Assembly (NCBI GenBank): GCA_049695975.1
Contig: JBAVTE010000012.1
Location: 71,665-135,664 of the forward strand
Source of the DNA: Minisyncoccia bacterium
GTDB lineage: Bacteria; Patescibacteriota; Minisyncoccia; Phycocordibacterales; GWA1-40-21
Direction of reading: 5' to 3'
DNA length: 64,000 nucleotides
Shown here: positions 1-64,000 of the stretch, piece after piece
Layout: each line of letters begins with the position of its first letter
Numbering within the stretch: position 1 is the first letter of the stretch
Translations under genes and position numbers: made by a program
Notes under the pieces: generated by a model
Seen by the model: only the letters and a program-made list of their open reading frames with translations
Databases searched by the model: none
What the model was told of the DNA's origin: nothing

Positions 1-255
1 AATCAAAAGTCTGCGATGCAAGTCGCAGAAGCTAGAGGCGTCATAATGTATGAAAGTAAAAGAAATAATTTAGAAATTTTTGAATATTCTCCGATGGCAG
101 TAAAAATTGCGGTCACTGGATATGGGAAAAGTGACAAAATTCAAGTGACAAATATGGTAAAAAGATTAGTTAAAATCACAAAGCCGATTAAGCATGATGA
201 TGAGTATGATGCTATTGCGATAGGCCTTACTTTTTTTGCAACGCAAAAGAGATAG
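1..255 (+). CDS. ruvC: Holliday junction resolvase RuvC, C-terminal part (5' truncated by window edge)
   Basis: The frame is open from nt 1. The translation ...KIAVTGYGKSDKIQV...HDDEYDAIAIGLTFF matches the RuvC C-terminal catalytic region, including the conserved D-A-A-D-A-x-A motif. Confidence 0.8.
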   Translation, partial: NQKSAMQVAEARGVIMYESKRNNLEIFEYSPMAVKIAVTGYGKSDKIQVTNMVKRLVKITKPIKHDDEYDAIAIGLTFFATQKR

Positions 256-258
256 TGA

Positions 259-351
259 AAAAAGTGTGGGCGTATTTAAATTTTGAGGTCCTCGGGTCGG
301 CCTTATGATGGCATCAACCAAACTCTCAAAATTTAAATACGCCCACACTTT
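259..351. terminator. long perfect palindrome (29-bp arms, 35-nt loop) between convergent ruvC and the acidic ORF; probable bidirectional terminator
   Basis: Left arm AAAAAGTGTGGGCGTATTTAAATTTTGAG at 259-287; right arm CTCAAAATTTAAATACGCCCACACTTTTT at 323-351. Confidence 0.55.
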
Positions 352-373
352 TTGAACTTCCATTTTTATTCAA

Positions 374-586
374 CTACCAATCATTTGCAACTCTAAAATC
401 TCCAGAATCAATCATATCATCATCTTCTAATTCCCCTCCGCTAATAAGTGGATCCTCATCCTCTAGAGCCTCTTCCCCACCAGAGTCAGCTACTTCAAAA
501 GCACTTTCGAGAATATCAGGGTTTGATTCTTTTACTTCTTCCGCTTCTTCTCCTTTATTTACATCTTCTTCTTTTATTTTTTTCAT
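374..586 (-). CDS. small highly acidic hypothetical protein (70 aa, D/E-rich)
   Basis: Intact ORF, convergent with ruvC. Low-complexity acidic composition; no recognisable domain. Confidence 0.35.
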   Translation of the reverse strand: MKKIKEEDVNKGEEAEEVKESNPDILESAFEVADSGGEEALEDEDPLISGGELEDDDMIDSGDFRVANDW

Positions 587-691
587 ATTATTTTTTTGCT
601 CAAAATCGAGCTTTTGTATATTTTCTAATTTCTATCATTTTTTGCAAGAGTAAAATAGCACAAAACTGTGGATAACTTTTTTGAACAAAAA

Positions 692-912
692 TAGTTAGTA
701 AGAAAAACTTTTTTCGAACGATTTAGCGTAGCAAGCAGAAAATCAACAAAATTTTTAGAAAAACGAGACTGTTTGACGAGTCTGCGAGGAGTTTTGAGTT
801 TTTCGCCCGACCGACACGCTTTCTTAAGCGTTGCGGTCGGGTTAAGAAAATTTTGTATGATTTTCTAGATTGCGTAGCTATTAGTGAGAAAAGAGTTTTT
901 CTTACTAACTAT
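692..912. repeat. MITE-like element A1 (long form) with a nested ~150-nt insertion flanked by GCGTAGC direct repeats
   Basis: The outer 23-bp inverted repeat is TAGTTAGTAAGAAAAACTTTTTT on the left and AAAAGAGTTTTTCTTACTAACTA on the right. The core ends CGAACGATTTAGCGTAGC … GCGTAGCTATTAGTGAGAAAAG match A2, and the extra internal segment is bounded by the 7-nt direct repeat GCGTAGC. A DnaA box TGTGGATAA lies at 666-674, just upstream. Confidence 0.6.
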
Positions 913-923
913 TTTTGCTCAAC

Positions 924-2123
924 TTAAATAGTAATTTTTATAAATCTCTTTTTTCCCACCTTCACCACAATCTCCTTTTCAATCTTAAAATCAAATTTAT
1001 CTATTTTTTCTCCGGAAACTGCGTCGCTCACAGCCCCTTCGTTAATCAATCGGCGAAAATCTGTATTTGAAGAAACTATTTTTGCAGAAACAAGAGTTTT
1101 ACCAAGAAAATCCCCTACACTAACCTTTATTTCTTCAAGATTCTCCGGCAATCCCCCTTTTTTAAAAGTATTTATAAAGTTTTCCTCAGCTTTATCGGCT
1201 TCTTGTTTATTAAAATATAAAGAAACCATTTCTTTGGCTAAAATTATTTTTATATCTCTTGGATTTTCTCCTCTTTCCATTCTTTCTTTCATTTCTTTTA
1301 TCTTTTCTGTAGAAACATCTGTGCAAAGTTCAAAGCCAGAAAGTATCATACCGTCAGTCCAGCTCATCACTTTTCCAAACATATCAAAAGGCTCGCATTC
1401 AAGCGAAATCATATTCCCTGTTGTCTTTCCCATTTTATCTCCATTTGCATCCGCGAGTAATTTGGTAGTAATAACAAATTTTTCTTTATTAAGAACCTCC
1501 TTCACTAAGTCACGGCCCGCTAGCATGTTAAACATTTGGTCATTTCCTCCAATCTCTCCATCAACATCCATAGCAATACTGTCATACCCTTGCATTAAAG
1601 GGTACATAAATTCATGAATATGTATGGGCCTTCCTTCTGTAATTCTCTTTTGGTACATATCCCTTTTAAGCATTTGATCAACGGTCATTTTTGAGGCCAA
1701 TTCCAAAACTTTTTCTAAATTCATTTTAGCAAGCCATTTTGAATTGTATTTAAGTTCTGCTCCCCGGAAACCGAATTTTAAAAATCTTGAAGCTTGTTTC
1801 TTATAATTTTTACAATTATTCAACACTTCTTTTCTTGTGAGAGGAACCCTTAGAGAAAGTTTATCTGGATCGCCAATGGTTGCAGTAAAATCACCGATTA
1901 AAAGAATGACTTTGTGTCCTAGCTTTTGAAGTTCGGTTAATTTTCTAATTGGAATACTATGTCCTATATGTAATGACGGTCCAGTAGGATCTATTCCAAG
2001 GTAAATAGTCTGTCTTTCACCAGATAAAAGTTTCTTTTTTAAAAATTCTCTATTAGGGTAAATATTTTCTATTCCTCTATTTAAAATCTCATCTATTTTC
2101 TTTTCATCTGTGTCTATTTTCAT
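924..2123 (-). CDS. tyrS: tyrosyl-tRNA synthetase
   Basis: Class I HIGH motif (GIDPTGPSLHIGHS), KMSKS-type motif (KMGKT) and a C-terminal S4-like RNA-binding region. Confidence 0.85.
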   Translation of the reverse strand: MKIDTDEKKIDEILNRGIENIYPNREFLKKKLLSGERQTIYLGIDPTGPSLHIGHSIPIRKLTELQKLGHKVILLIGDFTATIGDPDKLSLRVPLTRKEVLNNCKNYKKQASRFLKFGFRGAELKYNSKWLAKMNLEKVLELASKMTVDQMLKRDMYQKRITEGRPIHIHEFMYPLMQGYDSIAMDVDGEIGGNDQMFNMLAGRDLVKEVLNKEKFVITTKLLADANGDKMGKTTGNMISLECEPFDMFGKVMSWTDGMILSGFELCTDVSTEKIKEMKERMERGENPRDIKIILAKEMVSLYFNKQEADKAEENFINTFKKGGLPENLEEIKVSVGDFLGKTLVSAKIVSSNTDFRRLINEGAVSDAVSGEKIDKFDFKIEKEIVVKVGKKRFIKITI

Positions 2124-4719
2124 CTTTAAAATATATCACAAGAAAAGTTTTTTGTCCTGTATATCACTCATATTTTATGATATTATTTTACAAATGATAA
2201 TTAATAAAATAATTCACAATATTTATAGAAAAATAAAGAGAAACTTTAAAAAAATACTCATTTCTTTTGTAATTTTTGCTTTTTTAGTCTGTGGTATTCT
2301 CGCCTTATGGCTATCTACACTTACTATACCAGACATCAGCTCTTTTGAGACAAGAAAAGTAGTCGAGTCCACTAAAATTTACGACAAAACAGGCAAAATA
2401 CTTCTCTATGATGTACATGCAAACGAAAAGAGAACCGCTGTGCCTTTTAATACGATTTCAAGGAATATTAAAAATGCAACTATTGCCATTGAAGACGCAG
2501 AATTTTACAGCCATCCTGGTATTAGAATCACTTCTTTAATCAGGGCAACTCTCGCAAATATATTTTCTGGTGGTTATTCACAGGGAGGATCCACTATTAC
2601 ACAGCAAGTAGTCAAAAACACTTTACTAACCACAGATAAAACATTCTCAAGAAAAATAAAGGAAATATACCTGTCTTTAAAAATAGAAAGGATTTTTTCT
2701 AAAGACCAAATTTTATCTATTTATCTAAATGAAACCCCTTATGGTGGAAACATTTATGGTGTAGAAGAAGCAAGCCGAACATTTTTTGGAAAGAGTTCTT
2801 CGGACTTGTCCATTATAGAGTCAGCATACCTTGCTGCTATACCTCAAGCTCCTACTTTTTATTCGCCTTATGGAAATAATAAAGACAAATTGGACGCAAG
2901 AAAAAATCTCGTCCTCAAAAAAATGTTGGACAGTAAGTTTATAACACAAGAAGAGTACGCCTCGTCAAAAAAAGAAAAAATTACTTTTCAACCAAGGGAT
3001 CCTTACGGTATACTCGCTCCTCATTTTGTTGAATTTGTAAAACAATATTTAGCAAATAAATATGGTGCAACTGCGATAGAAGAAAATGGTTATAAAGTTA
3101 TCACTACACTTGATTATGACATACAAGCAAAAGCAGAAGCGGTCGTTAAAGAATATGCTCTAGAAAACGCAAAAAATTTCAACGCAGAAAATGCAGCCCT
3201 CGTGGCAATAGATCCAAGAAATGGCCAAATACTCGCAATGGTTGGCTCTCGCGACTATTTTGATAAAGTAATAGATGGTCAATTTAATGTAGCAATTGCC
3301 AATAGACAACCTGGATCCACCTTCAAACCTTTTGTATATGCAACTGCTTTTGAAAAAGGATATACACCAGATACAGTTCTTTTTGATATTCCAACAGAAT
3401 TTCAAAGTACCTGTACACCAGAAGGAAAACCTATAGATCCTAGTGGTGACCCTAACCAATGCTATATGCCAGAAGATTATGATGGACTATATTTAGGGCC
3501 AATGACATTAAGAGATGCTCTTGCCCAGTCCAGAAACATTCCATCAATCAAAACTTTATACTTAGCTGGAATAAAAGACTCTCTAAAAACTGCACAAGAT
3601 ATGGGTATTACTACATTATCCAATAACCCAGATCAGTATGGCCTCACGCTCGTACTTGGAGGTGGAGAAGTCTCGCCACTCGACCTTACAAGTGCATATG
3701 GAGTGTTTGCAAACAATGGTATTCGAAACCCTTATGCATCAATAATTTCTATTACAGATAAAAATGGTAACGAAATAGAAAAATATACACCAAGACCAGA
3801 AACAGTACTCGATCAAAATATTTCATCTCATATTTCAGATATACTTTCTGATAATATTGCGCGAACTCCTGCTTACGGAGAAAATTCCCCTCTCTATTTT
3901 CCCGGAAGACCTGTCGCATCAAAAACAGGTACCACAAATGATTACAAAGATGTATGGATTGTGGGCTATACGCCAAGTTTAGTCGTCGGTGCTTGGGCAG
4001 GAAATAATAACAACTCCCCCATGAAAAAGAAGGTAGCGGGCATGATAATTGCTCCGATGTGGAGAGCATTTATGGACAAAGTATTACCAAATATGCCAGT
4101 TGAACACTTCCCAACACCAAGGTCTATAGATCAAAACATCAAACCAATATTACGTGGTTTTTGGCAGGGTAATCAAACATATTTTATAGACAAGATTTCA
4201 GGAAAGCTTGCTACAGATATGACACCAGATGAAACCAAACAAGAAAAATCAATCACAAATATACATTCAATCTTGTATTGGGTAGACAAAAACAATCCCT
4301 TGGGTGGTGCCCCTCAAAATCCCGACAATGATTACCAATTTAGTTTATGGGAATACTCAGTTCAAAAGTGGTTAAGAAATAATCCTATAATTACAAATAC
4401 ACCTCCAACAATGACAGATGATGTGCATACTACAATGAACACTCCACAAGTCATAGTACTCTCTCCGGATGAAACCACTGTCTACAATAAGGACACTAGA
4501 ATAACCGCAATTATTTCTATTAGTTCAAGATATACTCCATTAAAAGCCAATTTTTATGTAAATGGAGAATATATAGGTGAATCACACAATATTCCTTTTA
4601 ATATTTCCTTTGTTCCCAGCGAAATTTCATCCCTACAATCAAAAAATGAATTAAAAATAGATGCATATGACAGTGCATACAATAAAGTAGAAAAAATTAT
4701 TACTTTTAATGTGAATTAA
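2110..4719 (+). CDS. mrcA: class A penicillin-binding protein (PBP1A-type transglycosylase/transpeptidase)
   Basis: Glycosyltransferase motifs (IAIEDAEFYSHPGI, RKIKE), a transpeptidase SxxK-type region and an N-terminal TM helix. The true start is probably the internal Met near 2194, because the annotated start overlaps the tyrS start. Confidence 0.85.
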   Translation: MSIFIFKIYHKKSFLSCISLIFYDIILQMIINKIIHNIYRKIKRNFKKILISFVIFAFLVCGILALWLSTLTIPDISSFETRKVVESTKIYDKTGKILLYDVHANEKRTAVPFNTISRNIKNATIAIEDAEFYSHPGIRITSLIRATLANIFSGGYSQGGSTITQQVVKNTLLTTDKTFSRKIKEIYLSLKIERIFSKDQILSIYLNETPYGGNIYGVEEASRTFFGKSSSDLSIIESAYLAAIPQAPTFYSPYGNNKDKLDARKNLVLKKMLDSKFITQEEYASSKKEKITFQPRDPYGILAPHFVEFVKQYLANKYGATAIEENGYKVITTLDYDIQAKAEAVVKEYALENAKNFNAENAALVAIDPRNGQILAMVGSRDYFDKVIDGQFNVAIANRQPGSTFKPFVYATAFEKGYTPDTVLFDIPTEFQSTCTPEGKPIDPSGDPNQCYMPEDYDGLYLGPMTLRDALAQSRNIPSIKTLYLAGIKDSLKTAQDMGITTLSNNPDQYGLTLVLGGGEVSPLDLTSAYGVFANNGIRNPYASIISITDKNGNEIEKYTPRPETVLDQNISSHISDILSDNIARTPAYGENSPLYFPGRPVASKTGTTNDYKDVWIVGYTPSLVVGAWAGNNNNSPMKKKVAGMIIAPMWRAFMDKVLPNMPVEHFPTPRSIDQNIKPILRGFWQGNQTYFIDKISGKLATDMTPDETKQEKSITNIHSILYWVDKNNPLGGAPQNPDNDYQFSLWEYSVQKWLRNNPIITNTPPTMTDDVHTTMNTPQVIVLSPDETTVYNKDTRITAIISISSRYTPLKANFYVNGEYIGESHNIPFNISFVPSEISSLQSKNELKIDAYDSAYNKVEKIITFNVN

Positions 4720-4722
4720 AAG

Positions 4723-4977
4723 TTAAACAATCTCTTTTGTAATATTATTTCCTAGTTCTATAAGTTTTTTAAAAATTTTATCTTTTTTTAAAAAAATTTC
4801 ATTTTTTAGGACAGAAGATTCTTTAATTTTCACTTTATTACCCAAAACTTCAATTCTTTTTTCATCTGGATAAAAACCAGTTATAAAAAATATAGCTTCA
4901 ACAACCGTTTTTTTTATAAAAGAATTTTTTTGAGAAAGTTCTTTAAATTTTTCTAAAAATCCAGATATATTAAACAT
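4723..4977 (-). CDS. small hypothetical protein downstream of dnaN (84 aa), possibly DUF721/DciA-like
   Basis: Intact ORF, translationally coupled to dnaN (stop and start abut). The function is guessed from its position only. Confidence 0.3.
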   Translation of the reverse strand: MFNISGFLEKFKELSQKNSFIKKTVVEAIFFITGFYPDEKRIEVLGNKVKIKESSVLKNEIFLKKDKIFKKLIELGNNITKEIV

Positions 4978-6080
4978 TATCTATTCATAGGCATTACGAG
5001 ATATGTGTATGATTTGTCACCAGTTCCACAAATAACCATAGGTTTTGTAAGTCCATTAAAAAATAAGGTAATACTATCTGTATCAATAAATGACAGACAA
5101 TCAAGAATATACTTATAATTAAAATTAATCTCTACATCTTCTCCTTCAAGAACAGAATCTATAGTATTTACATTTTCACCTACATTTGAATTTTTTGTTT
5201 TAAATGTAAAAGTTTTTGTTTTTGGTGAAATTTTTACATTTATTTGATTGAAATTATCAGAAAAAATATTTGAAACTTTTAATGTATTTATGAGATCTTG
5301 TTTTAAAACAGTTGCTTGTGTTTTAAAATCTTTAGCTATTATTTGTTTATAATCAGGAAATGTTCCATCTACTACTCTAGAAACAATATAAATATTATTA
5401 TAAATAAAAGATATTTGATTTTTTGTAATACCAACTTCAATATCATCATCTATATCATCAAAAATTCTCATTATTTCTAGAGTATTTTTAAAAGGAATTA
5501 AAATAGGACTAAAATCTAATGCTCGTTTTGTTTTGATTTTCTTTTCTGCTAAACGAAAAGAATCTGTGGCCACAAAAATAACACTTTCTTCATTACAATA
5601 CATATAAACACTTGAAAATTCTGGCTTTATTGTCGAAACAGAAGAACTAAAAGAGACAGAACGAAGTCCTTTTATTAAATCTTTAGAATTTATTTTAAAT
5701 GTTTTGTCGGCATCTACAAGAGGAATAGTAGGAAAATCTTCTTTTGCATGTGTTTTTATTATTGCCTTATTTGATGGGGTATATATTTTTATATTATCAT
5801 TTTCAGTAGTTTCTATAATAATATTTTTATCTTCATCAGTATTAGTAAGAAAATTGTTTAAAACTTGAGCAGGTATAGCGACAGAGCCACTTTCCTCTAT
5901 TTTAACAGGAATTGATATTTCCACACCAAGATCAAGGTTTGTAGCCTTTATATAAAGTAAATTCTTTTTAGTTTCAAATAAAAGGCAAGAAAGTACTGGA
6001 AGGGTGAGATTTTTACCAGATACCTTTTCTGCTTTTCCAACTACAATACCTAATTTTTCTTTTATACATTCTATTTTCAT
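4977..6080 (-). CDS. dnaN: DNA polymerase III beta sliding clamp
   Basis: 367 aa with typical DnaN N-terminus (MKIECIKEKL...LSCLLFE...). Sits immediately downstream of dnaA. Confidence 0.9.
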   Translation of the reverse strand: MKIECIKEKLGIVVGKAEKVSGKNLTLPVLSCLLFETKKNLLYIKATNLDLGVEISIPVKIEESGSVAIPAQVLNNFLTNTDEDKNIIIETTENDNIKIYTPSNKAIIKTHAKEDFPTIPLVDADKTFKINSKDLIKGLRSVSFSSSVSTIKPEFSSVYMYCNEESVIFVATDSFRLAEKKIKTKRALDFSPILIPFKNTLEIMRIFDDIDDDIEVGITKNQISFIYNNIYIVSRVVDGTFPDYKQIIAKDFKTQATVLKQDLINTLKVSNIFSDNFNQINVKISPKTKTFTFKTKNSNVGENVNTIDSVLEGEDVEINFNYKYILDCLSFIDTDSITLFFNGLTKPMVICGTGDKSYTYLVMPMNR

Positions 6081-6300
6081 ATTTTTGTTTTTAATTTAAA
6101 TAAATTTATATATTAGGATTGTTTATTTGTTTATAATTATTTTTATCTTTAATTTTCCTTATTCTTTTCTAATTTTTTGTTTTAAATATTGTTCCTAATT
6201 TGTTGTTATTTTTTTGTTAAATATTTTATTTTACTTTTATGTGTATAACTCATACTTTTATTAACAGTTTTTACTAGTGTTATCCACAGATTATTATATT
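6081..6300. promoter_or_regulatory. candidate oriC/DNA-unwinding region between dnaA and dnaN (very AT-rich, one perfect DnaA box)
   Basis: 220 bp of >80% A+T with a perfect TTATCCACA at ~6280-6288, adjacent to the dnaA stop. Confidence 0.45.
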
Positions 6301-7638
6301 CTATTTCAACATTGTTTGTATTTGTTCTATTTCGTTTGCAAGTACACTGTCATTTTTAATATCATTTTTAATTTTCTCATATGAATGTATGACTGTCGAA
6401 TGGTCTCTGTTACCCACTTTTTCCCCGATTGATGGAAAAGATATGTCAAAATTTTCCCTCAAAATATACATTATTATCTGTCTTGGTTTAATAACTTCTT
6501 TTTTTCTACCCTTTTCGTATATTTCTTCTTCCTTAATTCCATAAAATTCAGAAATTGTTTTAATAACTTCTTTAACAGATCTATTTTTCTTTGGTTTTGT
6601 GGTATTTTTAATTAAATCTTTAATTTCATTTATGTTTAAATCTTTGTTTTTTAGTTGAGTTTGGCAAAAAATAGAGTTTAAAACTCCCTCAAGTTCTCTT
6701 ATATTACCTTCTATTGATGATGCAAGATATTCTATTATTTCGCTTGATATAGAAAGATTCATAAGGGATGATTTTTTTGTAAAAATTTGGATTCTTGATT
6801 CAAAATCTGGCTTCTGAATCTCCACTATCATCCCTGCATTGAATCTGGATTTAATTCTATCTTCTATATCAGGAATAAAATTAGGGTGTTTGTCTGAAGA
6901 AAATATTAATTGTTTACTATTATCATGAAAATTATTAAACAAATGGAAAAATTCTTCTTGGGACTTGTCTTTTTTTGATAAAAACTGGATATCGTCGATA
7001 ATAAGCATGTCATACTTCTTATATTTTTCTTTAAAATTGTTTATTGTGCCGTTAGTTAAAGAGTTAAAATAATCATTAACAAATTTTTCCGAAGTCATAT
7101 AGAAGATTTTTTTAGTTGGGTCGCTTGTTTTAAAATGATTCCCTATCGCCTGTATGAGGTGGGTCTTACCGTGACCTGTGCTTCCATAAATAAAAAGTGG
7201 ATTATAAATGACAGATTTTTTTAGTATTGCTTGAGATGCTGCGTGGGCGAGCTCATTGAAAGGGCCGACGACGAATGAATTGAAGGTATATTTTGGGTTT
7301 AAGTTGTCTTCTTTGTTTATATAACATTCGTGTAAGGGCAACTCATTGTGATGTGGGGTTTTTGCCTCCTCAGATGATTTTTTTATTTCTTCTTTTGATA
7401 CAAGATATTGAATAGCCCTGATGTGCTCACCAAAATTTCTTAAATTTTTCATAATATCCTTATGATATTTATTGAAAAGCCAGTCTTTTACAAAAACATT
7501 TGGTACGGCCAAAAATACTACGCCATCTTCCTGCTTTATAATATAAGTATCTTTGAACCACATACTAAAATTGGCTTTTGACAGAGCCAATTCCATCCCA
7601 GCGAGAACATTATTCCAAAGCGTTTTGTTGTCTAACAT
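6301..7638 (-). CDS. dnaA: chromosomal replication initiator DnaA
   Basis: Walker A GSTGHGKTHL, AAA+ motifs, and a C-terminal DnaA-box-binding helix-turn-helix (…IGEKVGNRDHSTVIH…). Confidence 0.95.
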   Translation of the reverse strand: MLDNKTLWNNVLAGMELALSKANFSMWFKDTYIIKQEDGVVFLAVPNVFVKDWLFNKYHKDIMKNLRNFGEHIRAIQYLVSKEEIKKSSEEAKTPHHNELPLHECYINKEDNLNPKYTFNSFVVGPFNELAHAASQAILKKSVIYNPLFIYGSTGHGKTHLIQAIGNHFKTSDPTKKIFYMTSEKFVNDYFNSLTNGTINNFKEKYKKYDMLIIDDIQFLSKKDKSQEEFFHLFNNFHDNSKQLIFSSDKHPNFIPDIEDRIKSRFNAGMIVEIQKPDFESRIQIFTKKSSLMNLSISSEIIEYLASSIEGNIRELEGVLNSIFCQTQLKNKDLNINEIKDLIKNTTKPKKNRSVKEVIKTISEFYGIKEEEIYEKGRKKEVIKPRQIIMYILRENFDISFPSIGEKVGNRDHSTVIHSYEKIKNDIKNDSVLANEIEQIQTMLK

Positions 7639-7728
7639 TTATAACCCTATTATATACTGTGAACGCTGTGGACAACAACTTAAATAAGTTAATAAATTGT
7701 GTACAAACTGTTTATTATTTTTTGTTTC

Positions 7729-7848
7729 CCTGCCCCTCTGAAGAAAGTCCTTCTGAACGGCACGGATATTTTTTTGCTAAAAAATTCCTCGTGATCGCGC
7801 CGTCGCGCTCCCAAGTCCGTTCAGAAGGACTTTCTTCAGAGGGGCAGG
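7729..7848. repeat. perfect 32-bp inverted repeat with a 56-nt spacer, in the dnaA-rpmH divergent intergenic region
   Basis: Left arm CCTGCCCCTCTGAAGAAAGTCCTTCTGAACGG at 7729-7760; its exact reverse complement at 7817-7848. The spacer contains the GC-rich 17-mer TCGCGCCGTCGCGCTCC, which also occurs at ~59745. Confidence 0.8.
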
Positions 7849-7887
7849 AACCTTGCGCTCTTTTTAAAAAAGTGTATACTTTATCCT

Positions 7888-8022
7888 ATGTCAGTCACAT
7901 ATCAACCAAAAAAGAGAAAAAGAGCAAAAGTCCATGGCTTTCTTGTAAGGTCTAAATCAAAATTTGGCAGAAATACTATCAAAAGAAGAAGACAGCGAGG
8001 AAGAAATAAATTAACTGTATAA
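7888..8022 (+). CDS. rpmH: 50S ribosomal protein L34
   Basis: 44 aa, [44 protein letters not shown]. Not in the ORF track because it is under 60 aa. Divergent from dnaA, the classic arrangement. Confidence 0.9.
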
Positions 8023-8083
8023 TAGACGAATATGGGGGCTAAAAGCCCCTTTCGTCTTAATTTACCCTTAGTGAACAAAAAAT

Positions 8084-8434
8084 ATGCTTGCCAAAAAATA
8101 TAGAATTTCTAGTGAGGATATAGGTAGAACCATAAAAAATGGTAAAAGTTTTCATGCAGATCACTTTTATGGTAAATTTGCTTTGAATAATACAAAAAAC
8201 TCAAGATTTGCTGTCGTTTCGTCTATTAAAATAGAAAAAACTTCGGTAGGCAGACACCTTTTAAAGAGAAGAATCTCTTCTACTATTGAGAGTTTTTTTA
8301 AAAAAAATCCTAAGTCGTTAGAAATACCATTTGATTTGATCATTTTTTCAAAAAAAGGGGCACCTCTTTTAAGTTTTTTTCAAATTTCTATCGAAGTCAG
8401 TCAGATTTTAGAGAATACTCATAAAAATTTTTAA
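8084..8434 (+). CDS. rnpA: RNase P protein component
   Basis: 116 aa basic protein directly after rpmH, in the rpmH-rnpA-yidC-jag order. Confidence 0.8.
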   Translation: MLAKKYRISSEDIGRTIKNGKSFHADHFYGKFALNNTKNSRFAVVSSIKIEKTSVGRHLLKRRISSTIESFFKKNPKSLEIPFDLIIFSKKGAPLLSFFQISIEVSQILENTHKNF

Positions 8435-8470
8435 GGTTGAATATTCGCGTATTTCTGTTAGTATTACAGA

Positions 8471-9229
8471 ATGATTCATTTTATTTTTCAAAATTTTTTT
8501 TATATTCCACTTTATAACTTCATGGTTGCTATTTTAGGGGCTTTTCCATATTTTTCTATTGGATTTGCCATCATAGTTCTGACTTTTATTGTACGAATAA
8601 TCCTTTTTCCTCTTTCAAAGAAGGCTGTGAGAACCCAGATTGAAATGAAGATTATTGAACCAGAAATAGAAGAAATAAAGAATAAATATAAAGATAATAA
8701 GCAGGAGCAGTCTATGCAAATTATGAAGCTTTATAAAGAAAAAGGAGTCAATCCATTTTCTAGCATTTTTCTAATTCTTCTTCAGCTTCCTGTGCTTATT
8801 GCATTATATTATGTTTTTTTAAGTGGTGGTTTACCAAAAATAGATTATTCTCTTCTTTACCCTTTTGTTTATCCTCCTGTGACAATCAATATGTTTTTTC
8901 TTGGTATAGATACGATGCAAAAAAGCATTGTTTTCGCAATTTTGGCTGGTGTGACACAGTTCTGGCAGATACAGGTAGCTACACCTATGAAAAGCACCGT
9001 CAAAAAAGACCCTTCTGCAAAGAGAAGTATGGGCGATGACTTGGCAAAAAGTATGAATTTTCAAATGAAATTCATAATGCCTATCTTTATGTTCTTCATC
9101 GCATGGAGCTTCCCTGTCGTTGTATCTATCTATCTTATTACTACAAACCTCTTTTCAGTCGCGCAGGAGTTTTATATGAGAGGAAAGATGGCGAGTGAGA
9201 AGGCAGGTGTGCAAAAGGTTAATAATTAA
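8471..9229 (+). CDS. yidC: membrane protein insertase YidC/Oxa1 family
   Basis: Multi-TM protein with the conserved YidC core (…LPVLIALYYVF…), in the conserved operon context. Confidence 0.85.
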   Translation: MIHFIFQNFFYIPLYNFMVAILGAFPYFSIGFAIIVLTFIVRIILFPLSKKAVRTQIEMKIIEPEIEEIKNKYKDNKQEQSMQIMKLYKEKGVNPFSSIFLILLQLPVLIALYYVFLSGGLPKIDYSLLYPFVYPPVTINMFFLGIDTMQKSIVFAILAGVTQFWQIQVATPMKSTVKKDPSAKRSMGDDLAKSMNFQMKFIMPIFMFFIAWSFPVVVSIYLITTNLFSVAQEFYMRGKMASEKAGVQKVNN

Positions 9230-9235
9230 AATAAA

Positions 9236-9703
9236 ATGAAAAACGAAGATATAAAAAACATAATAGCAGAGATGATTCAAAAGATGGAGGTTAGCTTCGA
9301 TTCTATTGATGAAGTATTTGATGAAATAACAAAGAAAAATATTTTTGTAATAAGAACAAAGGACTCTGGGCTTCTGATCGGTGAAAATGGTGAAACATTT
9401 AATGCTTTTTTCATGCTTGTCAAAAGGATGGTTGCAAAGAAGGCTCAAAATGAGGAGATACTGTCTTCATTTGCGATTGATATCAATGATTATCACTCAA
9501 GTAAGGTAATAAAACTCAAAAATCAAGCAAATATCTTTGCAAATAGGGCTCGAGATATGAAAGTTAATATAGAAATGGATCCTATGTCTTCATATGAAAG
9601 ACTCATTATACACTCAGCACTCAGTGATCAGCCTAATATTAAGACAGAATCTATAGGAGAAGGTTTGTCTAGGAGGATTGTTATAAAATATATAAAGAGC
9701 TAG
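9236..9703 (+). CDS. jag: Jag/KhpB-like R3H-domain RNA-binding protein
   Basis: C-terminal R3H-like motif (…ERLIIHSALSD…) and its position after yidC. Confidence 0.7.
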   Translation: MKNEDIKNIIAEMIQKMEVSFDSIDEVFDEITKKNIFVIRTKDSGLLIGENGETFNAFFMLVKRMVAKKAQNEEILSSFAIDINDYHSSKVIKLKNQANIFANRARDMKVNIEMDPMSSYERLIIHSALSDQPNIKTESIGEGLSRRIVIKYIKS

Positions 9704-9831
9704 GTCATAAAAACAGGAGAGTAATGTTTCTTTTATGAACATTGCGCAGGCCGACGGGCCGAGCATAGCAAAAATCTAGCAAGATTTTATGCGCGTTCAG
9801 AAAAGGAATATTACTTTCCTGTTTTTTAATT

Positions 9832-11082
9832 TTAGTTTCCTGCTGGAGAAATTTTAAACTCCCAGAGAGACAAATCTTTTTTGTTTATAAAAATAATGTA
9901 ATTATCTTTTGCGCTTATGACAGGATCGCTTACATCTACGCTTTCATTATCTTTTGTCTGATATAAAAGGGTGGTGGTTTTGTCTGCTGTATTTATTTCC
10001 CAAAAATCATCAGAGAAAGACGCAGAACCGTTGTACCATGCATCGGGGAAGAGACCACTTGGCATGCTTTTAGGTACTGCACAATATACAATATTTGAGC
10101 TCATTTTGCTCCACACACATTTATCAGCAAATGTGCTCAGAGATAAAGAGGAGTCAATATCTTTCTCGATATCCATATATCCAAGTGTTGGTCTTCCTCT
10201 TACATTTTTAGAAAACAAAACACTGTTTCCGTTGTTCCCTACTAGAGTTGTAAGACCATATATATCTCCTGTGACTTGTTCCAAACTTCCGTCTGAAGTA
10301 TTTAAGTCAAATAAAAATCCTTGCATATAGTAACTAGGTTTCGTCAACAAAGACACGGTATTGTCCCCTACCCAACTTGCACTCCAATTTTTTAATTCGG
10401 AAGTAAAGACTTGTTTTTTGCTCGTTCCATCTATATTTCCTGTAAAACCTGCAGAACCACTATCGGTTTCTAATAAGTAAAATATTTTAGAAGAATTTTT
10501 ATTTATTGCAATCGTTTTAATATTTTCTGGTAAGAAGGACCCAGAAATAATTCCCGCAAATTCATTTGAGGTAGAAGCATAGAGAGTGATTTTTGCGGAA
10601 TAAGTTGCTATTTTTTCAGTTTTATCTTTGATGTATCTTAGTAAGACATTTGTACCTGTTTTATCAAAGAGTGCCTCATATATTTTAGGTATAGTGGTGT
10701 TGGTAATTCTTGTAATTTGGCTTGAACCAAAGCTTATTTCATGAATATTGCCATTACTTCTTTCTACCAGTCGTACTTTTTCATTTGGATACACTCCAAA
10801 TATTGTAGCCCCTGCTACTGGTTCCTGGAAAATTTGTTTTAGTCCCAATTCGTTTGCTGTATTGTTTGTGGTAGTGCTAGTAGGTGTACTCGTATCTCCA
10901 AAATTGGCGGTATTTGTATTGGTTTTGTCTACCGAAGTATCACCAAAACCATTTTGTGTCTGGGTTGTATTGTCTACAGGTACATTAGTGTTTGTATTTG
11001 TCCTAAAATAAAAGAAAAGGAATGTTATTAAAATAACGATTGTTATTCCAAGTATTAAAATGATTGCTTTTTTCTTTTCCAT
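9832..11082 (-). CDS. membrane-anchored secreted hypothetical protein (T4SS-like cluster, distal gene)
   Basis: N-terminal TM helix, a T/N-rich linker, then a ~300-aa globular domain. Last gene of the minus-strand cluster. Confidence 0.4.
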   Translation of the reverse strand: MEKKKAIILILGITIVILITFLFFYFRTNTNTNVPVDNTTQTQNGFGDTSVDKTNTNTANFGDTSTPTSTTTNNTANELGLKQIFQEPVAGATIFGVYPNEKVRLVERSNGNIHEISFGSSQITRITNTTIPKIYEALFDKTGTNVLLRYIKDKTEKIATYSAKITLYASTSNEFAGIISGSFLPENIKTIAINKNSSKIFYLLETDSGSAGFTGNIDGTSKKQVFTSELKNWSASWVGDNTVSLLTKPSYYMQGFLFDLNTSDGSLEQVTGDIYGLTTLVGNNGNSVLFSKNVRGRPTLGYMDIEKDIDSSLSLSTFADKCVWSKMSSNIVYCAVPKSMPSGLFPDAWYNGSASFSDDFWEINTADKTTTLLYQTKDNESVDVSDPVISAKDNYIIFINKKDLSLWEFKISPAGN

Positions 11083-11092
11083 TTTATTTTAT

Positions 11093-11536
11093 TTATTGAA
11101 ACCACCCTGGAATTTGAAGAATATCAGGATTGACTGTATATAGGATGAGATATGAGGCAAGGACGAGCAGTAGACCCCAGAGAGCATTAGTTATTTTACT
11201 TTTAGCATCACTCTTTCCATCAAAGGCCTCGGTAGTCATATATTCTACTCCTCCCCAAGCGATCATAAGGACGGCGAGCACGGCAGCAGCAGCAACTCCG
11301 AAGTTATAAACAGAAGCCAAAAATTTTCCCAAATTTCCACTCGTATCTATTTTTTCATTTATCATCGCTTTTTTTTCTAGCGGAACATATTTCATTGTGC
11401 CATCATTATTGTCAGATGGTATAAAGTGTGTGTTTTGGGGTTGAGCATCTTCTGCATTACATAAAGTAAAAGGTATTGCTGTACAAAGTATGAAGAAGGA
11501 AACTATTAATAATGCTATTTTTTTATTATTTTTCAT
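11093..11536 (-). CDS. pilin-like protein, VirB2/TrbC-like (signal peptide plus two hydrophobic helices)
   Basis: 147 aa with an N-terminal signal or TM segment and a C-terminal pair of hydrophobic helices (…AAAAVLAVLMIAWGG… and …LWGLLLVLASYLILY…), typical of T4SS pilins. Overlaps the upstream gene by 11 nt. Confidence 0.45.
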   Translation of the reverse strand: MKNNKKIALLIVSFFILCTAIPFTLCNAEDAQPQNTHFIPSDNNDGTMKYVPLEKKAMINEKIDTSGNLGKFLASVYNFGVAAAAVLAVLMIAWGGVEYMTTEAFDGKSDAKSKITNALWGLLLVLASYLILYTVNPDILQIPGWFQ

Positions 11537-12527
11537 AATTTAATGTAAAACCAAATCTACCAAACTGAAACATTCTATCACGATTTTCTACATTTATGCT
11601 GATGTTTGCACTCCCCGATCCAGATGTCTCGACTTGTTTTAAAATAATAGTATTTTTCTTTCCTGCTGTAGTATAACTTTGTCCATTTACTGACCAAGTC
11701 ATATTTAATCTTGATGAATCTGGTTCTTTTACATCAAAATAAAAAGGAAAAGCTATAATATCCATTTCTTCTTTTGAACCAATATTTATCACACCTGTAA
11801 GGGCTTTATTGAAAAATATTCCATATAATGGATTGTCTTCATACATTAAAATTTTGGGACTTGTTGGAGAAATAGAAATAATTTTCTCTGCTGTAACTTT
11901 TCTGTTGTCATCTTGTACTGTGACATCTATGTCTGTATCATCAGAGATACCATTACCGCTGAAAACAAAAGTATTTTTTCCTCGGCCTGAAGCATCTTCA
12001 TCAACTACCCCGTTTTTCATCCAAGTATAAGTAAGGCTTTTATCTGGTATCTTTGTTCCGTCAATATAAATTTCTGGTATCGCCAGCGCTTTGACAGTTC
12101 CCTGTTTTGCAAAAAGAGGCGAACCTTTGTAAAAATTGGGTGTGTATGACTGTGGCTCAAAAATTATATTTATGTCTCTCGGTTGGATGACTTGTTCGAG
12201 TACATTTGTGGAATTTATAACAGCTTTTACTGTCGTGGATTGTGATTTATTTGATAAATCAAAAGAAAAGCTGGTCAAACCCACCCCTTCTTTTTTCAAA
12301 GTTCCATCCACAAACCATGATATTTGCTCGGTATTTAAATTTTGATAAATGTTTTTGAGAGAAGCTGTGATGGTATCTCTAAATTTTGGATTTATGGGCG
12401 ATATAGTCATACTGGATCCAGAGATTGCCTGTGAATTTGGGGTTTGAGCAAAAGAAAAAATAGGACATATTGATATGGCTGTGAGAATAATAATTAATTT
12501 TAGAGATGTAAGAAAGCTTCTATTCAT
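11526..12527 (-). CDS. secreted hypothetical protein (signal peptide, 333 aa)
   Basis: Cleavable signal peptide and a beta-rich composition. Sits inside the T4SS-like cluster. Confidence 0.4.
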   Translation of the reverse strand: MNRSFLTSLKLIIILTAISICPIFSFAQTPNSQAISGSSMTISPINPKFRDTITASLKNIYQNLNTEQISWFVDGTLKKEGVGLTSFSFDLSNKSQSTTVKAVINSTNVLEQVIQPRDINIIFEPQSYTPNFYKGSPLFAKQGTVKALAIPEIYIDGTKIPDKSLTYTWMKNGVVDEDASGRGKNTFVFSGNGISDDTDIDVTVQDDNRKVTAEKIISISPTSPKILMYEDNPLYGIFFNKALTGVINIGSKEEMDIIAFPFYFDVKEPDSSRLNMTWSVNGQSYTTAGKKNTIILKQVETSGSGSANISINVENRDRMFQFGRFGFTLNYEK

Positions 12528-12548
12528 TTGTTATATTATAACACAAAA

Positions 12549-14387
12549 TTAACCCATCAACCCATTTGCAATACCATATTCTTGTTTTGCTTTTCTGATA
12601 GCGAGGAGCTGTGAAGGATCGGAAGTGATGATTTGATCTTCGGTATAAGATGCATAGATTTTGAGAGCGACATGCTTTGTTCCTACAAAGAAAATACCCT
12701 CTCCTACATCTGATTCAAGCAGTAAAAACTTTTCTTCATCAGTGAGGTTAAATATTTTTTGCAAATTGTCCACAGCCGTCGGGGATTGTTTGAGGAGAAT
12801 TTGTATTGAGGAGTTTGTCACAATAGGTTGCCCATAAGGTGAACGCAAGAAGTCATCGACATCTTGAGTAATAGTAGCAAGACCCAGGAAGTATTTTCTG
12901 CCTCTTTTTGCCATGCCAAAAAGGAATGATGCTGTGTCATCCGATTTCATCATCCACCATGCCTCATCTATCACAAGCAATCTCTTTTTGAGTTGTTTAC
13001 GGACGGCATTCCAAATGTGGTGTGTAATGAGATACATAGCTACTGGCTTGAGTTCATCTTCCATATCTCTAATGGAAAAAACTACGAATTTGTAGTCTAT
13101 ATCAATGTTTGTGGCTTTGTTTAGAAATCCTGCCCATGTTCCTCTCGTATATTTTGAAAGTTTTTGTACAAGTGACTCGGCCCCTTTCATACCAGAAAGA
13201 ACGAGCTCAAAGTCCGAGAGAAGTGGCGCCTCAACATTTGAGAAATCAGAGTCTGGGGTGATATCTTTCAGTGCATATGTCTCCAAAATTGCTTTATCTA
13301 TGATCGCATCTTCTTCTTGTGAAAGTCCGCCAAACATTAGGCGGAAAAGTCCGACAAGGTTTATAATATTTGTTCTCAAAACATCTGCTGATGATTCATC
13401 TTCACGAGCGATAGGAAGATCAAATGGATTCAAGTGGGCATCAGAGTTTAAAGAAATACTAAACGACTTTCCACCAGCTGCCTCGGCGAGGAATTCATAT
13501 TCTTTTTCTGGGTCTATCACAATGACATCTATATCAAACATCAAACTTCGCAATATTTCTAGCTTTGTACAGTATGATTTACCAGAACCAGACTTTGCAA
13601 AAGTGATGGAGTTGTAGTTTTCTAGAGAAAATCTGTCAAAGATTACTAAGCTGGAATTGTGCCTGTTGATACCATAAAGAATACCTTTGTCGGATGTAAG
13701 GTCGAAAGAAATAAAAGGAAAAATACTCGATAATGGGGATGAGTTGAGCTTGGAATGTATTTCAAGGAGGTCTGTGCCTGTTGGTAAAATACTTTTATAA
13801 CCCTGCTCTTGTTGAAAAAGTGCTGGTTTTACATAAATAAGGCGGGATTCAAGGATTGATTTGATTTCCGATTCAAATTTGTTTAGTTCTTCTTCATTGT
13901 CTGCATAAATAGTAATGTAAAGACCAACATCAAAAAGCTTTTCTTGTGCTTGCTGGAGATTGTCGCGAAGCCCTTCGAGGTCTTGGTATGCAGTATCTAG
14001 TACTGGGTCACGCACCAGACCCTTCCTTTCCCTGTCATTTATTTGGCTTTGTACTTCGGCCACTTTTTTCTGAAATTGTCGCAGTATTTTTACTGTGTCG
14101 AGCGGATGAATAAAAATTGAAACATTAAAAACTCTATCAAGGTTGATGATTGGGGCAAACCAGCTTTCAGTGAGAAACCTAGGATAGGAAATAACAAAAA
14201 ATGTTCGAGCTATTTTTTCTCCAAGATTTATTTCTTTCGGCGTAATTTTGAGCGCCGATGGTGCAATGATGTCTTGTAATTCTAGAACCCCAGCCTCATA
14301 TATTTCTTGGGGAAGAAAAGATGTCAGTTCATCTTTTTTGTCTTCTTTTTTGCCGAATAAATTATTTAAAAATGACATATTATGCAT
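12549..14387 (-). CDS. VirB4/TrbE/CagE-family conjugal transfer ATPase, C-terminal ATPase portion
   Basis: Walker A (FAKSGSGKSY) and Walker B (LLVIDEAWWMM) in the spacing characteristic of VirB4. At 612 aa it is too short for a full-length VirB4. Confidence 0.8.
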   Translation of the reverse strand: MHNMSFLNNLFGKKEDKKDELTSFLPQEIYEAGVLELQDIIAPSALKITPKEINLGEKIARTFFVISYPRFLTESWFAPIINLDRVFNVSIFIHPLDTVKILRQFQKKVAEVQSQINDRERKGLVRDPVLDTAYQDLEGLRDNLQQAQEKLFDVGLYITIYADNEEELNKFESEIKSILESRLIYVKPALFQQEQGYKSILPTGTDLLEIHSKLNSSPLSSIFPFISFDLTSDKGILYGINRHNSSLVIFDRFSLENYNSITFAKSGSGKSYCTKLEILRSLMFDIDVIVIDPEKEYEFLAEAAGGKSFSISLNSDAHLNPFDLPIAREDESSADVLRTNIINLVGLFRLMFGGLSQEEDAIIDKAILETYALKDITPDSDFSNVEAPLLSDFELVLSGMKGAESLVQKLSKYTRGTWAGFLNKATNIDIDYKFVVFSIRDMEDELKPVAMYLITHHIWNAVRKQLKKRLLVIDEAWWMMKSDDTASFLFGMAKRGRKYFLGLATITQDVDDFLRSPYGQPIVTNSSIQILLKQSPTAVDNLQKIFNLTDEEKFLLLESDVGEGIFFVGTKHVALKIYASYTEDQIITSDPSQLLAIRKAKQEYGIANGLMG

Positions 14388-15024
14388 TTACGATGGGTTT
14401 TTCTAAATCCCCAGGATTAAATATCTTGTAGAACAATTCAATAATCTCATCTGTACCAAGGGCGATGCTCTTCAGTCCACATCTGATAAGTCCACCTTGT
14501 ATTACTCCGATCCTCTGCTCAAGCTGGGTTCTGTTTTCAAGGAAAGAGTCATTTTTATCTGTGGTTTTTGTTTTTTCTTCTTTTTTGCTGTTAAAAAAGT
14601 TACTAGCAATACTACCGGCATTGTTCGTCGTCAATACTTGTGAAAATGGTATTACTACAAAGAAAGTTTTGGTCATAATGTTGGATTGCTCCACAAAAGC
14701 TTTGATGAAAGCAATATATTCTTTGATTTGTATTTTCATAAGGTCACTAAGCTCGGCTTTGTATCTTTCTTCGAGCTGAGCTAGATACGGTCGGATATCG
14801 AGTTGTCTTGATTGGATGGAAATTTGAACAGAAAAATCAAGAGAATTCAGAAAATTTTGAAATTGATATATGACAGCCTCCTGCTCTTCTCCGGATTTTA
14901 AAGCAAAGTTGACAGATGAAACCATAATAACCGCTCTCATTGAGCCATCTTTTAAAATCATCACTCCATCTCGGATTTCTTTGATGGGTACGAAATCTTG
15001 TGTTGCTTTTGCAATTACCGGCAT
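14380..15024 (-). CDS. probable VirB4 N-terminal domain encoded as a separate ORF (split VirB4)
   Basis: 214 aa ORF overlapping the ATPase ORF by 8 nt. Together 214+612 is about 826 aa, the normal VirB4 length. Confidence 0.45.
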   Translation of the reverse strand: MPVIAKATQDFVPIKEIRDGVMILKDGSMRAVIMVSSVNFALKSGEEQEAVIYQFQNFLNSLDFSVQISIQSRQLDIRPYLAQLEERYKAELSDLMKIQIKEYIAFIKAFVEQSNIMTKTFFVVIPFSQVLTTNNAGSIASNFFNSKKEEKTKTTDKNDSFLENRTQLEQRIGVIQGGLIRCGLKSIALGTDEIIELFYKIFNPGDLEKPIVNA

Positions 15025-15054
15025 AACTATATTATATATTAAAAGACCAAAAAA

Positions 15055-15513
15055 CTATAATCTACTTTCTCCTATTATCCTGCCTAGAGGTTTTTCTTCT
15101 TTTGACACTGGGTTCAATGACTCTTTTATATTTAAACTCCATGTCAAATCTTTTAATTTACTGTCGGAAAGCTTTGGCATATATATAGACTTTTGGGTAT
15201 TATTTTCCGAAATGGTATGTTCTGGTTTTTTATCTGCCTTTTTCCAAATATATAGCCGACTGTTTGTAAAATAATTGAATGCATACTGAATCATAAATAT
15301 AAGAGGTCTGTTGTTTACAGAATAAAAAGCGAGGAGTAAGCCGGCTATTGCCACAGCAAGAGCGATGGGGATGGATAATATTTTGAAAGGAATAAAATAA
15401 TATACCGAAAAAGCAAGACCCACACCTCCACCGATATAAATAAACTGTTTGAAGGTCAATGGTCCAAATATTTTGTCTTCTATATCAATAAATTGTGGTG
15501 TTTGAAATTGCAT
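15055..15513 (-). CDS. PrgI/VirB3-like small two-TM protein
   Basis: 152 aa with the motif FIDIEDKIFGPLTFKQFIYIGGG followed by two TM helices, located immediately upstream of VirB4 as in Gram-positive T4SS. Confidence 0.5.
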   Translation of the reverse strand: MQFQTPQFIDIEDKIFGPLTFKQFIYIGGGVGLAFSVYYFIPFKILSIPIALAVAIAGLLLAFYSVNNRPLIFMIQYAFNYFTNSRLYIWKKADKKPEHTISENNTQKSIYMPKLSDSKLKDLTWSLNIKESLNPVSKEEKPLGRIIGESRL

Positions 15514-15514
15514 T

Positions 15515-16255
15515 TTATTCTATTGGTTCTCTATAGGGGTCTTTTTTGGGCTCTGGTTTCAGAGGGATTTTACTGGTTTCCTCTATCACTACCCTTTCTT
15601 TCGGCATACTAGTCATGCCCCCCATCTTCTCCACTATTACATCCTCTACTTTTTTCTCTGGATTGTCTGAAAGTGAATTTGTTGCAAGAAGTATGGGTTT
15701 CGGATTTGGTGAAATTTGTTTTGTCTCAGAAATATAATTGTTCATAGGTGTTTGTATTTCTACTCCCTCACCCATATCTTCTATCTCTTTTGTTTTTTCC
15801 CCACTATTTGAATTGAGTGAGCTAAAATAAATAGATCCTTCTTTTTTGTGTATTTCGCTTGGATTTTCTATGCCCTCCAATATCGTCGCCCTTGTCATTT
15901 CTGGCTCTTCCAACAAATTTTCCTCGCCCGTTTCTTCATTCATCTTCTGAAGTGACTCTCTTATTTTTTTGAAAATCAAATCATCTACATCCATAGCTAT
16001 TGTATTTGCGACTCTTTCATCTACCTCCATATTTGTCATCAGATTTTTCTTGTAGTCAGCAAGTGATTCAAGCCCCACCATGACGAGCGTCGTCTCGGTC
16101 TCAAGCTTCCCTGCTTGGTCTATCAGTAATTTATTTTTCTTTGTGACCTGATCCAGCGCCGTGCTGTAATCCACCGAAAAAACCGCATCTTTCACATCCT
16201 GTGGAAGCGTCTTCATTTGCTCATCTATTGCATTTTGTAATTGTGTGTCATTCAT
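15515..16255 (-). CDS. hypothetical acidic protein, paralog of the adjacent ORF 16264-16737
   Basis: The N-terminal ~110 aa align with the neighbouring ORF (…QMKTLPQDVKDAVFSVDY…LVMVGLESLADY… versus …QMKKLPQDVREFILSVDY…FVLLGLEPISDY…). Confidence 0.45.
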   Translation of the reverse strand: MNDTQLQNAIDEQMKTLPQDVKDAVFSVDYSTALDQVTKKNKLLIDQAGKLETETTLVMVGLESLADYKKNLMTNMEVDERVANTIAMDVDDLIFKKIRESLQKMNEETGEENLLEEPEMTRATILEGIENPSEIHKKEGSIYFSSLNSNSGEKTKEIEDMGEGVEIQTPMNNYISETKQISPNPKPILLATNSLSDNPEKKVEDVIVEKMGGMTSMPKERVVIEETSKIPLKPEPKKDPYREPIE

Positions 16256-16263
16256 AATTTATA

Positions 16264-16737
16264 TTATTTTGTTGCTATCTCAGCCAATCTTTCCTTTATA
16301 CTTTTTCCACCTACTTTAATCCTTATCGCTGTTACTATTTCGCTGTTTGGCTTTTGTAACATATAATTATTTTTTACCAATGTATTTGAAATATCACTAA
16401 CCGATAACATGTCCTCATCCATTTTCTGTAAGGATTGAAGAATCCTCCTAAAAATATTTTCGTTTACATCCGTCGCTATTTCTTGGGCCTGAATTAAAAA
16501 TATATCGAGATTTTTTTCAAGATTAGCAACATAGTCAGAAATAGGTTCAAGACCAAGCAAAACAAAAGAGGTTTCCATTTCAAGTTTTTCAGTCAATTCA
16601 GCAGATAACTTTTGTCTTTCAGATATCTCTCCAAGTTTTTTTCCATAATCAACAGAAAGGATAAATTCCCGTACATCTTGTGGAAGTTTTTTCATCTGTT
16701 CTGCTACTATTTCTTGTGTCGTTTTTTCTTTTTGCAT
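16264..16737 (-). CDS. hypothetical protein, tandem paralog of 15515-16255
   Basis: Same alignment as 15515-16255 above. Confidence 0.45.
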   Translation of the reverse strand: MQKEKTTQEIVAEQMKKLPQDVREFILSVDYGKKLGEISERQKLSAELTEKLEMETSFVLLGLEPISDYVANLEKNLDIFLIQAQEIATDVNENIFRRILQSLQKMDEDMLSVSDISNTLVKNNYMLQKPNSEIVTAIRIKVGGKSIKERLAEIATK

Positions 16738-16749
16738 ATTTAATATTTT

Positions 16750-19122
16750 TTATTTTGATTCGTGTTGAGTTTCCATACCTTCTGCTAATTTAGCTGCTCT
16801 TGCCATAGAGGTCCATTTTCCAGTCCTACCCTCTCTAACTGAATCTGCATAATTTCTAGCTTTATTTACTACATCTAGTTGTGCTTTTTCAGGGGCAGTT
16901 ATTACAGATGGATCATTTTCTACCTTCTTTTCCGCCTTTGTTTTTATGGCTTTCATTTGATCATCTAGGGCAGCTATTTCACCAGCATATTTCTTCTTAA
17001 GCTCCTCTTGAATTTCCTTTACTTTTTTATCTTTTGTTCTAGCTGCGTCGTTGTAAATTCTCTTTGCTTCAGAGAGTGCTTTTTTGTGCTCAGCTTTTTG
17101 TACAGTGGTACCCGTAGCCATAATACTAGCTGATCTTGTTTCCAGATCCTCTTTTTCTGTCTTTGCATCTGCAAAAGCAGCCTGTTCGTTTACAAGATCT
17201 TTATGATTGTCTCTGACTCTTAGGTAGTCAGTTTTCTGATTTCTTAAATTATTGTAATTAACGTCGCTACCACCGGTATGATAACCAGTAACTGGGTCTA
17301 TGAAGACTGTGCTACTAATACCAGTAGCAGGGTTTACGACAGTCATACCAGCACCATCTAATTGACCTTTTACTACGGTATCTCTAGCCTGTAGAGCAGT
17401 ATTTGCCGCCAATCTTTGCTTACCAGTAACTGATTTATCAAGTTTATTATATATTTCATTTTCTCTTTCCTGTTGTGCTTGTCTAGCTCCTGCAAAACCT
17501 GTTTCTTTACCATAAATTCCACTGGTTTTACCCATATCCATATTGATACCTGTTTGTTTGCTAAGAACACCAGCTACTTTACGTACAGACTCTACATTTC
17601 TAGCATCATATGTGGACTTTGAAGCTTTTTCATATGTTGCCAATTGCATCCTAGCCCTAATACTTCCACTCGCTGCGTCTGCTCTTAATTTCTCACCTCG
17701 GGCACCTTGAAGTTGGCTGTTTGCAAGTCTGCCAATTACTTGCCTACCAGCCAAGGCCACTCCACCCGTTGCAACCCCAAGTCCAAATCCTACTACTTTG
17801 GATCCCAAGCCGTTTACCATTTGCCCCACACTTCCACTGGACTTTTTGGTTATTTCCACAGTTTTCAATATAAGGAAAATTATAATTGAGAAGTTTAGAA
17901 GCATTGCAAAACTAGAAGCAGCACCTGTAAATTCGCCATTACCACTTATCATTGTTGATATGTCAGTTGTACCAAAACCTTTAGCAATTACTAGAGTTAT
18001 AATTATTAAAAGCAAGAATATAGGAATAATAAAAAGCTGTGCGGTAAATTCTTTCCACCACCAGTCTGGAGAGAGACTTTCGAGAGCTTTTACTTTTGAA
18101 AGCATTGTTTTTACACCCGGTCCTAGAAATCCTAATGGAGAAAGAGCTAATAATAAGATTAATGTAACTATTCTTCCTATAAATAAAATACATACAGAGA
18201 AAAAAGCAAAAGCTGCAATAGAATAAATTGCAATTTGTAGTACAAAAAGTATTATTATCCCCAGAATACCAACTGGCTCTGTATTATTGTTTGAACTTAT
18301 TTTATCCTTTCCTTCGCCAAAAAGCCTTGTCCCTTGTGTTGATTGTGGTATACCCAAACCATTAGCAAGACCAGCTGTCAGAGATGATTTTGCTTCTCCA
18401 TTTACCGAGACAACTTGATTGTATAAGGCAGTTGAGACAGTATTGCTTGCATCTATTAAAACTCTCGTAAAGAACATACTAAAGTTTATCAAAAGTCCGG
18501 ATATAACAACTCCGATAATAATTTGTTTTGTAGTATTTCCAGCCTTTCCAATTATTTGAGAAATGCCAGCCCATAAAAGCACAAAAACAAAAAATACATT
18601 AAAAATATCTCTTACAATTGTCCAAACTTTAAATATTCCAGCTCCTATATTTGGATCATCATAATTAAAACCAATAGCTATTCCAAGTGTCCAATCCAAT
18701 AGCTTGGCAGAAATCACCAGCATCATTCCAGCGATAGCTCTTACGACTAAAAGTATATAAGCAATCCCCTTGAGGATAATGCCTAAAAGACCAGAGGCAA
18801 TAAATGCCATGGGGTCTTTCCAAAAACTTATTTGCTTTTCATTCGCCGCCACCCCCGCGTCATATTTTTCTTTAGTTATGATTTGATTCCTATTATCATA
18901 ATAGGTTATAACACCAGTTGTCTTGTTTGTCTCTGTCTGGTATCCATTAGGGGCAGAATAGTATGATATATCACCAGCTGCGACCTCGTTTTTTTGTGTG
19001 GAAATAATTAAAGAATCATTTGGGTTCACAATAAATTTTATCGGCGTCAAAAAAACCCCTAACACTATAGAAAGTGCAACAAAAAACTTAAATGTATTTG
19101 AAGTAAAAAATCTTTTTTTCAT
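16750..19122 (-). CDS. VirB6/TrbL-like polytopic membrane protein with C-terminal coiled-coil tail (790 aa)
   Basis: Signal/TM segment followed by at least 8 predicted TM helices and a charged C-terminal tail. Position and architecture fit a T4SS inner-membrane channel component. Confidence 0.45.
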   Translation of the reverse strand: MKKRFFTSNTFKFFVALSIVLGVFLTPIKFIVNPNDSLIISTQKNEVAAGDISYYSAPNGYQTETNKTTGVITYYDNRNQIITKEKYDAGVAANEKQISFWKDPMAFIASGLLGIILKGIAYILLVVRAIAGMMLVISAKLLDWTLGIAIGFNYDDPNIGAGIFKVWTIVRDIFNVFFVFVLLWAGISQIIGKAGNTTKQIIIGVVISGLLINFSMFFTRVLIDASNTVSTALYNQVVSVNGEAKSSLTAGLANGLGIPQSTQGTRLFGEGKDKISSNNNTEPVGILGIIILFVLQIAIYSIAAFAFFSVCILFIGRIVTLILLLALSPLGFLGPGVKTMLSKVKALESLSPDWWWKEFTAQLFIIPIFLLLIIITLVIAKGFGTTDISTMISGNGEFTGAASSFAMLLNFSIIIFLILKTVEITKKSSGSVGQMVNGLGSKVVGFGLGVATGGVALAGRQVIGRLANSQLQGARGEKLRADAASGSIRARMQLATYEKASKSTYDARNVESVRKVAGVLSKQTGINMDMGKTSGIYGKETGFAGARQAQQERENEIYNKLDKSVTGKQRLAANTALQARDTVVKGQLDGAGMTVVNPATGISSTVFIDPVTGYHTGGSDVNYNNLRNQKTDYLRVRDNHKDLVNEQAAFADAKTEKEDLETRSASIMATGTTVQKAEHKKALSEAKRIYNDAARTKDKKVKEIQEELKKKYAGEIAALDDQMKAIKTKAEKKVENDPSVITAPEKAQLDVVNKARNYADSVREGRTGKWTSMARAAKLAEGMETQHESK

Positions 19123-19202
19123 TTTACTTATTTTACCTCTTTAATTATACCAAATGTAACTCCTTTTTCCCAATCGTCTCTGACTAAAAACTCTTTTGTC
19201 TT

Positions 19203-20879
19203 TTATATTGACTGTAAATATTCTGAAAATGTAGGAATTGTAATGGGGCAATTCTCAGTGGAATAATGTGGATATCTGTTTGCTATGTCATAGGCCTGTA
19301 CATAGATAGATTCAGCCAGACTTACATCCGATGCCTGCCCCTCTGTATGGAAGGGTGGTGCCCCAAGGTCATTTATTTGCGTGCTAGCACTTAGTGTATT
19401 AAGTCTCGAGTCTATTTCTTTAACATTTGTATTACTATCTATAATATTTTTATTTAGTTCCTTAAAAATATCCGTTGTGGTTATAAGGTCTAAAACATTT
19501 GTTTGTATATCTTTAGCCCTTTGGGTGTTGGTGGTAGCGTCGCTACTATCTTGATAATTACAACTCATTGCTTCTGTGAAGGTGCTTCTTATGGATTTAC
19601 TTCCAATATTTAAATAATTTAATATATTATTTTGTATATATTGATAGTCAGTTTCTATATTTCTTTGATTTTTGAGTGCGGTTCTAGTACCTGATAGCGG
19701 ATCGGACGGGTTGGGGTTATTTGGGTTGTTGTTTGTTGAATTTCCCCCGTTTGATGAGTTATTGTAAGAATTTTGAACCGCTTGCTGAGCTTGTAGGTCT
19801 TTGATGGTTTGTTCGTTATCATAGTATTGTTGATCCTTGTTATTACCAGTAAGAGAACTCATCGTTGATTTTAATTGTTCTGTTGCTAATTCCGTTAATA
19901 AATCTACAGATGCAGCGGCTATAATATCGAGCCCATCTCCTATCGCTATTTGCATTTCGGTCATTCTTTGTCCAGAGGTACTTCCGAAAAATAATCTGGA
20001 GGCAATCAAACTCCCTGGACTTTTAACTTTACAAACCGTTTCTACACTTGTGCCTTCTATTGTGTCAGTATTATTATCGCTACCACTTTCTTCATCCATC
20101 GTGTTTTTGGTTGTAACAGGTGGTTTATAGAATGGACTTCCTACATAAGGCTGACCTTGACTTACAAATTGTTTTTGTGTATTGCCAGTTACTGGGTCTA
20201 TGGAAATGTTGTAGGTTGTATCTGTGCATTCTCGTAAAGTTAAGGAACCGCTACCTAGTGACTGTTCTTTGTCAACTTGTCCTTGTTTGTCTTGTCCTAT
20301 TAAGCTGAGTTGACTATCAAACACTAGGAATGCTCCTTCAGGAGTGGCATTTGGGTCGGTGACCATAGTGAGGAAAGAATTCCAACCACCACCACCTATG
20401 AAATCTCCATTTGCAAAATTGGTGTAGGCATCTTTTCCATTTTGTAACGCTCCAGATAGGGTACAGTCTACTGTTTGATAAAATTTTCTGTGTTGCAATG
20501 CCAGAGAAAGTTTTAGTTGTAGTTGAAATGGTTTACACAAAAAACTGAAAGCCGGATTATTATAAAGAAAGTCACCTATAGCAACATCTGCGACATTTGT
20601 AGCGAATCTCTCTGGATCATTAAGAAAAGAAGGATTTCCTTGGAACCCACTTGAAATCCAATCCGCAATACTTTGGCTCATAAAAATAATCGTTCTTTTT
20701 GCGGCGGCTTTAGCAAAAAATACCAAATCAGATTTTGTTTTTTCCCAAACACTAGCTACTACAGTTACTGGAACGGCCTCTGCTTTTTGGGGTAATAACA
20801 AAAAAGAAAAATTCAAAACTATCATTACCGTTATCAGAATTCCGGATAGCACTTTTTTATTTAAATTGTTTTTTAGCAT
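19203..20879 (-). CDS. secreted hypothetical protein with N/Q/T/P-rich low-complexity region (558 aa)
   Basis: Signal peptide, and a PNNPNP-type linker similar to the one in ORF 24145-27174. Confidence 0.4.
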   Translation of the reverse strand: MLKNNLNKKVLSGILITVMIVLNFSFLLLPQKAEAVPVTVVASVWEKTKSDLVFFAKAAAKRTIIFMSQSIADWISSGFQGNPSFLNDPERFATNVADVAIGDFLYNNPAFSFLCKPFQLQLKLSLALQHRKFYQTVDCTLSGALQNGKDAYTNFANGDFIGGGGWNSFLTMVTDPNATPEGAFLVFDSQLSLIGQDKQGQVDKEQSLGSGSLTLRECTDTTYNISIDPVTGNTQKQFVSQGQPYVGSPFYKPPVTTKNTMDEESGSDNNTDTIEGTSVETVCKVKSPGSLIASRLFFGSTSGQRMTEMQIAIGDGLDIIAAASVDLLTELATEQLKSTMSSLTGNNKDQQYYDNEQTIKDLQAQQAVQNSYNNSSNGGNSTNNNPNNPNPSDPLSGTRTALKNQRNIETDYQYIQNNILNYLNIGSKSIRSTFTEAMSCNYQDSSDATTNTQRAKDIQTNVLDLITTTDIFKELNKNIIDSNTNVKEIDSRLNTLSASTQINDLGAPPFHTEGQASDVSLAESIYVQAYDIANRYPHYSTENCPITIPTFSEYLQSI

Positions 20880-20911
20880 TTTGTCTTTTTGATTATATCA
20901 AATATTTAATC

Positions 20912-21895
20912 TTAGCTACTTTTATTCGATATGTATAAATTGATATTACTGATTGATCTACTAAAATCTTGTATAACTTTATCGTATTTTTTTGCGGTAG
21001 TTAGGGATATTATAGGATTCGTATCTACTGCTTTTAGATCTTTTGCAAGTAATGACAAACTATATATAGAATTTGCAAGGAGCAAATGACTATCTGCTAT
21101 TTCTGCTGGAGTTTCTGTATTGATTATTTCTTCCGATGTTTTTTGATATAAGGTAATAATTTTGTCTATGCCTGAGAGAATTGCCGGGTCTTCTTTTGTC
21201 AAAAAAGTATTAGCAATTGAAATTTCCTTAAATACATTATTTTTTATTTCATTGCTATTTATAATTTTATTGATTTTTATTGAATAGTTTGAGATATCTT
21301 TTGCTGTCGGATTGTCAATTATTTTTAAATCCGTACTTGTATATTTTTGCTCAAGTGGCTTGTCTGGAATATTTGCAACAGAATTTGCTACGAGTTCATT
21401 TATTTGGTCAGTTGTTAGTTTTGAGCCATCAGCTGGCTGTACGGCAATATAATCTGAAAAAAGTGATCTTGAAAATCTTTGAGTTTCGTTTAAACTATTC
21501 CATTCTTCCTCATCTTTTGTATTGTTGGCTACGATGGTCGGGTCAATTTTATCATTTGGTTCTTTGTTTTTTCCTGCAGTATTTGGAACGAGCGGATTTC
21601 TGCCTTGAGTGATTTCATCCCCATCGAGCGTTCCATCACCATCTGTATCAGGATTCCTCGGATCAGTTTTCCAGAGTGTTTCTTCCCAATCTACTAAATT
21701 GTCCTTGTCCGTATCAATTGTTTTGATATCTTTTATATTTTGAATAACAATTTGATTATTATTTAAAAATATAGATGTTTCTTTTTCATTAGTTCCTATA
21801 AATTTTATAACAAAAATAATAATGACGAGTGCAATCGCTGTAGACAAAGAAATAACAAATTTTCTAGAAGGGAGATATGTTTTATCAACTCTCAT
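20912..21895 (-). CDS. membrane-anchored protein with Asp-rich calcium-binding (thrombospondin-type-3/dockerin-like) repeat
   Basis: N-terminal TM helix and a DTDGDGTLDGDEITQGRNP motif. First gene of the minus-strand cluster. Confidence 0.4.
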   Translation of the reverse strand: MRVDKTYLPSRKFVISLSTAIALVIIIFVIKFIGTNEKETSIFLNNNQIVIQNIKDIKTIDTDKDNLVDWEETLWKTDPRNPDTDGDGTLDGDEITQGRNPLVPNTAGKNKEPNDKIDPTIVANNTKDEEEWNSLNETQRFSRSLFSDYIAVQPADGSKLTTDQINELVANSVANIPDKPLEQKYTSTDLKIIDNPTAKDISNYSIKINKIINSNEIKNNVFKEISIANTFLTKEDPAILSGIDKIITLYQKTSEEIINTETPAEIADSHLLLANSIYSLSLLAKDLKAVDTNPIISLTTAKKYDKVIQDFSRSISNINLYISNKSS

Positions 21896-21988
21896 CTTTT
21901 AATTATATCAATAACACTACTATCTTGCAATTTTTTCTATGATATCTGATATAATATAGAAATAGTAATAAATTTATTAATTTTTTTA

Positions 21989-23971
21989 ATGTTTGATCAT
22001 ATGAAAAAATATTTTTTGGCCCTCGCTATCATCTTTTCTTTAATCTATAGTGTACCTTTTTTTGCAAAAGCTGTTGAAAAAGAGCTGAGTAATTTGGAGG
22101 TTGCAAACTATATTAAAGCTTTGATTGCTGTAGGTGCAATAACAGAAGATAAAGTTGGTGCAGCAAATATAATCCTTAAACAATTAACTGATACCACAGG
22201 AGGTAGTGGTGGTGCTACATCTATTACCCTTCTCTCTCCGAATAGCGGGGGAAAATTAATGAGAGGGCAGGTTCAAAAAATAAAATGGCAGGATAATCGC
22301 AGATTTATAACTACCAATTACTATGATATTTATTTGGACGAGCTTTGTCTTTATGAAAGTGGCTCTTGTGAGTCAAAAATGATAGCTTCAAAAGTGACGG
22401 CAGGTTTATATGATTGGGCTGTGGATGAATATGATGGTCTATATAAAATAAAAATTTGCGACCACTCTTCTGATACTAATAAACAGTGTAGTCCAAGTAG
22501 CAATTTCTTCTATATTTCTTCCCCTACACCATCTTCTCATTCTGCGAGTGCATTTGTCTCTTGTGTTGCCAATCCTTCAAGAGTTCCTATTGGAGGTTCC
22601 GTTAGCTGGTCTGCTGTAATTGACGGAGGTGCGGGTGGATATAGCTATACATGGTCAGACAATGAAGGATCATCAAATATTGTATCTGGTACTGCAGGAC
22701 AAACGGTTACGAAAGTTTACAATACGGCCGGTATAAAGACTGCTACTTTGACGGTCAATGATTCTGCGGGCAATAATGCCTCTGTTAAATGTAATACCAG
22801 TGTTTACGATCCGATACAATCTCAGGAAAATTTTGCTCCTCTTCAGGTTTCGTGTTTTTCTGATGTGACCACTGTCTACCTTGGTCCAAAACATCTCCCG
22901 CTTGCAAAAGGCGGAAATATATTTTTTACAGCCAAGACTTCTGGGGGAAATGGAGGGTATAATTATTATTGGTCTGATACAGATGGGGATGAAGGATCTG
23001 CTGGTTTTAATTTATTAAAGGTATACACAACTCCAGGAAAGAAAACCATGGTAGTAAAAGTCACTTCTGGCACAGAAACAGTGACAAAAAGTTGTAATTT
23101 TAATGTTGTAGATATACCACCTCCACCACTTATTGTTTCCTGTTCTGGAACTATTTCACCATCTTCTAATAAAACAGTCATATGGGGAGCGAACGCCTCG
23201 GGAGGGAGCAAAACATCAGAAGGTAGAGATAATTATGGCTATCTTTGGTGGTTACCAAATGCAGAAAATGCTGAGATAACGACAGATAAGTTTATTTCTA
23301 AAACTTATACAACTACCGGCAATGTAAATGCAACATTAAAAGTTTATTCAGGTGATCAGGTTGGCAACGCTAGCTGTTCTGTAGATATGGATTCGGTGTC
23401 GACACCATTGTCAGCCACTTGCTCAGCAAGTCCTAGCACCATAAACCTAGGGCAGTCCATTACTTGGACAGCGCATCCTGTGGGAGGTGCTGGAGAATAT
23501 TCATATTCTTGGGGAGATAGTGAAGGGTCCATTGGATTAGCTGGACAGTCTGTTTCTAGAACCTACAATTCAGTTGGAGAAAAAGGAGCAGTAGTTCTAA
23601 TGGCATCAACAAAGGGACCTGTAGGAGGAAATTTAGCAATAGCGACTTGTTCTGCTCTTGTAAAGGATGTAGATATTCCAGATCCAAATGCTACTTCTCC
23701 ATTATCCGCAACTTGTTCGCTTGTTGAAAATGAAGTAAGAAAGACATCGGATATTAGGAATAGTCCAAGATATTTAAATTTGGTGGCATACCCTAAAGGT
23801 GGTACGGGAAATTATACTTATAAGTGGATAGAGGAAGGACATGGTGAGATAGGAAACACTAGTAAATCTGTTCCAATTGAAAAACCTGCTTCTGGCGTTA
23901 GAGATTTCATTTTAGAGGTTAACGACGGAACTCAGTCGACTGAAGCTACCTGTTCTACTCCAGTCGAATAA
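21989..23971 (+). CDS. secreted protein with ~6 PKD/Ig-like repeats
   Basis: Signal peptide, then ~90-aa repeats of the pattern SC.A.PS…W…GG.G.Y.Y.W.D.EG…G…VY.T.G.K…V.D..G…A.C. Confidence 0.5.
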   Translation: MFDHMKKYFLALAIIFSLIYSVPFFAKAVEKELSNLEVANYIKALIAVGAITEDKVGAANIILKQLTDTTGGSGGATSITLLSPNSGGKLMRGQVQKIKWQDNRRFITTNYYDIYLDELCLYESGSCESKMIASKVTAGLYDWAVDEYDGLYKIKICDHSSDTNKQCSPSSNFFYISSPTPSSHSASAFVSCVANPSRVPIGGSVSWSAVIDGGAGGYSYTWSDNEGSSNIVSGTAGQTVTKVYNTAGIKTATLTVNDSAGNNASVKCNTSVYDPIQSQENFAPLQVSCFSDVTTVYLGPKHLPLAKGGNIFFTAKTSGGNGGYNYYWSDTDGDEGSAGFNLLKVYTTPGKKTMVVKVTSGTETVTKSCNFNVVDIPPPPLIVSCSGTISPSSNKTVIWGANASGGSKTSEGRDNYGYLWWLPNAENAEITTDKFISKTYTTTGNVNATLKVYSGDQVGNASCSVDMDSVSTPLSATCSASPSTINLGQSITWTAHPVGGAGEYSYSWGDSEGSIGLAGQSVSRTYNSVGEKGAVVLMASTKGPVGGNLAIATCSALVKDVDIPDPNATSPLSATCSLVENEVRKTSDIRNSPRYLNLVAYPKGGTGNYTYKWIEEGHGEIGNTSKSVPIEKPASGVRDFILEVNDGTQSTEATCSTPVE

Positions 23972-24144
23972 AAGGTATTTACCACAGAGTAGGTCTAGCC
24001 TCGTGGGGTATTAAACCCTTTGTTTTGCCCTCGCTCGGATAAAATGTAAAATTGAATTTTCCTTTTGCTATTTGTTTTGTGGAAACAAATAAAATTAAAT
24101 TATGATATAATAATTTTAATTTATTATTAATTTAATTTAATTTT

Positions 24145-27100
24145 ATGTCAGTTTTAAGAAAGACAATATTTTCTATTTTAGTTTGTGTGATGTTTCTAGG
24201 CGCGTTTTCTTTATTTGTAAAAGCTGAGTCAGACCAAGAGTTAATAAATTTTTTAGAAACTCTTATTACTATTGGAGTTATCCCTTCTGAAAAAGCAGAT
24301 CTTGCAAGGACTATTCTTGCAAATGCTCTTTCAAATACAAGAATAAATAGAGACTTGAAAAAAGGTTCAACAGGTGAAGATGTCAAACTTTTACAAAAAG
24401 TTTTAAACACCAATTCTGCTACTGTAGTGGCTTTGTCTGGTCCAGGTTCCGCTGGAAATGAGACTACTACATTTGGTCCGGCGACAGAAGCTGCTGTCAT
24501 CAAATTTCAAAATTTCTACCATTTTTCACCTACGGGAATTGTAGATGCTGTGACTAGAGCCAAACTGAACGCTCTTTTGAGTGTCATTACCAATACAAAT
24601 GTGCCAGAGGCAGACAGACCAAGTGTAGATTTGAAAGTAAATGGTGAAGACGACAAAGTGCAGATTGGTTATGGTGGTACCGCCACGCTTATGTGGACAT
24701 CTAAAAATGTCACTTCTTGTGTGTCTGGTGCAAACAAAGCCAAACCTACTTTTGGTACCGAATCAATAATGGGGGTAGTTTCTCCTAGTCAGTTTGTGAT
24801 GACTTGCGTGGGTCCCAAAGGTGTAGTTTCAGACAGCGTCACTATGACTATTCTAAACAATAATCAAACAATAAATTCTATAGATTTCGTTGTGTTGGGT
24901 ACAAAAAGTTCAAACACTTCAGACAGTCCGAGTACCCCAAACAATCCAAACAATCCAAACAATCCAAATAAACCAAACGATCCAAGCAAGCCAAATAATC
25001 CAAGCGATCCAAGCAAGCCGGGCGATCCGGGCGATCCAGCTGGTCCGGGTTATTCCATAGGAAGCTTATATGTATATGTAAATGGTGTGAAAAATTATTC
25101 AACGACGACTTCTTCTAGTATTACACATCACATAGTCAGTTGGACTTCTACTGGATATACTAGTTGTAAGGGTAATACTGATCCTGTAATTAACAACCGT
25201 GCCGATGTGTTTGTATCAAATCCTATAACAGGTAGTACCACACTTGATATAGATCCAAATATAACTGGTAAATTAACCATTGTTATGGCCTGTGCCACAG
25301 GAACAGAGGCTGTTAATACTTTAAATAAGACTCCATTGAGTAGTTTAAAAACGTCTGCAAATCTTATTTTAGCTTCTTCTACTTTAACTATTTTGCCACC
25401 TCCCACTGCCTCAAAAACTTTATCTATTCTTGTTAATGGTGTAAAAGATTATTCAACGACAACTTCTTCTACTGTTGACACTTCGCATGTAGTTAGCTGG
25501 GCGTCTACTGGGTTTACCGATTGTAAAGTTACTTCAGATCCTATAATAAACGATCCCGCTGAAATATCAGCTCCTTCGACAAGTAGTACCACGCTTACTA
25601 TAAAACCAAATGTAACTGGAAAATTGAACCTTATTATTGCCTGTGCCACAGGTACTACAGCGGTAAATATTTTAAATCAAAATCCAGCGATTAGTATAAA
25701 GTCATCTGCCAATCTTATGATAGCCAATGCTTCATTAACTCTTACTACCCCACCTATCAAAGGACCCACAGATGTATCAAAAATAATCGGATACGGTCCA
25801 GTAAATAACTGGGAGAAAATTAGCGCTACAAGCCTCGCTAGTCAGCTTGCTATGGCAGGTCTTACTACTACACAAGTGGAATTGAATATTGACCCTTATG
25901 ATAGCAAAAGAACAGCCACTATTTTATTGCCGAAATTGAAAGCATTTATTACTGCGATGAGAGCCCAGAAAATTACAACTTTTGTAAATTTGGTAAATGG
26001 AAAATTGCACGACGAAACAGGAAATGACTACATATGCAGGTCATTATTTACTGATCAATTATTCACAGATACTGTGAACTACATTACCCAAAATATTGGT
26101 ACTGACTTGGTTATTCTTCAGCCCGTAAGCGAATGGGTTAGTGAATGTCATGACAAGAGAGATAGATTTATAAATATATTTAAAGGTTTATGGAAAGGAC
26201 TGAAGTCGTATTATGTTGGATCGCATTCAGCACCACCAAGTTCTGATTGGTTCAAAGAATATCATCCAAGTAGCTTTACTGATTATGGTAATAGCGGAGA
26301 ATTGGTAAGTACTGATAGTGGTGCAGTTTTGAATGCTATTGGCCAAGGAGGAGATGGTCTTGCATTTGCCGACACAAAAAAACTCCAAGCGTATGCGTGT
26401 CATGTATTACTCGGAGGCACCAGAGGATTCATTTATTATGGTTATGGACACACGGCGATTGACAGTGGTGCTATTACAGCCCTAGGACAACTTTTAAGAG
26501 AAAAACCTACTAGCTGTGCAGCTTATGATGCAGCTTTGCTTGAATGTCAGGGTCAAGAAATATCAGTTGATTTTGCTGGAATTGTGGAAGCTATGGGGCA
26601 GTGTAATGGACGATGGCAACTTGTTATTAAACCTTATACTAATAGTAGTGGTGTGACAGAGCCTGTAGTGACAGATGTTCCCACACGTATAAATCCAAAT
26701 GGTTGTCAGGAACCTGGAGGCAACTCGGCTGGTATGACTTGGGGAGCTGGAGATAAAACAAGAAAGCTGGTTGTATTTACAAAAGGAGGAAGTCCTCAAG
26801 CTGCTGTCGGGGACTGTGTTCTTGGGACATCAAATGGAAATACTGATGCTATTTGTGATGAAACGGATCCTGCTTTGATATGTGATGGTATTTCGGATGG
26901 AAAAGTTAGAAGCGCAGTAGAAGGTTCAGATGTATTTGTGGCAGGTGGTGTTATACAAGATATGGGGGCCAGTGCATGTAGTGGTGCTACTTCCCCTGCT
27001 GAGGATGGTTCAACTGCTGATGAAGGGGGTGGCGGAAGTGTTTTCGGTATGCAAACTGTTCAATGGACTAGTGCCGGGATTGCTGCTGGTTGTACGGCTG

Positions 27101-27174
27101 GCCCCGTAGGATGTTCCACCGGGCATGTTGTTGGAAGTGCTATCGGCTTAGGCAGTGATCTTGGTTGGTGGTAA
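24145..27174 (+). CDS. very large secreted protein: peptidoglycan-binding domain, Pro/Asn-rich linker, two Ig-like repeats, C-terminal ~460-aa Cys-rich domain
   Basis: Signal peptide, a PG_binding_1-like region (GSTGEDVKLLQKVLN…FGPATEAAVIKFQ), a PNNPNNPNNPNKPNDPSKP linker and duplicated ~110-aa modules. The C-terminal domain is of unknown function. Confidence 0.5.
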   Translation: MSVLRKTIFSILVCVMFLGAFSLFVKAESDQELINFLETLITIGVIPSEKADLARTILANALSNTRINRDLKKGSTGEDVKLLQKVLNTNSATVVALSGPGSAGNETTTFGPATEAAVIKFQNFYHFSPTGIVDAVTRAKLNALLSVITNTNVPEADRPSVDLKVNGEDDKVQIGYGGTATLMWTSKNVTSCVSGANKAKPTFGTESIMGVVSPSQFVMTCVGPKGVVSDSVTMTILNNNQTINSIDFVVLGTKSSNTSDSPSTPNNPNNPNNPNKPNDPSKPNNPSDPSKPGDPGDPAGPGYSIGSLYVYVNGVKNYSTTTSSSITHHIVSWTSTGYTSCKGNTDPVINNRADVFVSNPITGSTTLDIDPNITGKLTIVMACATGTEAVNTLNKTPLSSLKTSANLILASSTLTILPPPTASKTLSILVNGVKDYSTTTSSTVDTSHVVSWASTGFTDCKVTSDPIINDPAEISAPSTSSTTLTIKPNVTGKLNLIIACATGTTAVNILNQNPAISIKSSANLMIANASLTLTTPPIKGPTDVSKIIGYGPVNNWEKISATSLASQLAMAGLTTTQVELNIDPYDSKRTATILLPKLKAFITAMRAQKITTFVNLVNGKLHDETGNDYICRSLFTDQLFTDTVNYITQNIGTDLVILQPVSEWVSECHDKRDRFINIFKGLWKGLKSYYVGSHSAPPSSDWFKEYHPSSFTDYGNSGELVSTDSGAVLNAIGQGGDGLAFADTKKLQAYACHVLLGGTRGFIYYGYGHTAIDSGAITALGQLLREKPTSCAAYDAALLECQGQEISVDFAGIVEAMGQCNGRWQLVIKPYTNSSGVTEPVVTDVPTRINPNGCQEPGGNSAGMTWGAGDKTRKLVVFTKGGSPQAAVGDCVLGTSNGNTDAICDETDPALICDGISDGKVRSAVEGSDVFVAGGVIQDMGASACSGATSPAEDGSTADEGGGGSVFGMQTVQWTSAGIAAGCTAGPVGCSTGHVVGSAIGLGSDLGWW
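24940..25050 (+). repeat. in-frame tandem 9-15 nt repeats (AATCCAAAC units) encoding the PNNPN linker
   Basis: Direct reading of ccaaacaatccaaacaatccaaacaatccaaataaacca…. Confidence 0.8.
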
Positions 27175-27188
27175 AGGTACTTTAAAAC

Positions 27189-27215
27189 CCATGTCAAGGA
27201 CGGTCCTTGACATGG
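27189..27215. repeat. REP-like palindrome copy 1 (CCATGTCAAGGAC G GTCCTTGACATGG)
   Basis: Two perfect 13-nt arms around a single central G, lying 26 nt upstream of the Y1-transposase ORF. Confidence 0.85.
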
Positions 27216-27240
27216 TAGGACCAAATAGTATTATGAATAT

Positions 27241-27933
27241 ATGCAAAGAAATATAGTACTTTCAGTTGGTGAATATTATCATATATACAGTCGTGGAGTT
27301 GAAAAAAGAAAAATTTTTCTTAATGAAAGAGATTATGAAAGATTTACAATTTTAATTTACTTATGCAACTCTGAAAAAGTGGTACACGTAAGCGATCATA
27401 AAGAAAAAAAATTAATAGAGTTTTTTGGTTTAGAGAAGGGTAAGAATCTTGTTGATATTGGTGCGTATTGTCTTATGCCCAATCATTTTCATTTATTGCT
27501 TAAAGAAAAAATTGAGGGGGGTATTACCCTTTTTATGAAAAAGCTTCTTACTGGGTATTCAATGTATTTTAATAAAAAATATAATAGAACAGGGCCTCTT
27601 TTTGAGGGGAGATTTAAAGCAAAACATTTGAATTATGATCAATATCTTAAATACCAGTTTACATATATTCATCTTAATCCTATAGGAATTATTGATAATG
27701 GTTGGAAAAACAAAGAAATCAGTAATGTTGAAAGAGGATTGAAATTTCTACAAGATTATAAATATTCAAGTTTTTTGGATTATTCTAGGGGAGAAAGGAT
27801 AACTGGTAAAATATTAAATAAGGGTTCCTTTCCAGAATATTTTCAAAATAAAATTGAGTTTTCTGATATGGTAAAAGAATGGATGAACTTTGAAAAAGAC
27901 GATGTCAAGGACGGTCCTTGCGAAGTTGTGTGA
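27241..27933 (+). CDS. IS200/IS605-like Y1 (HUH) transposase, REP-associated tyrosine transposase (RAYT)-like
   Basis: HxH motif NHFHLLL, conserved Tyr-containing C-terminal half and a Transposase_17-like N-terminus (YHIYSRG). Flanked on both sides by the same palindrome. Confidence 0.7.
   Translation: MQRNIVLSVGEYYHIYSRGVEKRKIFLNERDYERFTILIYLCNSEKVVHVSDHKEKKLIEFFGLEKGKNLVDIGAYCLMPNHFHLLLKEKIEGGITLFMKKLLTGYSMYFNKKYNRTGPLFEGRFKAKHLNYDQYLKYQFTYIHLNPIGIIDNGWKNKEISNVERGLKFLQDYKYSSFLDYSRGERITGKILNKGSFPEYFQNKIEFSDMVKEWMNFEKDDVKDGPCEVV
27902..27920. repeat. REP-like palindrome copy 2 (19-nt core ATGTCAAGGACGGTCCTTG)
   Basis: Identical 19-mer. It lies in the convergent overlap of the transposase 3' end and the rsmA 3' end, and encodes …LRKDRP* of RsmA. 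Confidence 0.85.
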
Positions 27934-28708
27934 CTAGCCCCATCCATTTTTCTAGAGATAGGTCTTCAGCCCTAATTTTTTCTGATATTTTGCAATCAAT
28001 AAAAATCTGTTGCAGATTTTTATTTGGGAATTCTTTTTTTAGATTTCCCAAAAGCATTTTTCTTTTGCTGGAGAAACCTAGTTTTATGATTTCAAAAAAT
28101 TGTTCTTCCTCGATACTATTTTCAGTAAATAATTTTTTTGAAATATTTGAAATTTGTAAAACGGCAGAATCAACATTTGGTGAAGGTTGAAAACTTCCCC
28201 TACTCACTTTCATTATTATTTCTGGACTCCCATAGACCTTTACGCTGATAGAAAGTATGCTTTCCTTTCCATCATTTGCTACTATTCTATCAGCAATTTC
28301 TTTTTGGACCATCACAATAATTTCTGAAGGCTGGTAATCCGTTTCCAAAAACTTTCTTAAAAATTGTCCTGTTATGTAGTATGGTATGTTTGCGATGATT
28401 TTGTATTTACCAATGTCAAGGACGGTCCTTGGGGTAGATAAAATATCCCCTTCTATTAGTTCAAATTTTTTATTTTTTATTTCTTTTGAAAACTTTTCTT
28501 TTAAAATCTCTATTAAACGGTGGTCTTTTTCCACAGCAATTACCTTGCATCCTTTTTCCAGGAGTTTTTCTGTGAGGGCACCTTCCCCAGGTCCGACTTC
28601 TAGGACAATATCACTTGCAGAGATATCTCCTGTATCAGCAATTTTTTGCAAAACTCCATCGTTTTTCAAAAAATTTTGTCCCAATGATTTTTTTGCTTGT
28701 ATAGTCAT
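27905..28708 (-). CDS. rsmA: 16S rRNA (adenine1518/1519-N6)-dimethyltransferase RsmA/KsgA
   Basis: SAM-binding motif VLEVGPGEGALT and the NIPYYIT motif, at the length typical of KsgA. It contains an in-frame copy of the REP-like 19-mer at 28413-28431, encoding PRTVLDIG. Confidence 0.85.
   Translation of the reverse strand: MTIQAKKSLGQNFLKNDGVLQKIADTGDISASDIVLEVGPGEGALTEKLLEKGCKVIAVEKDHRLIEILKEKFSKEIKNKKFELIEGDILSTPRTVLDIGKYKIIANIPYYITGQFLRKFLETDYQPSEIIVMVQKEIADRIVANDGKESILSISVKVYGSPEIIMKVSRGSFQPSPNVDSAVLQISNISKKLFTENSIEEEQFFEIIKLGFSSKRKMLLGNLKKEFPNKNLQQIFIDCKISEKIRAEDLSLEKWMGLVTQLRKDRP
28413..28431. repeat. REP-like palindrome copy 3, embedded in-frame within the rsmA coding sequence
   Basis: The 19-nt ATGTCAAGGACGGTCCTTG is identical to copies 1 and 2. 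On the minus strand it translates as P-R-T-V-L-D-I-G in the variable region between the GD.L and N(L/I)PY motifs of KsgA. Confidence 0.85.
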
Positions 28709-28709
28709 A

Positions 28710-30653
28710 TTACCATTCTAAATATATTATCTTTTCTCTATATTCAAAATTCTCCTCTTCTAAGTGCTCATTGTCAATGTCTGCAAAAAATCTCGATGGC
28801 ATATTGCATTGAAGTGAACCATAAATGGTTCGTGTTTCAGAATAAGTCAAAAAAAGTTTTTTCTTTGCTCTTGTAATTGCTACATAGAAAAGTCTTCTTT
28901 CCTCCTCTTCTTCCTCGGGTGTTCTTTCTGATTTCCCGACAGGTTGATGAGGAAAGAGGTCTTCTTCAAGCCCAGTAATAAAAATATATTCAAACTCTAG
29001 ACCTTTTGATGCGTGGACGGTCATTAGTTTTACTGCATTTTCTTTTTTTTCAAGCGAATCCTGATCTGTGGTAAGCGCCGACTCTTCCAAAAGTTTTTCT
29101 ATTCCCTCTCCGATTGGCAAATAGTCGTATTTTGTTGCAAGGGTTGCTAGTTCTTTAATATTTTCTAGTCGTTCTTTTTCTTCCTCTGTTCCATTGATGA
29201 GGTCTTTCTCGATTCCACTTTCTTTGATAATAAATTTGATCACATCAGAAGGTTTTTCTTCCTCGGACGCCTTTTTTATTTTGCTGAGCAAAATAAAAAA
29301 GGCGTCCACCTTCTCTTTTATTCCCTCCGTCAATTTTTCTTTTTCCCCACCAAAAATCTTCAAAATAGTAACTTTACCTATCCCCCTCGCTGGAACATTT
29401 ATAATTCTTTTTATATCAGTTAAACTTTCTTGGTTCAAGGATGCTTTTAAAAAAGCTAAAATATCTTTAATTTCTTTTCTTTCAAAAAATTTTGTACCAA
29501 GGACCTGATACGGTGCCCCCTCGGTAAGAAATGCCTCTTCTATGACTCGTGACTGAAAATTGGCTCTATATAGCACCGCAATCTCATTTGGAACCACGCC
29601 CTTTTCTATGAGTTCTTTTGCTTTTCTTGCAATAAATCTCGCTTCTTCCACTTCCGTCTTTGCCCTGAGATATGAAACTTTTTCTCCATCAGAATTTTTT
29701 GTAAAAAGGTTTTTTTCTTTTCTGATTTTATTTTTTGAGATGACTTTGTTTGCTACAGTAAGGATCGTTTGTGTGGAACGGTAATTCTGTTCTAATAAAA
29801 TTACTTTTGCTTTTGGGTAATCTTTTTCAAAATCCAAAATATTTTGAATGTCTGCTCCACGCCAGCTATAAATATTCTGATCTACATCACCTACCACGCA
29901 GATATTTTTGTATTTTTCTGCAAGAAGCTTTACCATTCTATATTGAACTTTGTTTGTGTCTTGATATTCATCTATGTGAATATATTTCCATATTTCTTGA
30001 TATTTTTCGAGAATTTCTTTGTGATTATTTAAAAGAGAATAAGTTTTTAAAAGTAAGTCATCAAAGTCTAACCCTTTTTCTTCCCTTAGTTTTTGCTCAT
30101 AGAGTGGCCAGACTTTTGCTACGACTCCTGCAAGGGTAAAACCTTTTCCTGCAGTTTGAGAGTAATTTTCTGGTGTGTTTGTTTCACTCTTTTCTCTCGA
30201 AATAATATTTAAAATTTTCGATGGTTCAAATTGTTTTGGATCAATATCCAAGTTTTTTAGGATATCTTTTACAATTTTAGTAGAATCGCTTCTGTCTATT
30301 ATTGAAAAGTTTCTGGTAAGTCCGATGATCCGAGCATTTTCCTTTAAAATATGTACACCGAGAGAATGAAATGTGCTGACAAATGGTTTTTCATATGTGT
30401 TTATGGGAAAATTTAAACTTTTATCTTCAGACATTATCTTTTCTACCCTTTCTTTCATCTCTTTACCGGCTTTGTTTGTAAAAGTTATGGCCAAAATATT
30501 GTGTGGAGCCACACCCTCTTTTATCAAATGCAAAATTCTGTGAGTGATGGTTTTGGTCTTACCTGCACCGGCACCAGCGATGATCAAAACTGGTCCTTCT
30601 GTATACAAAACCGCCTCTTTTTGTTTTTCATTTAAGCCATTTAGATAATCCAC
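28710..30653 (-). CDS. pcrA: ATP-dependent DNA helicase PcrA/UvrD family
   Basis: Helicase motif I AGAGAGKTKT, UvrD-like motifs throughout, 647 aa. Confidence 0.85.
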   Translation of the reverse strand: MDYLNGLNEKQKEAVLYTEGPVLIIAGAGAGKTKTITHRILHLIKEGVAPHNILAITFTNKAGKEMKERVEKIMSEDKSLNFPINTYEKPFVSTFHSLGVHILKENARIIGLTRNFSIIDRSDSTKIVKDILKNLDIDPKQFEPSKILNIISREKSETNTPENYSQTAGKGFTLAGVVAKVWPLYEQKLREEKGLDFDDLLLKTYSLLNNHKEILEKYQEIWKYIHIDEYQDTNKVQYRMVKLLAEKYKNICVVGDVDQNIYSWRGADIQNILDFEKDYPKAKVILLEQNYRSTQTILTVANKVISKNKIRKEKNLFTKNSDGEKVSYLRAKTEVEEARFIARKAKELIEKGVVPNEIAVLYRANFQSRVIEEAFLTEGAPYQVLGTKFFERKEIKDILAFLKASLNQESLTDIKRIINVPARGIGKVTILKIFGGEKEKLTEGIKEKVDAFFILLSKIKKASEEEKPSDVIKFIIKESGIEKDLINGTEEEKERLENIKELATLATKYDYLPIGEGIEKLLEESALTTDQDSLEKKENAVKLMTVHASKGLEFEYIFITGLEEDLFPHQPVGKSERTPEEEEEERRLFYVAITRAKKKLFLTYSETRTIYGSLQCNMPSRFFADIDNEHLEEENFEYREKIIYLEW

Positions 30654-30715
30654 CGTGAAAATATATCACACTTATGTAAAAAGCCGAAAAAATCCAGCTT
30701 TTGAAACCGGTCTAA

Positions 30716-30802
30716 GGAAACTAACAGAGGAACGGGATACTTTTTGAACGATTTAGCGTAGCTATTAGTGTGAAAAGTATCCCGCCCGTTTGTTAGTTTC
30801 CC
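30716..30802. repeat. MITE-like element A2 (short form): core TTTTTGAACGATTTAGCGTAGCTATTAGTGTGAAAAG flanked by a 29-bp inverted repeat
   Basis: Left flank GGAAACTAACAGAGGAACGGGATACTTTTT and right flank AAAAGTATCCCGCCCGTTTGTTAGTTTCC are inverted complements. The core matches the two ends of element A1 (692-912). A perfect DnaA box TTATCCACA follows at 30811-30819. Confidence 0.6.
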
Positions 30803-31068
30803 CTTTTCACTTATCCACACCCCCCACATTTGTCAGTTGACTTGACCGTCCTAGGGTGTATCATTATTAGTAACCCTGAAATTACAGAAAATGCGAAATA
30901 ATGGCTAATCAGAGCCATTAAATAGTTCAGACAGGCAGAAAACCCTTAATTTATCGGCTTATTTCTTACAATTACCATAAAAATGATCATCGGGCCACTG
31001 ATTGCAGTTCCTATGATTCTAAAATAACCTTATTTATAGACACATATATCAAATGGTTTGGTGCTGTT

Positions 31069-32112
31069 TTGTTGCTTGTTTCTATATTTTTTTCTAATCC
31101 ATATCCTGCTCATGCCGGACTTTTTTCTTTTATTAATAAAGTTTTCTCTGGAATCAATACCGAAGCTGTGGCCTATGATTCAGTTTCCCAAGATTTGTCT
31201 TCCAGTTCTTCGATTATATCATCTCCATCTTCAGATTCCTCCTCTGTTTTGGATAGTTGTAATTTCGTCAATTCAGATGCACAAAGGACCGCTGCTATAA
31301 ATATAGTTGGTGGTGACTCTCTTATTTCCGAAAATGGCCCAGTAGGAACATTTGCTAATGTAAATAATTCACAAAATTTTGGTCAGATTAGTCTATATGT
31401 TGTGAGACAAAATGACACGCTGTCTTCCATAGGACAAATGTTTGGAGTATCAGCAAATACTATCGTTTGGGCCAACAATTTAACTAGTAAAACATTAAAG
31501 CTTGGTCAGCAACTTGTTATTTTGCCTGTTTCAGGAATTACACATACCGTTACAAAAGGTGAAACATTAAAGAGTATTACGAAAAAATATGGTGGTGATA
31601 TAGACGAAATTATTCAATTTAATGATCTTGATAGAAATGATCCTCTTGCAATCGGACAAAAAATTATTATTCCCGACGGTGAAGGTTCAGTGGTCTCAAC
31701 ACCTTCAAAATCTAGTTCAAGTGCAGGAGCAAGCAAGCTTATTGCAGGTTACGGTGGGCCAGATTGTGGTAGTTACTTTATGAGACCTCTCATTGGTGGT
31801 AGAAGGACACAGAGTTTGCATGGTTATAATGCCATTGATATTGCCACACCTGTCGGAACTCCAGTTCTCGCTTCTGCTTCTGGACAGGTTATTATTGCTA
31901 AAATGGGAGGATGGAATGGTGGCTATGGAAGTTATATTGTTATATCACACGACAATGGCGCGCAGACGGTTTATGGTCACTTAAGCTATGTAAATGTTTC
32001 TGTGGGTGAAACTGTCGCACAAGGTCAAGCTATCGGTTCATCTGGAAATACCGGAAAATCTACCGGTCCTCACCTTCACTTCGAAATCCGAGGTGCCAAG
32101 AATCCGTTTTAG
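31069..32112 (+). CDS. secreted LysM-domain (x2) M23-family peptidoglycan endopeptidase
   Basis: Signal peptide, two LysM repeats (…YVVRQNDTLSSIGQMFGVS…, …HTVTKGETLKSITKKYG…), and a C-terminal M23 region with the HLHFEIR motif. Confidence 0.8.
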   Translation: MLLVSIFFSNPYPAHAGLFSFINKVFSGINTEAVAYDSVSQDLSSSSSIISSPSSDSSSVLDSCNFVNSDAQRTAAINIVGGDSLISENGPVGTFANVNNSQNFGQISLYVVRQNDTLSSIGQMFGVSANTIVWANNLTSKTLKLGQQLVILPVSGITHTVTKGETLKSITKKYGGDIDEIIQFNDLDRNDPLAIGQKIIIPDGEGSVVSTPSKSSSSAGASKLIAGYGGPDCGSYFMRPLIGGRRTQSLHGYNAIDIATPVGTPVLASASGQVIIAKMGGWNGGYGSYIVISHDNGAQTVYGHLSYVNVSVGETVAQGQAIGSSGNTGKSTGPHLHFEIRGAKNPF

Positions 32113-32114
32113 TT

Positions 32115-32247
32115 AAAAACAAAATTTTCGTAGCAAAGTGCTTTTGAACATCCTTGGGAGTCGCGACTGGAGACGGACAGAGAAAATTTTTTGCAAAAAA
32201 TTTTCGTGATGGTCAAAAGCATTTTGTGGAGGGAGTTTTTGTTTCAG
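32115..32247 (+). repeat. MITE-like element B1 (palindrome-embedded repeat, family B)
   Basis: ~80-nt core CTTTTGAACATCCTTGGGAGTCGCGACTGGAGACGGACAGAGAAAATTTTTTGCAAAAAATTTTCGTGATGGTCAAAAG, about 90% identical to B2 and B3, set inside its own flanking inverted repeat. Lies between the convergent lysM-M23 gene and comM. Confidence 0.7.
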
Positions 32248-32254
32248 TTTTTTC

Positions 32255-33814
32255 TTAAGAGAAATAGTTTTTTGGACGATATTGGAGGGCCTCGAGGATG
32301 TGAGTGTTTTTCACATCAGAACTTTTTTCTAGGTCGGCAATGGTGCGAGCGAGCTTGATGACTCTGTGATAGGCACGAGCGGAAAGACCTAGGCGGGTTG
32401 CAGAATTTTTCAGGGTCTGGATCGCCTCATCTGTCACATTTGCGAGCTTCAGTATTTCCTTGGCGGACATTTCACTATTTGTTTTTCTTTTGCTATTGCC
32501 GAATCTTTTTTCCTGAATTTTTCTTGCTTCTTTTACTCGGTTTTTAATTTTTTCTGTTTCCTTTGACAAAGTTTTCTCACCGAGCTTTTCATAATCCACC
32601 TGTGCGACTTCTACCCACATATCTATGCGGTCAATTATTGGGCCAGATATTTTTTTTTGATATCTTGTGATGTCTGTCGGTCTACAAATGCATTCTTTTG
32701 TCTTCGAACCGAAGTTACCGCAAGAGCATGGGTTCATAGATGCTATCAGAATAAAATTAGCAGGAAAATTTTCTGTGCCTTTCGCTCTTGATATACTTAT
32801 TTCTCTTTCCTCAAGCGGTTCTCGGAGTGATTCCAAAACTTTTCTATCAAACTCAGGAAATTCATCTAAAAATAATACTCCGCCATGTGCTAGTGTGACT
32901 TCTCCGGGTTTGGGAGTGGAGCCACCGCCGACGATGGATACATATGAAGCCGTGTGATGAGGATTTCTGATCGGCGGGCTTGATATGAGGTCGTCTTTCA
33001 GTGATCCAGCGACAGAATGAATGGAAGTTATTTCTAAAATTTCATCAAAAGAGAGTGGTGGAAGAATATGTCGGAATGCTTTTGCGAGCATTGTTTTTCC
33101 CGTGCCTGGAGGGCCAAACATAGCGATGTTGTGTCTGCCTGCGGCGGCGATCTCCAGTCCCCTTTTTGCCGTTTCCTGACCTTTTATGTCTGCAAAATCT
33201 ATAAGTGTCTCATCTTCAACGATTTTAATTTCTGTTTTTGTCTGGGCGATAATTTTTTTTGGTAAAATTTTCACCTCTTCCCCTTCTTTTGTCTCTTTTG
33301 TATTTATATGTGCAATTATTTCTGAAAGTTTATTTGCACCAAAAATTTTGATGCCATCTATGAGTGCTCCCTCCACGGCATTTTCTTTTGGTAGAAAAAT
33401 TTCTTTGAAACCTTTTCTTTTTGCTTCAGCAACTATTGGCAAAACCCCGCTTATCCTTCGAAGCATACCATCGAGAGAAAGTTCTCCGATGAAAAGTATT
33501 TTTTCCGGATTAAAACTGATTTCATCACTTGCGAGAAGGTATGCAATAGCCATAGCTGTATCAAATCGTGGCCCTTCTTTCTTGATATCCGCAGGAGCGA
33601 GAGAAATAACTATTTTTTGATTTTTATTTTTTGGTGATTTGAAACCACTATTTTTTACTGAAGCGGAAATTCTGTCTTTGGATTCATCTATTGCCTTGTC
33701 GGGAAGTCCCACAATAGAAAAAGAATGCAAACCCTTGGAAAGATCCACTTCCACATCAATTATTTTGGCACCCAAACCTACGGTTTGGGCGCTGTAAACT
33801 TTTGCAAAGCTCAT
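32255..33814 (-). CDS. comM: YifB/ComM-family Mg-chelatase-like AAA+ ATPase
   Basis: N-terminal Lon-like domain, Walker A GPPGTGKTMLA, and a ChlI-like C-terminus (…LSARAYHRVIKLARTIADLE…). Confidence 0.85.
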   Translation of the reverse strand: MSFAKVYSAQTVGLGAKIIDVEVDLSKGLHSFSIVGLPDKAIDESKDRISASVKNSGFKSPKNKNQKIVISLAPADIKKEGPRFDTAMAIAYLLASDEISFNPEKILFIGELSLDGMLRRISGVLPIVAEAKRKGFKEIFLPKENAVEGALIDGIKIFGANKLSEIIAHINTKETKEGEEVKILPKKIIAQTKTEIKIVEDETLIDFADIKGQETAKRGLEIAAAGRHNIAMFGPPGTGKTMLAKAFRHILPPLSFDEILEITSIHSVAGSLKDDLISSPPIRNPHHTASYVSIVGGGSTPKPGEVTLAHGGVLFLDEFPEFDRKVLESLREPLEEREISISRAKGTENFPANFILIASMNPCSCGNFGSKTKECICRPTDITRYQKKISGPIIDRIDMWVEVAQVDYEKLGEKTLSKETEKIKNRVKEARKIQEKRFGNSKRKTNSEMSAKEILKLANVTDEAIQTLKNSATRLGLSARAYHRVIKLARTIADLEKSSDVKNTHILEALQYRPKNYFS

Positions 33815-33887
33815 TTATTATCCTAATTTATGCGGCTTTTTTGTTTTTAAACTTCCCCAATTTTCACAGTAATGACATCAAGAAGCG

Positions 33888-34244
33888 TTATTTTGCATGT
33901 TTTATACAAGTACTTGCGGAAGGATTTACTTCCAATCTTTTTTCTGGAATCTCTTCGCCACAGACACTGCATTTTCCATAAGTTCCATCCTCAATAGATT
34001 TGAGGGCATTTTTTATTTCATTAAAACTGATTTCTAGCTCTTTTGCAATCCCGGAGTTATTTTCAAATCCTTCTATTACATCTGCGGCATCATTTGGATC
34101 TGGATTGTCTATTTCGGTATCGTCAGGAATGGCTTCCCAGTCGTTAGGGTTTGAAGGATTTTTTCTGGCGACGGTATTGAGCTCTGCTTCAACTAGTTTC
34201 AACTCTTCTTCCAATTTATTTTTAAAATGTATTGTGTTTATCAT
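33888..34244 (-). CDS. DksA/TraR-family C4-type zinc-finger protein
   Basis: C-terminal CSVCGEEIPEKRLEVNPSASTCIKH (CxxC…C..H) and an N-terminal coiled-coil. Confidence 0.7.
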   Translation of the reverse strand: MINTIHFKNKLEEELKLVEAELNTVARKNPSNPNDWEAIPDDTEIDNPDPNDAADVIEGFENNSGIAKELEISFNEIKNALKSIEDGTYGKCSVCGEEIPEKRLEVNPSASTCIKHAK

Positions 34245-34281
34245 AATAGAATTATATCAGAGGAGAAAAACTATACAAGGA

Positions 34282-35790
34282 CTATTTTACCCAATGTCTT
34301 TTCCTTATCTCCACGATCTCTTTTCCTTCCTCTACTTCTTTTTTTGCCTTACCTTCTTTACCGATTTTTTCCAAATCTTTCAGCGGAAGTTTTATGAAGT
34401 CTTTTGCTCTGTCTTCAAGGTATTCCTCGGTGTTTAATTTTGGATTATCCAGCACTTCTTCTAAGAGAGCGTGCAAGACAAAGCCGATTTTTGGCCCAGG
34501 CTTTTCCTCAGTCACTTCCATTATTTTTTTGCCATCGATTTTCAGCATTCCCACAGATATCGGATCTCTCATTGCTTCTTCTATCATTGCCATATATTTT
34601 CGTAGACGGTAGGGATCTTCTTTTGGTCTGCCCATCCCTATTCTGTCGCAAGTACGAAGTTCTATGAGGTCCCAGATATTTTCTTTGCCTACATGTGAGA
34701 TGATTCTTCGCACAGCCGATAATGTAATTTGTTCTGTATCCGAGAAAAACATATGATATCGCACGAGCTTTGTAGTTTTTTCTATAATTTTTTTTGAAAA
34801 TCTTAAGTTTTCGAGAATTTTTTCTGTCATTCTTCCACTTACCACATCGTGTCCGTAAAAAGTCCATTTTTCACCATCTAATCCAGATCTTCTAGATTTT
34901 GGTTTACCAATGTCATGTAAAAGCGCTGCGAGCCGTATCTCTAAGGCGAGATTTTTATCTGCTGAATGTTGCAAACTTCTGAGAGAATGTTCCCAAACAT
35001 CATAAATATGAGAGCCCTTTTGCTCAATGCTTACTGTTTTTTCAAGTTCAGGAATAATATATTTTAAAATATCAAGTTCATAACATTTCAAAATTCCTTT
35101 CATTGGAGTTTGCGACATTATTATTTTTACAAATTCATCGCGGATTCTTTCTTTTGAAATATTTTTCAAAAATTCATGATTTTTTCTTACAGATTCCTCT
35201 GTTTTTTTTTCCATCTTGAAACCAATGTAGTTTGCGATTCGAACAGCACGAAGAATTCGAAGTCCGTCTTCTCCAAATCTTTCATCTGGTTCCCCTACCG
35301 TTTTTACTATTTTATCAGCGAGGTCTTCTTGTCCTTTATATAAATCAGTGAGATGTCCTTGATAGGTTTCTGTTTTTTTATCAAATTTTTCTAGAGTTAG
35401 TGCGATAGCATTTATGGTAAAATCTCTTCTTTTTAAATCATCTTCTAGTTTTTGACTGAAAATTACGCTATCTGGTCTGCGATTATCAGAATATTCTGAT
35501 TCCAGACGATATGGAGTCACTTCAATTACCCTCACCTTTTCATTTTTTGTCTCTTCATTTACTACGCCTACCGTGCCATAGGTATTTTCATAAAATGTTT
35601 TTGGAAATGTTGCAATGATTTGTTCGGGAGTTGCGTTTGTTGTAATATCCCAGTCATTTGCCTCTATGTTGAGCAAAATATCTCTCACGCATCCACCGAC
35701 CAAATAAGCTTGAAAGCCAGCTTTTTTAAGTTTTTCTGATACTTCCCAGACTTCTGTTGGTATGTTTTTAAATTCTTGTAATTTATTCAC
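34282..35790 (-). CDS. cca: CCA-adding tRNA nucleotidyltransferase/poly(A) polymerase-family enzyme with HD domain
   Basis: Nucleotidyltransferase head GGCVRDILLN…DWDITT and an HD motif LLHDIGKP. Confidence 0.8.
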   Translation of the reverse strand: MNKLQEFKNIPTEVWEVSEKLKKAGFQAYLVGGCVRDILLNIEANDWDITTNATPEQIIATFPKTFYENTYGTVGVVNEETKNEKVRVIEVTPYRLESEYSDNRRPDSVIFSQKLEDDLKRRDFTINAIALTLEKFDKKTETYQGHLTDLYKGQEDLADKIVKTVGEPDERFGEDGLRILRAVRIANYIGFKMEKKTEESVRKNHEFLKNISKERIRDEFVKIIMSQTPMKGILKCYELDILKYIIPELEKTVSIEQKGSHIYDVWEHSLRSLQHSADKNLALEIRLAALLHDIGKPKSRRSGLDGEKWTFYGHDVVSGRMTEKILENLRFSKKIIEKTTKLVRYHMFFSDTEQITLSAVRRIISHVGKENIWDLIELRTCDRIGMGRPKEDPYRLRKYMAMIEEAMRDPISVGMLKIDGKKIMEVTEEKPGPKIGFVLHALLEEVLDNPKLNTEEYLEDRAKDFIKLPLKDLEKIGKEGKAKKEVEEGKEIVEIRKRHWVK

Positions 35791-35849
35791 TTTACTATTT
35801 TATTATATTTTTTGATTTTTAGCGAATTTAGCGTATGATTGCTTGTATT

Positions 35850-35921
35850 GCCCTCGTGGTGAAATGGATATCACAACGGTCTTCGGAACCGTTGTTGCGG
35901 GTTCGATTCCTGCCGAGGGCA
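35850..35921 (+). tRNA. tRNA-Arg (anticodon TCG)
   Basis: Cloverleaf read by hand: acceptor GCCCTCG/CGAGGGC, anticodon loop CTTCGGA, T-arm GCGGG-TTCGATT-CCTGC. No encoded CCA. Confidence 0.75.
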
Positions 35922-36229
35922 CATGCATATGAGGTCTCGGAATTTAAAAAGTATTTGTCCAAATTATTAACCGAAAGTCGCATCACTCACTATTATACTT
36001 ATCCGAAGACACCAAAAATGAATAACCTTTGTGGAATTTTTAATTGTACTATTCAGTAAGAGTTTGTGTACTGACTTTTCTTGTTCAATACCGGACGCCC
36101 ACACTCGTCACTTGGATTAATTTCTTCTTTGGGGTATATTTGTAATCAATTATCAGTCGAGTGCAAAATAGATGGGTTATTCACATTATTTTGTTTTTTT
36201 TATTTTTCGTGTATAATGTCTGATGTAAA

Positions 36230-36300
36230 CGCGGGCGTAGTTTAACGGTAGAACTAGTCCTTGCCAAGGATTGGGTTCGGGTTCGATTCCCGGCGCCCGC
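36230..36300 (+). tRNA. tRNA-Gly (anticodon GCC)
   Basis: Acceptor GCGGGCG/CGCCCGC, anticodon loop TTGCCAA, T-loop TTCGATT. TATAAT at 36211-36216 upstream and a terminator hairpin downstream. Confidence 0.8.
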
Positions 36301-36301
36301 A

Positions 36302-36339
36302 CAATTAGAAAACCTCCCTTTTGGGAGGTTTTCTAATTG
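36302..36339 (+). terminator. rho-independent terminator after tRNA-Gly
   Basis: Hairpin CAATTAGAAAACCTCCC-TTTT-GGGAGGTTTTCTAATTG. Confidence 0.7.
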
Positions 36340-36991
36340 TGCAAAAGAAAATGCAAATTTATTTGCATTCGTCCGGGAATCAAACGGCTGAGTAATGTTT
36401 TTTAAAAAGAAAATATACGAATGAGTTGGTATCCAGACAAAGTTTGTCAGTGAAACTTTAGTCGAGAGAGTTTTTACCACGCTCGCAGTCAACCTAATAC
36501 TGAATTTTCCTAAAAGCCACCAAAAATTAAAAGGACAAATAATAAACATAAGTAAAGGAACTTGCCAATCCCCTGTTTTGGGAAACGCTTATTATATAGA
36601 GCTGCTTTTGTGAAACATGTGGATAACTGTGTGAATATGTTGATTAAAGACAGATTGTGGTTTGTCTAAGAATGTGACGAAATTTTCTGAGTCTTTTACA
36701 AAATATGCCTATAAATATGAGGTATTTCATTAAAGACCCGTCCTAGTAATGTCCTTATTTTGTAGTATTACTTTGTCAATAGGTCGATTATATAAATGAA
36801 GTGTTTCTAAGTAACATTTTATACAAATGTTACACATGAAATGAAATTCGTAATTTTTAGCTAAAAAATATACACAATTCTTTCATTTTAAATATTTTTT
36901 GAATTTTTCATTAATATACTCAAATATTGCGAACATTTGATGTGTTCTTGTGTATTTATGATATTTATATATAATATATTCATTAATTGGG

Positions 36992-37405
36992 ATGGCAAAA
37001 CATAATGAGTTAGGACAAATAGGTGAGGAAATAGCCTGTAAGTTTCTCGTGAAACAGGGGTTTAGTGTTATTTGTCGGAATTATCTTAAAAAATACGGAG
37101 AAATTGACATAATCGCTGAAAAACAAGGGAAAATCCATTTTGTTGAGGTAAAAAGCGTTTCGTGTGAAACTGTTGGCAATGTTTCATCTTCAGAAGTGTC
37201 AGATAAGTATGAAAAGGGTGGTTTTAGGCCAGAAGACAATCTACACCCACAGAAAATTAAACGATTAAGCCGAGTTATTCAGGCATATTTGCTTGAAATG
37301 GATGTTTCAGATGAAACAGAATGGCAGGTGGATGTCCTATGTGTGTATGTTTCTATGATTAAAAGGGTGGGGAGGGTAAAGATGTTGGAGGATATAATAC
37401 TGTAG
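36992..37405 (+). CDS. yraN: YraN/UPF0102-family endonuclease-like protein
   Basis: N-terminus GQIGEEIACKFLVKQGFSVICRNY…GEIDIIAEK…HFVEVK matches the UPF0102 signature. Confidence 0.7.
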   Translation: MAKHNELGQIGEEIACKFLVKQGFSVICRNYLKKYGEIDIIAEKQGKIHFVEVKSVSCETVGNVSSSEVSDKYEKGGFRPEDNLHPQKIKRLSRVIQAYLLEMDVSDETEWQVDVLCVYVSMIKRVGRVKMLEDIIL

Positions 37406-37798
37406 GATCTCCGGAGGCGAAGCCTTCGTAAGAAAATTAATTTTCCAACAAAAAACCGCCTGAAACAAATTGGTTCAGGCGGCGAAAGCGAACGCTGAGC
37501 AAGACATCATTTCTGCATCTACGCCCCGAGAGACATAAGTGTCCCCAAATATAGAGGCAAATGCATTGAGCACAAAATAAGATCTAACTAAGCAAACCTT
37601 TCTGAGGTTGTACACACCTCTTGGAAAGAACAATCGTGGTCATAATGGTGATAAGGAGATTTGATTTGAGTTACAAAATACAATCACCTAACGACCTCTA
37701 CCTGCTATTATACTATTTTAATAAAAGACATGTAAAGGACACACCTGTGGATAACTATTTATTATGAAACGTCCTTTAGAAATATATTATTAATTTGC

Positions 37799-38067
37799 TT
37801 GACTTCTAGATTAGAAAGACTATAATATAGTTAATCTTTAATTCATTTGAGTTAAAGGTTCAAAATCAGCTGAAAGCTGAAGTTTGTATCGAGAGTTTGA
37901 CCGTTTGGTCTACTTCTCAGTCGTGGTGTGATCAAATGCCTTCTGGCTACCCGACTCTAAACTTTCACTTTTGTTCTTTCTTTTTCTTCTTGTTCTTTCG
38001 TTTCCTCTGTTGTCTTCGGACAACATGAAACAAATTACACAAGCACCCATGGTGCTTGTTTTTTTAT
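37799..38067 (+). ncRNA. candidate small RNA or small-protein transcript bounded by a near-consensus sigma70 promoter and an intrinsic terminator
   Basis: Promoter TTGACT (37799-37804), a 16-nt spacer, then TATAAT (37821-37826). Terminator AAGCACC-CATG-GGTGCTT plus T7 at 38041-38067. No long ORF; the only ORF is a 30-codon Phe-rich one at 37926-38018 (MPSGYPTLNFHFCSFFFFLFFRFLCCLRTT) with a GGTG SD-like sequence 8 nt upstream. A perfect DnaA box lies at ~37743-37751 just upstream. Confidence 0.35.
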
Positions 38068-38075
38068 TTAATATT

Positions 38076-38888
38076 TTACAAATTCAAATCCAACAAAACA
38101 GGACAGTGATCAGAGCCAAAAATATTATTTAGGATTTCTGCGCGGAAAACTTTTGGTGCGAGGTCAGGGGAGACGAAAAAGTAATCTAGACGCCAGCCGA
38201 TATTGCGATCACGAGCAAAGGTTTTCATATCCCACCAGCTATACTGAACTTTTTGTGGATAAAGTGCACGAAAAGTATCTATCCAACCGTGTGAAATAAG
38301 TTTATCCATCCAATCCCTTTCAATTCGCAAAAATCCGGTGTGATCTTCATTTTCTTTTGGCCTTGCGATATCAATTTCATTGTGCGCTGTATTTACGTCT
38401 CCGCAAAAAATGACTGACTTTCCTTGTTTTTTTAGCTTTTCTATAAATTTCAGGAATTCAGCATAGTATTCAAGTTTGTAGGCAAGTCGGTCTTCTCCAC
38501 CTCCACCATTTGGAAAATAAACATTAATTAAAACCCAGCCATTAAGGGCAGACCTTTTTTCAGATTCAAGGTCTGACCTTGGGGAATTGAAATATGCGAC
38601 GAGTGTGCGCCCTTCTTCATCAAATTTTTTAATTCCTAGACCGTACTCCACTTTTTCAGGTTTCTCTTTTGAATAAATAGCTACTCCGCTGTAACCTTTT
38701 TTTAATTTTGAATGGTCAAAAAATGCGTGGTAGCCGGGAGGAGAGTGAAGCTCTTCTGAAAGTTGTTCGGGATGCGCTTTCGTCTCCTGTAAACAAATAA
38801 TATTCGGATCAAATTCAAAAATCTGATTGAACTTATCCTTTTTTCCGAGGGAGCGTAGACCGTTTACATTCCATGAAATGATTTTCAT
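38076..38888 (-). CDS. xth: exodeoxyribonuclease III / AP endonuclease
   Basis: MKIISWNVNGLRS…CLQETK… and a C-terminal SDHCPV motif; 270 aa. Confidence 0.9.
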   Translation of the reverse strand: MKIISWNVNGLRSLGKKDKFNQIFEFDPNIICLQETKAHPEQLSEELHSPPGYHAFFDHSKLKKGYSGVAIYSKEKPEKVEYGLGIKKFDEEGRTLVAYFNSPRSDLESEKRSALNGWVLINVYFPNGGGGEDRLAYKLEYYAEFLKFIEKLKKQGKSVIFCGDVNTAHNEIDIARPKENEDHTGFLRIERDWMDKLISHGWIDTFRALYPQKVQYSWWDMKTFARDRNIGWRLDYFFVSPDLAPKVFRAEILNNIFGSDHCPVLLDLNL

Positions 38889-38971
38889 GGATAAATAATA
38901 ACATAAAATAATAATAAGAAGATACGCAAGATCACATAAGAAAAGACCATTATGGTAAACGATTCTTTATA

Positions 38972-39304
38972 TTAGGATTTAATTATTGTAAAGAGATTTC
39001 CGATAATTGGTAAAGGTTTCATTTCATTTTTGGAGGCATTCATAATACCAAGTATCATAAACACAAACATGATCAATCCCCAGATATTACTAAGAAAATA
39101 TATATGTAATATATTGGTTAGTATGATAGAACCAGCCAGCCCGATAATGAAAAGAATTGCTCCTTGATTTGTATGATAATTTAAAAATTGCGATCTATTT
39201 TTTACTGCGAGAAGCGGAATAAAGAAAATAATGTAGGCGATTATTGCCATTGTTTTGTCATTATTTGCGGGGGCTTGTTGATTTGTGTTATTTGATTCGT
39301 TCAT
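38972..39304 (-). CDS. small hypothetical membrane protein (110 aa, 3 TM)
   Basis: Hydrophobic helices; no recognisable domain. Confidence 0.35.
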   Translation of the reverse strand: MNESNNTNQQAPANNDKTMAIIAYIIFFIPLLAVKNRSQFLNYHTNQGAILFIIGLAGSIILTNILHIYFLSNIWGLIMFVFMILGIMNASKNEMKPLPIIGNLFTIIKS

Positions 39305-39394
39305 AAAATTTTTGTAAATTAATTAATAAAATAATTACTTCCTATTCTATTTATACAATTATACAACAAATTAGTTTTTATAACAATTTGAACA

Positions 39395-40387
39395 CTATGG
39401 ATTATTATGAAATTTTTTATGCACATCACGTAGGTGTTTGTCGGTGACGTGAGTGTAAATTTGCGTGGTGGCAATGTTGGCGTGACCGAGCATGACTTGT
39501 ACGGAGCGAATGTCTGCACCATTACTGAGGAGGTCGGTAGCAAAGCAGTGTCGGATCACGTGAGGCGTAACTTTTTTTGAAATTCCGGCAATGGTTGCAT
39601 ATCTTTTTACAATTCTTGCAATCGTTCTTTTATCAAGAAATCCATGGGGATTATTTTCATTATTTTTTTGAAATTTAGTTGAATTTTTTGTGCTCGGTGT
39701 TTGTTTTTTTGTAGGATTGACAGAAATTTGGGTAAATAGGGCATCAGACATATCATTCCTGAGGACTAAATAATCTTTTATCGATTTTTTCGCTTCATCG
39801 GAAAGAAAAACCACCCGCACTTTTCCTCCTTTCCCTCGAATGGAAAATTCATCCATTTTTAAGTCCAAATCGTTTGTAAGTGAACAAAGTTCGGAGACAC
39901 GAAGACCTGTGGAAAACAAAAGCTCCAAAATAGCCTTATCACGAGCTCGCCGTTCTGGATTTTCTTCTTGATTTGGTGCATTTAATAGTCTCTTCAATTC
40001 ATCAGGAGATATAGTATCAATTGACCGTTCATTTACTTTTGCAAGCTCGATATTATCGGCTGATAGGGAAGCGATTCCGCGACGAGTTAAAAATTTTAGA
40101 AAAATTCTGAGAGCAATTAAATAAAAATTCTGAGTTTTCTTACTCATTGTTCCGCCGGGAGTAGCGGACTCGCCCAAGAGATGATAACTTTTTGCCCCTG
40201 GCCGACGGTTTAGCCAAATGCGAAATTCCCGCACTTTTTCATTGGTAATATCTTTTGGGTCAGTAATTTTTGTTTGTTCAAAGAAAAGAGTAAGATAGCG
40301 GTCATAGTTTTCTATCGTTTTGAGCGAGCGTCCTTTTTCTATTTCAATATATTCTAGGAATTGTGTTTTGAGTTCTCTGGTGTTCAT
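39395..40387 (-). CDS. xerC: site-specific tyrosine recombinase XerC/XerD family
   Basis: C-terminal catalytic box …HVIRHCFATDLLSNGADIRSVQVMLGHANIATTQIYTHV… and an N-terminal SAM-like core-binding domain. Confidence 0.85.
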   Translation of the reverse strand: MNTRELKTQFLEYIEIEKGRSLKTIENYDRYLTLFFEQTKITDPKDITNEKVREFRIWLNRRPGAKSYHLLGESATPGGTMSKKTQNFYLIALRIFLKFLTRRGIASLSADNIELAKVNERSIDTISPDELKRLLNAPNQEENPERRARDKAILELLFSTGLRVSELCSLTNDLDLKMDEFSIRGKGGKVRVVFLSDEAKKSIKDYLVLRNDMSDALFTQISVNPTKKQTPSTKNSTKFQKNNENNPHGFLDKRTIARIVKRYATIAGISKKVTPHVIRHCFATDLLSNGADIRSVQVMLGHANIATTQIYTHVTDKHLRDVHKKFHNNP

Positions 40388-40473
40388 CTATGTATTATAT
40401 CAAAAAAATATAATATTGTGCGACACCAAAATTAGGGGTTGCGTATTGTCATAAAATATGCTAGACTTTTCTT

Positions 40474-40737
40474 ATGCTTACAAAAATAAAGAAACATAAG
40501 ATTATTAGTGAAGTGGCTATCCATGATACAGACACTGGTTCTCCAGAGGTTCAAATAGCCATGCTTACGAAGAAAATCGAGGAATTGACCAAGCATTTGA
40601 AGAAAAATGCCAAGGACAATCACTCCAGAAAGGGACTTCTTGGAATGGTAGCGGGAAGACACAAACATTTGAAATATTTGGAAAAGAAAAATCCAAAAAG
40701 ATTCAATGCAATTCAGAAGAAAGTTGGACTTAAATAG
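40474..40737 (+). CDS. rpsO: 30S ribosomal protein S15
   Basis: 87 aa with S15 motifs (…DTGSPEVQIAMLT…HLKKNAKDNHSRKGLL…). Terminator hairpin at 40750-40777. Confidence 0.9.
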   Translation: MLTKIKKHKIISEVAIHDTDTGSPEVQIAMLTKKIEELTKHLKKNAKDNHSRKGLLGMVAGRHKHLKYLEKKNPKRFNAIQKKVGLK

Positions 40738-40880
40738 ACAATCAGCAAACTCCGCTCACAAGAGCGGATTTGTTTTTAGTGTTATAATGTAAAAGGTCGA
40801 TCTCATTAGAAACCTCGAAAATTAAAAATTTTCTATTTCTAACGGGATGAAAGTTTTTAATAATTTAATAATATTTTAAT

Positions 40881-41393
40881 ATGTCAGTTATAAAACATAA
40901 AAATCAGAGGGTCGGAATTTTCATAGATACACAGAATTTATATCATTGTGCAAAAAACCTTTACAATGGTGCAAAGGTGAATTTTGGGCAGGTAGTAAAA
41001 GACGCACTTGCGGGCAGGTCGCTTATCCGTGCAGTTGCTTATGTGATTACCACAGAATCAGGTGACGAAAAGAGTTTTTTTGATGCACTTGCTAAAGCAG
41101 GAATAGAGACAAAAACAAAAAATTTACAAATATTTGTCGGGGGTTCTAAGAAAGCCGATTGGGATGTCGGTCTTGCGGTCGACGCAATCAAACTTGCCCC
41201 AAAGTTAGACACAGTGATACTTATTTCTGGAGATGGGGACTTTGTGCCTCTTGTAGAATATCTAAAAACAAATGAAGGTTGCCAAGTAGAGCTTCTTTCT
41301 TTTGGCAAATCAACCTCAGCAAAGCTTATAGAGGCGGTAGATGATTTTATTGATCTTGGAGATAATGCGAGAAAGTATTTAATGAAATATTAG
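40881..41393 (+). CDS. NYN-domain (LabA/DUF88-like) protein
   Basis: VGIFIDTQNLYH…RAVAYV…ILISGDGDF fits the NYN/LabA fold signature. Confidence 0.7.
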   Translation: MSVIKHKNQRVGIFIDTQNLYHCAKNLYNGAKVNFGQVVKDALAGRSLIRAVAYVITTESGDEKSFFDALAKAGIETKTKNLQIFVGGSKKADWDVGLAVDAIKLAPKLDTVILISGDGDFVPLVEYLKTNEGCQVELLSFGKSTSAKLIEAVDDFIDLGDNARKYLMKY

Positions 41394-41659
41394 AAAAAAA
41401 ACAGCCCGCCTAAGGCGAGCTGTTTTTTGTATTGACTTTAATCTTTAGGCAAAATCATTGCACAAAAAATCTTAAATAAATATAGATATATTAATTCCAA
41501 AATATAGTAAACTAAACAAATTTTTAAACTTATGCTAAGATTAAAGACGAAAAATCATCAGATGATTTTTCGTCTTTAATAGTTTTATTAATATGATTTG
41601 CCTCTGAATATGCAGTTTGTCCGCTCTTTGCGGGTAATCTGAAATTTAGGGACAAATCT

Positions 41660-41791
41660 AATCCCGTTAGAGATAGATGAATTTTTTTGCAACAAAAAAA
41701 TTCATCGTAGAGAACCCACGTTCTCAATTTAACAGGATTTATCAGGTAATCAGATTAAGTGCCAATTCATAACACTTTAATCTCTAACGGG
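41660..41791 (+). promoter_or_regulatory. conserved structured 5' leader element, copy L1 (upstream of pnp)
   Basis: Begins AATCCCGTTAGAGATAG, contains two internal perfect hairpins, and ends …CAGATTAAGTGCCAATTCATAACACTTTAATCTCTAACGGG immediately before the ATG. The 5' 14 nt are the exact reverse complement of the 3' 14 nt (ATCTCTAACGGGAT), which includes the A and U of the start codon. Copies L2 and L3 are at 48302-48425 and 61153-61275. Confidence 0.6.
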
Positions 41792-43909
41792 ATGCATAAG
41801 AAAGAATTTTCGACAGAGTTTGGAGGTAGGACACTTACTGCGGAGTTTAGTGATCTCGCAGAAAACGCGCATGGTTCAGTACTTTTGAAATATGGAAACA
41901 CAATGGTTTTTGCCACGGCTGTTATTTCAAAAGAACCAAAGTTGGGGGGAGACTATCTGCCTCTCACCGTCGATTATGAAGAAAAGTTTTATGCAAGCGG
42001 TCAGATTCTTGGAAGTAGATTTATGAAAAGAGAAGGTAAACCATCGGACGAAGCTATTTTGACTGGAAGAATTGTAGATAGAACTATTCGTCCACTTTTT
42101 GATCAGTGGATTAGACACGAAATACAAGTGGTGGTCACCGTACTTTCTCTAGACACAGATGATCCAGACATACTTTCTGTTATTGCAGCATCTCTTGCGG
42201 TTTCCGTTTCCAAAATTCCATTTCATGGACCTGTCAGCGCCACAAGAGTTGGTAAACACAAACTTGATGGTTTTCAAATAAATCCGTCATATATTGAAAG
42301 AGAAAATGAAAATTATGAAATCGATCTTATTGCCTGTGGAAAAGATGGAAATATCAATATGATAGAACTTGGTGGAGATGAAGCCCAGGAGTCAGTCGTT
42401 GTGGAAGGTCTTAATCTTGCATCAATAGAAATAGAAAAAATAAATGAGTGGCAAAAGAAAATTATTTCTGAAATTGGTGAAAAAAAGATTTCACTTCCTG
42501 CTCCGGTAATGCCAGAAACTGTGTCCAAACTTTTTTCAGATAAAATTGAGCCAAAGCTCGAAAGTTTTGTAATGAGTGGAATTCCAGGCGGGTCAAAAAT
42601 AGGCGAAATAATGTCGGAGTGGATGAATCTAGCCGAGAAAAATTTTCCGGAAGATGTGCATTTTGCTGAACATTTATTTGAAGAAAAAGTAGATGCAATG
42701 ATTCATGATCAGGCATTGAAAAATAACAAGAGAGCAGATGGTAGAGGAATTGATGATTTGCGACCTCTTTTTGCACAAGCGGGTGGAGTCTCTCCAATAC
42801 TTCATGGTTCAGGAATCTTTTATAGAGGAGGAACGCACATTTTGACGACACTTACCCTCGGTGGACCAAGTGATGCACAAATAATAGATGGAATGGAAGA
42901 AAGTAATAATGCAAAAAGATTTATGCACCATTACAATTTCCCTCCATATTCAACTGGCGAGACAGGAAAAATGGGTGGAACAAATAGAAGAATGATAGGC
43001 CATGGCGCACTCGCTGAAAAAGCTCTTTTGCCAATGATTCCTTCTAATAGCGTTTTTCCTTACACAATTCGTCTAGTATCTGAAGCATTTTCTTCAAACG
43101 GTTCAACTTCAATGGGTTCTGTTTGTGGATCTACTCTTGCTCTCATGGACGGAGGTGTGCCAATCAAGAAACCGGTAGCTGGAATTGCTTCAGGATTAAT
43201 GATGGATGAAAAAGGAAATTATAAAGTTCTCACAGATATTCAAGGCCCCGAGGATCATTATGGTGATATGGATTTTAAAGTTGCGGGGACAAAAGATGGA
43301 GTTACTGCTATTCAAATGGATGTAAAAGTCAGTGGTGTTCCTGTAAATATTCTCGCCGAGGCCTTTGAAAAAGCAAAAATTGCACGACTCAAAATTCTCG
43401 ATGTGATTTTGAAAGCTATTGCTGAACCAAGAAAAGATATTTCAGCAAACGCACCAAAAATTTTAGTAATAAAAATTAAACCGGATCAGATTGGTGGAGT
43501 GATTGGTTCTGGGGGAAAAGTTATTAAAGAAATTAAAGAAAAAACTGGTGCTGATATCGATATTGAAGATGATGGCACTGTGTATTGTACCGGCAAAGAC
43601 GGTTCGGCAGAAAAGGCCAAGTTGATTATTGAAGCTATGACTCATGAATACAAGGCAGGAGAAAGATACGAGGGAATTGTAACAAAAACCACCGATTTTG
43701 GTGCTTTTGTGAAAATTGGGATGGGTGATACAGAAGGCCTTGTACATGTTTCAGAAATTGCACCTTTTAGAGTAGATAATGTCAGCACGATTTTGAAAGA
43801 AGGAGACAAAGTACCAGTCGTTGTAAAAGGTATAGATGAAAGAGGACGTATTAGTCTTTCTATTAAACTAGCTGATTCAGAATGGGCACAAAAGAAGTTG
43901 GGAAAATAA
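41792..43909 (+). CDS. pnp: polynucleotide phosphorylase
   Basis: Two RNase PH domains, KH and S1 domains at the C-terminus. The ORF-track start (GTG at 41759, giving MPIHNTLISNGM) lies inside the shared leader. The start is more likely the ATG at 41792 (MHKKEFSTEF…). Confidence 0.9.
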   Translation: MHKKEFSTEFGGRTLTAEFSDLAENAHGSVLLKYGNTMVFATAVISKEPKLGGDYLPLTVDYEEKFYASGQILGSRFMKREGKPSDEAILTGRIVDRTIRPLFDQWIRHEIQVVVTVLSLDTDDPDILSVIAASLAVSVSKIPFHGPVSATRVGKHKLDGFQINPSYIERENENYEIDLIACGKDGNINMIELGGDEAQESVVVEGLNLASIEIEKINEWQKKIISEIGEKKISLPAPVMPETVSKLFSDKIEPKLESFVMSGIPGGSKIGEIMSEWMNLAEKNFPEDVHFAEHLFEEKVDAMIHDQALKNNKRADGRGIDDLRPLFAQAGGVSPILHGSGIFYRGGTHILTTLTLGGPSDAQIIDGMEESNNAKRFMHHYNFPPYSTGETGKMGGTNRRMIGHGALAEKALLPMIPSNSVFPYTIRLVSEAFSSNGSTSMGSVCGSTLALMDGGVPIKKPVAGIASGLMMDEKGNYKVLTDIQGPEDHYGDMDFKVAGTKDGVTAIQMDVKVSGVPVNILAEAFEKAKIARLKILDVILKAIAEPRKDISANAPKILVIKIKPDQIGGVIGSGGKVIKEIKEKTGADIDIEDDGTVYCTGKDGSAEKAKLIIEAMTHEYKAGERYEGIVTKTTDFGAFVKIGMGDTEGLVHVSEIAPFRVDNVSTILKEGDKVPVVVKGIDERGRISLSIKLADSEWAQKKLGK

Positions 43910-43938
43910 ATCAAATTCGGTTATAATAGAGGTTAGAT

Positions 43939-44931
43939 ATGCCTCCAGAAGAAAATACAAATCAAAATATTTTAGCTAATGATGTCAAATCTATTGACGA
44001 GGAGACTTCAAAATTTTTAAATTTAAATTCAAACTCTCTTTCTCCTAGGGGTAAAACAATTATCCGGACATATAAGAGCGATGTGGAAGAAACTGTTTTA
44101 TCAAATCACCTTTCCTCGGTCAATATTGCTTTGTCAGAAAATAGAAAAATGATGGAAAGGTTGGCAGAGTCAAAAGACGCTGGTCAGAAAGACAAAAAGA
44201 ATTACATTATTATTTTAGTTTCTTTTTTCTTGGTTATTTTGGGTGTGCTTGCTGTTGTTATTCCGGTATTTCTTGTCAACAAAAAATATACACCAGTTGT
44301 CATCCCAATAAGAATTTCTCCTATAATTAATCCTGATTCTACCGAAGATTTAAATTTAGAAGACTTAGATCAAACCAGAATTCCCAAGACCCTTGCGGAA
44401 AGGGTAGAACAAACATCTATCAAGGTTGGTTCTATTCGCGGTATATATTTGACTGAAAAAAATGTCGATAATACAAGGAAGTTAACAGATATAAACAAAT
44501 TTATAACTCTTCTTAAATTTAATGTGCCAGACATATTAGCAAGGACATTGAGACCAGATTATCTTTTTGGAATGCACAATTTTATTGGTAATCAAAGTTT
44601 TCTTATTTTGAAATTTGGTTCTTATGATAATGCGTATTCGGGAATGCTTTCTTGGGAGAAGGATTTGTGGATAAATTTTAAAGATTTATTTGGAATTGTA
44701 GATTCGGATGATTCTTTTTCGACAGATGTAGATGTCTTTGCCAAAAATATCAAAAATTTCCAGGATATTGTTATAAAAAATAAAGATTGTAGAGGGGTAG
44801 AGGATAGTGCGGGGAAAATTCTTCTATTGTATTGTATTCTGGACAAAGAAACTGTCATTATCACGACAAGCCAAGATACCCTAAAAGAAATATTACTTAG
44901 AATGACTTCAAAACAGACAGTGAGTCAATAA
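43939..44931 (+). CDS. hypothetical membrane-anchored protein (330 aa)
   Basis: One TM helix around residue 90-115; no recognisable domain. Confidence 0.4.
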   Translation: MPPEENTNQNILANDVKSIDEETSKFLNLNSNSLSPRGKTIIRTYKSDVEETVLSNHLSSVNIALSENRKMMERLAESKDAGQKDKKNYIIILVSFFLVILGVLAVVIPVFLVNKKYTPVVIPIRISPIINPDSTEDLNLEDLDQTRIPKTLAERVEQTSIKVGSIRGIYLTEKNVDNTRKLTDINKFITLLKFNVPDILARTLRPDYLFGMHNFIGNQSFLILKFGSYDNAYSGMLSWEKDLWINFKDLFGIVDSDDSFSTDVDVFAKNIKNFQDIVIKNKDCRGVEDSAGKILLLYCILDKETVIITTSQDTLKEILLRMTSKQTVSQ

Positions 44932-45000
44932 ATAAATAGCGCTTTAATACCTTTTATTTTTTCTTATTTTGTGTTAGATTTACTTTACATCGGGGTATGG

Positions 45001-45071
45001 TGTAACGGTAGCATACGTGCTTTGGGAGCATGCAGTCCGAGTTCAAATCTCGGTACCCCGACAATAATTAC
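45001..45071 (+). tRNA. tRNA-Pro (anticodon TGG)
   Basis: Acceptor CGGGGTA/TACCCCG, anticodon stem CGTGC/GCATG with loop TTTGGGA, T-arm CCGAG-TTCAAAT-CTCGG. Confidence 0.7.
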
Positions 45072-45185
45072 CTTGAGGTAGTTTTGTTCGAGATTTGAAT
45101 GACGGAGCAATATCGAGCCAGCAGGCGAGATTGCGAGTCGGGGTCGCAGAAATTTCCGAACGACGGTGAGAAAATTATCTGTGAC

Positions 45186-45211
45186 CAAATCTCGGTACCC
45201 CGACAATAATT
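45186..45211 (+). repeat. direct repeat of the tRNA-Pro 3' end plus trailer (26 nt), 106 nt downstream of the tRNA
   Basis: CAAATCTCGGTACCCCGACAATAATT at 45054-45079 is repeated exactly at 45186-45211. The 106-nt insert between them contains CGAGATTTGAA, the reverse complement of the tRNA T-arm. Confidence 0.8.
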
Positions 45212-45246
45212 TCAAAATCCCGTATCGCAACACTAATTGTTAATTT

Positions 45247-45921
45247 ATGAATCTTTTTATTTATGGTACTGGCACAAAAATAATTACTGATCTTGCTAAA
45301 AAAATCGGTTTTAATATCGTTAAAAAAAATCCTAGCCTGATAGCAAGCTTTGGTGGAGACGGAACTTTTATGCTTGCAGAAAAGGAATACCCTAACGTGC
45401 CGAAATTTTATTTGAAAAATAGTCGCGTGTGCAAAAAATGTTTTCAATTTTCTAATGAAGATGTTTTAAAAAAAGTATTAAGTAAAAAATATATAATAGA
45501 AGAATACATAAAAATTTCTGCAAAAGCGAAAGATAAAAATATTTGTGGTCTCAACGAAATTATCGTTCATAACAAAGATCCGAGGAGAGCTATCAGATAT
45601 GAAATTTTTATAAATAATAAAAAAATTGGTGGAGAGATTATTGGCGATGGAGTAGTTGTGGCTAGTCCATATGGTTCGACAGGATATTATCGTGCGATTA
45701 CGGCTAGTTATTTTGAAGTGGGAATAGGTGTAGCTTTCAATAATAGTACTGAGCAATCTGATCATATAGTAATAAAAGATAGTTCTAAAATTAAAATCAA
45801 GATCACTAGGGGTGTAGCAGTAGCATATGCAGATAACCATAGTGATGAAATAGAATTGGAACGCGGAGATGAGATTTTTATTGAAAAATCTCTTGAAACA
45901 GCAAAAATAATAAAAATTTGA
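45247..45921 (+). CDS. nadK: NAD kinase
   Basis: GGDGT motif, the NE…HN region and the DG(V)VVASPYGSTGY motif. Confidence 0.8.
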   Translation: MNLFIYGTGTKIITDLAKKIGFNIVKKNPSLIASFGGDGTFMLAEKEYPNVPKFYLKNSRVCKKCFQFSNEDVLKKVLSKKYIIEEYIKISAKAKDKNICGLNEIIVHNKDPRRAIRYEIFINNKKIGGEIIGDGVVVASPYGSTGYYRAITASYFEVGIGVAFNNSTEQSDHIVIKDSSKIKIKITRGVAVAYADNHSDEIELERGDEIFIEKSLETAKIIKI

Positions 45922-45990
45922 ATTCGTGTTATTGCAATACTCATTGAGATTTTTTTGTAATAAAACTAATTTCTCAAATACTGAAAAAAT

Positions 45991-46290
45991 ATGAAAAAGT
46001 TTATTAAAAAAGTAGAAGATTTTGTATGTGAAAAATGTGGTTTTTTTGTAAAAGGTAATGGCTATACAAACCATTGTCCAAAATGTCTTTGGTGTAAACA
46101 TGTCGATGATAATCCTGGCGATCGAGTCTCGAGATGTAAGGGTATGATGAAGCCGATTGATATTGAACAGAAAAATGGTGAGTTTCGTATCAAACACAAA
46201 TGTCAAAGATGTGATTTTGAGAGAGTAAATAAAATACAAAAGGAAGATGATATGGATGAGGTTTTAAAATTATCTGTTTCTAAAAACTAG
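45991..46290 (+). CDS. RNHCP-domain zinc-ribbon protein
   Basis: YTNHCPKC plus three further CxxC pairs; 99 aa. Confidence 0.6.
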   Translation: MKKFIKKVEDFVCEKCGFFVKGNGYTNHCPKCLWCKHVDDNPGDRVSRCKGMMKPIDIEQKNGEFRIKHKCQRCDFERVNKIQKEDDMDEVLKLSVSKN

Positions 46291-46368
46291 TCTTAATTAG
46301 CTTGTTAATCTTGTCCCTTTATTTTTACACTCTTTTATGTATAATATTAGAGTTCGTTTGATTTTTAC

Positions 46369-46439
46369 GCGGGATTAGTTTAGTGGTAAAACGACGGTTT
46401 TCCAAACCGTGGTCGGGAGTTCGATTCCCCCATCCCGCA
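46369..46439 (+). tRNA. tRNA-Gly (anticodon TCC)
   Basis: Acceptor GCGGGAT/ATCCCGC, anticodon stem ACGGT/ACCGT with loop TTTCCAA, T-loop TTCGATT. TATAAT at 46341-46346. Confidence 0.75.
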
Positions 46440-46511
46440 CAAAATAAAATGCTGTTCTTGTAAGTGGTTTTGTTATTGTGTGTTATAATTCTCTTGTATT
46501 AATAAAAGCAA

Positions 46512-47462
46512 ATGAATTATCTACTAGAACAACAGATTAAAAAAATTTTTAATAATCAAACGCCGTCATCTCTTGAATGGGATATTTTTTTGCAGATTGT
46601 AAGTAATACATATGATAAATACGATAAAGATTGTGAACTTTCAGATGACGCATTTGATAACAAAAAAATAGAAGAGCTAAATCAGAATAGGCGACTTCTA
46701 ATAAAAAAAGAAGAAGACTTGGTAATTGAAAATAAGCGTTTATTGGAAGTTGACAAAATAAAAACAGAATTTATTTCAGTGATTGCACATCAGTTAAGGA
46801 CACCACTTAATGCTACCAAGTGGGTACTTTCTCTCCTTATTGACGAATATTCAAAAAATTTAACTTTAGAACAGCGTGATTTGGTAAAGAAAGGCTATGA
46901 AAGTAATGAACGTATGATTAATTTGGTAAACGATATGTTGGAAGTAACGCGGATAGAATCTGGTAAAGTTCAGTATAGTCTCACTCTTGTGCATATAGAG
47001 GATATTATTAATAGCTTGCTCTCAGATTTTGTCGGGCTTGCTTTTATGCGTAAGATAAATATTTTTTTTGATAAACCGATAGATCAGTTGCCATATATTA
47101 ATGTCGCTCCAGAAAAAATTCGTGGGGCAATTCAAAATTTAATTGAGAATGCATTGGTATACACTAAAAGCGGAGGAAGTGTTGTCGTAAGGGCTATGCT
47201 TGAAAACAATATGGTTAAAGTGTCTATTGAAGATAATGGTATTGGCATTCCTGAAAAACAACAGGCAGATATTTTTAATAAGTTTTTTCGTGCTGATAAT
47301 GCTGCTAAAATGCAAACAGATGGCTCAGGTTTAGGTCTTTTCATTTCTAAAGATATTATTGAAAAGCATGGAGGCCAAATTGGTTTTGAAAGCGTTGTTG
47401 ATAAAGGAACTATATTCTATTTTACTCTTCCTATAGCTAAGCAAGATAATGCTAAAAGTTAG
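46512..47462 (+). CDS. sensor histidine kinase (cytoplasmic, no obvious TM segment)
   Basis: H-box FISVIAHQLRTPLN and the N, G1 and G2 boxes (…DNGIGIP…GSGLGLFISKDII…). Confidence 0.8.
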   Translation: MNYLLEQQIKKIFNNQTPSSLEWDIFLQIVSNTYDKYDKDCELSDDAFDNKKIEELNQNRRLLIKKEEDLVIENKRLLEVDKIKTEFISVIAHQLRTPLNATKWVLSLLIDEYSKNLTLEQRDLVKKGYESNERMINLVNDMLEVTRIESGKVQYSLTLVHIEDIINSLLSDFVGLAFMRKINIFFDKPIDQLPYINVAPEKIRGAIQNLIENALVYTKSGGSVVVRAMLENNMVKVSIEDNGIGIPEKQQADIFNKFFRADNAAKMQTDGSGLGLFISKDIIEKHGGQIGFESVVDKGTIFYFTLPIAKQDNAKS

Positions 47463-47516
47463 TCTTGTGGGGATGATTTTTTATAGTATAATGATGTTAA
47501 TAGTTTATATTTAAAA

Positions 47517-47954
47517 ATGGATATCAATATTAATAAAGAAGAAATTTCTATTGAGGAAAATAGAAAAAAACAAAATATTAAAATATTAGTTGTTGAAGAT
47601 GATGTTTTTCTGACATCACTATTAACTGGACGGTTGGACAAAGAAGGATATAAAATTTCTTGTGTGAATGATGGAGTGAAAGCTTTGAAATTTCTTGAAA
47701 GTGAAATTCCCGATATAGTTTTTTTGGATATTATTATGCCAGAAATGAATGGTTTTGAGACATTAAAGAAAATAAGGGCTGATTCGCGTTATAAAAATGT
47801 ATCAATTATTATTTTTTCTAATCTTAGTCAGGAATATGAGATAGAAGAGGGGAAGAAGCTAGGCGCAGATGAATTCTTAATTAAATCTAACTTTACTTTA
47901 AAGGAGGTAGTAAATAAAATTAATGAACTTTTGCATCAGAAAGGTAAAATATAA
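47517..47954 (+). CDS. single-domain response regulator (CheY-like receiver only)
   Basis: KILVVEDD…D (phospho-acceptor) …IIMPEMNGFETLKKIR…; 145 aa with no output domain. Confidence 0.8.
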   Translation: MDININKEEISIEENRKKQNIKILVVEDDVFLTSLLTGRLDKEGYKISCVNDGVKALKFLESEIPDIVFLDIIMPEMNGFETLKKIRADSRYKNVSIIIFSNLSQEYEIEEGKKLGADEFLIKSNFTLKEVVNKINELLHQKGKI

Positions 47955-47955
47955 G

Positions 47956-48020
47956 AAAAAAAGAATCGGGGTGTTTAAATTTTAAGGTTCTTAAAATTTA
48001 AACACCCCGATTCTTTTTTT
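47956..48020. terminator. long perfect palindrome (29-bp arms, 5-nt loop) between convergent response-regulator gene and hup
   Basis: AAAAAAGAATCGGGGTGTTTAAATTTTAA-GGTTC-TTAAAATTTAAACACCCCGATTCTTTTTT. The arm sequence resembles the palindrome at 259-351 (…GTATTTAAATTTT…). Confidence 0.6.
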
Positions 48021-48028
48021 AGTAATTA

Positions 48029-48301
48029 CTATCGAACTGCCTCTTTCAAGGCCTTTGCTGCTCTAAATTTTGGAACTTTCATAGCTGGAACGGAGATTGA
48101 TTCTCCTGTTCTTGGGTTTCTGGCTTGTCTGGCGGCTCTCTGTTTGACAGAGAAGATACCGAGACCTGCAATAGAAACATCTTCGCCTTTCTTTAAACCA
48201 CCGACAATTGTATCAATAACTATATCCACGACTTGCTCTGACTGAACTTTTGTTCCATTAAGCAATTTATTTACTGCCTCTGCAATTGATTGTTTATTCA
48301 T
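48029..48301 (-). CDS. hup: DNA-binding protein HU
   Basis: MNKQSIAEAVNKLLNGTKVQSEQVV…RNPRTGESISVPAMKVPKFRAAKALKEAV is a typical 90-aa HU. The ORF-track start (48334, MPIHNTLISNGM…) lies inside the shared leader copy L2. Confidence 0.85.
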   Translation of the reverse strand: MNKQSIAEAVNKLLNGTKVQSEQVVDIVIDTIVGGLKKGEDVSIAGLGIFSVKQRAARQARNPRTGESISVPAMKVPKFRAAKALKEAVR

Positions 48302-48425
48302 CCCGTTAGAGATTAAAGTGTTATGAATTGGCACTTAATCTGGTTAAAAAATAAATCCTGTTAAATCTCGAGAAGTTGTATTCTCTTCGGAAACAATCTG
48401 ATCGTTTCCTATCTCTAACGGGATT
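48302..48425 (-). promoter_or_regulatory. conserved structured 5' leader element, copy L2 (upstream of hup, minus strand)
   Basis: The minus-strand sequence AATCCCGTTAGAGATAG…ATTTAACAGGATTTAT…CAGATTAAGTGCCAATTCATAACACTTTAATCTCTAACGGG-ATG is identical to L1 over the last ~45 nt and the first 17 nt. Its internal hairpins differ from L1 but remain hairpins. Confidence 0.6.
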
Positions 48426-48730
48426 CATACTATTAAATAACTTACTATAATCGACCATTTTATAATCTTCAAAAAAATATTTTTGAAGACAACTGACCTA
48501 GAAGTATTATATTACAAGGGTATTTTGGTGCAATAGGGGAAGTTTATAACCTGTTTATTGTCTGAGTGTTGTAAAATAAGGGTATTTTCGACATTGAAAA
48601 TATGGCTTAAAATAAGGATATATTTAATCTCAAATAAAGGTATTGATTAATATAATTAGACGTGTAATAGTTTGGGTATGAAAAACCGACAGTTTCGTCT
48701 GGCGAAACTGTCGGTTTTCTTTCTTTTTTA

Positions 48731-50260
48731 TTATCTAGCGTATTCTATCACCCTTGCTTCTCTTATGAGAGTAACTTTTATTTCACCCGGATATTTGAGC
48801 TCATTTTCTACTTTGTCGGCGATGTCTCGGGCGAGTTTAAGAGCGTCAAAATCAGAGATTTCTTCTGGTCTCACAAACACTCTGATTTCTCTACCAGCTT
48901 GCAATGCGTATGATTTTTCCACACCCTTGAACGAATTGGCGATTGCTTCAAGCTCTTCAAGTCTTTTAATATAATTTTCTATACTATCGCTTCTTGCTCC
49001 TGGTCTTCCACCAGAAATTGCATCAGCAACTTGTACGATTACTGCCTCTGGACTTTCATAGGGGTATTCTTCATGGTGCGATTGCATAGCTTTTATGATT
49101 TCTTCATTTGCTCCAAATTTTTGAAGAATTCTTTTCCCTATTTCTACATGAGTACCAACCACTTCGTGGTCTACTGCTTTACCTATATCGTGTACAAGTG
49201 CTGCTGCTTTTGCTATAGCAACATTTGCACCTACTTCTGTAGCTATCATTCCTGAAATGTGGGACATCTCTATGGAGTGTTGCAAAACATTTTGTCCGTA
49301 ACTTGTTCTGAAGTATAATCTTCCTAGAATTAAAATAATCCTAGGATCAAGGTTAATCACTCCACATTCATATGCAGCTTGTTCACCTTTTTCTTTAATA
49401 ATCTTATTTATATCTTGCTGAGCTTTTTCTACAATTTTTTCTATCTTAGCTGGTTGAATTCTACCATCTAGGAGTAGGTTTTCAAGTGCTACTCTTGCGA
49501 CCTGTCTTCGGATAGGATCAAAGGATGAAATAGTGATAACTCCAGGATTGTCATCTACAATGACCTCTACGCCCGTGACTCTTTCAAAAGCTTTGATATT
49601 TTTACCTTCTTTTCCGATAATTTTACCTTTCATGTCATCTGAAGGAATACTGACTATGGTGGACATAATATCTGGTGCAACGGAAGAGGAAAGTCTCTGA
49701 ATGGAAGTGATGAGGATTTCTTTTGCTCTGTGGTCGAGTCTTTCTTCTCCATTTTCATTGAGCTTCTTCATCCTTGTCATAATGTCTTCTTCAAACTTTT
49801 TCTCTGCAATGACAATGACTTTTTCTTTGGCTTCTTCTAGAGTAAGTTTTGCGATTTTTTGGAGTTCTTCACCTTTTTCTATCTCCATTTTGTCAACTCT
49901 TTCCTTTATTTCTTTTATTTCAATGACTTTTTGTTTGAGATTTTCAACTTCGCTGTCGATATCTCCTTGTCTTTGATCAAGAAGTGTTTCTTTTTTTATT
50001 AATCTCTCTTCTGTTTGTAATAATTTGTCTTCTTTTTCTTTTGCGTCTTTTTTTGCTTCTTTTATAATATCTACAGATTTTGACTCAGCTTCTAAGATGA
50101 TTTTTTTAGCCCCTTCTTCTGCTTTTACCATCAAGCTTCGGACTTCAAGTTCAACAGAACCCTTTTTTCCTAAAGATATGACTATACGTAAAAAATATCC
50201 AATCGCAATACCCAAAAGGCCTGCGACAGATACTAACAGGAATACTATTTTTAATGACAT
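48731..50260 (-). CDS. rny: ribonuclease Y
   Basis: N-terminal TM helix, coiled-coil, KH domain and HD domain (…LVHDIGKA…). Terminator hairpin at 48681-48720. Confidence 0.9.
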   Translation of the reverse strand: MSLKIVFLLVSVAGLLGIAIGYFLRIVISLGKKGSVELEVRSLMVKAEEGAKKIILEAESKSVDIIKEAKKDAKEKEDKLLQTEERLIKKETLLDQRQGDIDSEVENLKQKVIEIKEIKERVDKMEIEKGEELQKIAKLTLEEAKEKVIVIAEKKFEEDIMTRMKKLNENGEERLDHRAKEILITSIQRLSSSVAPDIMSTIVSIPSDDMKGKIIGKEGKNIKAFERVTGVEVIVDDNPGVITISSFDPIRRQVARVALENLLLDGRIQPAKIEKIVEKAQQDINKIIKEKGEQAAYECGVINLDPRIILILGRLYFRTSYGQNVLQHSIEMSHISGMIATEVGANVAIAKAAALVHDIGKAVDHEVVGTHVEIGKRILQKFGANEEIIKAMQSHHEEYPYESPEAVIVQVADAISGGRPGARSDSIENYIKRLEELEAIANSFKGVEKSYALQAGREIRVFVRPEEISDFDALKLARDIADKVENELKYPGEIKVTLIREARVIEYAR

Positions 50261-50582
50261 AATGCTAAAAGATTTCGCTTTAGCTTATTCCGAAAAGTGA
50301 GGAACAAAGTGAGAAATCCCTATCTATCATTTTGTCCGAACGAAGACGAAATATAAAGGTTGAATACCCTGGGGTAGAAACCGCTTTTATTTCAACTGGT
50401 CCTATGTTTGTTTTTGAGTTCTAGGTTTTGGAAACATACTTCTTTTGTGGAAATTCTGCAATAAACGAAATCTATAAATTAAAATTGATAACAGATTAAT
50501 AGTATCTTATTTTTAGGTAAATGTCTACCGAAATATAGTAAAAGTTGAAATATGCTTTATCCTATGGTATATGTAACGTATT

Positions 50583-51188
50583 ATGAAAATTATTTGTATG
50601 GATCTTGAAGGGGTGTTGATACCGGAGTTCTGGGAGGAGTTTGCGATTGTTACTGGAATAAAAGAGTTTGCTTTGACTACTAGAGATATATCGGACTATA
50701 AAACTCTTATGGAGATGAGAATTGATCTTTTAGAAAAAAATAAATATAACATACAAAAAATAAAAGAAGTTGTTTCAAAAATGAAGCCGTTTCCGGGCGC
50801 TCCTGAATTTATAAAATGGATAAGAGAAACTGGGGAGGCACAGCCTATCATACTTACAGGAAGTTTCTACGACTATATAATGCCCCTTATCGGAAAACTT
50901 GGATTTCCTCTTACTTTTGCAAATAAGCTAGAAATAAATAAAAAGGGCGAGGTAGTGGGGTATAAACTCAGAGAAAAAGACGGCAAAATAGAAATGGTAC
51001 AGCGGTTGCAACAGGCAGGATATTTTGTCATAGCGATAGGGGACAGTTTTAATGATTTAAAAATGCTAAAGGGTGCCGATAAGGGAATACTTTTCAGGGC
51101 ATCGCCCAAACTTCTTGAACAAGAAAAAGACATTGAAGTGACGAATTCTTATGAGGAATTAATGAAGATTATTACAAAGATACTTTAG
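50583..51188 (+). CDS. thrH: HAD-family phosphoserine phosphatase / homoserine phosphotransferase ThrH-like
   Basis: Close match to ThrH along its length (MKIICMDLEGVLIPEFWEEFA…DIPDY…IAIGDSFND…). Confidence 0.65.
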   Translation: MKIICMDLEGVLIPEFWEEFAIVTGIKEFALTTRDISDYKTLMEMRIDLLEKNKYNIQKIKEVVSKMKPFPGAPEFIKWIRETGEAQPIILTGSFYDYIMPLIGKLGFPLTFANKLEINKKGEVVGYKLREKDGKIEMVQRLQQAGYFVIAIGDSFNDLKMLKGADKGILFRASPKLLEQEKDIEVTNSYEELMKIITKIL

Positions 51189-51192
51189 TGAA

Positions 51193-51333
51193 AAAAAAGA
51201 CCGAGAAAACTTATAACAAAACGCTTTTGTCCGTCACGAAAATTTTTTACTAAAAATCTTCTCTGTCCGTCGCCAGTCGCAACTTCCAAGGACGTTCGAA
51301 AGCGTTTTGTTATAAGTTTTCTCGGTCTTTTTT
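51193..51333 (-). repeat. MITE-like element B3 (family B core in reverse orientation inside a 33-bp perfect inverted repeat)
   Basis: Flanking AAAAGACCGAGAAAACTTATAACAAAACGCTTT…AAAGCGTTTTGTTATAAGTTTTCTCGGTCTTTT. The reverse-complemented core matches B1 and B2 (TTCGAACGTCCTTGGAAGTTGCGACTGGCGACGGACAGAGAAGATTTTTAG…). Lies between convergent thrH and clpP. Confidence 0.7.
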
Positions 51334-51904
51334 AAATCACCTTATCAATAATTCCGTATTTTTTGGCTTCTTCGGCGGACATATAGTAGTCGCGGTCGGC
51401 GTCTTTTTCTATTTGGGCTACGGGCTTCCCGGTATTATCTGCCATTATTTTGTTTAATTTGGCTTTTAATTTTACAATTTGTTTTGCAGTGATTTCAATA
51501 TCGGTGGCTTGTCCTTGTGCACCACCCATTGGCTGGTGGATCATTATTTCAGAGTTTGGTAGAGAAAATCTCTTTCCTTTTTTACCAGCTGAGAGTAAAA
51601 GTGCTGCTGCTGATGCTGCCATACCTACGCAAACAGTAGAAACATCATTTTTTACATGGTGCATTGTGTCTAGAATTGCAAGAGCTGCGGAAACTGATCC
51701 CCCAGGAGAATTTATATAAAGCTGAATATCTTTTTTGGAATTTTCAAATTGCAAGAAGAGAAGCTGTGCAATTACAATATTTGCAGTTTCATCATCTATT
51801 GGACCACCGAGAAAAATAATATTTTCTTTTAGAAGCCTCGAATAAATATCAAAAGCTCTTTCGCCAAACTGACTTTTTTCTATGACTGTGGGTATTAAAT
51901 TCAT
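51332..51904 (-). CDS. clpP: ATP-dependent Clp protease proteolytic subunit
   Basis: Catalytic-triad context (…[14 protein letters not shown]…MIHQPMGG…). The likely start is the internal Met MNLIPTV…; the ORF extends to 51991. Confidence 0.9.
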
Positions 51905-52009
51905 ACTTATAGAATATAACAATGTTATATTAAAATCAAATTTTCGTAATTCAAAGTTAAATGAAAAGGCGCTCTTGTGTTTGAAACACAAGAGCGCCTT
52001 GATTTGACT

Positions 52010-52780
52010 TCAATGACTTTTATTTGGAATAGGGCCGTAGAGCATTGAAAGCTCGTTGGTCGTTCCAAACATATTTGTGAAAGGTTGGGGATATCCATCC
52101 ATATTTCCTGAATAATTCGAACAAAGGACATACAGATTTTCTTCCTGGTCTATGAAACCAGTTCCACTTTCACCGCAAATCGAGGTGTACTCGATCACGA
52201 ACATCTTTACTGACTTGTTATTACTGAGGACGATCATTCCAACTACTGGAAAAGTTTTTCCAGTGATTAGGGAAGTAAGTCTTTTTCCTAATTGATCTCG
52301 GCTGTAGCTTATTACTGACATTTTGTTAGTCAACAAATTTTCCGAGAAGCAGTCTATTACTTTTAAACTACCGCATCTTAGGATAGTGACATCCGGCCCT
52401 TTGTTTTTCTGACGAACAATATCAGAACCATTTTTTAGAACCCTCTCAATCGGGAAAGTCCAGAATGGTTCATAAGGGCGAAGTGGGCGATATACAAAAA
52501 CTTGCTTGCCCATTGTCTTATCAAAAAGATGCTCAGCTGTAACTATATTATTCTGACCATTTTCGACATAAAGTGAGCCAGTTCCAGCTAGCGAACCGGT
52601 TTTTCCAAAATCTAAAGAACGGTAGATGAATACGGGTGAGTATTTGCAACCCACAGCGTTTGTCGTAATCCTGCTCTGAATGATTTTTTCATTAATGGCA
52701 TAATTGATAGGTTCGCTCTTTTCAGCAAACAAATTTCCGGCTATTGTTGATAGCCCAATCGCAATAAGAATAATCCTCAT
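52010..52780 (-). CDS. secreted trypsin-like serine peptidase (S1 family-like)
   Basis: Signal peptide, TAEHLF (His) and CGESGTGF (Ser) motifs. Terminator hairpin at 51965-52000. Confidence 0.5.
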   Translation of the reverse strand: MRIILIAIGLSTIAGNLFAEKSEPINYAINEKIIQSRITTNAVGCKYSPVFIYRSLDFGKTGSLAGTGSLYVENGQNNIVTAEHLFDKTMGKQVFVYRPLRPYEPFWTFPIERVLKNGSDIVRQKNKGPDVTILRCGSLKVIDCFSENLLTNKMSVISYSRDQLGKRLTSLITGKTFPVVGMIVLSNNKSVKMFVIEYTSICGESGTGFIDQEENLYVLCSNYSGNMDGYPQPFTNMFGTTNELSMLYGPIPNKSH

Positions 52781-52985
52781 TATAATCTCCTTTTTGTTAT
52801 TTAAAAAATCTATCTTTAGATATTAAAACATAAAATTAAATATAAATCAACCATATTCTCAAAACTTGAATATTTCTAGCATTTTTGTGCTATACTTTTT
52901 TCATTCCAGCGAGCGAGGAGCATGTATGAGTGTATTCACTCATATAGTGTCCGAGTGAAGAAGGAACATAAGAATATTAACTTTT

Positions 52986-53696
52986 ATGAAACTACAGAGG
53001 TTTTTTGTGAAGGAAAATTTAAGTGATTTGCAGATTAATGATGATTTTTCTGTTACCGATGAAGAACTTTCAAATCAACTTCGTAGAGTTTTTCGGTTTC
53101 GTGGAGGGGAAGTGCTAGAGCTTTTTGACGGAAGTGATTTTGATTTTGATTCAGAAGTTTTGAGTTTTGAAAAAGATAAAGTGAATTTTAAACTTATTTC
53201 AAAAAATAAAAATGAAAATATTTCGAAAGTTGAACTGCATTTATTTCAATCAATTATAAAAAAAGATAATTTTGAGTGGATAATAGAGAAGTGTACAGAA
53301 CTTGGGGTGCATGCATTTCACCCAGTTATTTCTGAAAGGAGTGAAAAAAAAGATTTGAATTTGCAAAGATTAAACAAAATTGCAAAAGAAGCTAGTGAAC
53401 AATCGGGAAGAAGGGAAGTACCGGAAATTTTTGCGCCGGCCAAACTTTTTGATGCAATCAAAAGCTTTGATGGTACACTTTTGTCTTTTGACCTAAATGC
53501 TCCAAGTGTCGGCACAAAAATTTCCGGTCTCAAAAATCTCAAAAAAATCGCCATATTTATTGGTCCTGAAGGCGGTTGGACTGAAAGAGATCTGCGAGTT
53601 TTGAAAGATGCTGGAGGTGAAATTGTTTCTCTCGGTAAACAAGTTTTGCGTGCAGAAACAGCATCTATTGTCGCATCTACTTTCTTTTTAATTTAA
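52986..53696 (+). CDS. rsmE: 16S rRNA (uracil1498-N3)-methyltransferase RsmE family
   Basis: N-terminal …RFFV…, C-terminal GPEGGWTERD…LGKQVLRAETA SPOUT motif. Confidence 0.75.
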   Translation: MKLQRFFVKENLSDLQINDDFSVTDEELSNQLRRVFRFRGGEVLELFDGSDFDFDSEVLSFEKDKVNFKLISKNKNENISKVELHLFQSIIKKDNFEWIIEKCTELGVHAFHPVISERSEKKDLNLQRLNKIAKEASEQSGRREVPEIFAPAKLFDAIKSFDGTLLSFDLNAPSVGTKISGLKNLKKIAIFIGPEGGWTERDLRVLKDAGGEIVSLGKQVLRAETASIVASTFFLI

Positions 53697-53700
53697 TAAT

Positions 53701-54459
53701 ATGATTTACTTTTTTTATGGAGAAGATATTGAAAAGTCAAAAGTAAATGCCGACAAAGTGGTCAGTAGTATTTTGACTAGGAAAAAAGATATTACACTCG
53801 TCAAAATTATCGGTGAAGAAATTTCTGAACAAAGAATTTTTGAACTAGCACAAAGTCAAGCGCTTTTTGTAAACAAATATATTGTTTTTCTCTATCGTGT
53901 TTTAGATAATGTTGAAAATAAAAAGGCCATTCTTTCTGCTCTCGAAGAAATGAAAGAAAGTGAAAATATTTTTGTGCTGTGTGATATTTTGACTTCTAAA
54001 AAGAAGACCGATCTAGAAATAATTAAAAAAATAGAAGAAAAATCAGAAAAATCAAAAGAGTTTCAAAAACCATTTAGAAAATTGAACAAAAAAGAAGAGC
54101 TCGCTCTCATAGGTGAAAAAATCGATTTTTTTGAATTTGCAAATGCCTTGGGTGCAAGGAAAAGAAAAGAGCTTTGGGTACTTTTTCAAGATGCTTTAAA
54201 TGAGTCTGTGCCGGCGGAAGAGATTCATGGAATATTTTTCTGGCAAATAAAAACAATGATCCTTGCAAAGAAGTGCAAGACGGCAAATGAGGCCGGAATG
54301 AAGGACTTCCCATTTCAAAAATCAAAGCGTTATGCGGAAAATTATACAGAAGATGAGCTAAAAAATCTCTCATCAAAAATGGTTTCCATGTATCATGAAG
54401 CACATAGGGGAAATGCCGATATGCACGTGGCGCTAGAGAGAATGGTGATGGGGCTGTAA
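53701..54459 (+). CDS. holA: DNA polymerase III delta subunit-like protein
   Basis: N-terminal MIYFFYGEDIEK… and a length/helical C-terminus typical of HolA. Confidence 0.5.
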   Translation: MIYFFYGEDIEKSKVNADKVVSSILTRKKDITLVKIIGEEISEQRIFELAQSQALFVNKYIVFLYRVLDNVENKKAILSALEEMKESENIFVLCDILTSKKKTDLEIIKKIEEKSEKSKEFQKPFRKLNKKEELALIGEKIDFFEFANALGARKRKELWVLFQDALNESVPAEEIHGIFFWQIKTMILAKKCKTANEAGMKDFPFQKSKRYAENYTEDELKNLSSKMVSMYHEAHRGNADMHVALERMVMGL

Positions 54460-54470
54460 CTTTTTAATCG

Positions 54471-54486
54471 GTGCCCTCAGTAGGAA
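54471..54486. repeat. copy of tRNA-Lys 3'-end segment (GTGCCCTCAGTAGGAA), first of three
   Basis: The same 16-mer occurs at 54797-54812 and at the tRNA-Lys 3' end (54950-54965). Confidence 0.8.
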
Positions 54487-54796
54487 TATCTCTTTCGACT
54501 TTTTTCTCGTCGTCACTCGAAAAAGTCTGGGTACCAGCTCGTCTATTTTTCTTGCTAGAAAAATATGATTCCGCTGTTCGATTCCTACACGCAAGCAAAG
54601 CAGTTTGCTTGCTTTCGGGCCCAAATAGAAAAAGACGCCGAAGCGTCTCTTTTTAAATTTGTGAACCACGACTTTTGCCTTTCGTGAACTCAAGGCAAAG
54701 TCGCAGTCCCCGCCTCCTTCGCTTTGCTCAGTCCGGCCGGCACATTGCAAAAGAAAATCGCCTTTGGATCATTGGCGATTTTCATATATTTGCAAT

Positions 54797-54812
54797 GTGC
54801 CCTCAGTAGGAA
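54797..54812. repeat. copy of tRNA-Lys 3'-end segment, second of three
   Basis: Exact repeat of the 16-mer GTGCCCTCAGTAGGAA. Confidence 0.8.
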
Positions 54813-54832
54813 ATCTTCCATTACATGGACGG

Positions 54833-54896
54833 TACACCTTTTCTGTTTTCTGTTCGTGAAGACACTCCAGAAAACTATCAAAGGTCTTCGATTCCT
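54833..54896. repeat. 64-nt sequence shared with the tRNA-Arg locus (59447-59510)
   Basis: TACACCTTTTCTGTTTTCTGTTCGTGAAGACACTCCAGAAAACTATCAAAGGTCTTCGATTCCT is identical at both loci. It contains a GAAGAC…GTCTTC hairpin and a T-arm-like TTCGATTCC. Confidence 0.85.
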
Positions 54897-54949
54897 AACG
54901 CAAGGTCTCCCAGACCTTGCTCTGAGGGCACTCTTCATTTCATTCATCG

Positions 54950-55022
54950 TGCCCTCAGTAGGAATCGAACCTACGACCAATTGCTTAAAAGGCAACTGCT
55001 CTACCAACTGAGCTATGAGGGC
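54950..55022 (-). tRNA. tRNA-Lys (anticodon TTT)
   Basis: The reverse complement gives acceptor GCCCTCA/TGAGGGC, anticodon stem GTTGC/GCAAT with loop CTTTTAA, and T-arm GTAGG-TTCGATT-CCTAC. Confidence 0.8.
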
Positions 55023-55092
55023 ATTGATAGACAACAAAAAATATACCAAGAAAATTTAAAAAAGTCCAATTTTCTTTCACTATAACTTTGCC

Positions 55093-55515
55093 CTACAGAT
55101 GTAGGTCAAATGCAAACGCACCTGCGCCAGAAAAAATAAGAGAGACGGAAATCGTAAAAAGCAAAAGATAAAAAGGAAAATTTCTTTTTATAAGTACCTC
55201 TTCCTCCAATTCTAAGATAAGTTCGGACAAAGTGATGAGTATGAAAACTAAGGCGACAATCTGAATATATATACCAGCGATGAGCATTAGTCCGCCGATT
55301 ATTTCAACAAGCGCAAAAATTTTTACAAACCAGAGAGAAGGACGTAGTCCAGTAAAATCAAAAAGATTTCCCCATCTTTCTTTTTCTGCACCGAATTTCA
55401 AAAAGCCAAGATTTATCATTATGAGTCCTAGCACGGCTCTTAAAATGAGTGGAGCGAACATACTATAGGTTAACAGATCTGGAAATGTATTTAACATATG
55501 ACTATTATAATACAA
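55093..55515 (-). CDS. DoxX-family membrane protein
   Basis: Four TM helices; the N-terminal …APLILRAVLGLIMINLGFLKF… resembles DoxX. Confidence 0.5.
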   Translation of the reverse strand: MYYNSHMLNTFPDLLTYSMFAPLILRAVLGLIMINLGFLKFGAEKERWGNLFDFTGLRPSLWFVKIFALVEIIGGLMLIAGIYIQIVALVFILITLSELILELEEEVLIKRNFPFYLLLFTISVSLIFSGAGAFAFDLHL

Positions 55516-55574
55516 TTATATTATTTTGCATCTTTTTGATTGATTTTTTGTTTCAATGTCGTAGTATTTGAAGA

Positions 55575-56048
55575 ATGATTAAAAAACAAAAATTTGTGGT
55601 CCTAGTAGATATAAGAAGTATCCACAATGTCGGTTCGATTTTTAGGACATCAGATGCTCTTGGAGTATCTAAGATTTTTCTTTGCGGATGTACGCCGACA
55701 GCGAAAGATAGATTTGGTAGAAAGAGGCAGGATCTGGCAAAAGTGGCGCTAGGAGCGGAGGAAAGTGTGGCTTGGGAATATTGCGAAAATGTAGAAAAAC
55801 TTTTGCAGAAATTAAAAAAGGAAAAAGTGCAAATCATTGCGCTTGAGCAAAGCTCAAAATCGATAAACTACAAAAAAGTCAAAACAAAAAATTCTGTTGC
55901 AATAATTCTCGGTGAAGAAGTGCACGGTTTGTCACAAAAAGTTCTTAAATTTGCCGATGTCATCACCGAAATCCCAATGCTTGGTAAAAAAGAATCACTG
56001 AATGTTTCTGTTGCTTTTGGTGTTGCAGGATTTGAGATTTTGATTTAA
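55575..56048 (+). CDS. SpoU/TrmH-family RNA 2'-O-methyltransferase
   Basis: SPOUT motifs …IALEQ…AIILGEEVHGLS…ITEIPMLGKKESLNVSVAFGV…. Confidence 0.7.
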   Translation: MIKKQKFVVLVDIRSIHNVGSIFRTSDALGVSKIFLCGCTPTAKDRFGRKRQDLAKVALGAEESVAWEYCENVEKLLQKLKKEKVQIIALEQSSKSINYKKVKTKNSVAIILGEEVHGLSQKVLKFADVITEIPMLGKKESLNVSVAFGVAGFEILI

Positions 56049-56070
56049 TTTCAATTAGAGTTATTATTAT

Positions 56071-57351
56071 ATGAATATGGAAAAGATACTGAAATTGGTA
56101 AAGAAAATCATACCGAAAAATCTGGTAGCAAAAGGCAGGCCAGTGTACCACTATATGTTGGCTTTTGTGGGGGCAGTTTATTATGGTTTTCCTGCAAAAA
56201 AGCTCAAAGTTGTGGCGATAACGGGTACAAAAGGCAAGACTACTACCACCGAGCTTGTGAATGCAATCCTTGAAGAAGCAGGCTTTAAAACGGCCCTTGC
56301 CAGTACTTTACGGTTTAAAATTGGTGAGAAAAGTGAAGACAACAAGTTCAAAATGACTATGCCGGGGAGATTTTTCCTACAAAATCTTTTAAGAAAAGCG
56401 GTAGATGCTCAGTGTGATTGGGCAGTTATAGAAATGTCTTCAGAAGGAGCAAAACAGTTTAGACACAAGTTCATAGATCTGAATGCTCTTATTTTTACAA
56501 ATCTTTCACCGGAACATATAGAATCACACGGTTCATATGAGAAATATTTGGAGGCAAAACTTTCTATTGCAAAAGCTTTGGAAGATTCTTCAAAAAGTGG
56601 AAAAGTAATAGTTTCGAATATAGATGATAAAGAAGGGCAAAAATTTTTAGATGCAAACATTTCAAATAAATTTGCGTATTCCATAAAAAATGCCGAACCA
56701 TTTTCTTTACAGAAGGAGGGAATTACAATGGTTTTTGATGGAGTAAAAATCGTTTCCCGACTTACCGGTAAATTTAACATTTATAATATACTCGCGGCCG
56801 GAACTTTTGCCGGAGCGGAAGGGATTGGTGCTGAGACAATTAAAAATGCTCTTGAAAAAGTTTCTGTTATTCGTGGCAGAGTGGAAAGAATCAAAGAAGG
56901 GCAAAGTTTTGACGTTGTCGTGGACTATGCTCATACCTCGGATTCTCTCCGAGAACTTTATGAGGCCTTTTTAAATCAGCCGAAGGTCTGTGTGCTTGGA
57001 AATTGTGGAGGGGGTAGAGATAAATGGAAGAGGAAAGAAATGGCGCTTATTGCAGAAAAATATTGTGACAAGATTATTCTGACAGACGAGGATCCATACG
57101 ACGAGAATCCTGGAGAAATCGTGGAAGATATGGCAAAAGAGATGCAGAAAAAGAAACCGGAAATAATAATGGATAGGAGAAAAGCTATCAAAAGAGCTAT
57201 AGAAATTTCCGATAAAAACGGTGCGGTGCTTATTACAGGCAAGGGGACCGACCCTTACATAATGAGAAAAAATGGTGAGAAAGAGGAATGGAGTGATGCA
57301 AAGGTAGCAAGCGAAGAGTTGAAAAAGTTTTTGAATAAAACCCATGCCTGA
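56071..57351 (+). CDS. murE: Mur ligase family protein (MurE-like UDP-MurNAc-tripeptide synthetase)
   Basis: ATP-binding AITGTKGKTTTT and Mur ligase middle and C-terminal domains. At 426 aa it is shorter than a canonical MurE. Confidence 0.6.
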   Translation: MNMEKILKLVKKIIPKNLVAKGRPVYHYMLAFVGAVYYGFPAKKLKVVAITGTKGKTTTTELVNAILEEAGFKTALASTLRFKIGEKSEDNKFKMTMPGRFFLQNLLRKAVDAQCDWAVIEMSSEGAKQFRHKFIDLNALIFTNLSPEHIESHGSYEKYLEAKLSIAKALEDSSKSGKVIVSNIDDKEGQKFLDANISNKFAYSIKNAEPFSLQKEGITMVFDGVKIVSRLTGKFNIYNILAAGTFAGAEGIGAETIKNALEKVSVIRGRVERIKEGQSFDVVVDYAHTSDSLRELYEAFLNQPKVCVLGNCGGGRDKWKRKEMALIAEKYCDKIILTDEDPYDENPGEIVEDMAKEMQKKKPEIIMDRRKAIKRAIEISDKNGAVLITGKGTDPYIMRKNGEKEEWSDAKVASEELKKFLNKTHA

Positions 57352-58240
57352 ACTTCCAGAAGTAGAAACTACTTGCAGAATTTTGGATAAAAAAATAAAA
57401 AATCTTTTTATAGAAGATGTTTGGACAGATTACCGTGGAAAATCTGCGAAATATTCTTTGGGAATAAAAGATTCAGAATATTTTTATAATTTTAAAAAAG
57501 AAATCATCAATAAGAAAATCCTCGGTGTGGAGAGAAGAGCAAAAAATGTTTTGATAAAACTTTCGGAAGGAAACACTGTTTTGATTCATATGAAAATGAC
57601 GGGGCATCTTTTGTATGGTGAATATGATTTTTTAAATAAAAAATGGTCGCCAAAAGAGGGCGGTGCATTGAAAGATCCATACAATAGATTTGTCCATTTA
57701 GTTTTTTCTTTGTCTGATGGAAAGAAACTTGTACTTTCCGATGCGAGAAAGTTTGCAAAGATTTTACTTCTAGAAAGAGAAAAATGCGAGGAAGAATTTT
57801 GTGAAACAGGACCAGAACCCCTAAATAAAAGTTTTTCTTACAAGATTTTTACAGAACGGATTAATAAAAGACCAAAAAGTAAAATAAAAACTGTTTTAAT
57901 GGATCAAAATGTAATTGCTGGGATAGGAAATATCTATTCCGATGAAATTTTATGGACTTCCTCCGTGCATCCAGAAAAAATAGTAAAAAATCTTTCAGAA
58001 AAGCAAAAGAAAGAAATTTATAAAAATATAAGAATTATTTTAGAAAAATCCATTAAACTCGGCGGGGATTCAATGTCTGATTATCGCAATCCGTATGGTG
58101 AAAAGGGGAGATTTCAAGATTTTCATAAGGTTTACAGAAAGACCGGAGAAAAATGTGTAAAAAAGGGCTGTTCGGGAATTATTAAAAGAATTATCGTGGG
58201 TGGTAGGAGCACCCATTTCTGCCCAGTGCATCAAGTTTAA
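57344..58240 (+). CDS. mutM: formamidopyrimidine-DNA glycosylase
   Basis: N-terminal MPELPEVET, an H2TH region and a C-terminal zinc finger (C…C…CPVHQ). Confidence 0.85.
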   Translation: MPELPEVETTCRILDKKIKNLFIEDVWTDYRGKSAKYSLGIKDSEYFYNFKKEIINKKILGVERRAKNVLIKLSEGNTVLIHMKMTGHLLYGEYDFLNKKWSPKEGGALKDPYNRFVHLVFSLSDGKKLVLSDARKFAKILLLEREKCEEEFCETGPEPLNKSFSYKIFTERINKRPKSKIKTVLMDQNVIAGIGNIYSDEILWTSSVHPEKIVKNLSEKQKKEIYKNIRIILEKSIKLGGDSMSDYRNPYGEKGRFQDFHKVYRKTGEKCVKKGCSGIIKRIIVGGRSTHFCPVHQV

Positions 58241-58251
58241 AAAATAACTAT

Positions 58252-58384
58252 AAAAAACAAAAACCTCGTAACAAAGTACTTTTGAACGTCCTTGGAAGTC
58301 GCGACTGGCGACGGACAGAGAAAATTTTTAGCAAAAAATTTTCGTGATGGTCAAAAGTATTTTATGGAGAGGTTTTTGTTTTTT
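58252..58384 (+). repeat. MITE-like element B2 (family B)
   Basis: Core CTTTTGAACGTCCTTGGAAGTCGCGACTGGCGACGGACAGAGAAAATTTTTAGCAAAAAATTTTCGTGATGGTCAAAAG inside the inverted repeat AAAAAACAAAAACCTC…GAGGTTTTTGTTTTTT. Lies between convergent mutM and ruvA. Confidence 0.7.
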
Positions 58385-58394
58385 ATAGTTGTTT

Positions 58395-58964
58395 TTACTT
58401 ACCAAGAATCTTAAGTGCCTCTTTTATTTTCTTGCCAGTTTCCTTGTGTTCATCACCCACTTTTTTTAAAGCATCTCTGGCCTCATCATGTGAATATCCG
58501 AGAGTTTTTAGTGCCTCGAGTGCATCGGATTCTTCTTTGAGTCCTTCATAGTCTCCAGCTTCTCCAATAATTTTATCTTTAAGTTCTAAAACAATTTTAT
58601 CGGCCATCTTTTTACCCATGCCAGAAATTTTGACAAGTGGTCCCACTTCTCCAGTCTTGATAGCCCTCTTTAAGCCATCTACGGTGGCCATGCTCATTAT
58701 GCCCAGAGCTGTTTTTGGACCAATTCCGGAAATAGTGATAAGTAATTCAAAAAAGTCCAAATCTTCTTTTTCTAGAAAACCATAAAGTGTCTGTGCATCT
58801 TCTCGGACAGCGAAGTGAGTCCAAAGAGAAATTTCAACCCCAACTTTTTTATTCTGATGTGACACTTCTGTTGGCACAAAAATTTTATAACCGATGCCAT
58901 TTGTTTCCACTACTATGAATTTTTCTGATAAAAAAATTATTTTTCCAGTAATCTTTGTAATCAT
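58395..58964 (-). CDS. ruvA: Holliday junction DNA helicase RuvA
   Basis: MITKITGKIIFLSEKFIVVETNGIGYKIFVP… with HhH motifs. Confidence 0.85.
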   Translation of the reverse strand: MITKITGKIIFLSEKFIVVETNGIGYKIFVPTEVSHQNKKVGVEISLWTHFAVREDAQTLYGFLEKEDLDFFELLITISGIGPKTALGIMSMATVDGLKRAIKTGEVGPLVKISGMGKKMADKIVLELKDKIIGEAGDYEGLKEESDALEALKTLGYSHDEARDALKKVGDEHKETGKKIKEALKILGK

Positions 58965-59066
58965 ATCTATATTCTATCATATTTGGAAAATTGATTTTTA
59001 TATTGCCTTTTTTTCTAAAAGGTGGTAATCTAGCTTAGTTCAATTAAGAAAAACATTAAATAATAT

Positions 59067-59333
59067 ATGGCAATAACAAGTTCAGCAAAAAAGGCAAATA
59101 GAGCATCTCTCAAAAAGAGAGTTTTTAATATTAGAACAAAGAGAGGTTTTGAAGACGAAATAAGAGATATTAAAATCCTTGTTAAAGAAGGAAAGATAAA
59201 AGAAGCTGAAAAAGCGCTCCCTGTCGCCTACAAAGCAATAGATAAAGCGATGAAGAGAGACTATATAAAGAAAAACACCGCAGCAAGATACAAATCCAGA
59301 CTTACATTGTTTGTAAATAAAGGAAAGAAATAA
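59067..59333 (+). CDS. rpsT: 30S ribosomal protein S20
   Basis: 88 aa, MAITSSAKKANRASLKKRVFN…; terminator at 59350-59377. Confidence 0.85.
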   Translation: MAITSSAKKANRASLKKRVFNIRTKRGFEDEIRDIKILVKEGKIKEAEKALPVAYKAIDKAMKRDYIKKNTAARYKSRLTLFVNKGKK

Positions 59334-59389
59334 ATCAAACTATTAAACAAAAAAACCACCGAGATGTGGTTTTTTTGTTGGCTATTTAC

Positions 59390-59422
59390 GAGAGCTCTTT
59401 TTATAATTGTCCCCCCGCCAGG
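59390..59422. repeat. direct repeat of tRNA-Arg 3' end plus 3' flank (33 nt), 143 nt from the tRNA-proximal copy
   Basis: AGAGCTCTTTTTATAATTGTCCCCCCGCCAGGA occurs at 59390-59422 and again at 59566-59598, the latter overlapping the tRNA 3' end. Confidence 0.85.
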
Positions 59423-59446
59423 ATATCTCTCCCTACGGGAGCTGTA

Positions 59447-59510
59447 CACCTTTTCTGTTTTCTGTTCGTGAAGACACTCCAGAAAACTATCAAAGGTCTT
59501 CGATTCCTGG
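59447..59510. repeat. 64-nt sequence shared with the tRNA-Lys locus (54833-54896)
   Basis: Identical 64-mer; see 54833-54896. Confidence 0.85.
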
Positions 59511-59583
59511 ACGAAACTGCTACCCAGCAGTTTCTCGGTGGGACAAAATAAAAAGGCTCTTGGAAGAGCTCTTTTTATAATTG

Positions 59584-59655
59584 TCCCCCCGCCAGGAATC
59601 GAACCTGGATTTCTTCCTTCGCAGGGAAGTGTCCTATCCATTGAACGACGAGGGG
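59584..59655 (-). tRNA. tRNA-Arg (anticodon reads GCG by hand)
   Basis: The reverse complement gives acceptor CCCCTCG/CGGGGGG with one G-U pair, D-stem GTTC/GGAC, anticodon stem CTTCC/GGAAG with loop CTGCGAA, and T-arm CCAGG-TTCGATT-CCTGG. Confidence 0.65.
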
Positions 59656-59825
59656 AATTTAAAAACTCTAACACATTTTGCTTTAAATTACGAAAAAAAT
59701 GGATTCCCCACAGTGCTTTTCTGCTGAAAAGCATGCAGGGCCCATCTCGCGCCGTCGCGCTCCGATCTTGCACTTGGGTTCCAACCCAAGCTCACGTTTG
59801 CACGGGAATGACAGAGAGAGGAGAT

Positions 59826-60287
59826 TTAAAATCCCAAAAATTCCATAACTCTTTTTGAAGCGGTTTCCTCGAGTTCTTTTTCTTTTATTTTTTTTATGAG
59901 AAAATTTCTTATGTTATTTATGTCTGCATCCTCTATGATGATAGAGTGTATTGGTGCAAGAAATTTGTTTGTTTTAAGAATCAAAAGGTCTTCGTCTTTT
60001 GTGTCTTTTATCCAGAAACATTCGATGGACTCATAGGCCATAAAATCTCCACCAGCTTTGATTCCTTTTTCATTTATTTCATATTCAAAAACAGTAGAAT
60101 CTTTTCTGATGACGGTCATCAAAGCAAAGACTGATACTACGACGAGTATTACGAATGCATAATTGTGAAGAAATATGGCGATGATGATTGTTGATAAAGA
60201 AATAATACCCCAAGACCAATACCAATCCACACTTCTTTCTTTTTTACGATACTCAGGTGCTGTCCATTTAATTTTTGAATCCATATG
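59826..60287 (-). CDS. hypothetical two-TM membrane protein
   Basis: Likely start MDSKIKW…. The longer ORF up to 60422 would overlap the tpiA start. Confidence 0.4.
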   Translation of the reverse strand, partial: HMDSKIKWTAPEYRKKERSVDWYWSWGIISLSTIIIAIFLHNYAFVILVVVSVFALMTVIRKDSTVFEYEINEKGIKAGGDFMAYESIECFWIKDTKDEDLLILKTNKFLAPIHSIIIEDADINNIRNFLIKKIKEKELEETASKRVMEFLGF

Positions 60288-60367
60288 ATAATTATAGCAA
60301 GGAAAGAGGGAAAAGCCAGACTCTCTTGAAGATTTTTTGACTCTAAAAATTATGATATAATGGTCAT

Positions 60368-61138
60368 ATGATAAAAAGAAGAAAAATACTTGTAGGCAAC
60401 TGGAAAATGAACCCGAATTCACTTGAAGATGCAGTGACCCTTACGACAGAAATTAAACAAAAGTTGGAAAATAATAAAAAAATTGATGTGGTCGTCTGCC
60501 CACCTTATATTTTTCTAAATGAAGTTGGAGCAGTTCTCAAAGATCAGAAAAAGATCAAGCTCGGTTCACAAGATGTATTTGGAGGAGACGGCACTTCTTT
60601 TACAGGTGAGGTAAGCGTGGATATGATCAAAAATGCTGGCGCTGAATATGCGATTGTAGGACATTCTGAAAGAAGAAAGATATTCGAGACATTGGAAATG
60701 GTATCAGAGAAAGTTGTTTTTTCACTCAAGGGTGGATTGAAGACTATACTTTGCGTCGGAGAAATAGCTAGAGATGAACAAGGTGAATTTTATAATTTTA
60801 TAAAAACAGAGCTTCTCGGTGCTCTTCTAAAAATTAAGAAAAGTTATCTTTCTAATTTAATTATTGCTTACGAGCCAATTTGGGCTATCGGCAAAAAAGA
60901 AAGTGAAGCAATCAGTCCAGAAAATTTGCATGAGATGACGATTTTTATAAAAAAGATTTTGAATGACAAATTCAAAGAGGAAGGTCTTCTTGTTCCTATT
61001 CTTTATGGTGGTTCAGTAAATAAAAATAATGTAAAAGAGATTATTTCGAGGGGACAAGTGGATGGAATACTTCTCGGTAGAGAAAGTTTGAAGTTCGATA
61101 ATTTCACTGAAATTGCAAACATACTTGGTGAAGTCTAG
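60368..61138 (+). CDS. tpiA: triosephosphate isomerase
   Basis: GNWKMN, a catalytic His/Glu context (…VGHSERR…YEPIWAIG…) and GGSV. Confidence 0.9.
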   Translation: MIKRRKILVGNWKMNPNSLEDAVTLTTEIKQKLENNKKIDVVVCPPYIFLNEVGAVLKDQKKIKLGSQDVFGGDGTSFTGEVSVDMIKNAGAEYAIVGHSERRKIFETLEMVSEKVVFSLKGGLKTILCVGEIARDEQGEFYNFIKTELLGALLKIKKSYLSNLIIAYEPIWAIGKKESEAISPENLHEMTIFIKKILNDKFKEEGLLVPILYGGSVNKNNVKEIISRGQVDGILLGRESLKFDNFTEIANILGEV

Positions 61139-61152
61139 GATAGGTTTTATGG

Positions 61153-61275
61153 ATCCCTTTAGAGATAGAAACAATCAGATTGATTACGTAAAATTAATCA
61201 AATAATAAAATTTAATAACAATAATTTAATAAATAGATTAAGGTGGTAATTCATAACACATTAATCTCTAACGGG
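61153..61275 (+). promoter_or_regulatory. conserved structured 5' leader element, copy L3 (upstream of capA-like gene)
   Basis: ATCCCTTTAGAGATAG…AAACAATCAGATTG…TAGATTAAGGTGGTAATTCATAACACATTAATCTCTAACGGG-ATG. The 3' 30 nt are nearly identical to L1 and L2, and the 5' end has one mismatch. Confidence 0.55.
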
Positions 61276-62349
61276 ATGGAAAAAGGTTTTTTAAAAAAAT
61301 TATCGGCAATGATTTTGGAGGGTTTTGTCCTCGCGTTTTTTATTTTTGCTTTTGTACAAATGCCGTCTGAATTATTGTCTATTTGGCAAAATTTAAAAGA
61401 TAGAAAATTGAGTATAGAAGAAATAAATATATTAAATAAAAATATTTCTTCTGTTATTGAGTCTCGGAACTTTGCCGAAATAACAAAATCCAATGAAACC
61501 ACCTTGGCTTTTGTCGGGGATATAATGCTTGATAGAGGTGTCTATTCTAAATTTATAAAAAATGGTAATGGTGATTATTATTTTCCCTTTGCAAAAATAA
61601 AAGATGATTTGGCTAAGTATGATCTAGTCTTTGGAAATCTTGAAGGGCCTATGTCAGACAAGGGGCAAGATTCGCACAACCTGTATTCTTTTGAGATGGA
61701 TCCAAATTTTGCACCAGTATTGCGAGATATTGGTTTCAAGGTTTTGTCTATTGCAAATAACCACATAGATAATTGGGGAAAAATAGCGATGGAGGATACT
61801 TTTTCTAGACTAAAAGAAAATAGAATAATTGTTTCAGGCGGAGGAATGAATGAAAGCGAAGCGTATGGTGTAAATGTCATAAATGTTGATGGAAATAAAA
61901 TTGCGATTTTATCTTTTAGTCAGTTTGGCGCAGGACAATATAGTGCGACAGCAAGCTCTTCTGGAATTGCTATCCTAGATCAGAAAAAAGTTGAAGAAAG
62001 TGTAAAAATGGCTAGAAACATGGCTGATATTGTGGTGGTGTCGTTTCACTTTGGGGAAGAATACAAAAATATACCTAACGATTTTCAGAAAAAATGGGCG
62101 AAGATTGTAGTGGATGTGGGTGCGGATCTCGTCGTTGGCGGACATCCTCATGTGGTGGAGCCAGTAGAACAATACAGGAATGTTTTTATTGCGTATAGTT
62201 TAGGAAATTTTGTTTTCGATCAGTATTTTTCTCCAGAAACAATGTCGGGAGGTCTTCTTGAAGTAAAAATAAAAGATAAAAAAATTATTTCAGTAAATTT
62301 AAGAAAAATCCAGATGAATAGCGAATATCAGCCGGAACTTGTGGAATAG
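61276..62349 (+). CDS. capA: CapA/PgsA-family (PGA_cap) metallophosphatase-like protein
   Basis: …LAFVGDIMLDRG…NLEGP…ANNH…GGHPH…SLGNFVFDQ… The likely start is MEKGFLKK…, after the leader; the ORF-track start is at 61243. Confidence 0.7.
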   Translation: MEKGFLKKLSAMILEGFVLAFFIFAFVQMPSELLSIWQNLKDRKLSIEEINILNKNISSVIESRNFAEITKSNETTLAFVGDIMLDRGVYSKFIKNGNGDYYFPFAKIKDDLAKYDLVFGNLEGPMSDKGQDSHNLYSFEMDPNFAPVLRDIGFKVLSIANNHIDNWGKIAMEDTFSRLKENRIIVSGGGMNESEAYGVNVINVDGNKIAILSFSQFGAGQYSATASSSGIAILDQKKVEESVKMARNMADIVVVSFHFGEEYKNIPNDFQKKWAKIVVDVGADLVVGGHPHVVEPVEQYRNVFIAYSLGNFVFDQYFSPETMSGGLLEVKIKDKKIISVNLRKIQMNSEYQPELVE

Positions 62350-64000
62350 GATGACAAAATACTTAATCAGACAAAAACTTGGAATAGAAGAAAAAATGAA
62401 GTTCGGTGATTATCCCGAACTTCTTTCGCTTTTACTACTTTCGAGAGGAATGAAAAGTAAAGAAGAAGCAGATGACTTTTTAAATCCAGATTTTGAAAAG
62501 AATCACGATCCATTTTTAATGAAGGATATGGAAAAAACCGTAGTGAGAATGAAAAAGGTGATTGATAAAAATGAAAAGGTTGTGATATTTAGTGACTATG
62601 ATGCTGATGGAATTTCTGGAGCAGTAGTGCTCTACGATTTTTTTGAAAAAATTGGATTTAAAAATTTTGAAAATTATATTCCGCACAGAGTGATGGAGGG
62701 CTTTGGTTTAAATAAGGACGCGGTGGAGGAATTTTCAAAAAAAGATGTAAAACTTATCATCACTATTGATTGTGGAATTGCGGATGTGGAAGAAGCGAAA
62801 TTAATTAATGAAAAAGGCATTGATCTTATTATTACAGACCACCATTTAGTACCCAAAAAAATTCCTGAGGCATATGCGATTCTTGATCCGAAAAGAAAAG
62901 ATTGCGATTACCCAGAAAAAATGCTTTGTGGATCTGGGGTAGTTTTCAAATTTGTGCAAGCGATGATTTCAAAGTATGGGGAAGAATTTAAAATCAAAAA
63001 TGGTTGGGAAAAATGGCTTCTAGACATGGTAGGGCTTGGCACTATTTCCGATATGGTGCCACTTGTTGGAGAAAATCGAATTTTCGCTCACTATGGACTT
63101 AAAGTTTTGAGAAAGTCGCCTCGTCTTGGTTTAGTAAAACTTTTGCGAATTTTAAAAATAGACCAGAGCCGACTTTCAGAAGATGATATCGGCTTTATGA
63201 TCTCTCCGCGTATCAATGCCGCATCCCGAATGGGAAAGCCAGAAGATGCGTTTAAACTTTTGATTACAAAAGATGAAGACGAAGCAGAAGTCCTCGCAAG
63301 GCATTTGGATAAAATAAATAGTGAAAGAAAAGGCGTAGTTGCAAGCATTGTAAAAGAAATTAAAAAGAAAATTTCCGAAAGAAGCACTGAGAGTAAAAGA
63401 AAAGTCTTGGTCGCAGGAAATCCAGATTGGAAACCTTCACTTCTTGGACTTGTGGCAAACTCTCTTCTTGATGACCATGATGGTCCAGTATTTCTCTGGG
63501 GAAGAGAAGACGGGAAGAACTTGAAGGGCTCATGTCGCTCTGATGGGTGTGTAGATCTTGTGGAAATGATGAAAGAAGCAGGGGATGTATTTGTAGAATT
63601 TGGTGGGCACAAAATGTCTGGAGGTTTTACTTTGGCTTTTGAAAAAATATCTCTTTTAGAAGAACGTCTAGAAATGTCATACAAGAAAATTGCGGTAGAG
63701 ATGATAGAAACAGGTTTTGATGTGGATGCAGAAGTAAATGCAAAAGATGTAAATGTTAAAAATTATAAAATTTTGGAAAAACTTTCACCGTTTGGTGCTG
63801 AAAATGAAAAGCCAATCTTTTTGTGGCGAAACTTGAGAGTTGTGAGTGTTAAAAAATTTGGAAAAGAAAATAATCACCTAGAATTAGTTTGTGAGGGTAG
63901 TGATGGTGGAGAATTTAAAGCAATTTCCTTTTTTTCTTCACCGGAAACATGGGGTGAAGAAATAAAAATCGGCGATGCAATAGACCTAATTGGAAATTTA
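62350..64000 (+). CDS. recJ: single-stranded-DNA-specific exonuclease RecJ (3' end beyond window)
   Basis: Translated by hand: DHH motifs FSDYDADGISGAVVL and LIITDHH, and a DHHA1 region (…GGHKMSGGF…). No stop before the window end. Confidence 0.8.

Follow-up and report, generated by a model that had tools for sequence, protein, structure and literature searches.

The structured leader that precedes pnp, hup and a capA-like gene in the window (the whole stretch of 64,000 nucleotides analysed here) is, with a probability of roughly 0.85, a MITE-like, non-autonomous transposable element that inserts at start codons. The element inserts, duplicates its target, is mobile and is biased towards start codons; its reading as a regulatory RNA dedicated to pnp, hup or capA is rejected. 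An earlier note on this DNA had interpreted the leader as a cis-regulatory RNA; the cassette, the helix and the mobility described there have held up, but regulation tied to particular genes has not.

Structure of the element and its copies in the window

The three copies, L1 to L3, lie where they had been reported (Table 1), and the gene names assigned from the sequence (PNPase, HU, PGA_cap or CapA-like, and NYN) agree with the domain matches. The copies are about 123–131 bp long and end in ...ATCTCTAACGGGA, the final A being the A of the ATG. The terminal inverted repeats are perfect over 13 bp (TCCCGTTAGAGAT / ATCTCTAACGGGA), with the outer 10 bp constant and the inner 3 bp varying in matched pairs only. 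At what we call the hairpin end, the bases AG lead into a perfect hairpin that varies in sequence, and most copies among the matches listed (from the scan of public genomes described below) have a T-rich tract after the hairpin; the middle of the element is AT-rich, and the arm at the other, distal end is adjoined by an ATAAC-N6 motif. Copy size among the matches listed is 100–133 bp, without coding capacity. At the loci examined, larger forms were found as well, namely one 192-bp copy and one 277-bp copy with an insert in the hairpin loop, and tandem and nested arrays were seen in which relic arms lie beside intact copies, i.e. repeated hits at one site.

Table 1 Features of the element copies in the 64,000-nucleotide window.
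Feature	Position	Strand	Remark
Copy L1, 131 bp	41662..41792	+	At pnp start; PNPase domains downstream
L1 inverted-repeat arms	41662-41674 and 41780-41792	+	
L1 hairpins	41676-41706 and 41710-41725	+	
L1 final base	41792	+	A of pnp ATG (41792-41794)
Copy L2, 123 bp	48301..48423	-	At hup start; HU domain downstream
L2 arms	48423-48411 and 48313-48301	-	
L2 hairpins	48409-48389 and 48385-48370	-	
L2 final base	48301	-	A of hup ATG (48301-48299)
Target duplicate upstream of L2	48424..48428	-	ATGAA, original hup start codon plus 2 nt
Promoter-like site TTGAAG-17-TATAGT	48444..48472	-	Just upstream of the ATGAA duplicate at hup
Copy L3, 123 bp	61154..61276	+	At start of PGA_cap (CapA-like) gene
L3 arms	61154-61166 and 61264-61276	+	One G-to-T change in 61154-61166
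L3 final base	61276	+	A of PGA_cap gene ATG
Target duplicate upstream of L3	61149..61153	+	ATGGA
Mini-element	40801..40847	+	Two arms TCTCATTAGAAAC / ATTTCTAACGGGA, 21-nt loop; between rpsO and NYN gene

L1 and L2 are identical over their first 17 and last 44 nucleotides, much as had been noted. When ATCTCTAACGGGATG was searched for with up to three mismatches, seven sites were found in the window (both arms of the three copies, plus the fourth copy), compared to 1.29 expected from shuffles, and none of 100 shuffles reached seven. The downstream target copy consists, at L2, of the A at 48301 and TGAA at 48300-48297 and, at L3, which begins 15 nt past the tpiA stop codon, of the A at 61276 and TGGA at 61277-61280; unlike L2 and L3, L1 has no upstream ATG copy. 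The second start codon and the two bases after it upstream of L2 and L3 had previously been overlooked. At hup, a further TATAAT (48511-48506) is located some 80 nt ahead of the upstream ATGAA, in a stretch conserved with relatives. In all three genes, the ORF calls begin at a GTG, as had been stated, which lies 11 codons upstream; the resulting N-terminal peptide is MPIHNTLISNGM for L1 and L2, and MVIHNTLISNGM as read from the L3 sequence.

The fourth copy, ahead of the NYN gene, does exist and has proved to be a mini-element that is complete, including a 5′ arm: TCTCATTAGAAAC at 40801-40813 pairs with ATTTCTAACGGGA at 40835-40847 (−11.9 kcal/mol, z = −3.0). The −10-like box TGTTATAAT immediately precedes it. 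The ATG at its junction (40847) opens an ORF of 10 codons only, the NYN ORF starts at 40881, 34 nt beyond that ATG, and the mini-element is kept at the same location in the relatives L123–L125.

In the minimum-energy folds of L1, L2 and L3 (−46.8, −38.5 and −25.0 kcal/mol; z = −9.3, −6.3 and −4.7, respectively), a 14-bp terminal helix takes in the A and U of the AUG, with one mismatch in L3 (G to T in the 5′ arm). The earlier description is thus supported in that the element is a discrete cassette, of about 125 nt, whose long-range helix hides the AUG. The internal hairpin is likewise kept by compensatory change (covariation 0.242 vs. 0.089 in shuffles): both sides change in 6 of 7 pairs, and the terminal helix is invariant in the pattern-selected copy set. 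The hairpin stems are 97.5% Watson-Crick (551 Watson-Crick pairs, 5 G-U and 9 A-C), with no strand asymmetry. Because G-U pairs are nearly absent and there is no strand bias, a DNA palindrome accounts for the hairpin data equally well; the G-U vs. A-C asymmetry, considered as an indicator of the strand acting as RNA, was uninformative at these counts. Variant arms change together (AGAGAC/GTCTCT, AGAAGT/ACTTCT, AGAGGC/GCCTCT and others), and the arms are perfect reverse complements in the 119 copies among the matches listed, a conservation that partly reflects the search pattern, which admitted only exact, or nearly exact, arms. Matched arm changes and hairpin covariation would also fit selection on RNA structure.

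Insertion at start codons across CPR genomes

A scan of public genomes with the exact two-arm pattern found at least 118 stretches in at least 89 assemblies, with unrelated genes downstream. Among the matches listed, nearly all carriers are tiny CPR/Paceibacteria genomes, with Lloyd-, Wolfe-, Kaiser-, Yanofsky-, Nomura-, Zambryski-, Taylor-, Jorgensen-, Lipton- and Sungiibacteria represented; one carrier is a single-cell genome, and several assemblies have more than one copy. No copies were found in viral contigs, and the ORFs around the three copies in contigs not labelled CPR, judged by position, included nothing suggestive of an autonomous element.

Exactly one end whose A plus TG opens an ORF of at least 60 aa was found in 102 of the 119 copies among the matches listed. 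Of the ATGRA sites in the window, 26 mark gene starts and as many as 51 lie elsewhere outside genes; compared to this census, the start-codon bias of the copies among the matches listed is highly significant (binomial p = 1 × 10−31). The preference exceeds what the ATGRA motif and the avoidance of coding sequences account for, and positive selection for a host function may lie behind it. Among the matches listed, the 102 downstream genes represent 161 Pfam families, none of them found in more than three; carriers include the essential genes topA, pheT, murG and typA. The orientation is uneven, with the hairpin end beside the gene in about 90 copies among the matches listed and the distal end in about 12 (p = 6 × 10−16). 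L1 to L3 are all in the rare orientation and lack the T-tract, and at typA, the element is found in opposite orientations in L002 and L021.

The element is flanked by a 4-bp direct repeat, TGRA, giving ATGAA or ATGGA on both sides. Among the matches listed, the 4-nt direct repeat is perfect in 65 of 102 copies (TGAA in 44, TGGA in 15, TGAG in 3, TGTA in 2 and TGCG in 1), and the base preceding the upstream duplicate is A in 63 of these and G in 2. The duplicated bases vary between copies and match the local gene. A flanking repeat that changes according to the target must be a true duplication, and an element of the IS200/IS605 type was rejected on this ground.

Empty orthologous sites carry a single copy of the target sequence. 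The hup site is empty in the close syntenic relatives L123–L126, where HU is 94% identical, and in L124 it reads ...tttaaatATGAATAAACAATCAATTGCAGAGG, with ATGAA present once; this empty site was located via protein homologues, and the exact empty-site 27-mer had no match in metagenome contigs. The pnp site is empty in L120, L121 and L123, and pnp is without the element in L010 too; in L124 and L125, it is filled by a copy 92% identical to the hup copy of the window. L120 and L124 have the same sample origin. Similarly, the topA site is filled in L113 and empty in L090. Decayed copies with the gene retained occur at hup in L127–129 and at RNHCP in L124, and the arm mismatch of L3 belongs here as well.

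Target duplications and empty sites show insertion, so that gene conversion, which the earlier note had offered as the source of the near-identity of the copies, is not needed; its aside on a mobile promoter/leader cassette was essentially right with respect to mobility. The proposed tie to particular genes is contradicted by the diversity of the downstream genes (161 Pfam families among 102 genes), the occurrence of both orientations, the relatives with empty sites and the decayed copies, and a pnp autoregulatory leader of the E. coli kind by the absence of the element from pnp in the three relatives with an empty site.

Insertion takes place between A and TGRA, with a 4-bp TGRA target duplication. 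The A at the end of the element restores ATG-RA at the downstream junction, and because the ATG is rebuilt, a gene struck exactly at its start codon keeps an intact ORF; the old ATG remains upstream of the inserted element. When searching for a transposase or an autonomous partner, we found no arm pair more than 300 bp apart in approximately 1 Mb of loci, and none in viral contigs.

Expression of the target genes and competing explanations

The host genomes lack Shine-Dalgarno sites, and many of their genes look leaderless. In the window, a −10-like box lies 5–9 nt before the ATG in 34 of 61 genes (14.9 in shuffles), and SD-like motifs were found in 6 of 61 (4.1 in shuffles). Among the matches listed, 31 of 75 copies have a −10-like box ending 5–9 nt ahead of their upstream ATG, vs. 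14.3 in shuffles, and the 12 nt after the hairpin contain on average 5.2 T where the hairpin strand is antisense to the gene and 2.1 where it is sense (p = 1 × 10−6). The combination of hairpin and T-tract occurs only when antisense to the gene, which suggests that the element is co-transcribed from upstream and probably belongs to the 5′ leader. Transcription would start at the promoter that the gene already has upstream and would make the element a new 5′ leader, and copies with a sense-strand terminator (hairpin plus T-tract) would be purged by selection or would lose the T-tract.

In RNA, the arms are predicted to pair, burying the AUG. Given that essential genes carry the element, some route to exposure of the AUG must exist. 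Conceivably, the stem is a substrate for RNase III or some other double-strand nuclease, whose cut would yield a short-leader mRNA; alternatively, ribosomes that start at the retained upstream AUG might unwind the 5′ arm. The end of the uORF opened by the upstream ATG differs in position between copies, and length modulo 3 is distributed 46:28:28 among the matches listed. A conserved uORF, or coupled termination at the TAA of the 3′ arm, was considered and rejected, the stops being scattered, with 15 of 75 ending at that TAA among the matches listed. We tentatively raise the possibility that the element behaves as an intron of the 5′ end, which homes to start codons, in these mostly leaderless genomes also the points where transcription begins, and is neutralised in RNA through cleavage of the 13–14-bp stem by RNase III or a comparable nuclease, or through its opening by ribosomes loading at the retained upstream AUG, such that the AUG is again at or near a free 5′ end. 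If so, dozens of housekeeping genes per genome would share one processing-dependent step, and some of the smallest bacterial genomes would contain a transposon-built, genome-wide post-transcriptional regulon.

An alternative that we consider unlikely is a host-selected cis-regulatory RNA leader, in which the helix that buries the AUG acts as an on/off switch or an RNase III stalk of a genome-wide regulon, mobility being just its ancient origin. The AUG lies inside a very stable helix in every copy, the hairpin covaries, the arms change in matched pairs, start codons are hit in excess of simple tolerance, and the element is apparently co-transcribed; in addition, RNase III, RNase J and PNPase are reported to be retained in CPR bacteria (PMC12641178). 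However, the gene set lacks functional coherence, the same genes are without the element in close relatives, and copies decay (hup in L127–129, RNHCP in L124, the L3 arm) without loss of the gene. The stems, with hardly any G-U among 97.5% Watson-Crick pairs, resemble a DNA palindrome more than a long-selected RNA stem, and because both orientations occur, the palindromic stem is all that the RNAs have in common. Neither does Rfam contain a match: at gathering thresholds, Rfam 15 returned tRNAs only, and the snoRNA and miRNA matches that were added with E up to 10 are all due to chance and far under threshold.

Still less probable is a portable expression cassette that brings an outward promoter and a start codon, as the REP2 and Borrelia repeats do (PMC3184786 for the promoter, RBS and ATG of these repeats), with transcription starting inside the element or at its final A to give a leaderless mRNA. 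Leaderless mRNAs, with a −10 box 6–8 nt before the ATG, seem to be in use in these genomes, the arm of the hairpin end offers TATCTC-N7-ATG, and at the distal end, TAATCT-N8-ATG is present in 7 of 12 gene-facing vs. 13 of 90 away-facing ends among the matches listed, an enrichment that is weak (p = 0.002; p = 0.016 with independent copies only). Nevertheless, a consensus scan of the gene-proximal part of L1 to L3 detected no sigma-70-like promoter directed toward the gene, and the 90 majority copies among the matches listed have no −10-like hexamer at a fixed position (13 of 90 at the best position). In TATCTC, the key T at −7 is missing, and selection against a terminator on the sense strand can be understood only if read-through from upstream matters.

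The least probable of the three is an invertible switch or site-specific recombination cassette, with the 13-bp repeats as tyrosine recombinase sites and ATGRA as the crossover core. When joined in a circle, the ends would form 13-bp inverted arms around a short spacer, like a recombinase core site, both orientations exist (typA in L002 vs. L021), and a XerC/D-like integrase is encoded at 39395-40387. This integrase is, however, syntenic beside rpsO in relatives with or without elements; no locus was seen to differ in orientation between close relatives (at pnp, the copies of the window, L124 and L125 point the same way), no conserved internal promoter is available for switching, and the duplicated bases differ by copy and match the local gene. 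REP/REPIN sequences (RAYT-mobilised GC-rich palindromes of 20–40 nt, usually 3′ of genes, with no target duplication) were dismissed given the duplication and the 5′ start-codon position observed here, and an integron attC-like site was dismissed given that the order GTTAGAG...CTCTAAC is the reverse of the R″/R′ order of attC.

Significance and relation to known systems

The transposable element explains a recurrent annotation error in CPR genomes, namely false N-terminal extensions by gene callers (MPIHNTLISNGM and MHNTLISNKM are examples), and contig breaks at start codons; in L001, an identical assembly of the locus, the break falls within the element, 27 nt upstream of the pnp ATG. Targeting of start codons is a way for a transposon to occupy very compact genomes cheaply. 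The approximately 100 copies among the matches listed are natural constructs with a 13-bp stem on the AUG, in essential genes, with no Shine-Dalgarno and many leaderless, and provide a test bed for start-codon finding by ribosomes and for the role of RNase III. With filled and empty alleles within one sample, the element can also be used as a strain marker. A full-text literature search (Parcubacteria or Patescibacteria with inverted repeats, MITEs and leaderless translation) yielded no description of such an element, and we know of no other bacterial MITE family for which the start codon is the preferred target and a terminal base rebuilds the ATG.

In E. coli, too, the 5′ leader of pnp, downstream of rpsO, contains a stable stem, which is autoregulatory and processed by RNase III; here, the stem is an insertion that is absent at the pnp of relatives, is found at about 100 unrelated genes among the matches listed and shows no PNPase-specific feature. 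In translational bypass elements such as the T4 gene 60 gap and the mitochondrial 'byps' of Magnusiomyces, hairpin segments are inserted between identical take-off and landing codons, a layout resembled by ATG-RA on both sides of the stem. In the present case, however, the upstream AUG opens no conserved uORF, and bypassing is not required, given that the downstream AUG can initiate.

The Neisseria REP2 and Borrelia plasmid repeats are also cassettes directly upstream of unrelated genes, with an ATG and two internal stem-loops (PMC3184786). These repeats include a promoter and an RBS, and a combination of terminal inverted repeats with target duplications is not described for them. In the present element, neither a conserved promoter nor a conserved RBS was found, and the empty sites demonstrate that it inserts.

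The stems of Correia elements in transcripts are RNase III substrates. Neisseria Correia/CREE, enterobacterial ERIC and pneumococcal RUP elements are 100–160 bp long, with terminal inverted repeats, a short duplication and no ORF, and resemble the present element in their many dispersed copies, often located 5′ of genes, co-transcribed and present or absent depending on the strain (PMC3184786). They duplicate TA and land at varied intergenic places, whereas the element described here duplicates TGRA, lands on the start codon in approximately 86–90% of the copies among the matches listed and supplies the A of the ATG. Its hosts, unlike theirs, lack Shine-Dalgarno sites, and its host range is an entire class-level radiation within the CPR.

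The transposon piggyBac has 13-bp terminal repeats (CCCTAGAAAGATA) beginning with CCC, a 4-bp TTAA duplication and precise excision. These repeats agree with CCCGTTAGAGATA of the present element at 9 of 13 positions. IS1380 is a prokaryotic relative of piggyBac (PMC10813416). The element likewise has 13-bp repeats and a 4-bp duplication, and its empty sites are clean; the target of piggyBac is TTAA, whereas that of the element is TGRA within ATGRA. By analogy, an IS1380/piggyBac-like enzyme is a lead for the candidate mobiliser.

Insertion and regeneration of the start codon

The leaders of pnp, hup and a CapA-like gene are copies (L1, L2 and L3, respectively) of a mobile element that was inserted at start codons. 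In the gene direction, the element is preceded by [A/G]TGRA and followed by TGRA; 65 of 102 copies have a perfect 4-nt direct repeat, with A before it in 63 and G in 2, and the two GTG cases show that the A of the rebuilt ATG comes from the element. In four relatives (L123-L126; HU 94% identical), the hup site is empty (...tttaaatATGAATAAACAATCAATTGCAGAGG), compared to the filled site in the window (...taatagtATGAA[element]TGAATAAACAATCAATTGCAGAGG). Similarly, the pnp site is empty in L120, L121 and L123, and L124 and L125 have there a copy with 92% identity to the hup copy of the window; L120 and L124 come from one sample. At topA, L113 carries the element and the site of L090 is empty. The earlier note had proposed a cis-regulatory RNA; a leader tied to particular genes is contradicted by the unrelatedness of the genes, the occurrence of both orientations and the empty sites in relatives; a leader specific to pnp is dismissed by the three relatives in which pnp lacks the element.

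Tandem triplets with only TGAA between the copies, copies nested in one another, and relic arms next to intact ones show that the regenerated target is struck repeatedly. Insertions also decay: in L127-129, only ...gcataacactttaatTTCAAATAAGatg is left of the hup copy, and the proteins are annotated as MHNTLISNKM... The copy at the RNHCP gene (L124, also L125) is degenerate and its junction ATG is gone, so that the gene call begins inside the element and comprises 126 aa rather than 100 aa; the 26 additional N-terminal residues indicate that the insertion was absorbed as coding sequence. In L122 (PNPase 82% identical), a different palindromic insert (ctggattccagc...gctggaatgacag) separates the conserved region upstream of pnp from the ATG, and sites of this kind may also serve other hairpin elements. 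The segment gtccgctctttgcgggtaatctgaaattt upstream of pnp, conserved in relatives with or without the element, probably represents the promoter or leader hairpin native to pnp.

Coordinates of element copies and other repeats (three-digit L numbers are other genome loci, L120-L126 including syntenic relatives of the window)
Feature	Locus	Position	Strand	Description
L1	window	41662-41792	+	pnp start
L2	window	48301-48423	-	hup start
L3	window	61154-61276	+	PGA_cap (CapA-like) gene start
Mini-element	window	40801-40847	+	two arms around 21-nt loop
Tandem array	L003	5898-6279		three elements, TGAA-separated; middle one with variant arms TCCCGTAGTAG/CACTACGGGA
Tandem pair	L099	3017-3417		two adjacent copies; second with ~160-nt insert in hairpin loop
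RNHCP copy	L124	13349-13506		degenerate
Palindromic insert	L122	9880-10000		~80 nt
Copies in contigs labelled Ignavibacteria/Omnitrophota	L030; L103; L110	2958-3080; 1760-1887; 1447-1580		
gtccgctctttgcgggtaatctgaaattt	window	41626-41656		also L120 ~7445-7485, L123
tRNA-side core	window	54780-54948		adjoins tRNA-Lys (54949-55022, -)
tRNA-side core	window	59391-59582		adjoins tRNA-Arg (59583-59655, -)
33-nt exact repeat	window	59391-59423; 59565-59597		
Palindrome around GAAAATTTTTTGCAAAAAATTTTC	window	32115-32244; 58253-58382		130 nt, imperfect, 88% identical; partial third ~51238-51261
GC-rich palindrome ATGTCAAGGACGGTCCTTG	window	27184-27209; 27895-27920; 28406-28431		short; within 1.3 kb

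Anatomy and distribution

All three copies are located where the earlier note had placed them, at genes for PNPase, HU and a PGA_cap protein as it had named them; L1 and L2 are exactly alike over the first 17 and last 44 nt, and the folds of all three contain the 14-bp terminal helix, in which the A and U of the AUG are paired (−46.8, −38.5 and −25.0 kcal/mol for L1, L2 and L3; z-scores −9.3, −6.3 and −4.7). The fourth copy, which the note had called degenerate, is a mini-element between rpsO and the NYN gene, and the latter does not start at the junction ATG of this copy. With up to 3 mismatches allowed, the window contains the 15-mer ATCTCTAACGGGATG 7 times (1.29 expected from shuffles), and a profile built from ~100 copies identified no further copies there.

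Among the matches listed, window copies included, 119 complete copies share the core TCCCGTTAGAGAT ... ATCTCTAACGGGA, the arms being exact reverse complements. The interior is asymmetric: one arm is adjoined by AG, a perfect hairpin whose sequence varies per copy, and GTA, and the opposite arm by ATAAC-N6. When 11 copies were aligned in gene sense, changes on both sides were seen in 6 of the 7 hairpin pairs, in line with the structural conservation suspected earlier (covariation score 0.242 vs. 0.089 in shuffles, reached in 0 of 500; slid partners at most 0.075). The invariance of the terminal helix in the pattern-selected set is partly built in because the search demanded near-exact arms; in looser-arm copies, both arms change together (AGAGAC/GTCTCT, AGAAGT/ACTTCT, AGAGGC/GCCTCT, AGAAAT/ATTTCT), with the outer 10 bp constant. 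The hairpin stems are 97.5% Watson-Crick, G-U vs. A-C bias between strands is absent, and the first hairpin of L1, wholly unlike those of L2 and the L124 copy in sequence, is still a perfect stem. Perfect stems of changing sequence fit templated quasi-palindrome correction, suggestive of palindrome maintenance at the DNA level at least as much as selection on RNA.

The earlier note had also advised looking for copies elsewhere, and a scan of one genome per GTDB species, in which both arms were sought and the ATG was not demanded, matched at least 118 stretches in at least 89 assemblies (counted from accession prefixes). The matches listed include Lloyd-, Wolfe-, Kaiser-, Yanofsky-, Nomura-, Zambryski-, Taylor-, Jorgensen-, Lipton- and Sungiibacteria; a single-cell genome is also among them, as are three contigs labelled as other phyla. 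Of the copies in Ignavibacteria- or Omnitrophota-labelled contigs, that of L030 is located, with a duplicated ATGAA, where an ORF starts (MKNIVLLGSTGSIG...) that we take to resemble Dxr, and those of L103 and L110 are located away from start codons; these copies reflect either mis-binning or real transfer outside CPR. Rfam yielded no match for the element, and full-text literature searches for an element of this kind found no description of it.

Start-codon preference and transcription

Of the 119 listed copies, 102 have precisely one end from which A+TG, read outward, opens an ORF of 60 aa or more; several of the remaining 17 are at short ORFs, at contig ends or in tandem. The window has 26 ATGRA sites at gene starts, at most 51 elsewhere outside genes and 368 within genes. 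Tolerance alone would place at most about half of the surviving insertions at starts, compared to the observed 86-90% (p = 1 × 10−31 or 3 × 10−16, depending on the null), and the preference for start codons is real. The second codon is biased as well, with R at +3 in 93% and A at +4 in 86% of copies, exceeding the background (42% of window genes begin with ATGRA). The 102 downstream proteins match 161 Pfam families, each at most 3 times, and the hairpin end is beside the gene in ~90 copies and the distal end in ~12, including L1, L2 and L3 (p = 6 × 10−16). Identity as a gene-specific leader therefore fails on both counts: a specific RNA leader cannot function as its own reverse complement, and the two orientations share nothing but the palindromic stem.

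The window genes lack a Shine-Dalgarno signal (SD-like motif in 6 of 61 vs. 4.1 in shuffles), and 34 of 61 have a −10-like TAnnnT, of TGnTATAAT type, that ends 5-9 nt upstream of the ATG (shuffles: 14.9, maximum 22). This spacing implies that many mRNAs are leaderless, and suggests that the transcriptome is so for the most part. Of 75 elements, 31 have such a box ahead of the upstream ATG copy (14.3 in shuffles). The hup gene is not leaderless: its upstream region, kept in relatives, includes a leader hairpin and a TATAAT box and is located ~80 nt before the upstream ATGAA copy. No conserved promoter was found inside the element by consensus scans of the window copies or a positional −10 profile over 90 copies, and the inverton identity fails on this point.

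With the hairpin strand antisense to the gene, the 12 nt after the hairpin contain 5.2 T on average, compared to 2.1 T for a sense hairpin strand (p = 1 × 10−6, independent of GC content), indicating that hairpin and T-tract behave as a one-way terminator; selection would then explain the orientation bias, insertions with the hairpin in the sense RNA apparently surviving only without a T-tract. Avoidance of a sense-strand terminator implies that transcription enters from upstream and that the element forms a 5' leader in the transcript, in agreement with that part of the earlier proposal. Co-transcribed in this manner, the stem would bury the AUG. Conceivably, it is freed through stem cleavage by RNase III, an enzyme reportedly kept by CPR bacteria (PMC12641178), or ribosomes initiating at the retained upstream AUG unwind the stem; with three tandem elements before one gene, whatever neutralises one copy handles several in series.

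Other repeats and known elements

Two ~100-nt cores (85% identical) adjoin tRNA genes, each flanked by a direct duplicate of its own tRNA 3' end, the 33-nt exact repeat included; they look like a second miniature insertion family that targets and regenerates tRNA 3' ends. The palindrome around GAAAATTTTTTGCAAAAAATTTTC may be another MITE-like or terminator-like repeat. In gene tables of relatives, a diversity-generating retroelement (Lcl_C target, bAvd, RVT_1) adjoins rpsO, and one strain encodes a 769-aa XerC/D-like integrase with an intein containing a LAGLIDADG domain.

The element has terminal inverted repeats, duplicates its target, is targeted to start codons with regeneration of the ATG, and is widely distributed. 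It displays all testable features of a MITE except an identified autonomous partner; REP/REPIN identity failed its tests. We consider it, with a probability of about 85%, a MITE-like transposon that inserts at start codons. With its 13-bp repeats that start with (T)CCC, a 4-bp duplication and clean empty sites, the element is reminiscent of piggyBac. A prokaryotic relative of piggyBac is IS1380 (PMC10813416). Among known elements, it comes closest to bacterial MITEs that form hairpins, such as Correia and ERIC, along with REP2 and the Borrelia repeats, which carry an ATG and precede genes (PMC3184786); what distinguishes the present element is that it inserts at the start codon itself, which is rebuilt by its last base, in genomes without Shine-Dalgarno sites.

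Follow-up and report, generated by a model that had tools for sequence, protein, structure and literature searches.

Candidate non-autonomous integrative cassettes stacked at tRNA 3′ ends in Patescibacteria

tRNA genes are the commonest integration sites in prokaryotes, and the tyrosine-integrase islands that target tRNA and tmRNA genes have integrase-less derivatives in the CIMEs of Streptococcus. In other systems the recombination site is a structure: integron attC sites are recombined as folded single-stranded DNA by the integron integrase, and the attP(+) hairpin of CTX-φ and of IMEX elements is used by a host Xer-family enzyme (XerCD) acting in trans. REP/REPIN repeats are mobilised by RAYT transposases. 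Patescibacteria have very small genomes with few recognisable mobile elements, and their mobile DNA is little known. Here, we compare with these systems a tRNA-Lys locus from a 64,000-nt stretch of Patescibacteria DNA (contig JBAVTE010000012.1), which we call the window. We propose, with a probability of roughly 0.55, that the repeated units at this locus belong to a class of Patescibacteria cassettes, integrative but non-autonomous, whose target is the T-loop or 3′ end of tRNA and tmRNA genes; the locus itself would then be a stack of small non-coding DNA cassettes.

The sequence GTGCCCTCAGTAGGAA occurs exactly at 54471, 54797 and 54949, always on the + strand, when 0.01 copies are expected from shuffles, and the third of these forms the 3′ end of tRNA-Lys(UUU) (Table 1). 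The sequence GTTCGATTCCTAC is the reverse complement, at 13 of 13 positions, of nucleotides 54958-54970 inside the same tRNA gene, while CTGAGGGCAC is an inverted copy of its acceptor 3′ strand. A 65-nt block is identical at 54832-54896, on the tRNA-Lys side, and at 59444-59508, next to tRNA-Arg(GCG), with 0 copies expected by chance; this identity reflects module exchange between the LysB and Arg units within one genome. The first-pass annotation had reported the three tRNA-Lys 3′ ends, the exact inverted T-arm and a verbatim block shared with tRNA-Arg, and all three observations hold, except that the block is 65 nt long and not 64; the repeats greatly exceed chance expectation. Elsewhere in the window, a 32-nt direct repeat (59392-59423 and 59566-59597) combines the tRNA-Arg 3′ end with 16 nt of its downstream flank, the tRNA-Pro 3′ end recurs at 45189-45214, and the open reading frame at 39395-40387 encodes a Xer-type tyrosine recombinase.

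Table 1. Units, their parts and the adjoining tRNA genes in the window
Feature	Position	Strand	Basis and remarks
Unit LysA, divergent family A	54471-54621	+	R1 match 54494-54613, 42.3 bits, E 6e-8; fold z -5.1
LysA 5′ arm	54471-54487		Direct-repeat copy 1; reverse complement of tRNA-Lys positions 74-58
LysA core	54488-54575
LysA inverted T-loop and T-stem, GTTCGATTCCTAC	54576-54588
LysA 'AC', P5 hairpin, 'T'	54589-54613
LysA degenerate acceptor arm, TTCGGGCC	54614-54621
Bidirectional terminator-like palindrome after LysA, CAAATAGAAAAAGACGCCGAAGCGTCTCTTTTTAAATTTG	54622-54661	none	Read from sequence; inverted-repeat search
Family-B core variant (...TCCCCGCCTCCTTCGCTTTGCTCAGTCCGGCC)	54662-54744	+	By-eye match to family-B members L064, L128, L154; ends in GGCACA, a copy of the tRNA-Lys acceptor-strand end
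Palindrome GGCACATTGCAAA ... TTTGCAATGTGCC	54739-54801	none	13-nt arms, 100% complementary; inner hairpin 54753-54783; joins family-B end to direct-repeat copy 2; resembles terminator after tRNA-Lys in L154
Unit LysB, family A	54797-54931	+	R1 match 54813-54921, 82.2 bits, E 3.5e-17; fold z -6.8; 65-mer identity
LysB 5′ arm	54797-54812		Direct-repeat copy 2
LysB P3 hairpin	54817-54829		TAC loop
LysB 65-nt block	54832-54896		J3/4 GTAC, P4, start of T-loop copy
LysB inverted T-loop and T-stem, TTCGATTCCTA	54887-54897
LysB 'AC'; P5	54898-54899; 54900-54920
LysB inverted acceptor strand, CTGAGGGCAC	54922-54931
Spacer between LysB and tRNA, 17 nt	54932-54948		No terminator in spacer (sequence inspected)
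tRNA-Lys(UUU)	54949-55022	-	ARAGORN; Rfam tRNA model 78.7 bits; 3′ 16 nt (54949-54964) are direct-repeat copy 3
Unit Arg, family A	59392-59545	+	R1 match 92.5 bits, E 1.4e-19; direct repeat; fold z -5.8
Arg unit 32-nt direct repeat, GAGCTCTTTTTATAATTGTCCCCCCGCCAGGA	59392-59423		Contains 5′ arm 59408-59423
Arg unit core	59425-59535
Arg unit inverted acceptor strand, CGGTGGGACA	59536-59545
Terminator, repeat and tRNA-Arg	59546-59655	-	Bidirectional terminator 59546-59581; second direct-repeat copy 59566-59597; tRNA-Arg(GCG) 59583-59655; ARAGORN, Rfam
Degraded family-A unit by tRNA-Gly(GCC) (36231-36302, +)	36348-36414	-	R1 22.9 bits, E 0.002; weak call; retains TTTGATTCCCGG, 'ACG', P5 and decayed acceptor arm; P4 absent
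Family-B unit by tRNA-Pro(UGG) (44991-45062, +)	45043-45214	-	Direct repeat; family-B comparison
tRNA-Pro unit 26-nt direct repeat, CAAATCTCGGTACCCCGACAATAATT	45043-45068 and 45189-45214
tRNA-Pro unit B core	45072-45186
tRNA-Pro unit inverted T-loop and T-stem, TTCAAATCTCG	45099-45109		- strand reading
Family-B-like core 5′ of tRNA-Arg, no partner tRNA	59706-59790	+	By-eye similarity to L106, L005; tentative

Each tRNA-end repeat is the 5′ arm of one unit, 135 to 175 nt long. We write rcX for the reverse complement of the tRNA 3′ end and X* for the inverted copy of the acceptor 3′ strand. Read 5′ to 3′ on the strand opposite the tRNA, a unit then consists of rcX, a core with a TAC-loop hairpin, AGTAC and a long hairpin, an inverted T-loop with the 3′ strand of the T-stem, a hairpin set between 'AC' and 'T', and X*. 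A terminator-like palindrome follows, with or without cargo, and then a second, proximal rcX, which completes the functional tRNA on the opposite strand. Cores A and B are two types within this common frame. Alignments of 21 and of 188 units share the invariant motifs ATC, TAC loop, AGTAC, TTCGATTCC and ACG...CT, together with the tRNA-derived ends, and rcX pairs with X* in folds predicted in silico. The inverted T-arm pieces, first described as fragments, and the acceptor pieces are integral arms of one conserved, covarying unit.

The arms of each unit track its own tRNA, including the TTCAAAT variant of the T-loop. Direct repeats measure between 8 and 41 nt, their outer edge tracking the tRNA end, and at tRNA-Arg and tRNA-Pro they extend into the downstream flank by 16 and 7 nt, respectively. 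Among 108 units adjacent to a tRNA or tmRNA gene, an exact 5′-arm direct repeat measures at least 14 nt in 46 and 9-13 nt in 30, and the 3′ arm agrees with the tRNA acceptor strand at 8 of 8 positions in 47 and at 7 of 8 in 16.

Several other identities were considered and rejected. A tRNA-primed retroelement, with the 5′ arm resembling a primer-binding site, is contradicted by repeats that copy the gene and not the mature tRNA: the CCA complement is absent, and the Arg and Pro repeats enter the flank. A MITE derived from a DDE transposon does not agree with arms that copy the target tRNA and with a direct repeat that has no fixed length. The units are not degenerate duplicate, split or permuted tRNAs, as ARAGORN and Rfam find no tRNA in them and neither strand forms a cloverleaf; nor does any Rfam match point to a hammerhead or other self-cleaving ribozyme at the three-way junction. 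At tRNA-Pro, GTCGGGGT had been taken for an inverted acceptor piece, and it is instead part of CGCGACCCCGnCTCG, a motif conserved in family B that accompanies tRNAs of many kinds.

Because loci were gathered by pattern, the following counts describe a sample biased to intact units. A covariance model of family A (R1) matched 188 units from 139 sources, and 108 of these have a convergent tRNA or tmRNA gene within 120 nt, which together represent 26 tRNA anticodon types and two tmRNAs; family-B members were compared by fuzzy matching and by eye. The architecture is present in 20 Patescibacteria genomes and at least 120 metagenome loci, and is kept across Saccharibacteria, Paceibacterota, Nomurabacteria and Kaiserbacteria. 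A family of elements had been suspected from the window, correctly, though at this number of loci it is not the small family that was imagined. The units form tandem arrays, identical copies included, that abut tRNA and tmRNA genes, and the order rpsT, unit, tRNA-Arg is seen at many loci. Three pattern scans of viral contigs found none of them, blastn finds zero copies in plasmid and phage records, and they are undescribed in Rfam and in the literature we searched.

This distribution bears on the origin first assigned to the repeats, namely ordinary decayed att scars of islands, plasmids or phages that encoded an integrase and were successively integrated and lost. Such scars would account for tRNA 3′-end direct repeats downstream of the gene, for the targeting of tmRNA genes and for regions that vary among relatives, but not for a uniform unit size, for a core kept across Patescibacteria classes with compensatory changes or for an inverted tRNA copy in every unit. 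With no integrase remnants among the ORFs near units, and with zero copies in viral, phage and plasmid collections, this origin is already largely refuted and we regard it as very unlikely.

Close relatives differ in the units that they carry. One close relative (L154) is ~99% identical to the window over tRNA-Lys and its 5′ flank, yet it lacks both LysA and LysB, and the identity ends exactly at the tRNA-Lys 3′ end. Two otherwise near-identical contigs (L072 and L150) are one ~170-bp unit apart, with breakpoints within TTCGATTCCTAG. Both comparisons uphold the earlier proposal that small non-autonomous elements accreted serially at the tRNA 3′ end, and at tRNA-Lys the likely order of arrival is LysA, then the B unit, then LysB. 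A further relative (L159) has a LysA-subtype unit at tRNA-Lys. Where a LysA-type unit occupies tRNA-Lys in a relative whose neighbouring protein is just 60% identical, its arms are fitted to that lineage's tRNA; together with the recurring rpsT-unit-tRNA-Arg order, this suggests long residence and co-evolution rather than frequent movement, and so weighs against the cassette reading.

Genes are found between unit and tRNA, or between units, and they include an OLD-type ATPase with a UvrD-like helicase, Fic, a Gp49-like toxin with an HTH protein, a deaminase and restriction-modification methylases. Defence and toxin genes are thereby bracketed by units, while most units carry no gene. An alternative is that the units are host-retained, non-mobile DNA structures at tRNA 3′ ends. 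They might be conserved homology anchors or hotspots at which accessory cassettes are exchanged when naturally transformed DNA recombines homologously, they might shield tRNA genes by offering decoy attachment sites, or they might work as terminators or insulators. Positions kept over long divergence, for the LysA type at tRNA-Lys and for the rpsT-tRNA-Arg order, agree with such a role, as do arms that co-evolve with the tRNA, module exchange within a genome, defence and toxin-antitoxin cargo between unit and tRNA, and the absence of a recombinase in cis. We nevertheless consider it unlikely: the units are spread over 26 anticodon types as well as tmRNA genes, their direct repeats stop in the T-loop, they occur as identical tandem copies and one-unit polymorphisms, and a homology anchor does not need hairpins kept by covariation.

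The covariation itself is strong. In the R1 alignment, 94.6% of cells are paired, all 21 modelled pairs have changed on both sides (538 cells with two-sided changes), and the P3 stem exists in 44 distinct versions. The units contain 2377 Watson-Crick pairs, 24 G·T and 36 A·C, whereas the control, the tRNA stems of the same loci, contains 98 G·U and 9 A·C; an alignment-free parse gave 2 G·T and 7 A·C in P3, and 9 G·T and 17 A·C in P5. Upstream of 39 aligned 5′ arms, inspection revealed no conserved -10 or -35 element, and the flank is mostly the terminator of a neighbouring gene. Since G·T is no commoner than A·C, since the tRNA control stands at 98:9 and since inspection showed no conserved promoter, the pairing looks, from sequence comparison, like a constraint at the DNA level.

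These data also weigh on the possibility that the units are small structured RNA genes, whose scaffold, built around an A or B core, imitates the acceptor/T-arm minihelix of the adjoining tRNA, perhaps recruiting RNase P, RNase Z or the CCA-adding enzyme, or pairing with the tRNA 3′ end. Besides the strong covariation, an RNA would explain the very stable folds (z from -5 to -7 for LysA, LysB and Arg), the AGTAC and CTTC joining sequences and TAC loop kept across units, the terminator-like hairpin 3′ of most units and the sense orientation of the T-loop sequence on the unit strand. However, both strands fold equally well, the G·T and A·C counts depart from those of tRNA stems, no promoter was seen at a fixed distance on inspection, and Rfam 15, run on the window and on both loci, returned only the tRNAs at the gathering score and nothing relevant at E-values up to 10 or 5. 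An RNA gene would also leave the cargo genes, the arrays and the repeats that run into the tRNA downstream flank unaccounted for, and we think it improbable. In family B, the stem has a conserved A·C mismatch; read on the tRNA-sense strand, its two positions would form G·U, and this favours the RNA reading to the extent that it hints at an RNA role of the B core.

Watson-Crick-only pairing would likewise follow if the units were by-products of template switching during replication, seeded by terminator and T-arm palindromes. In that case rcX, X* and rcX would be a direct-inverted-direct triplication, as in tandem inversion duplications, and the junctions do lie at such palindromes. This process cannot yield the same A or B core and P5 hairpin, in the same positions, at hundreds of independent loci, and it is the most improbable of the readings we consider. 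Separately, quasipalindrome correction in replication could also give Watson-Crick-only pairing without any folded recombination substrate, and so counts against the cassette reading.

For the integrative cassettes that we favour, we infer insertion by site-specific recombination with crossover in the T-loop, so that the original tRNA 3′ end would become the distal repeat and be replaced by one that the cassette brings. By our own derivation, the sequence of distal rcX, core, X*, terminator or cargo, proximal rcX and tRNA is the order expected from strand exchange within the rcX of a circular element; no excised, circular, plasmid-borne or phage-borne form was found among the viral contigs and the plasmid and phage records. 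More speculatively, the substrate would be folded single-stranded or extruded DNA, in which rcX and X* would rebuild a duplex identical to the tRNA-gene target and the P5 hairpin would mark asymmetry. The arms of a unit may, like integron attC and the attP(+) hairpin of CTX phage, adopt a fold that imitates the duplex of the tRNA gene.

Recombination would depend on an enzyme supplied in trans, for which the host Xer-type tyrosine recombinase in the window (39395-40387) is one candidate. A cognate integrase, which had been suggested as a target for searching, did not emerge near units: the 1775 ORFs within 4 kb of units form no recombinase cluster and yield only housekeeping families such as S20, LepA and RuvA, a Phage_integrase domain occurs in 1 of 46 cargo-side ORFs, blastp with the window Xer protein gives 2 matches near units, and the ORFs neighbouring arrays include no integron integrase. 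The lack of a recombinase linked to units counts against the cassette reading, as do the failure to find an excised or circular form and the chimeric tRNA that a move to another tRNA type would first yield.

We advance a more specific version of the cassette reading only tentatively, and hold it to be possible rather than probable. The units may belong to an undescribed folded-DNA site-specific recombination system in Patescibacteria, the third after integron attC and CTX/IMEX, in which minimal cassettes would fold so that one direct and one inverted copy of the tRNA 3′ end rebuild the target duplex, and would enter tRNA or tmRNA T-loops by means of a host Xer-type recombinase in trans. Integration might use single-stranded DNA from natural transformation. 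If either strand could serve as substrate, this would explain the Watson-Crick-only covariation. Such a system would provide reduced genomes with a gene-cassette platform for defence and toxin genes.

Whatever their mechanism, the units are, in Patescibacteria, an abundant and conserved class of non-coding element that marks where tRNA and tmRNA genes border variable DNA. They probably break short-read assemblies, since one contig (L001) terminates inside the tRNA-Lys locus, and they can mislead predictors of tRNA ends and islands; a covariance model such as R1 would permit their annotation. If the folded-substrate mechanism is true, tRNA genes would come under the attC/CTX principle, in which a hairpin imitates the target duplex.

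Among described systems, REP/REPIN sequences resemble the units as short, non-autonomous hairpin DNA repeats with many copies per genome, whose hairpins are kept by compensatory change and whose long-term persistence goes with one enzyme acting in trans. REPINs are scattered through intergenic regions, are marked by a GTAG or CGTC tag and lack arms derived from the target, whereas the units are sited only at tRNA/tmRNA 3′ ends, and neither tag is seen in their alignments. The tRNA/tmRNA islands share more: an insert flanked by a direct repeat of the tRNA 3′ end, a regenerated tRNA, the T-loop as crossover region, use of tmRNA genes, tandem islets, and defence or toxin-antitoxin cargo. The window has such repeats of 16, 32 and 26 nt beside intact tRNAs, and presence/absence polymorphism at the same tRNA is found in L154 and between L072 and L150. 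Unlike tyrosine-integrase islands, the units contain no integrase, measure ~150 bp, each carry an inverted tRNA-end copy and conserved hairpins, and keep their core across a whole superphylum.

The two folded-DNA systems offer the remaining parallels. As in integron attC, what defines the site is its structure and not its sequence, compensatory changes are seen, and the palindrome is imperfect, with extra-helical features; as with integron cassettes, units are stacked in arrays at a single attachment site, carry accessory genes singly and contain no recombinase. In contrast to integrons, they attach at a tRNA/tmRNA T-loop and not at attI, no intI/attI platform is seen, their stem copies the target gene itself and most are geneless. 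On inspection they show AGTAC, the TAC loop and TTCGATTCC in place of the attC R boxes RYYYAAC (R'') and GTTRRRY (R'). Compared with CTX-φ and IMEX, the units are 135-175 nt long, target the tRNA/tmRNA T-loop or 3′ end instead of dif, have no phage genes and no Rep that we could find, and were not found in viral collections. What they have in common with CTX-φ and IMEX is an interrupted hairpin stem that rebuilds a duplex mimic of the chromosomal target (in units, by predicted fold), integrated copies in tandem arrays and a host Xer-family enzyme in trans, which for the units is putative.

The repeated tRNA-Lys ends, which the first-pass annotation took for scars of serial integration by tRNA-targeting elements, are real and exact, as is the inverted T-arm copy. 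GTGCCCTCAGTAGGAA occurs at 54471, 54797 and 54949, and GTTCGATTCCTAC (54576–54588) perfectly matches the reverse complement of the tRNA-Lys T-loop and T-stem. A block common to the tRNA-Lys and tRNA-Arg loci is identical at 54832–54896 and 59444–59508, with a length of 65 nt, not 64 as annotated. Shuffles yield 0.01 expected matches to GTGCCCTCAGTAGGAA and the block's chance expectation is 0, so that these repeats are not due to chance. The tRNA-Pro 3′ end is likewise repeated (direct repeat of 26 nt). At tRNA-Arg, the direct repeat spans 32 nt and extends 16 nt beyond the tRNA end into the terminator; it therefore copies the gene's DNA and not the mature tRNA.

The three family-A units of the window, LysA, LysB and Arg, share one plan, read on the + strand opposite both tRNAs. 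The 5′ arm, rcX, is the reverse complement of the neighboring tRNA's last ~16 nt. It is followed by ATC and a hairpin (P3) with a TAC or TTACA loop; by AGTAC, a long hairpin (P4) and CTTC; by the T-loop and T-stem 3′ strand of the neighboring tRNA in sense orientation; by AC, hairpin P5 and T; and by X*, that tRNA's acceptor 3′ strand. Arms differ between the Lys and Arg units, each matching the local tRNA, and pairing of rcX with X* is predicted to create a branched fold. The three units have fold z-scores of −5 to −7, with either strand equally good. R1, a covariance model of family-A units, scored Arg at 92 bits, LysB at 82 bits and LysA at 42 bits (E 6e-8). Counting a degraded copy picked up by R1, four of the window's six tRNA genes carry a unit or remnant.

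Coordinates of units, tRNA genes and recombinase-region genes in the window
Feature	Position	Strand	Remark
LysA	54471-54621	+	family-A plan
LysB	54797-54931	+	family-A plan
Arg	59408-59545	+	family-A plan
Degraded family-A unit	36348-36414	-	beside tRNA-Gly(GCC)
tRNA-Lys(UUU)	54949-55022	-	3′ end is third GTGCCCTCAGTAGGAA copy
tRNA-Arg(GCG)	59583-59655	-	adjoins second copy of 65-nt block
Family-B unit	45043-45214		at tRNA-Pro
Family-B variant	54662-54744		between LysA and LysB
Putative family-B variant	~59706-59790		
Xer-type recombinase	39395-40387	-	
Exo_endo_phos nuclease	38076-38888		
NYN-domain protein	40881-41393		

The DNA between the two tRNA-Pro repeat copies contains a second conserved core, family B, with the form GGTCAC(A/G)AG, hairpin, CGCGACCCCGnCTCG, hairpin, GCTCCGnC. 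Elsewhere, this core takes the place of core A in the common frame, flanked by ..GGAATC and TTCGATTCC-nnn-ACG-P5, and fuzzy matching found 27 copies in 22 sources. The two families form an array at tRNA-Lys, in the order LysA, terminator, B, palindrome, LysB, 17-nt spacer and tRNA-Lys. In the outer stem of family B, an A·C mismatch is retained on the unit strand; read on the tRNA-sense strand, it would be G·U.

Scanning one genome per species with an exact pattern gave 32 loci. Of these, 20 are from Patescibacteria (Saccharibacteria, Paceibacterota, Nomurabacteria, Kaiserbacteria and Parcubacteria), all 20 with the full unit architecture; the other 12 are chance matches, mostly within coding sequence. 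A looser pattern identified at least 120 loci in metagenome contigs, and R1 found 188 units in 139 sources. For 108 of the 188, a convergent tRNA or tmRNA gene is no more than 120 nt away; these genes represent 26 tRNA anticodon types and two tmRNAs. Most other units hold second or third place in a tandem array or are located at contig ends. In the 108 units near such a gene, the 5′ arm exactly repeats the tRNA end over at least 14 nt in 46 units and over 9–13 nt in 30, while the 3′ arm matches the acceptor strand at 8/8 positions in 47 and at 7/8 in 16. The repeat's inner edge is always in the T-loop and its outer edge about at the tRNA 3′ end. No units were found in viral contigs (three scans) or, by blastn, in plasmids and phages; Rfam contains no matching family, even at permissive thresholds, and no description of such units was found in the literature searched. 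The earlier reading survives in part, as serial accretion of non-autonomous tRNA-targeting elements, and it understated a widespread and structurally conserved element class with two core types, which is apparently undescribed. Ordinary att scars, which would also leave repeated tRNA ends, are an improbable account. Beside two units, on the Parcubacteria-type contigs L009 (4187–4260) and L126, lies a tRNA with anticodon UUA (ARAGORN label 'tRNA-Stop'), which might act as a suppressor or indicate codon reassignment.

Covariation across the R1 units is very strong and of a DNA type. Paired cells make up 94.6%, compared with 68.9% in shuffles, and changes on both sides occur at 21 of 21 pairs (538 cells versus 117 expected). 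The pairing cells comprise 2377 Watson–Crick, 24 G·T and 36 A·C combinations. An alignment-free parse gave 922, 2 and 7, respectively, for P3 (44 distinct stems) and 1020, 9 and 17 for P5. In our control, 152 tRNAs at these loci, the acceptor and T stems contain 1708 Watson–Crick, 98 G·U and 9 A·C pairs; by comparison, the unit helices therefore show neither wobble tolerance nor strand asymmetry. From these counts we conclude that the pairing constraint probably acts on DNA, by way of both strands, a cruciform or single-stranded DNA; palindrome correction during replication could further contribute. A small-RNA family in a tRNA-minihelix scaffold would also conserve pairing, but is weakened by the wobble statistics and by the lack of any promoter found at a fixed distance upstream of the 5′ arm, and we consider it unlikely. 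That flank is usually the neighboring gene's terminator, which one would expect were the distal repeat the original tRNA end, still in its native flank. A DNA structure resident in the host, or an anchor for recombination, is no likelier an explanation than the small RNA. The window's gene context is housekeeping, and homologues of the neighboring holA-like protein are named Candidatus Paceibacterota.

Relatives differ in the units they carry. Contig L154 has a holA-like protein 88% identical to that of the window, two additional genes before holA, and ~99% identity across tRNA-Lys and 55 nt upstream; the similarity ends exactly at the tRNA-Lys 3′ end, where L154 has only a B unit and terminator, without LysA or LysB. 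Its B–palindrome–rcX arrangement recurs in the window just distal to LysB, consistent with LysB having entered the T-loop of an ancestor that resembled L154. Between the near-identical contigs L072 and L150, the difference is a single unit of ~170 bp, whose breakpoints fall inside TTCGATTCCTAG. A more distant contig, L159 (60% protein identity), has a LysA-type unit at tRNA-Lys whose arms match the GCGCTTA acceptor stem of L159 itself. It follows that some units are old and that their arms have kept pace with the tRNA. Between the flanking holA-like and doxX genes, the L159 segment of tRNA-Lys and unit (4968–5260, versus 54471–55022 in the window) lies in inverted orientation.

Within a single locus, units have a mosaic make-up (identity in the window is 100% for P4, 73% for P3 and 61% for P5), with other combinations in L110 and L014, which points to the exchange of modules between units. 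We regard an origin of the units as by-products of template switching as very improbable. In tRNA-Arg(CCU) of L004 (167–239) and L026 (7157–7229), the T-stem GTAGG/CCCGC has an A·C mismatch whose C also appears in the unit's 5′ arm and inverted copy; all three copies therefore stay the same, despite a change that appears detrimental to the tRNA. In L038 (2147–2233, +), a P3-AGTAC-P4 module is fused, in the same orientation, upstream of a tRNA 3′ part (true T-arm and acceptor strand), which may reflect inversion between inverted T-loop copies. Unit repeats may also break assemblies: L001, a short-read contig of the window's strain, ends at the equivalent of ~54684, inside the LysA/B region.

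Accessory genes sit between unit and tRNA, or between units. A 3.1-kb islet in L032 (3285–6042), from unit to tRNA-Arg(GCG), encodes an OLD-family ATPase with a TOPRIM domain together with a UvrD-like helicase, a combination similar to Gabija-type defence pairs. Other cargo includes a Fic protein (L079), a Gp49-like toxin with an HTH protein (L087), a dCMP/MafB19-type deaminase (an islet in L014), an ASCH protein and restriction-modification methylases. Past the unit terminator, L015 and L144 share a truncated reverse-complement acceptor, GTGAGCC, and then AGATAGAAC.TTTT.ATTCATTGCC, which may mark where a larger inserted element terminates. No recombinase recurs near units; the window's own Xer-type recombinase lies near a nuclease and an NYN-domain protein (38076–41393).

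We infer that units insert by site-specific recombination, crossing over in the T-loop. If a circular element exchanged strands within its rcX, the product would run distal rcX, core, X*, terminator or cargo, proximal rcX and tRNA, which is the order observed. No excised form was found, and on the insertion model the colonization of a new tRNA type would have to pass through a chimeric tRNA. Speculatively (probability about 0.25–0.3), the unit would be a folded-DNA substrate: rcX and X* would together restore the target duplex, P5 would provide asymmetry, and the A or B core would serve as a recognition or replication module. An Xer-type enzyme would be supplied in trans, in parallel to attC and CTX attP(+).

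Follow-up and report, generated by a model that had tools for sequence, protein, structure and literature searches.

A non-coding unit behind a tRNA-Arg gene of a Minisyncoccia bacterium belongs to a large family that has the layout of Escherichia coli RtT repeats

Behind the tyrT gene of Escherichia coli lie repeats of 178 bp, each ending in the last 19 bases of the tRNA, that have been known for decades. To our knowledge, neither the origin nor a settled function of these repeats and of the corresponding RtT RNA has been established. RtT RNA, whose description in 1991 is cited in PMC4986893, is expressed and released from tRNA transcripts, and members of the family adjoin other tRNA genes in Pasteurellaceae (PMC4986893). 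The RtT unit (Rfam family RF00391) measures ~130-178 nt, immediately follows a tRNA gene on the same strand, and its end repeats the 3' end of the tRNA from the T-loop onwards (AATCCTTCCCCCACCACCA). Its 5' arm (GGGGAAGGAT) is an inverted copy; paired with this 3' copy, it makes up the outer helix in the Rfam consensus, and the interior of the unit is structured. RtT units occur in tandem arrays that vary in copy number, at 1-10 places per E. coli genome.

The locus studied here lies in a stretch of 64 kb from a Minisyncoccia bacterium (Patescibacteriota), denoted as the window. A tRNA-Arg(GCG) gene without an encoded CCA is located on its minus strand at 59584-59655 (Rfam RF00005, 60.7 bits; ARAGORN gives 59583-59655). 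A direct repeat of 33 nt, AGAGCTCTTTTTATAATTGTCCCCCCGCCAGGA, occurs in exactly two copies, at 59391-59423 and 59565-59597, and none of 100 shuffled sequences yielded a match to it. The first-pass annotation had recognized this exact two-copy repeat, with coordinates off by one (59390-59422 and 59566-59598), and had given 176 bp for the unit and 143 nt for the insert; the measured spacing is 174 nt and the insert comprises 141 nt (59424-59564). It had rightly placed the second copy across the tRNA: this proximal repeat (59565-59597, minus strand) covers 14 nt of the live tRNA (T60-A73, 59584-59597) and continues into 19 nt of downstream flank (59565-59583). The distal repeat (59391-59423, minus strand), a second copy of the tRNA 3' end and flank, adjoins the rpsT terminator. 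No ORF is present in the insert, and its neighbors are rpsT, ruvA, tpiA, and an ORF of 198 aa without a Pfam match, for which no database record was found.

Mis-assembly can create short exact repeats around tRNA genes, and the repeat might accordingly stem from duplicated or collapsed reads, the artefact that the earlier reading had asked to be checked. In an independent Logan unitig (SRR28012095), the sequence stops at the base matching position 59420, the branch point that a 33-mer in two contexts requires at k=31. The insert is moreover a structured family member, and more than 130 further copies of the layout exist in many unrelated public assemblies. The repeat is real, and the chance of an artefact is practically negligible.

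Read on the tRNA strand, a unit consists of a leader, an antisense arm, a two-helix core, and a sense copy of the tRNA 3' end. The leader of the tRNA-Arg unit (59550-59576) is a hairpin resembling an intrinsic terminator, with an A-run, a GGCTCT/AGAGCT stem, and a T-run, identified by terminator-like calls on both strands and by predicted folds; half of it lies within the flank part of the proximal repeat. Part 1 of the antisense arm (59536-59549, minus strand) reads CGGTGGGAC (59536-59544) followed by AAAAT on the plus strand and pairs with the repeat in predicted folds. CGGTGGGAC equals the inverted acceptor 3' strand of tRNA-Arg at 8 of 9 positions, and the inverted copy runs on into the flank. 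Part 2 (59499-59510, minus strand), TTCGATTCCTGG on the plus strand, matches the inverted T-loop (T54-T60) and the T-stem 3' strand at 12 of 12 positions and makes up the last 12 nt of GGTCTTCGATTCCTGG (59495-59510, plus strand). The arm is interrupted exactly at the T-stem/acceptor boundary by a predicted hairpin of 22 nt, termed H1 (59513-59534, minus strand; 9-bp stem and 4-nt loop). The inverted T-arm sequence that had been noticed between the repeat copies is present, not as an isolated motif but as part of a complete antisense tRNA 3' end. The remaining segment is a core of family B (59424-59498, minus strand; alignment of 18 family-B cores, fold z-scores of -7.3 and -6.9), composed of a helix P1 around a central hairpin, a GTAC linker, a small hairpin (59429-59441), and an AGATA end.

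The same layout is found at four of the six tRNA genes of the window (Arg, Lys, Pro, and Gly(GCC)). The tRNA-Lys(UUU) gene (54950-55022) is followed by three tandem units, the whole locus spanning 54471-55022 on the minus strand: a family-B unit (54813-54948), a decayed A-like core (54661-54744), and a family-A core (54484-54587). Its 3'-end repeat GTGCCCTCAGTAGGAA is present at 54949-54964, 54797-54812, and 54471-54486. On the plus strand, tRNA-Pro(UGG) with a family-A unit that lacks H1 occupies 44991-45211 (core at 45089-45193; 26-nt repeats at 45044-45069 and 45186-45211), and tRNA-Gly(GCC), with a palindromic terminator leader and a decayed family-A unit, occupies 36231-36500 (core at 36374-36476; degenerate distal repeat). 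The likeness of the Lys and Pro loci to tRNA-Arg had been noted as a common architecture and taken as a sign of a recurrent process rather than a one-off rearrangement, a view that holds well beyond the window, with units behind ~26 of 106 tRNA genes in related Patescibacteria genomes.

The tRNA-Arg unit (174 bp) is a core-family-B member of a large non-coding family located 3' of Patescibacteria tRNA genes. This family is apparently undescribed; a full-text literature search found no description of such units in Patescibacteria. Its members measure ~100-170 nt, are always oriented as the tRNA, and lie immediately 3' of it; of 103 tRNAs, 13 have an inverted T-arm copy downstream and none has one upstream. 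In metagenome contigs, 76 of 100 matches to one core pattern lie less than 700 nt downstream of a same-strand tRNA and 14 more at contig edges. The upstream tRNAs comprise 33 anticodon types, and the distal repeat agrees with the upstream tRNA in nearly all units. At the ten matches without a detected upstream tRNA, a scan for tmRNA and other RNA genes showed nothing relevant; they seem to represent long arrays, tRNAs in decay, or a tRNA with an intron. Two core families, A and B, are distinguished, probably besides a third one.

Across the family, the leader is usually a terminator-like hairpin between an A-run and a T-run, and leader and H1 are predicted together, as two hairpins, in 50 of 75 units. 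The antisense arm is complementary to the stretch between T54 and the 3' end of the neighboring tRNA, usually with H1 inserted where T-stem and acceptor meet, and the distal sense copy begins in the T-loop. The loop type of H1 follows the core family, and a purine-rich leader type (ACGAA..GTGAG) is constant and holds a fixed position between the tRNA-derived segments. The borders of the units read TCGAA|core and core|CGAAT or AGAAAT. Within the repeat, 14-19 nt stem from the tRNA and 0-19 nt from the flank, and the right junction varies from position 56 to position 61. The repeat ends 0-2 nt past the tRNA in 32 of 35 intact non-redundant units; its description as tRNA 3' end plus flank is correct for tRNA-Arg, whose 19 nt of flank are an outlier, and the longer flank extensions of other units are remnants of tandem units. 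With a variable length and a normal stop at the tRNA end, the repeat was rejected as a fixed-length target-site duplication. Tandem arrays were observed behind tRNA-Lys of the window and behind a tRNA-Pro gene (locus L017), and a perfect tandem is present at locus L100.

A common Y-shaped fold is predicted in 75 non-redundant units. The cores show strong covariation of base pairs. Among 135 copies of family A, 92.1% of the positions are paired, compared with 65.6% in shuffles and 32-49% in slid controls; 31 of 32 pairs vary on both sides, with a covariation score of 0.643 versus 0.205. In 18 family-B cores, aligned without fitting to the structure, 13 of 15 pairs show compensatory changes. The tRNA-sense strand is the strand that folds, since G.U pairs exceed A.C pairs there by 155 to 48 overall (89 to 20 in the core alone), and the sense-strand fold is the more stable one in 10 of 12 units. 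The G.U excess fits a folded single DNA strand equally well because G.T is tolerated in DNA too. Helices 1 and 2 of the family alignment, formed by antisense arm and distal copy, are 83-92% paired. According to the predicted folds, both sense copies of the tRNA 3' end are possible partners of the arm; paired with the distal one, it closes the core by a helix resembling the acceptor and T stems of the tRNA. Where distal repeat and tRNA have diverged, the arm tracks the distal copy at just 2 of 58 positions, and it carries 73 mismatches when all types are counted; the closing helix thus gives no sign of compensatory upkeep once a unit exists.

Part of the core is shared between loci. A 64-mer at 59447-59510, most of which is made up by P1 and its central hairpin and which the first reading had described as shared with the tRNA-Lys locus, recurs at 54835-54898 in the family-B unit of tRNA-Lys with 2 mismatches; both fall in tRNA-specific T-stem bases, and the surrounding similarity extends over 101 nt at 85% identity. 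This 64-mer is the center of the conserved family-B core. The Arg and Lys units differ in their peripheral hairpins, whose divergence involved compensatory changes. Two old units that exchanged cores or underwent gene conversion therefore account for the identity better than fresh whole-unit transposition does. Elsewhere, too, cores at different tRNAs are 94-99% identical while H1 and arms differ. Cores would then be exchanged or homogenized among the units of one genome, which would leave the 64-mer common to both units despite their differing hairpins and arms.

The Patescibacteria units share with RtT the placement immediately behind a tRNA gene and on its strand, the distal tRNA copy starting in the T-loop, the inverted 5' arm that pairs with it as an outer helix, a structured interior, and the occurrence in tandem. 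There is no detectable similarity in sequence or model, and the cores differ: the RF00391 covariance model, which scores E. coli copies at 133-137 bits, had no match at E<=5 in the part of the window with the Arg and all Lys units (54400-59900). An Rfam E-value scan of the same part (E<=5) returned nothing relevant besides tRNAs and no ribozyme, and a scan of the window with Rfam 15 at gathering scores returned the six tRNAs only. Further differences concern the antisense arm, which is much longer in Patescibacteria (T54 to the 3' end, often with flank), split by H1, and runs into a palindromic terminator, and the arms matched to tRNAs of 33 anticodon types, unlike RtT. The hosts also differ, Patescibacteria in the one case and Gammaproteobacteria in the other.

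Given this shared layout, the units may be an RtT-like RNA module on the tRNA transcript that is multiplied at the tRNA 3' end, a reading with an even chance of being correct. As for E. coli RtT RNA, the unit would be transcribed within the tRNA transcript or by read-through from the tRNA, and tRNA-processing enzymes would release it by recognizing the tRNA-like closing helix and 3' end; the G.U excess of the sense strand is an indirect hint of such an RNA. New units would be added at the tRNA 3' end by recombination or duplication anchored in the T-loop; each addition would leave the tRNA intact and shift older units outward, giving rise to tandem arrays. A terminator-like hairpin lies between the tRNA and the remainder of the unit in 51 of 75 units, and co-transcription with the tRNA would therefore depend on read-through. 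In addition, the arm also pairs with the encoded CCA and flank at three loci (L150, L117, and L016), which a true tRNA mimic leaves single-stranded. Against the RtT-like reading stands that it leaves the acquisition of arms for 33 tRNAs by one scaffold without an account.

The combination of a constant scaffold (leader, H1, and core) and two variable segments might instead represent a nucleic-acid-guided system for insertion at tRNA 3' ends, a tentative and unlikely proposal. The variable segments would base-pair with the 3' end of the chosen tRNA gene or transcript and direct a host or trans-encoded enzyme to it. One scaffold could in this way be re-targeted to any tRNA, and E. coli RtT would be a degenerate relative working by the same principle.

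Direct repeats of a tRNA 3' end from the T-loop onwards are the classic signature of integrase-mediated insertion, and tandem accretion at tRNA genes is known as well. The units share these repeats, the intact tRNA, and the tandem build-up with tRNA-integrating elements and non-autonomous derivatives of these, from which they differ in their size of ~150 bp without integrase or cargo, in the additional inverted target copy and covarying single-strand structure, and in the use of one scaffold for many tRNA species. They could be deletion remnants of tRNA-integrated islands or prophages, i.e. attachment-site scars similar to cis-mobilizable elements that have lost integrase and cargo. This origin is very improbable, as the size range of the units is tight (104-171 nt), no integrase adjoins any of them, and random remnants would not have common covarying cores. 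A phage or plasmid origin was rejected after four core patterns had given 0 matches among 2.9 million viral contigs, and large islands were rejected because 0 of 257 tRNAs had a copy of the 3' end more than 700 nt downstream.

A closer parallel to mobile DNA is offered by the attC sites of integron cassettes and by attP(+) of CTX phage. Like the units, these are strand-specific, with a conserved fold and variable sequence, and their imperfect palindrome has a protruding element and, at the far end, a variable structured part; they are arrayed next to a fixed site and come without a recombinase of their own. The units differ in their target, the T-loop of a tRNA instead of attI or dif, and in arms that copy the target itself; compared with integron cassettes, they lack an integron integrase gene and an R-box (GTTRRRY) at the borders. 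They might accordingly be non-autonomous integrative elements whose mobile form, as with attC cassettes or attP of CTX phage, is a folded single strand, a possible but on balance doubtful alternative. The arms of the excised sense strand would form a duplex copy of the 3' half of the tRNA gene, and a host tyrosine recombinase would swap one strand in the T-loop. The tRNA gene would thereby receive a new 3' end from the unit, and the displaced original would become the distal repeat. Opened at the T-loop, a circle of tRNA 3' copy, leader, antisense arm, and core gives exactly the observed order, and repeats from the T-loop to the tRNA end resemble those left by tRNA-targeting integrases. An intact tRNA 3'-end copy lies beside every unit of an array, as at tRNA-Lys of the window, and the strand-specific G.T excess combined with a conserved fold and variable sequence corresponds to the behavior of attC. 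The leader terminator is apparently supplied by the unit, as the distal flank of the tRNA-Gly unit at locus L017 differs from the leader and empty sites show an ordinary terminator only.

The window also encodes an Xer-like enzyme (39395-40387) that might catalyze such strand exchange. It is the single tyrosine recombinase of the window, lies 19 kb from the tRNA-Arg unit, and is assigned by its best NCBIfam matches to Xer families and to no integron-type integrase; an Xer gene is, however, expected in any bacterium, and no recombinase is linked to any unit. Neither a recombinase nor a reverse transcriptase recurs among the 14 largest ORF clusters around metagenome loci with the family-A pattern. 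No circles or empty-site alleles were seen, and the absence of the core patterns from viral contigs counts against single-strand mobility as well. The junctions are devoid of the integron-type GTTRRRY box, with the right one ranging from 56 to 61. Integration at a non-cognate gene would moreover yield a chimeric dead tRNA, which leaves re-targeting to 33 tRNA types unexplained. A search for a clean empty site in close relatives found none. The best relative (locus L056, RuvA 82% identical) differs in the acceptor stem of its tRNA-Arg and carries, between rpsT and the tRNA, an insertion of 1 kb with a 256-aa ORF, and an 85%-identical relative is a contig of 892 bp.

Small palindromic repeats were compared as well. 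REP/BIME sequences, MITEs, and palindromes derived from IS200/IS605 are small, non-coding, hairpin-forming, and multi-copy, as are the units, which differ in their strict position at the tRNA 3' end, their target-derived arms, and the lack of constant terminal repeats. MITEs possess constant terminal inverted repeats and a fixed-length target duplication, whereas the arms of the units differ by tRNA. The units have hairpins near both ends, yet they are flanked by repeats, while IS200/IS605 elements produce no target duplication. The window harbors a REP-associated tyrosine (Y1) transposase (27241-27933), whose own hairpin repeat CATGTCAAGGACGGTCCTTGACATG is unrelated to the units and of which a homologue is present at just one other locus. 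The units showed no consistent association with this transposase or with small GIY-YIG ORFs near some tRNAs.

The units might also be functionless by-products of template switching during replication. A nascent strand would fold back at the terminator hairpin and copy the tRNA 3' end in reverse, then jump via T-loop microhomology to the core of another unit and return to its own T-loop. Such events need neither an enzyme nor an ORF, and the T-loop is a microhomology common to all tRNAs and present at both core junctions. In many units, the palindrome is unbroken from the terminator via the spacer to the acceptor and T stems, in a place where empty sites have an ordinary terminator. The variable right junction, the near-identical cores at different tRNAs, and the roughly neutral decay of the arm after its formation agree with this origin, too. 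It is nonetheless distinctly improbable: H1 and the ACGAA..GTGAG leader, constant and at fixed positions, go beyond simple fold-back copying, the core structure is under strong purifying selection with a strand-specific G.U bias, and the same layout is found as an expressed RNA in the distant Gammaproteobacteria.

Three further candidates were rejected. An antisense RNA from the promoter-like TTGGCT-18-TATAAT (59378-59407) is not favored, as such sites occur at chance level in this region and the G.U bias favors the other strand. A mini-tRNA gene would carry a direct copy of the 5' strand; the arm is the reverse-complement T-loop including tRNA-specific variants (AATCGGA for TCCGATT) and has no counterpart of the T5.G68 wobble pair found in tRNA-Arg. 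A retrovirus-like primer-binding site disagrees with an arm that complements gene and flank and shows TGG only with a genome-encoded CCA.

With the RtT-like RNA module as the preferred reading, the Patescibacteria units present the RtT layout in a far richer set of hundreds of copies, including at least two strongly covarying core families, arms matched to tRNAs of 33 anticodon types, arrays, and decayed and hybrid units. The family provides comparative material on the origin of RtT-like repeats, their matching to tRNAs, and their role as RNA. The units account for many contig breaks and extra "tRNA fragments" beside tRNA genes in Patescibacteria assemblies and should be masked or modelled in annotation and in searches for genomic-island attachment sites. 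Should the arms act as guides, the units would embody a new programmable targeting principle.

Behind tRNA-Arg(GCG) (59584-59655, minus strand), the 33-mer AGAGCTCTTTTTATAATTGTCCCCCCGCCAGGA is present in exactly two copies in the window (59391-59423 and 59565-59597; chance expectation, none), with a period of 174 nt and an intervening insert of 141 nt (59424-59564). The right copy spans T60 to A73 of the tRNA and 19 nt of downstream flank. The first-pass annotation had recognized this direct repeat and its insert, and the repeat is real, but the positions given for it were one nucleotide off. An independent Logan unitig carrying an identical rpsT gene stops at the base equivalent to 59420, which marks the last k=31 word not common to both repeat copies. 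The graph branching is thus present in independent reads, and the assembly artefact that the first-pass annotation had proposed to check by read support is ruled out.

Read on the tRNA strand, the Arg unit starts with the proximal repeat, i.e. the tRNA 3' end plus flank (59565-59597), and a terminator-like hairpin called on both strands (59550-59576). These are followed by an inverted copy of the flank and the acceptor 3' strand (59536-59549; CGGTGGGAC on the plus strand, 8/9), hairpin H1 with a perfect 9-bp stem (59513-59534), an inverted copy of the T-stem 3' strand and the entire T-loop (59499-59510), a 75-nt core of two helices (59424-59498), and the distal repeat (59391-59423). The inverted T-arm sequence, also reported earlier, forms the terminal part of GGTCTTCGATTCCTGG (59495-59510) and matches tRNA-Arg at 12/12 positions. 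On either strand the unit folds much better than shuffled sequence (z = -7.3 and -6.9). It encloses no ORF, no integrase adjoins it, and no Rfam family matches it. Upstream of the tRNA, between it and a 198-aa ORF, a weak, decayed core resembling family A, one of the core types, is found on the minus strand (59697-59776; 13.4 bits, E = 0.003 in a 651-nt search; terminus GGGGAATCC), which may be an orphan remnant without a tRNA of its own.

The claim that this architecture is recurrent holds beyond the loci originally named, with units at 4/6 tRNA genes of the window. Three copies of the 3' end of tRNA-Lys(UUU) (54949, 54797, 54471) delimit a family-B, a decayed, and a family-A unit; tRNA-Pro is followed by a family-A unit between 26-nt repeats, and tRNA-Gly(GCC) by a decayed one of the same family. 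As had been noted, the 64-mer of the Arg unit (59447-59510) recurs at tRNA-Lys (54835-54898), save for two mismatches, both of them bases of the tRNA-specific T-stem. The two family-B units agree at 62 bases of the core, and 4/9 pairs of their H1 stems differ, all compensated, as do their small hairpins. More generally, cores are 94-99% identical behind different tRNAs (e.g. Ser-UGA and Tyr-GUA 98.8%, Lys and Pro 97.7%), while the H1 hairpins and arms of such near-identical cores differ. An identical H1, GCAAGCAAACTGCTTTGCTTGC, is found at several different tRNAs on different contigs, and a purine-rich leader type (ACGAA..GTGAG) is recurrent among the units. Each unit thus combines constant modules (leader, H1, core) with interleaved tRNA-specific segments; this mosaic structure is established, as are the tandem arrays and the lack of coding capacity. 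For the 64-mer common to the Arg and Lys units, exchange of the core or gene conversion between two old units is the best reading.

The genome of the window belongs to the Patescibacteria (Paceibacteria/Minisyncoccia). Related species-representative genomes were sampled via the neighboring RsmE gene, yielding 54 loci, 34 of them with assessable tRNA genes; a unit is present at about 26/106 tRNA genes, in 12/34 loci. Inverted T-arm copies lie downstream of 13/103 tRNAs in these loci and upstream of none (0/103). A 35-nt degenerate pattern derived from the family-A core retrieved 94 stretches from metagenome contigs, and no core pattern matched viral contigs. Together with the other loci of the analysis, these gave 100 matches: 76 follow a same-strand tRNA gene at a distance below 700 nt, 14 lie at contig edges, and the other 10 look like long arrays, decayed tRNAs, or an intron-containing tRNA. 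In nearly every case, the sequence after the core is the 3' end of that very tRNA. Where the units lie, how they are oriented, and how they are built is established, as is the match of their arms to their own tRNA. The 76 matches follow tRNA genes of 33 anticodon types, and none of the models considered accounts for one scaffold with arms for so many, which leaves room for a guide-type targeting mechanism, albeit a distinctly unlikely one.

Several fetched loci show further peculiarities. An interrupted tRNA gene, not called by ARAGORN, carries about 300 nt of intervening sequence in its anticodon region (L091, ~6270-6900) and has two or more tandem units behind it. Family-A units at L121 (~2500-3050) and L115 (~2900-3400) have only decayed tRNA-like sequence upstream, their arms still matching a tRNA (Asn in L121); they may have survived the loss of their tRNA gene or mark the distal limits of long mixed arrays. 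Among relatives with a usable contig, the closest (L056; RuvA 82% identical) carries a tRNA-Arg(GCG) that differs from that of the window in its acceptor stem and has no small unit; a GC-rich stretch of about 1 kb (735-1700) with a 256-aa ORF of unknown function separates this tRNA gene from rpsT. Small GIY-YIG nuclease-like ORFs adjoin tRNA genes at L091 (5153-5383), L142 (9972-10169), L062 (1218-1442), and L128 (330-539). Those at L091 and L142 have a copy of the same tRNA on either side (Met and Gln, respectively) and a family-A unit downstream. The arrangement suggests a second type of tRNA-linked insertion.

With a covariance model based on seven family-A copies, 135 copies are found. Their alignment is fitted to the model's own structure, which biases the pairing figures towards it: 92.1% of cells are paired (65.6% in shuffles, 32-49% with slid partners), 31/32 pairs are changed on both sides, and the covariation score is 0.643 (0.205 in shuffles). 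In family B, to which the Arg unit with its 64-mer belongs, 18 copies aligned with plain MAFFT, without structure fitting, show compensatory changes in 13/15 pairs. Judged from these comparisons, the core is evidently a selected structure. G.U pairs exceed A.C pairs (155 vs 48 overall, 89 vs 20 in the core alone), which indicates the tRNA-sense strand as the folding strand, be it as RNA or single-stranded DNA; this sense-strand fold counts among the established properties. From T-loop to inverted T-loop, 75 non-redundant units share the same predicted Y-shaped fold, with a terminator-like leader in 51 and both hairpins, leader and H1, predicted in 50.

Among intact non-redundant units (n = 35), the repeat begins in the T-loop and includes 14-19 tRNA-derived nt; in 32 it ends 0-2 nt past the tRNA, which makes tRNA-Arg, with its 19 nt of flank, an outlier. 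The long extensions seen elsewhere (L043, L105, L061, L100) are the first part of an additional tandem unit. Where the distal copy departs from the live tRNA, the antisense arm sides with the tRNA at 55 positions and with the distal copy at two; at 73 positions it resembles neither, with every mismatch type present. The arms do not appear to be kept by compensatory change and, from this pattern, look like copies exact at birth that subsequently decay. Empty tRNA sites are followed by an ordinary terminator, whereas at occupied ones the palindrome continues across the spacer and takes in the acceptor and T stems. Replication template switching alone, the second of two rival readings, would account for such extended palindromes but leaves the constant H1 and leader modules and the selected cores unexplained, and is deemed improbable.

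The main rival, considered unlikely, is a single-strand attC/CTX-like integrative mini-element that would use a host recombinase; the linear order expected from it is exactly the one observed. Its candidate host enzyme would be the only tyrosine recombinase seen in the 64-kb window, encoded by a Xer-type gene (39395-40387, minus strand) with Phage_integrase and SAM-like N-terminal domains and scoring above the NCBIfam XerA cut-off. No tRNA examined has a 3'-end repeat more than 700 nt away.

Other repeats are also found in the window. A REP-associated tyrosine (Y1/HUH) transposase gene (27241-27933, plus strand), with a homologue in one other fetched locus only (L106), is flanked by copies of its palindromic repeat CATGTCAAGGACGGTCCTTGACATG (27184-27209, 27895-27920, 28406-28431, 37723-37748) and, by this arrangement, looks like a small REP/RAYT system. 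Three intergenic copies of an element of about 100-130 nt (32115-32244, 51193-51333, 58240-58396; 86-88% identical, one inverted, one between fpg and ruvA; repeats D2, I1, I2, I4, I5) are long imperfect palindromes and may form a MITE-like family. A sequence of about 40-73 nt (41727-41799, 48294-48366, 61243-61284; 88-92% identical, one inverted; I3, D10, I7) overlaps the PNPase and PGA_cap ORF starts and may represent a common leader or a regulatory element. Just beside dnaA (6301-7638), in the likely origin region, a perfect inverted repeat has arms of 32 nt separated by 56 nt (7729-7848).

The nearest known counterpart of the units is RtT, the tRNA-linked repeat RNA of E. coli, which has the same layout. 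The tyrT-tyrV locus (K-12 NC_000913, 1286709-1287622) harbors four RtT units (RF00391, 133-137 bits), each directly behind a tRNA-Tyr gene or the preceding unit. Each terminates in AATCCTTCCCCCACCACCA, the tRNA from T-loop to CCA, and holds an inverted copy, GGGGAAGGAT, which the Rfam consensus pairs with the terminal copy to form the outer helix. The RtT covariance model does not match the Patescibacteria units, which differ from RtT in core, H1, and palindromic leader. In 4738 E. coli genomes, RtT is present at a median of 3 places per genome (range 1-10), and 18 places are on plasmids. RtT RNAs are visible by Northern blot, adjoin tRNA-Asn and tRNA-Lys genes in Actinobacillus, and are described as freed from tRNA operon transcripts in processing (PMC4986893). 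By analogy, and with roughly even confidence, the units are taken to be RtT-like RNA modules that would be carried along with tRNA transcription and processing and would multiply at the tRNA 3' end by an event anchored in the T-loop. The finding at tRNA-Arg is real and far larger in extent than could be seen from the one stretch: the units form a new and highly abundant group of tRNA-linked repeats, a variant of the still poorly understood RtT type.
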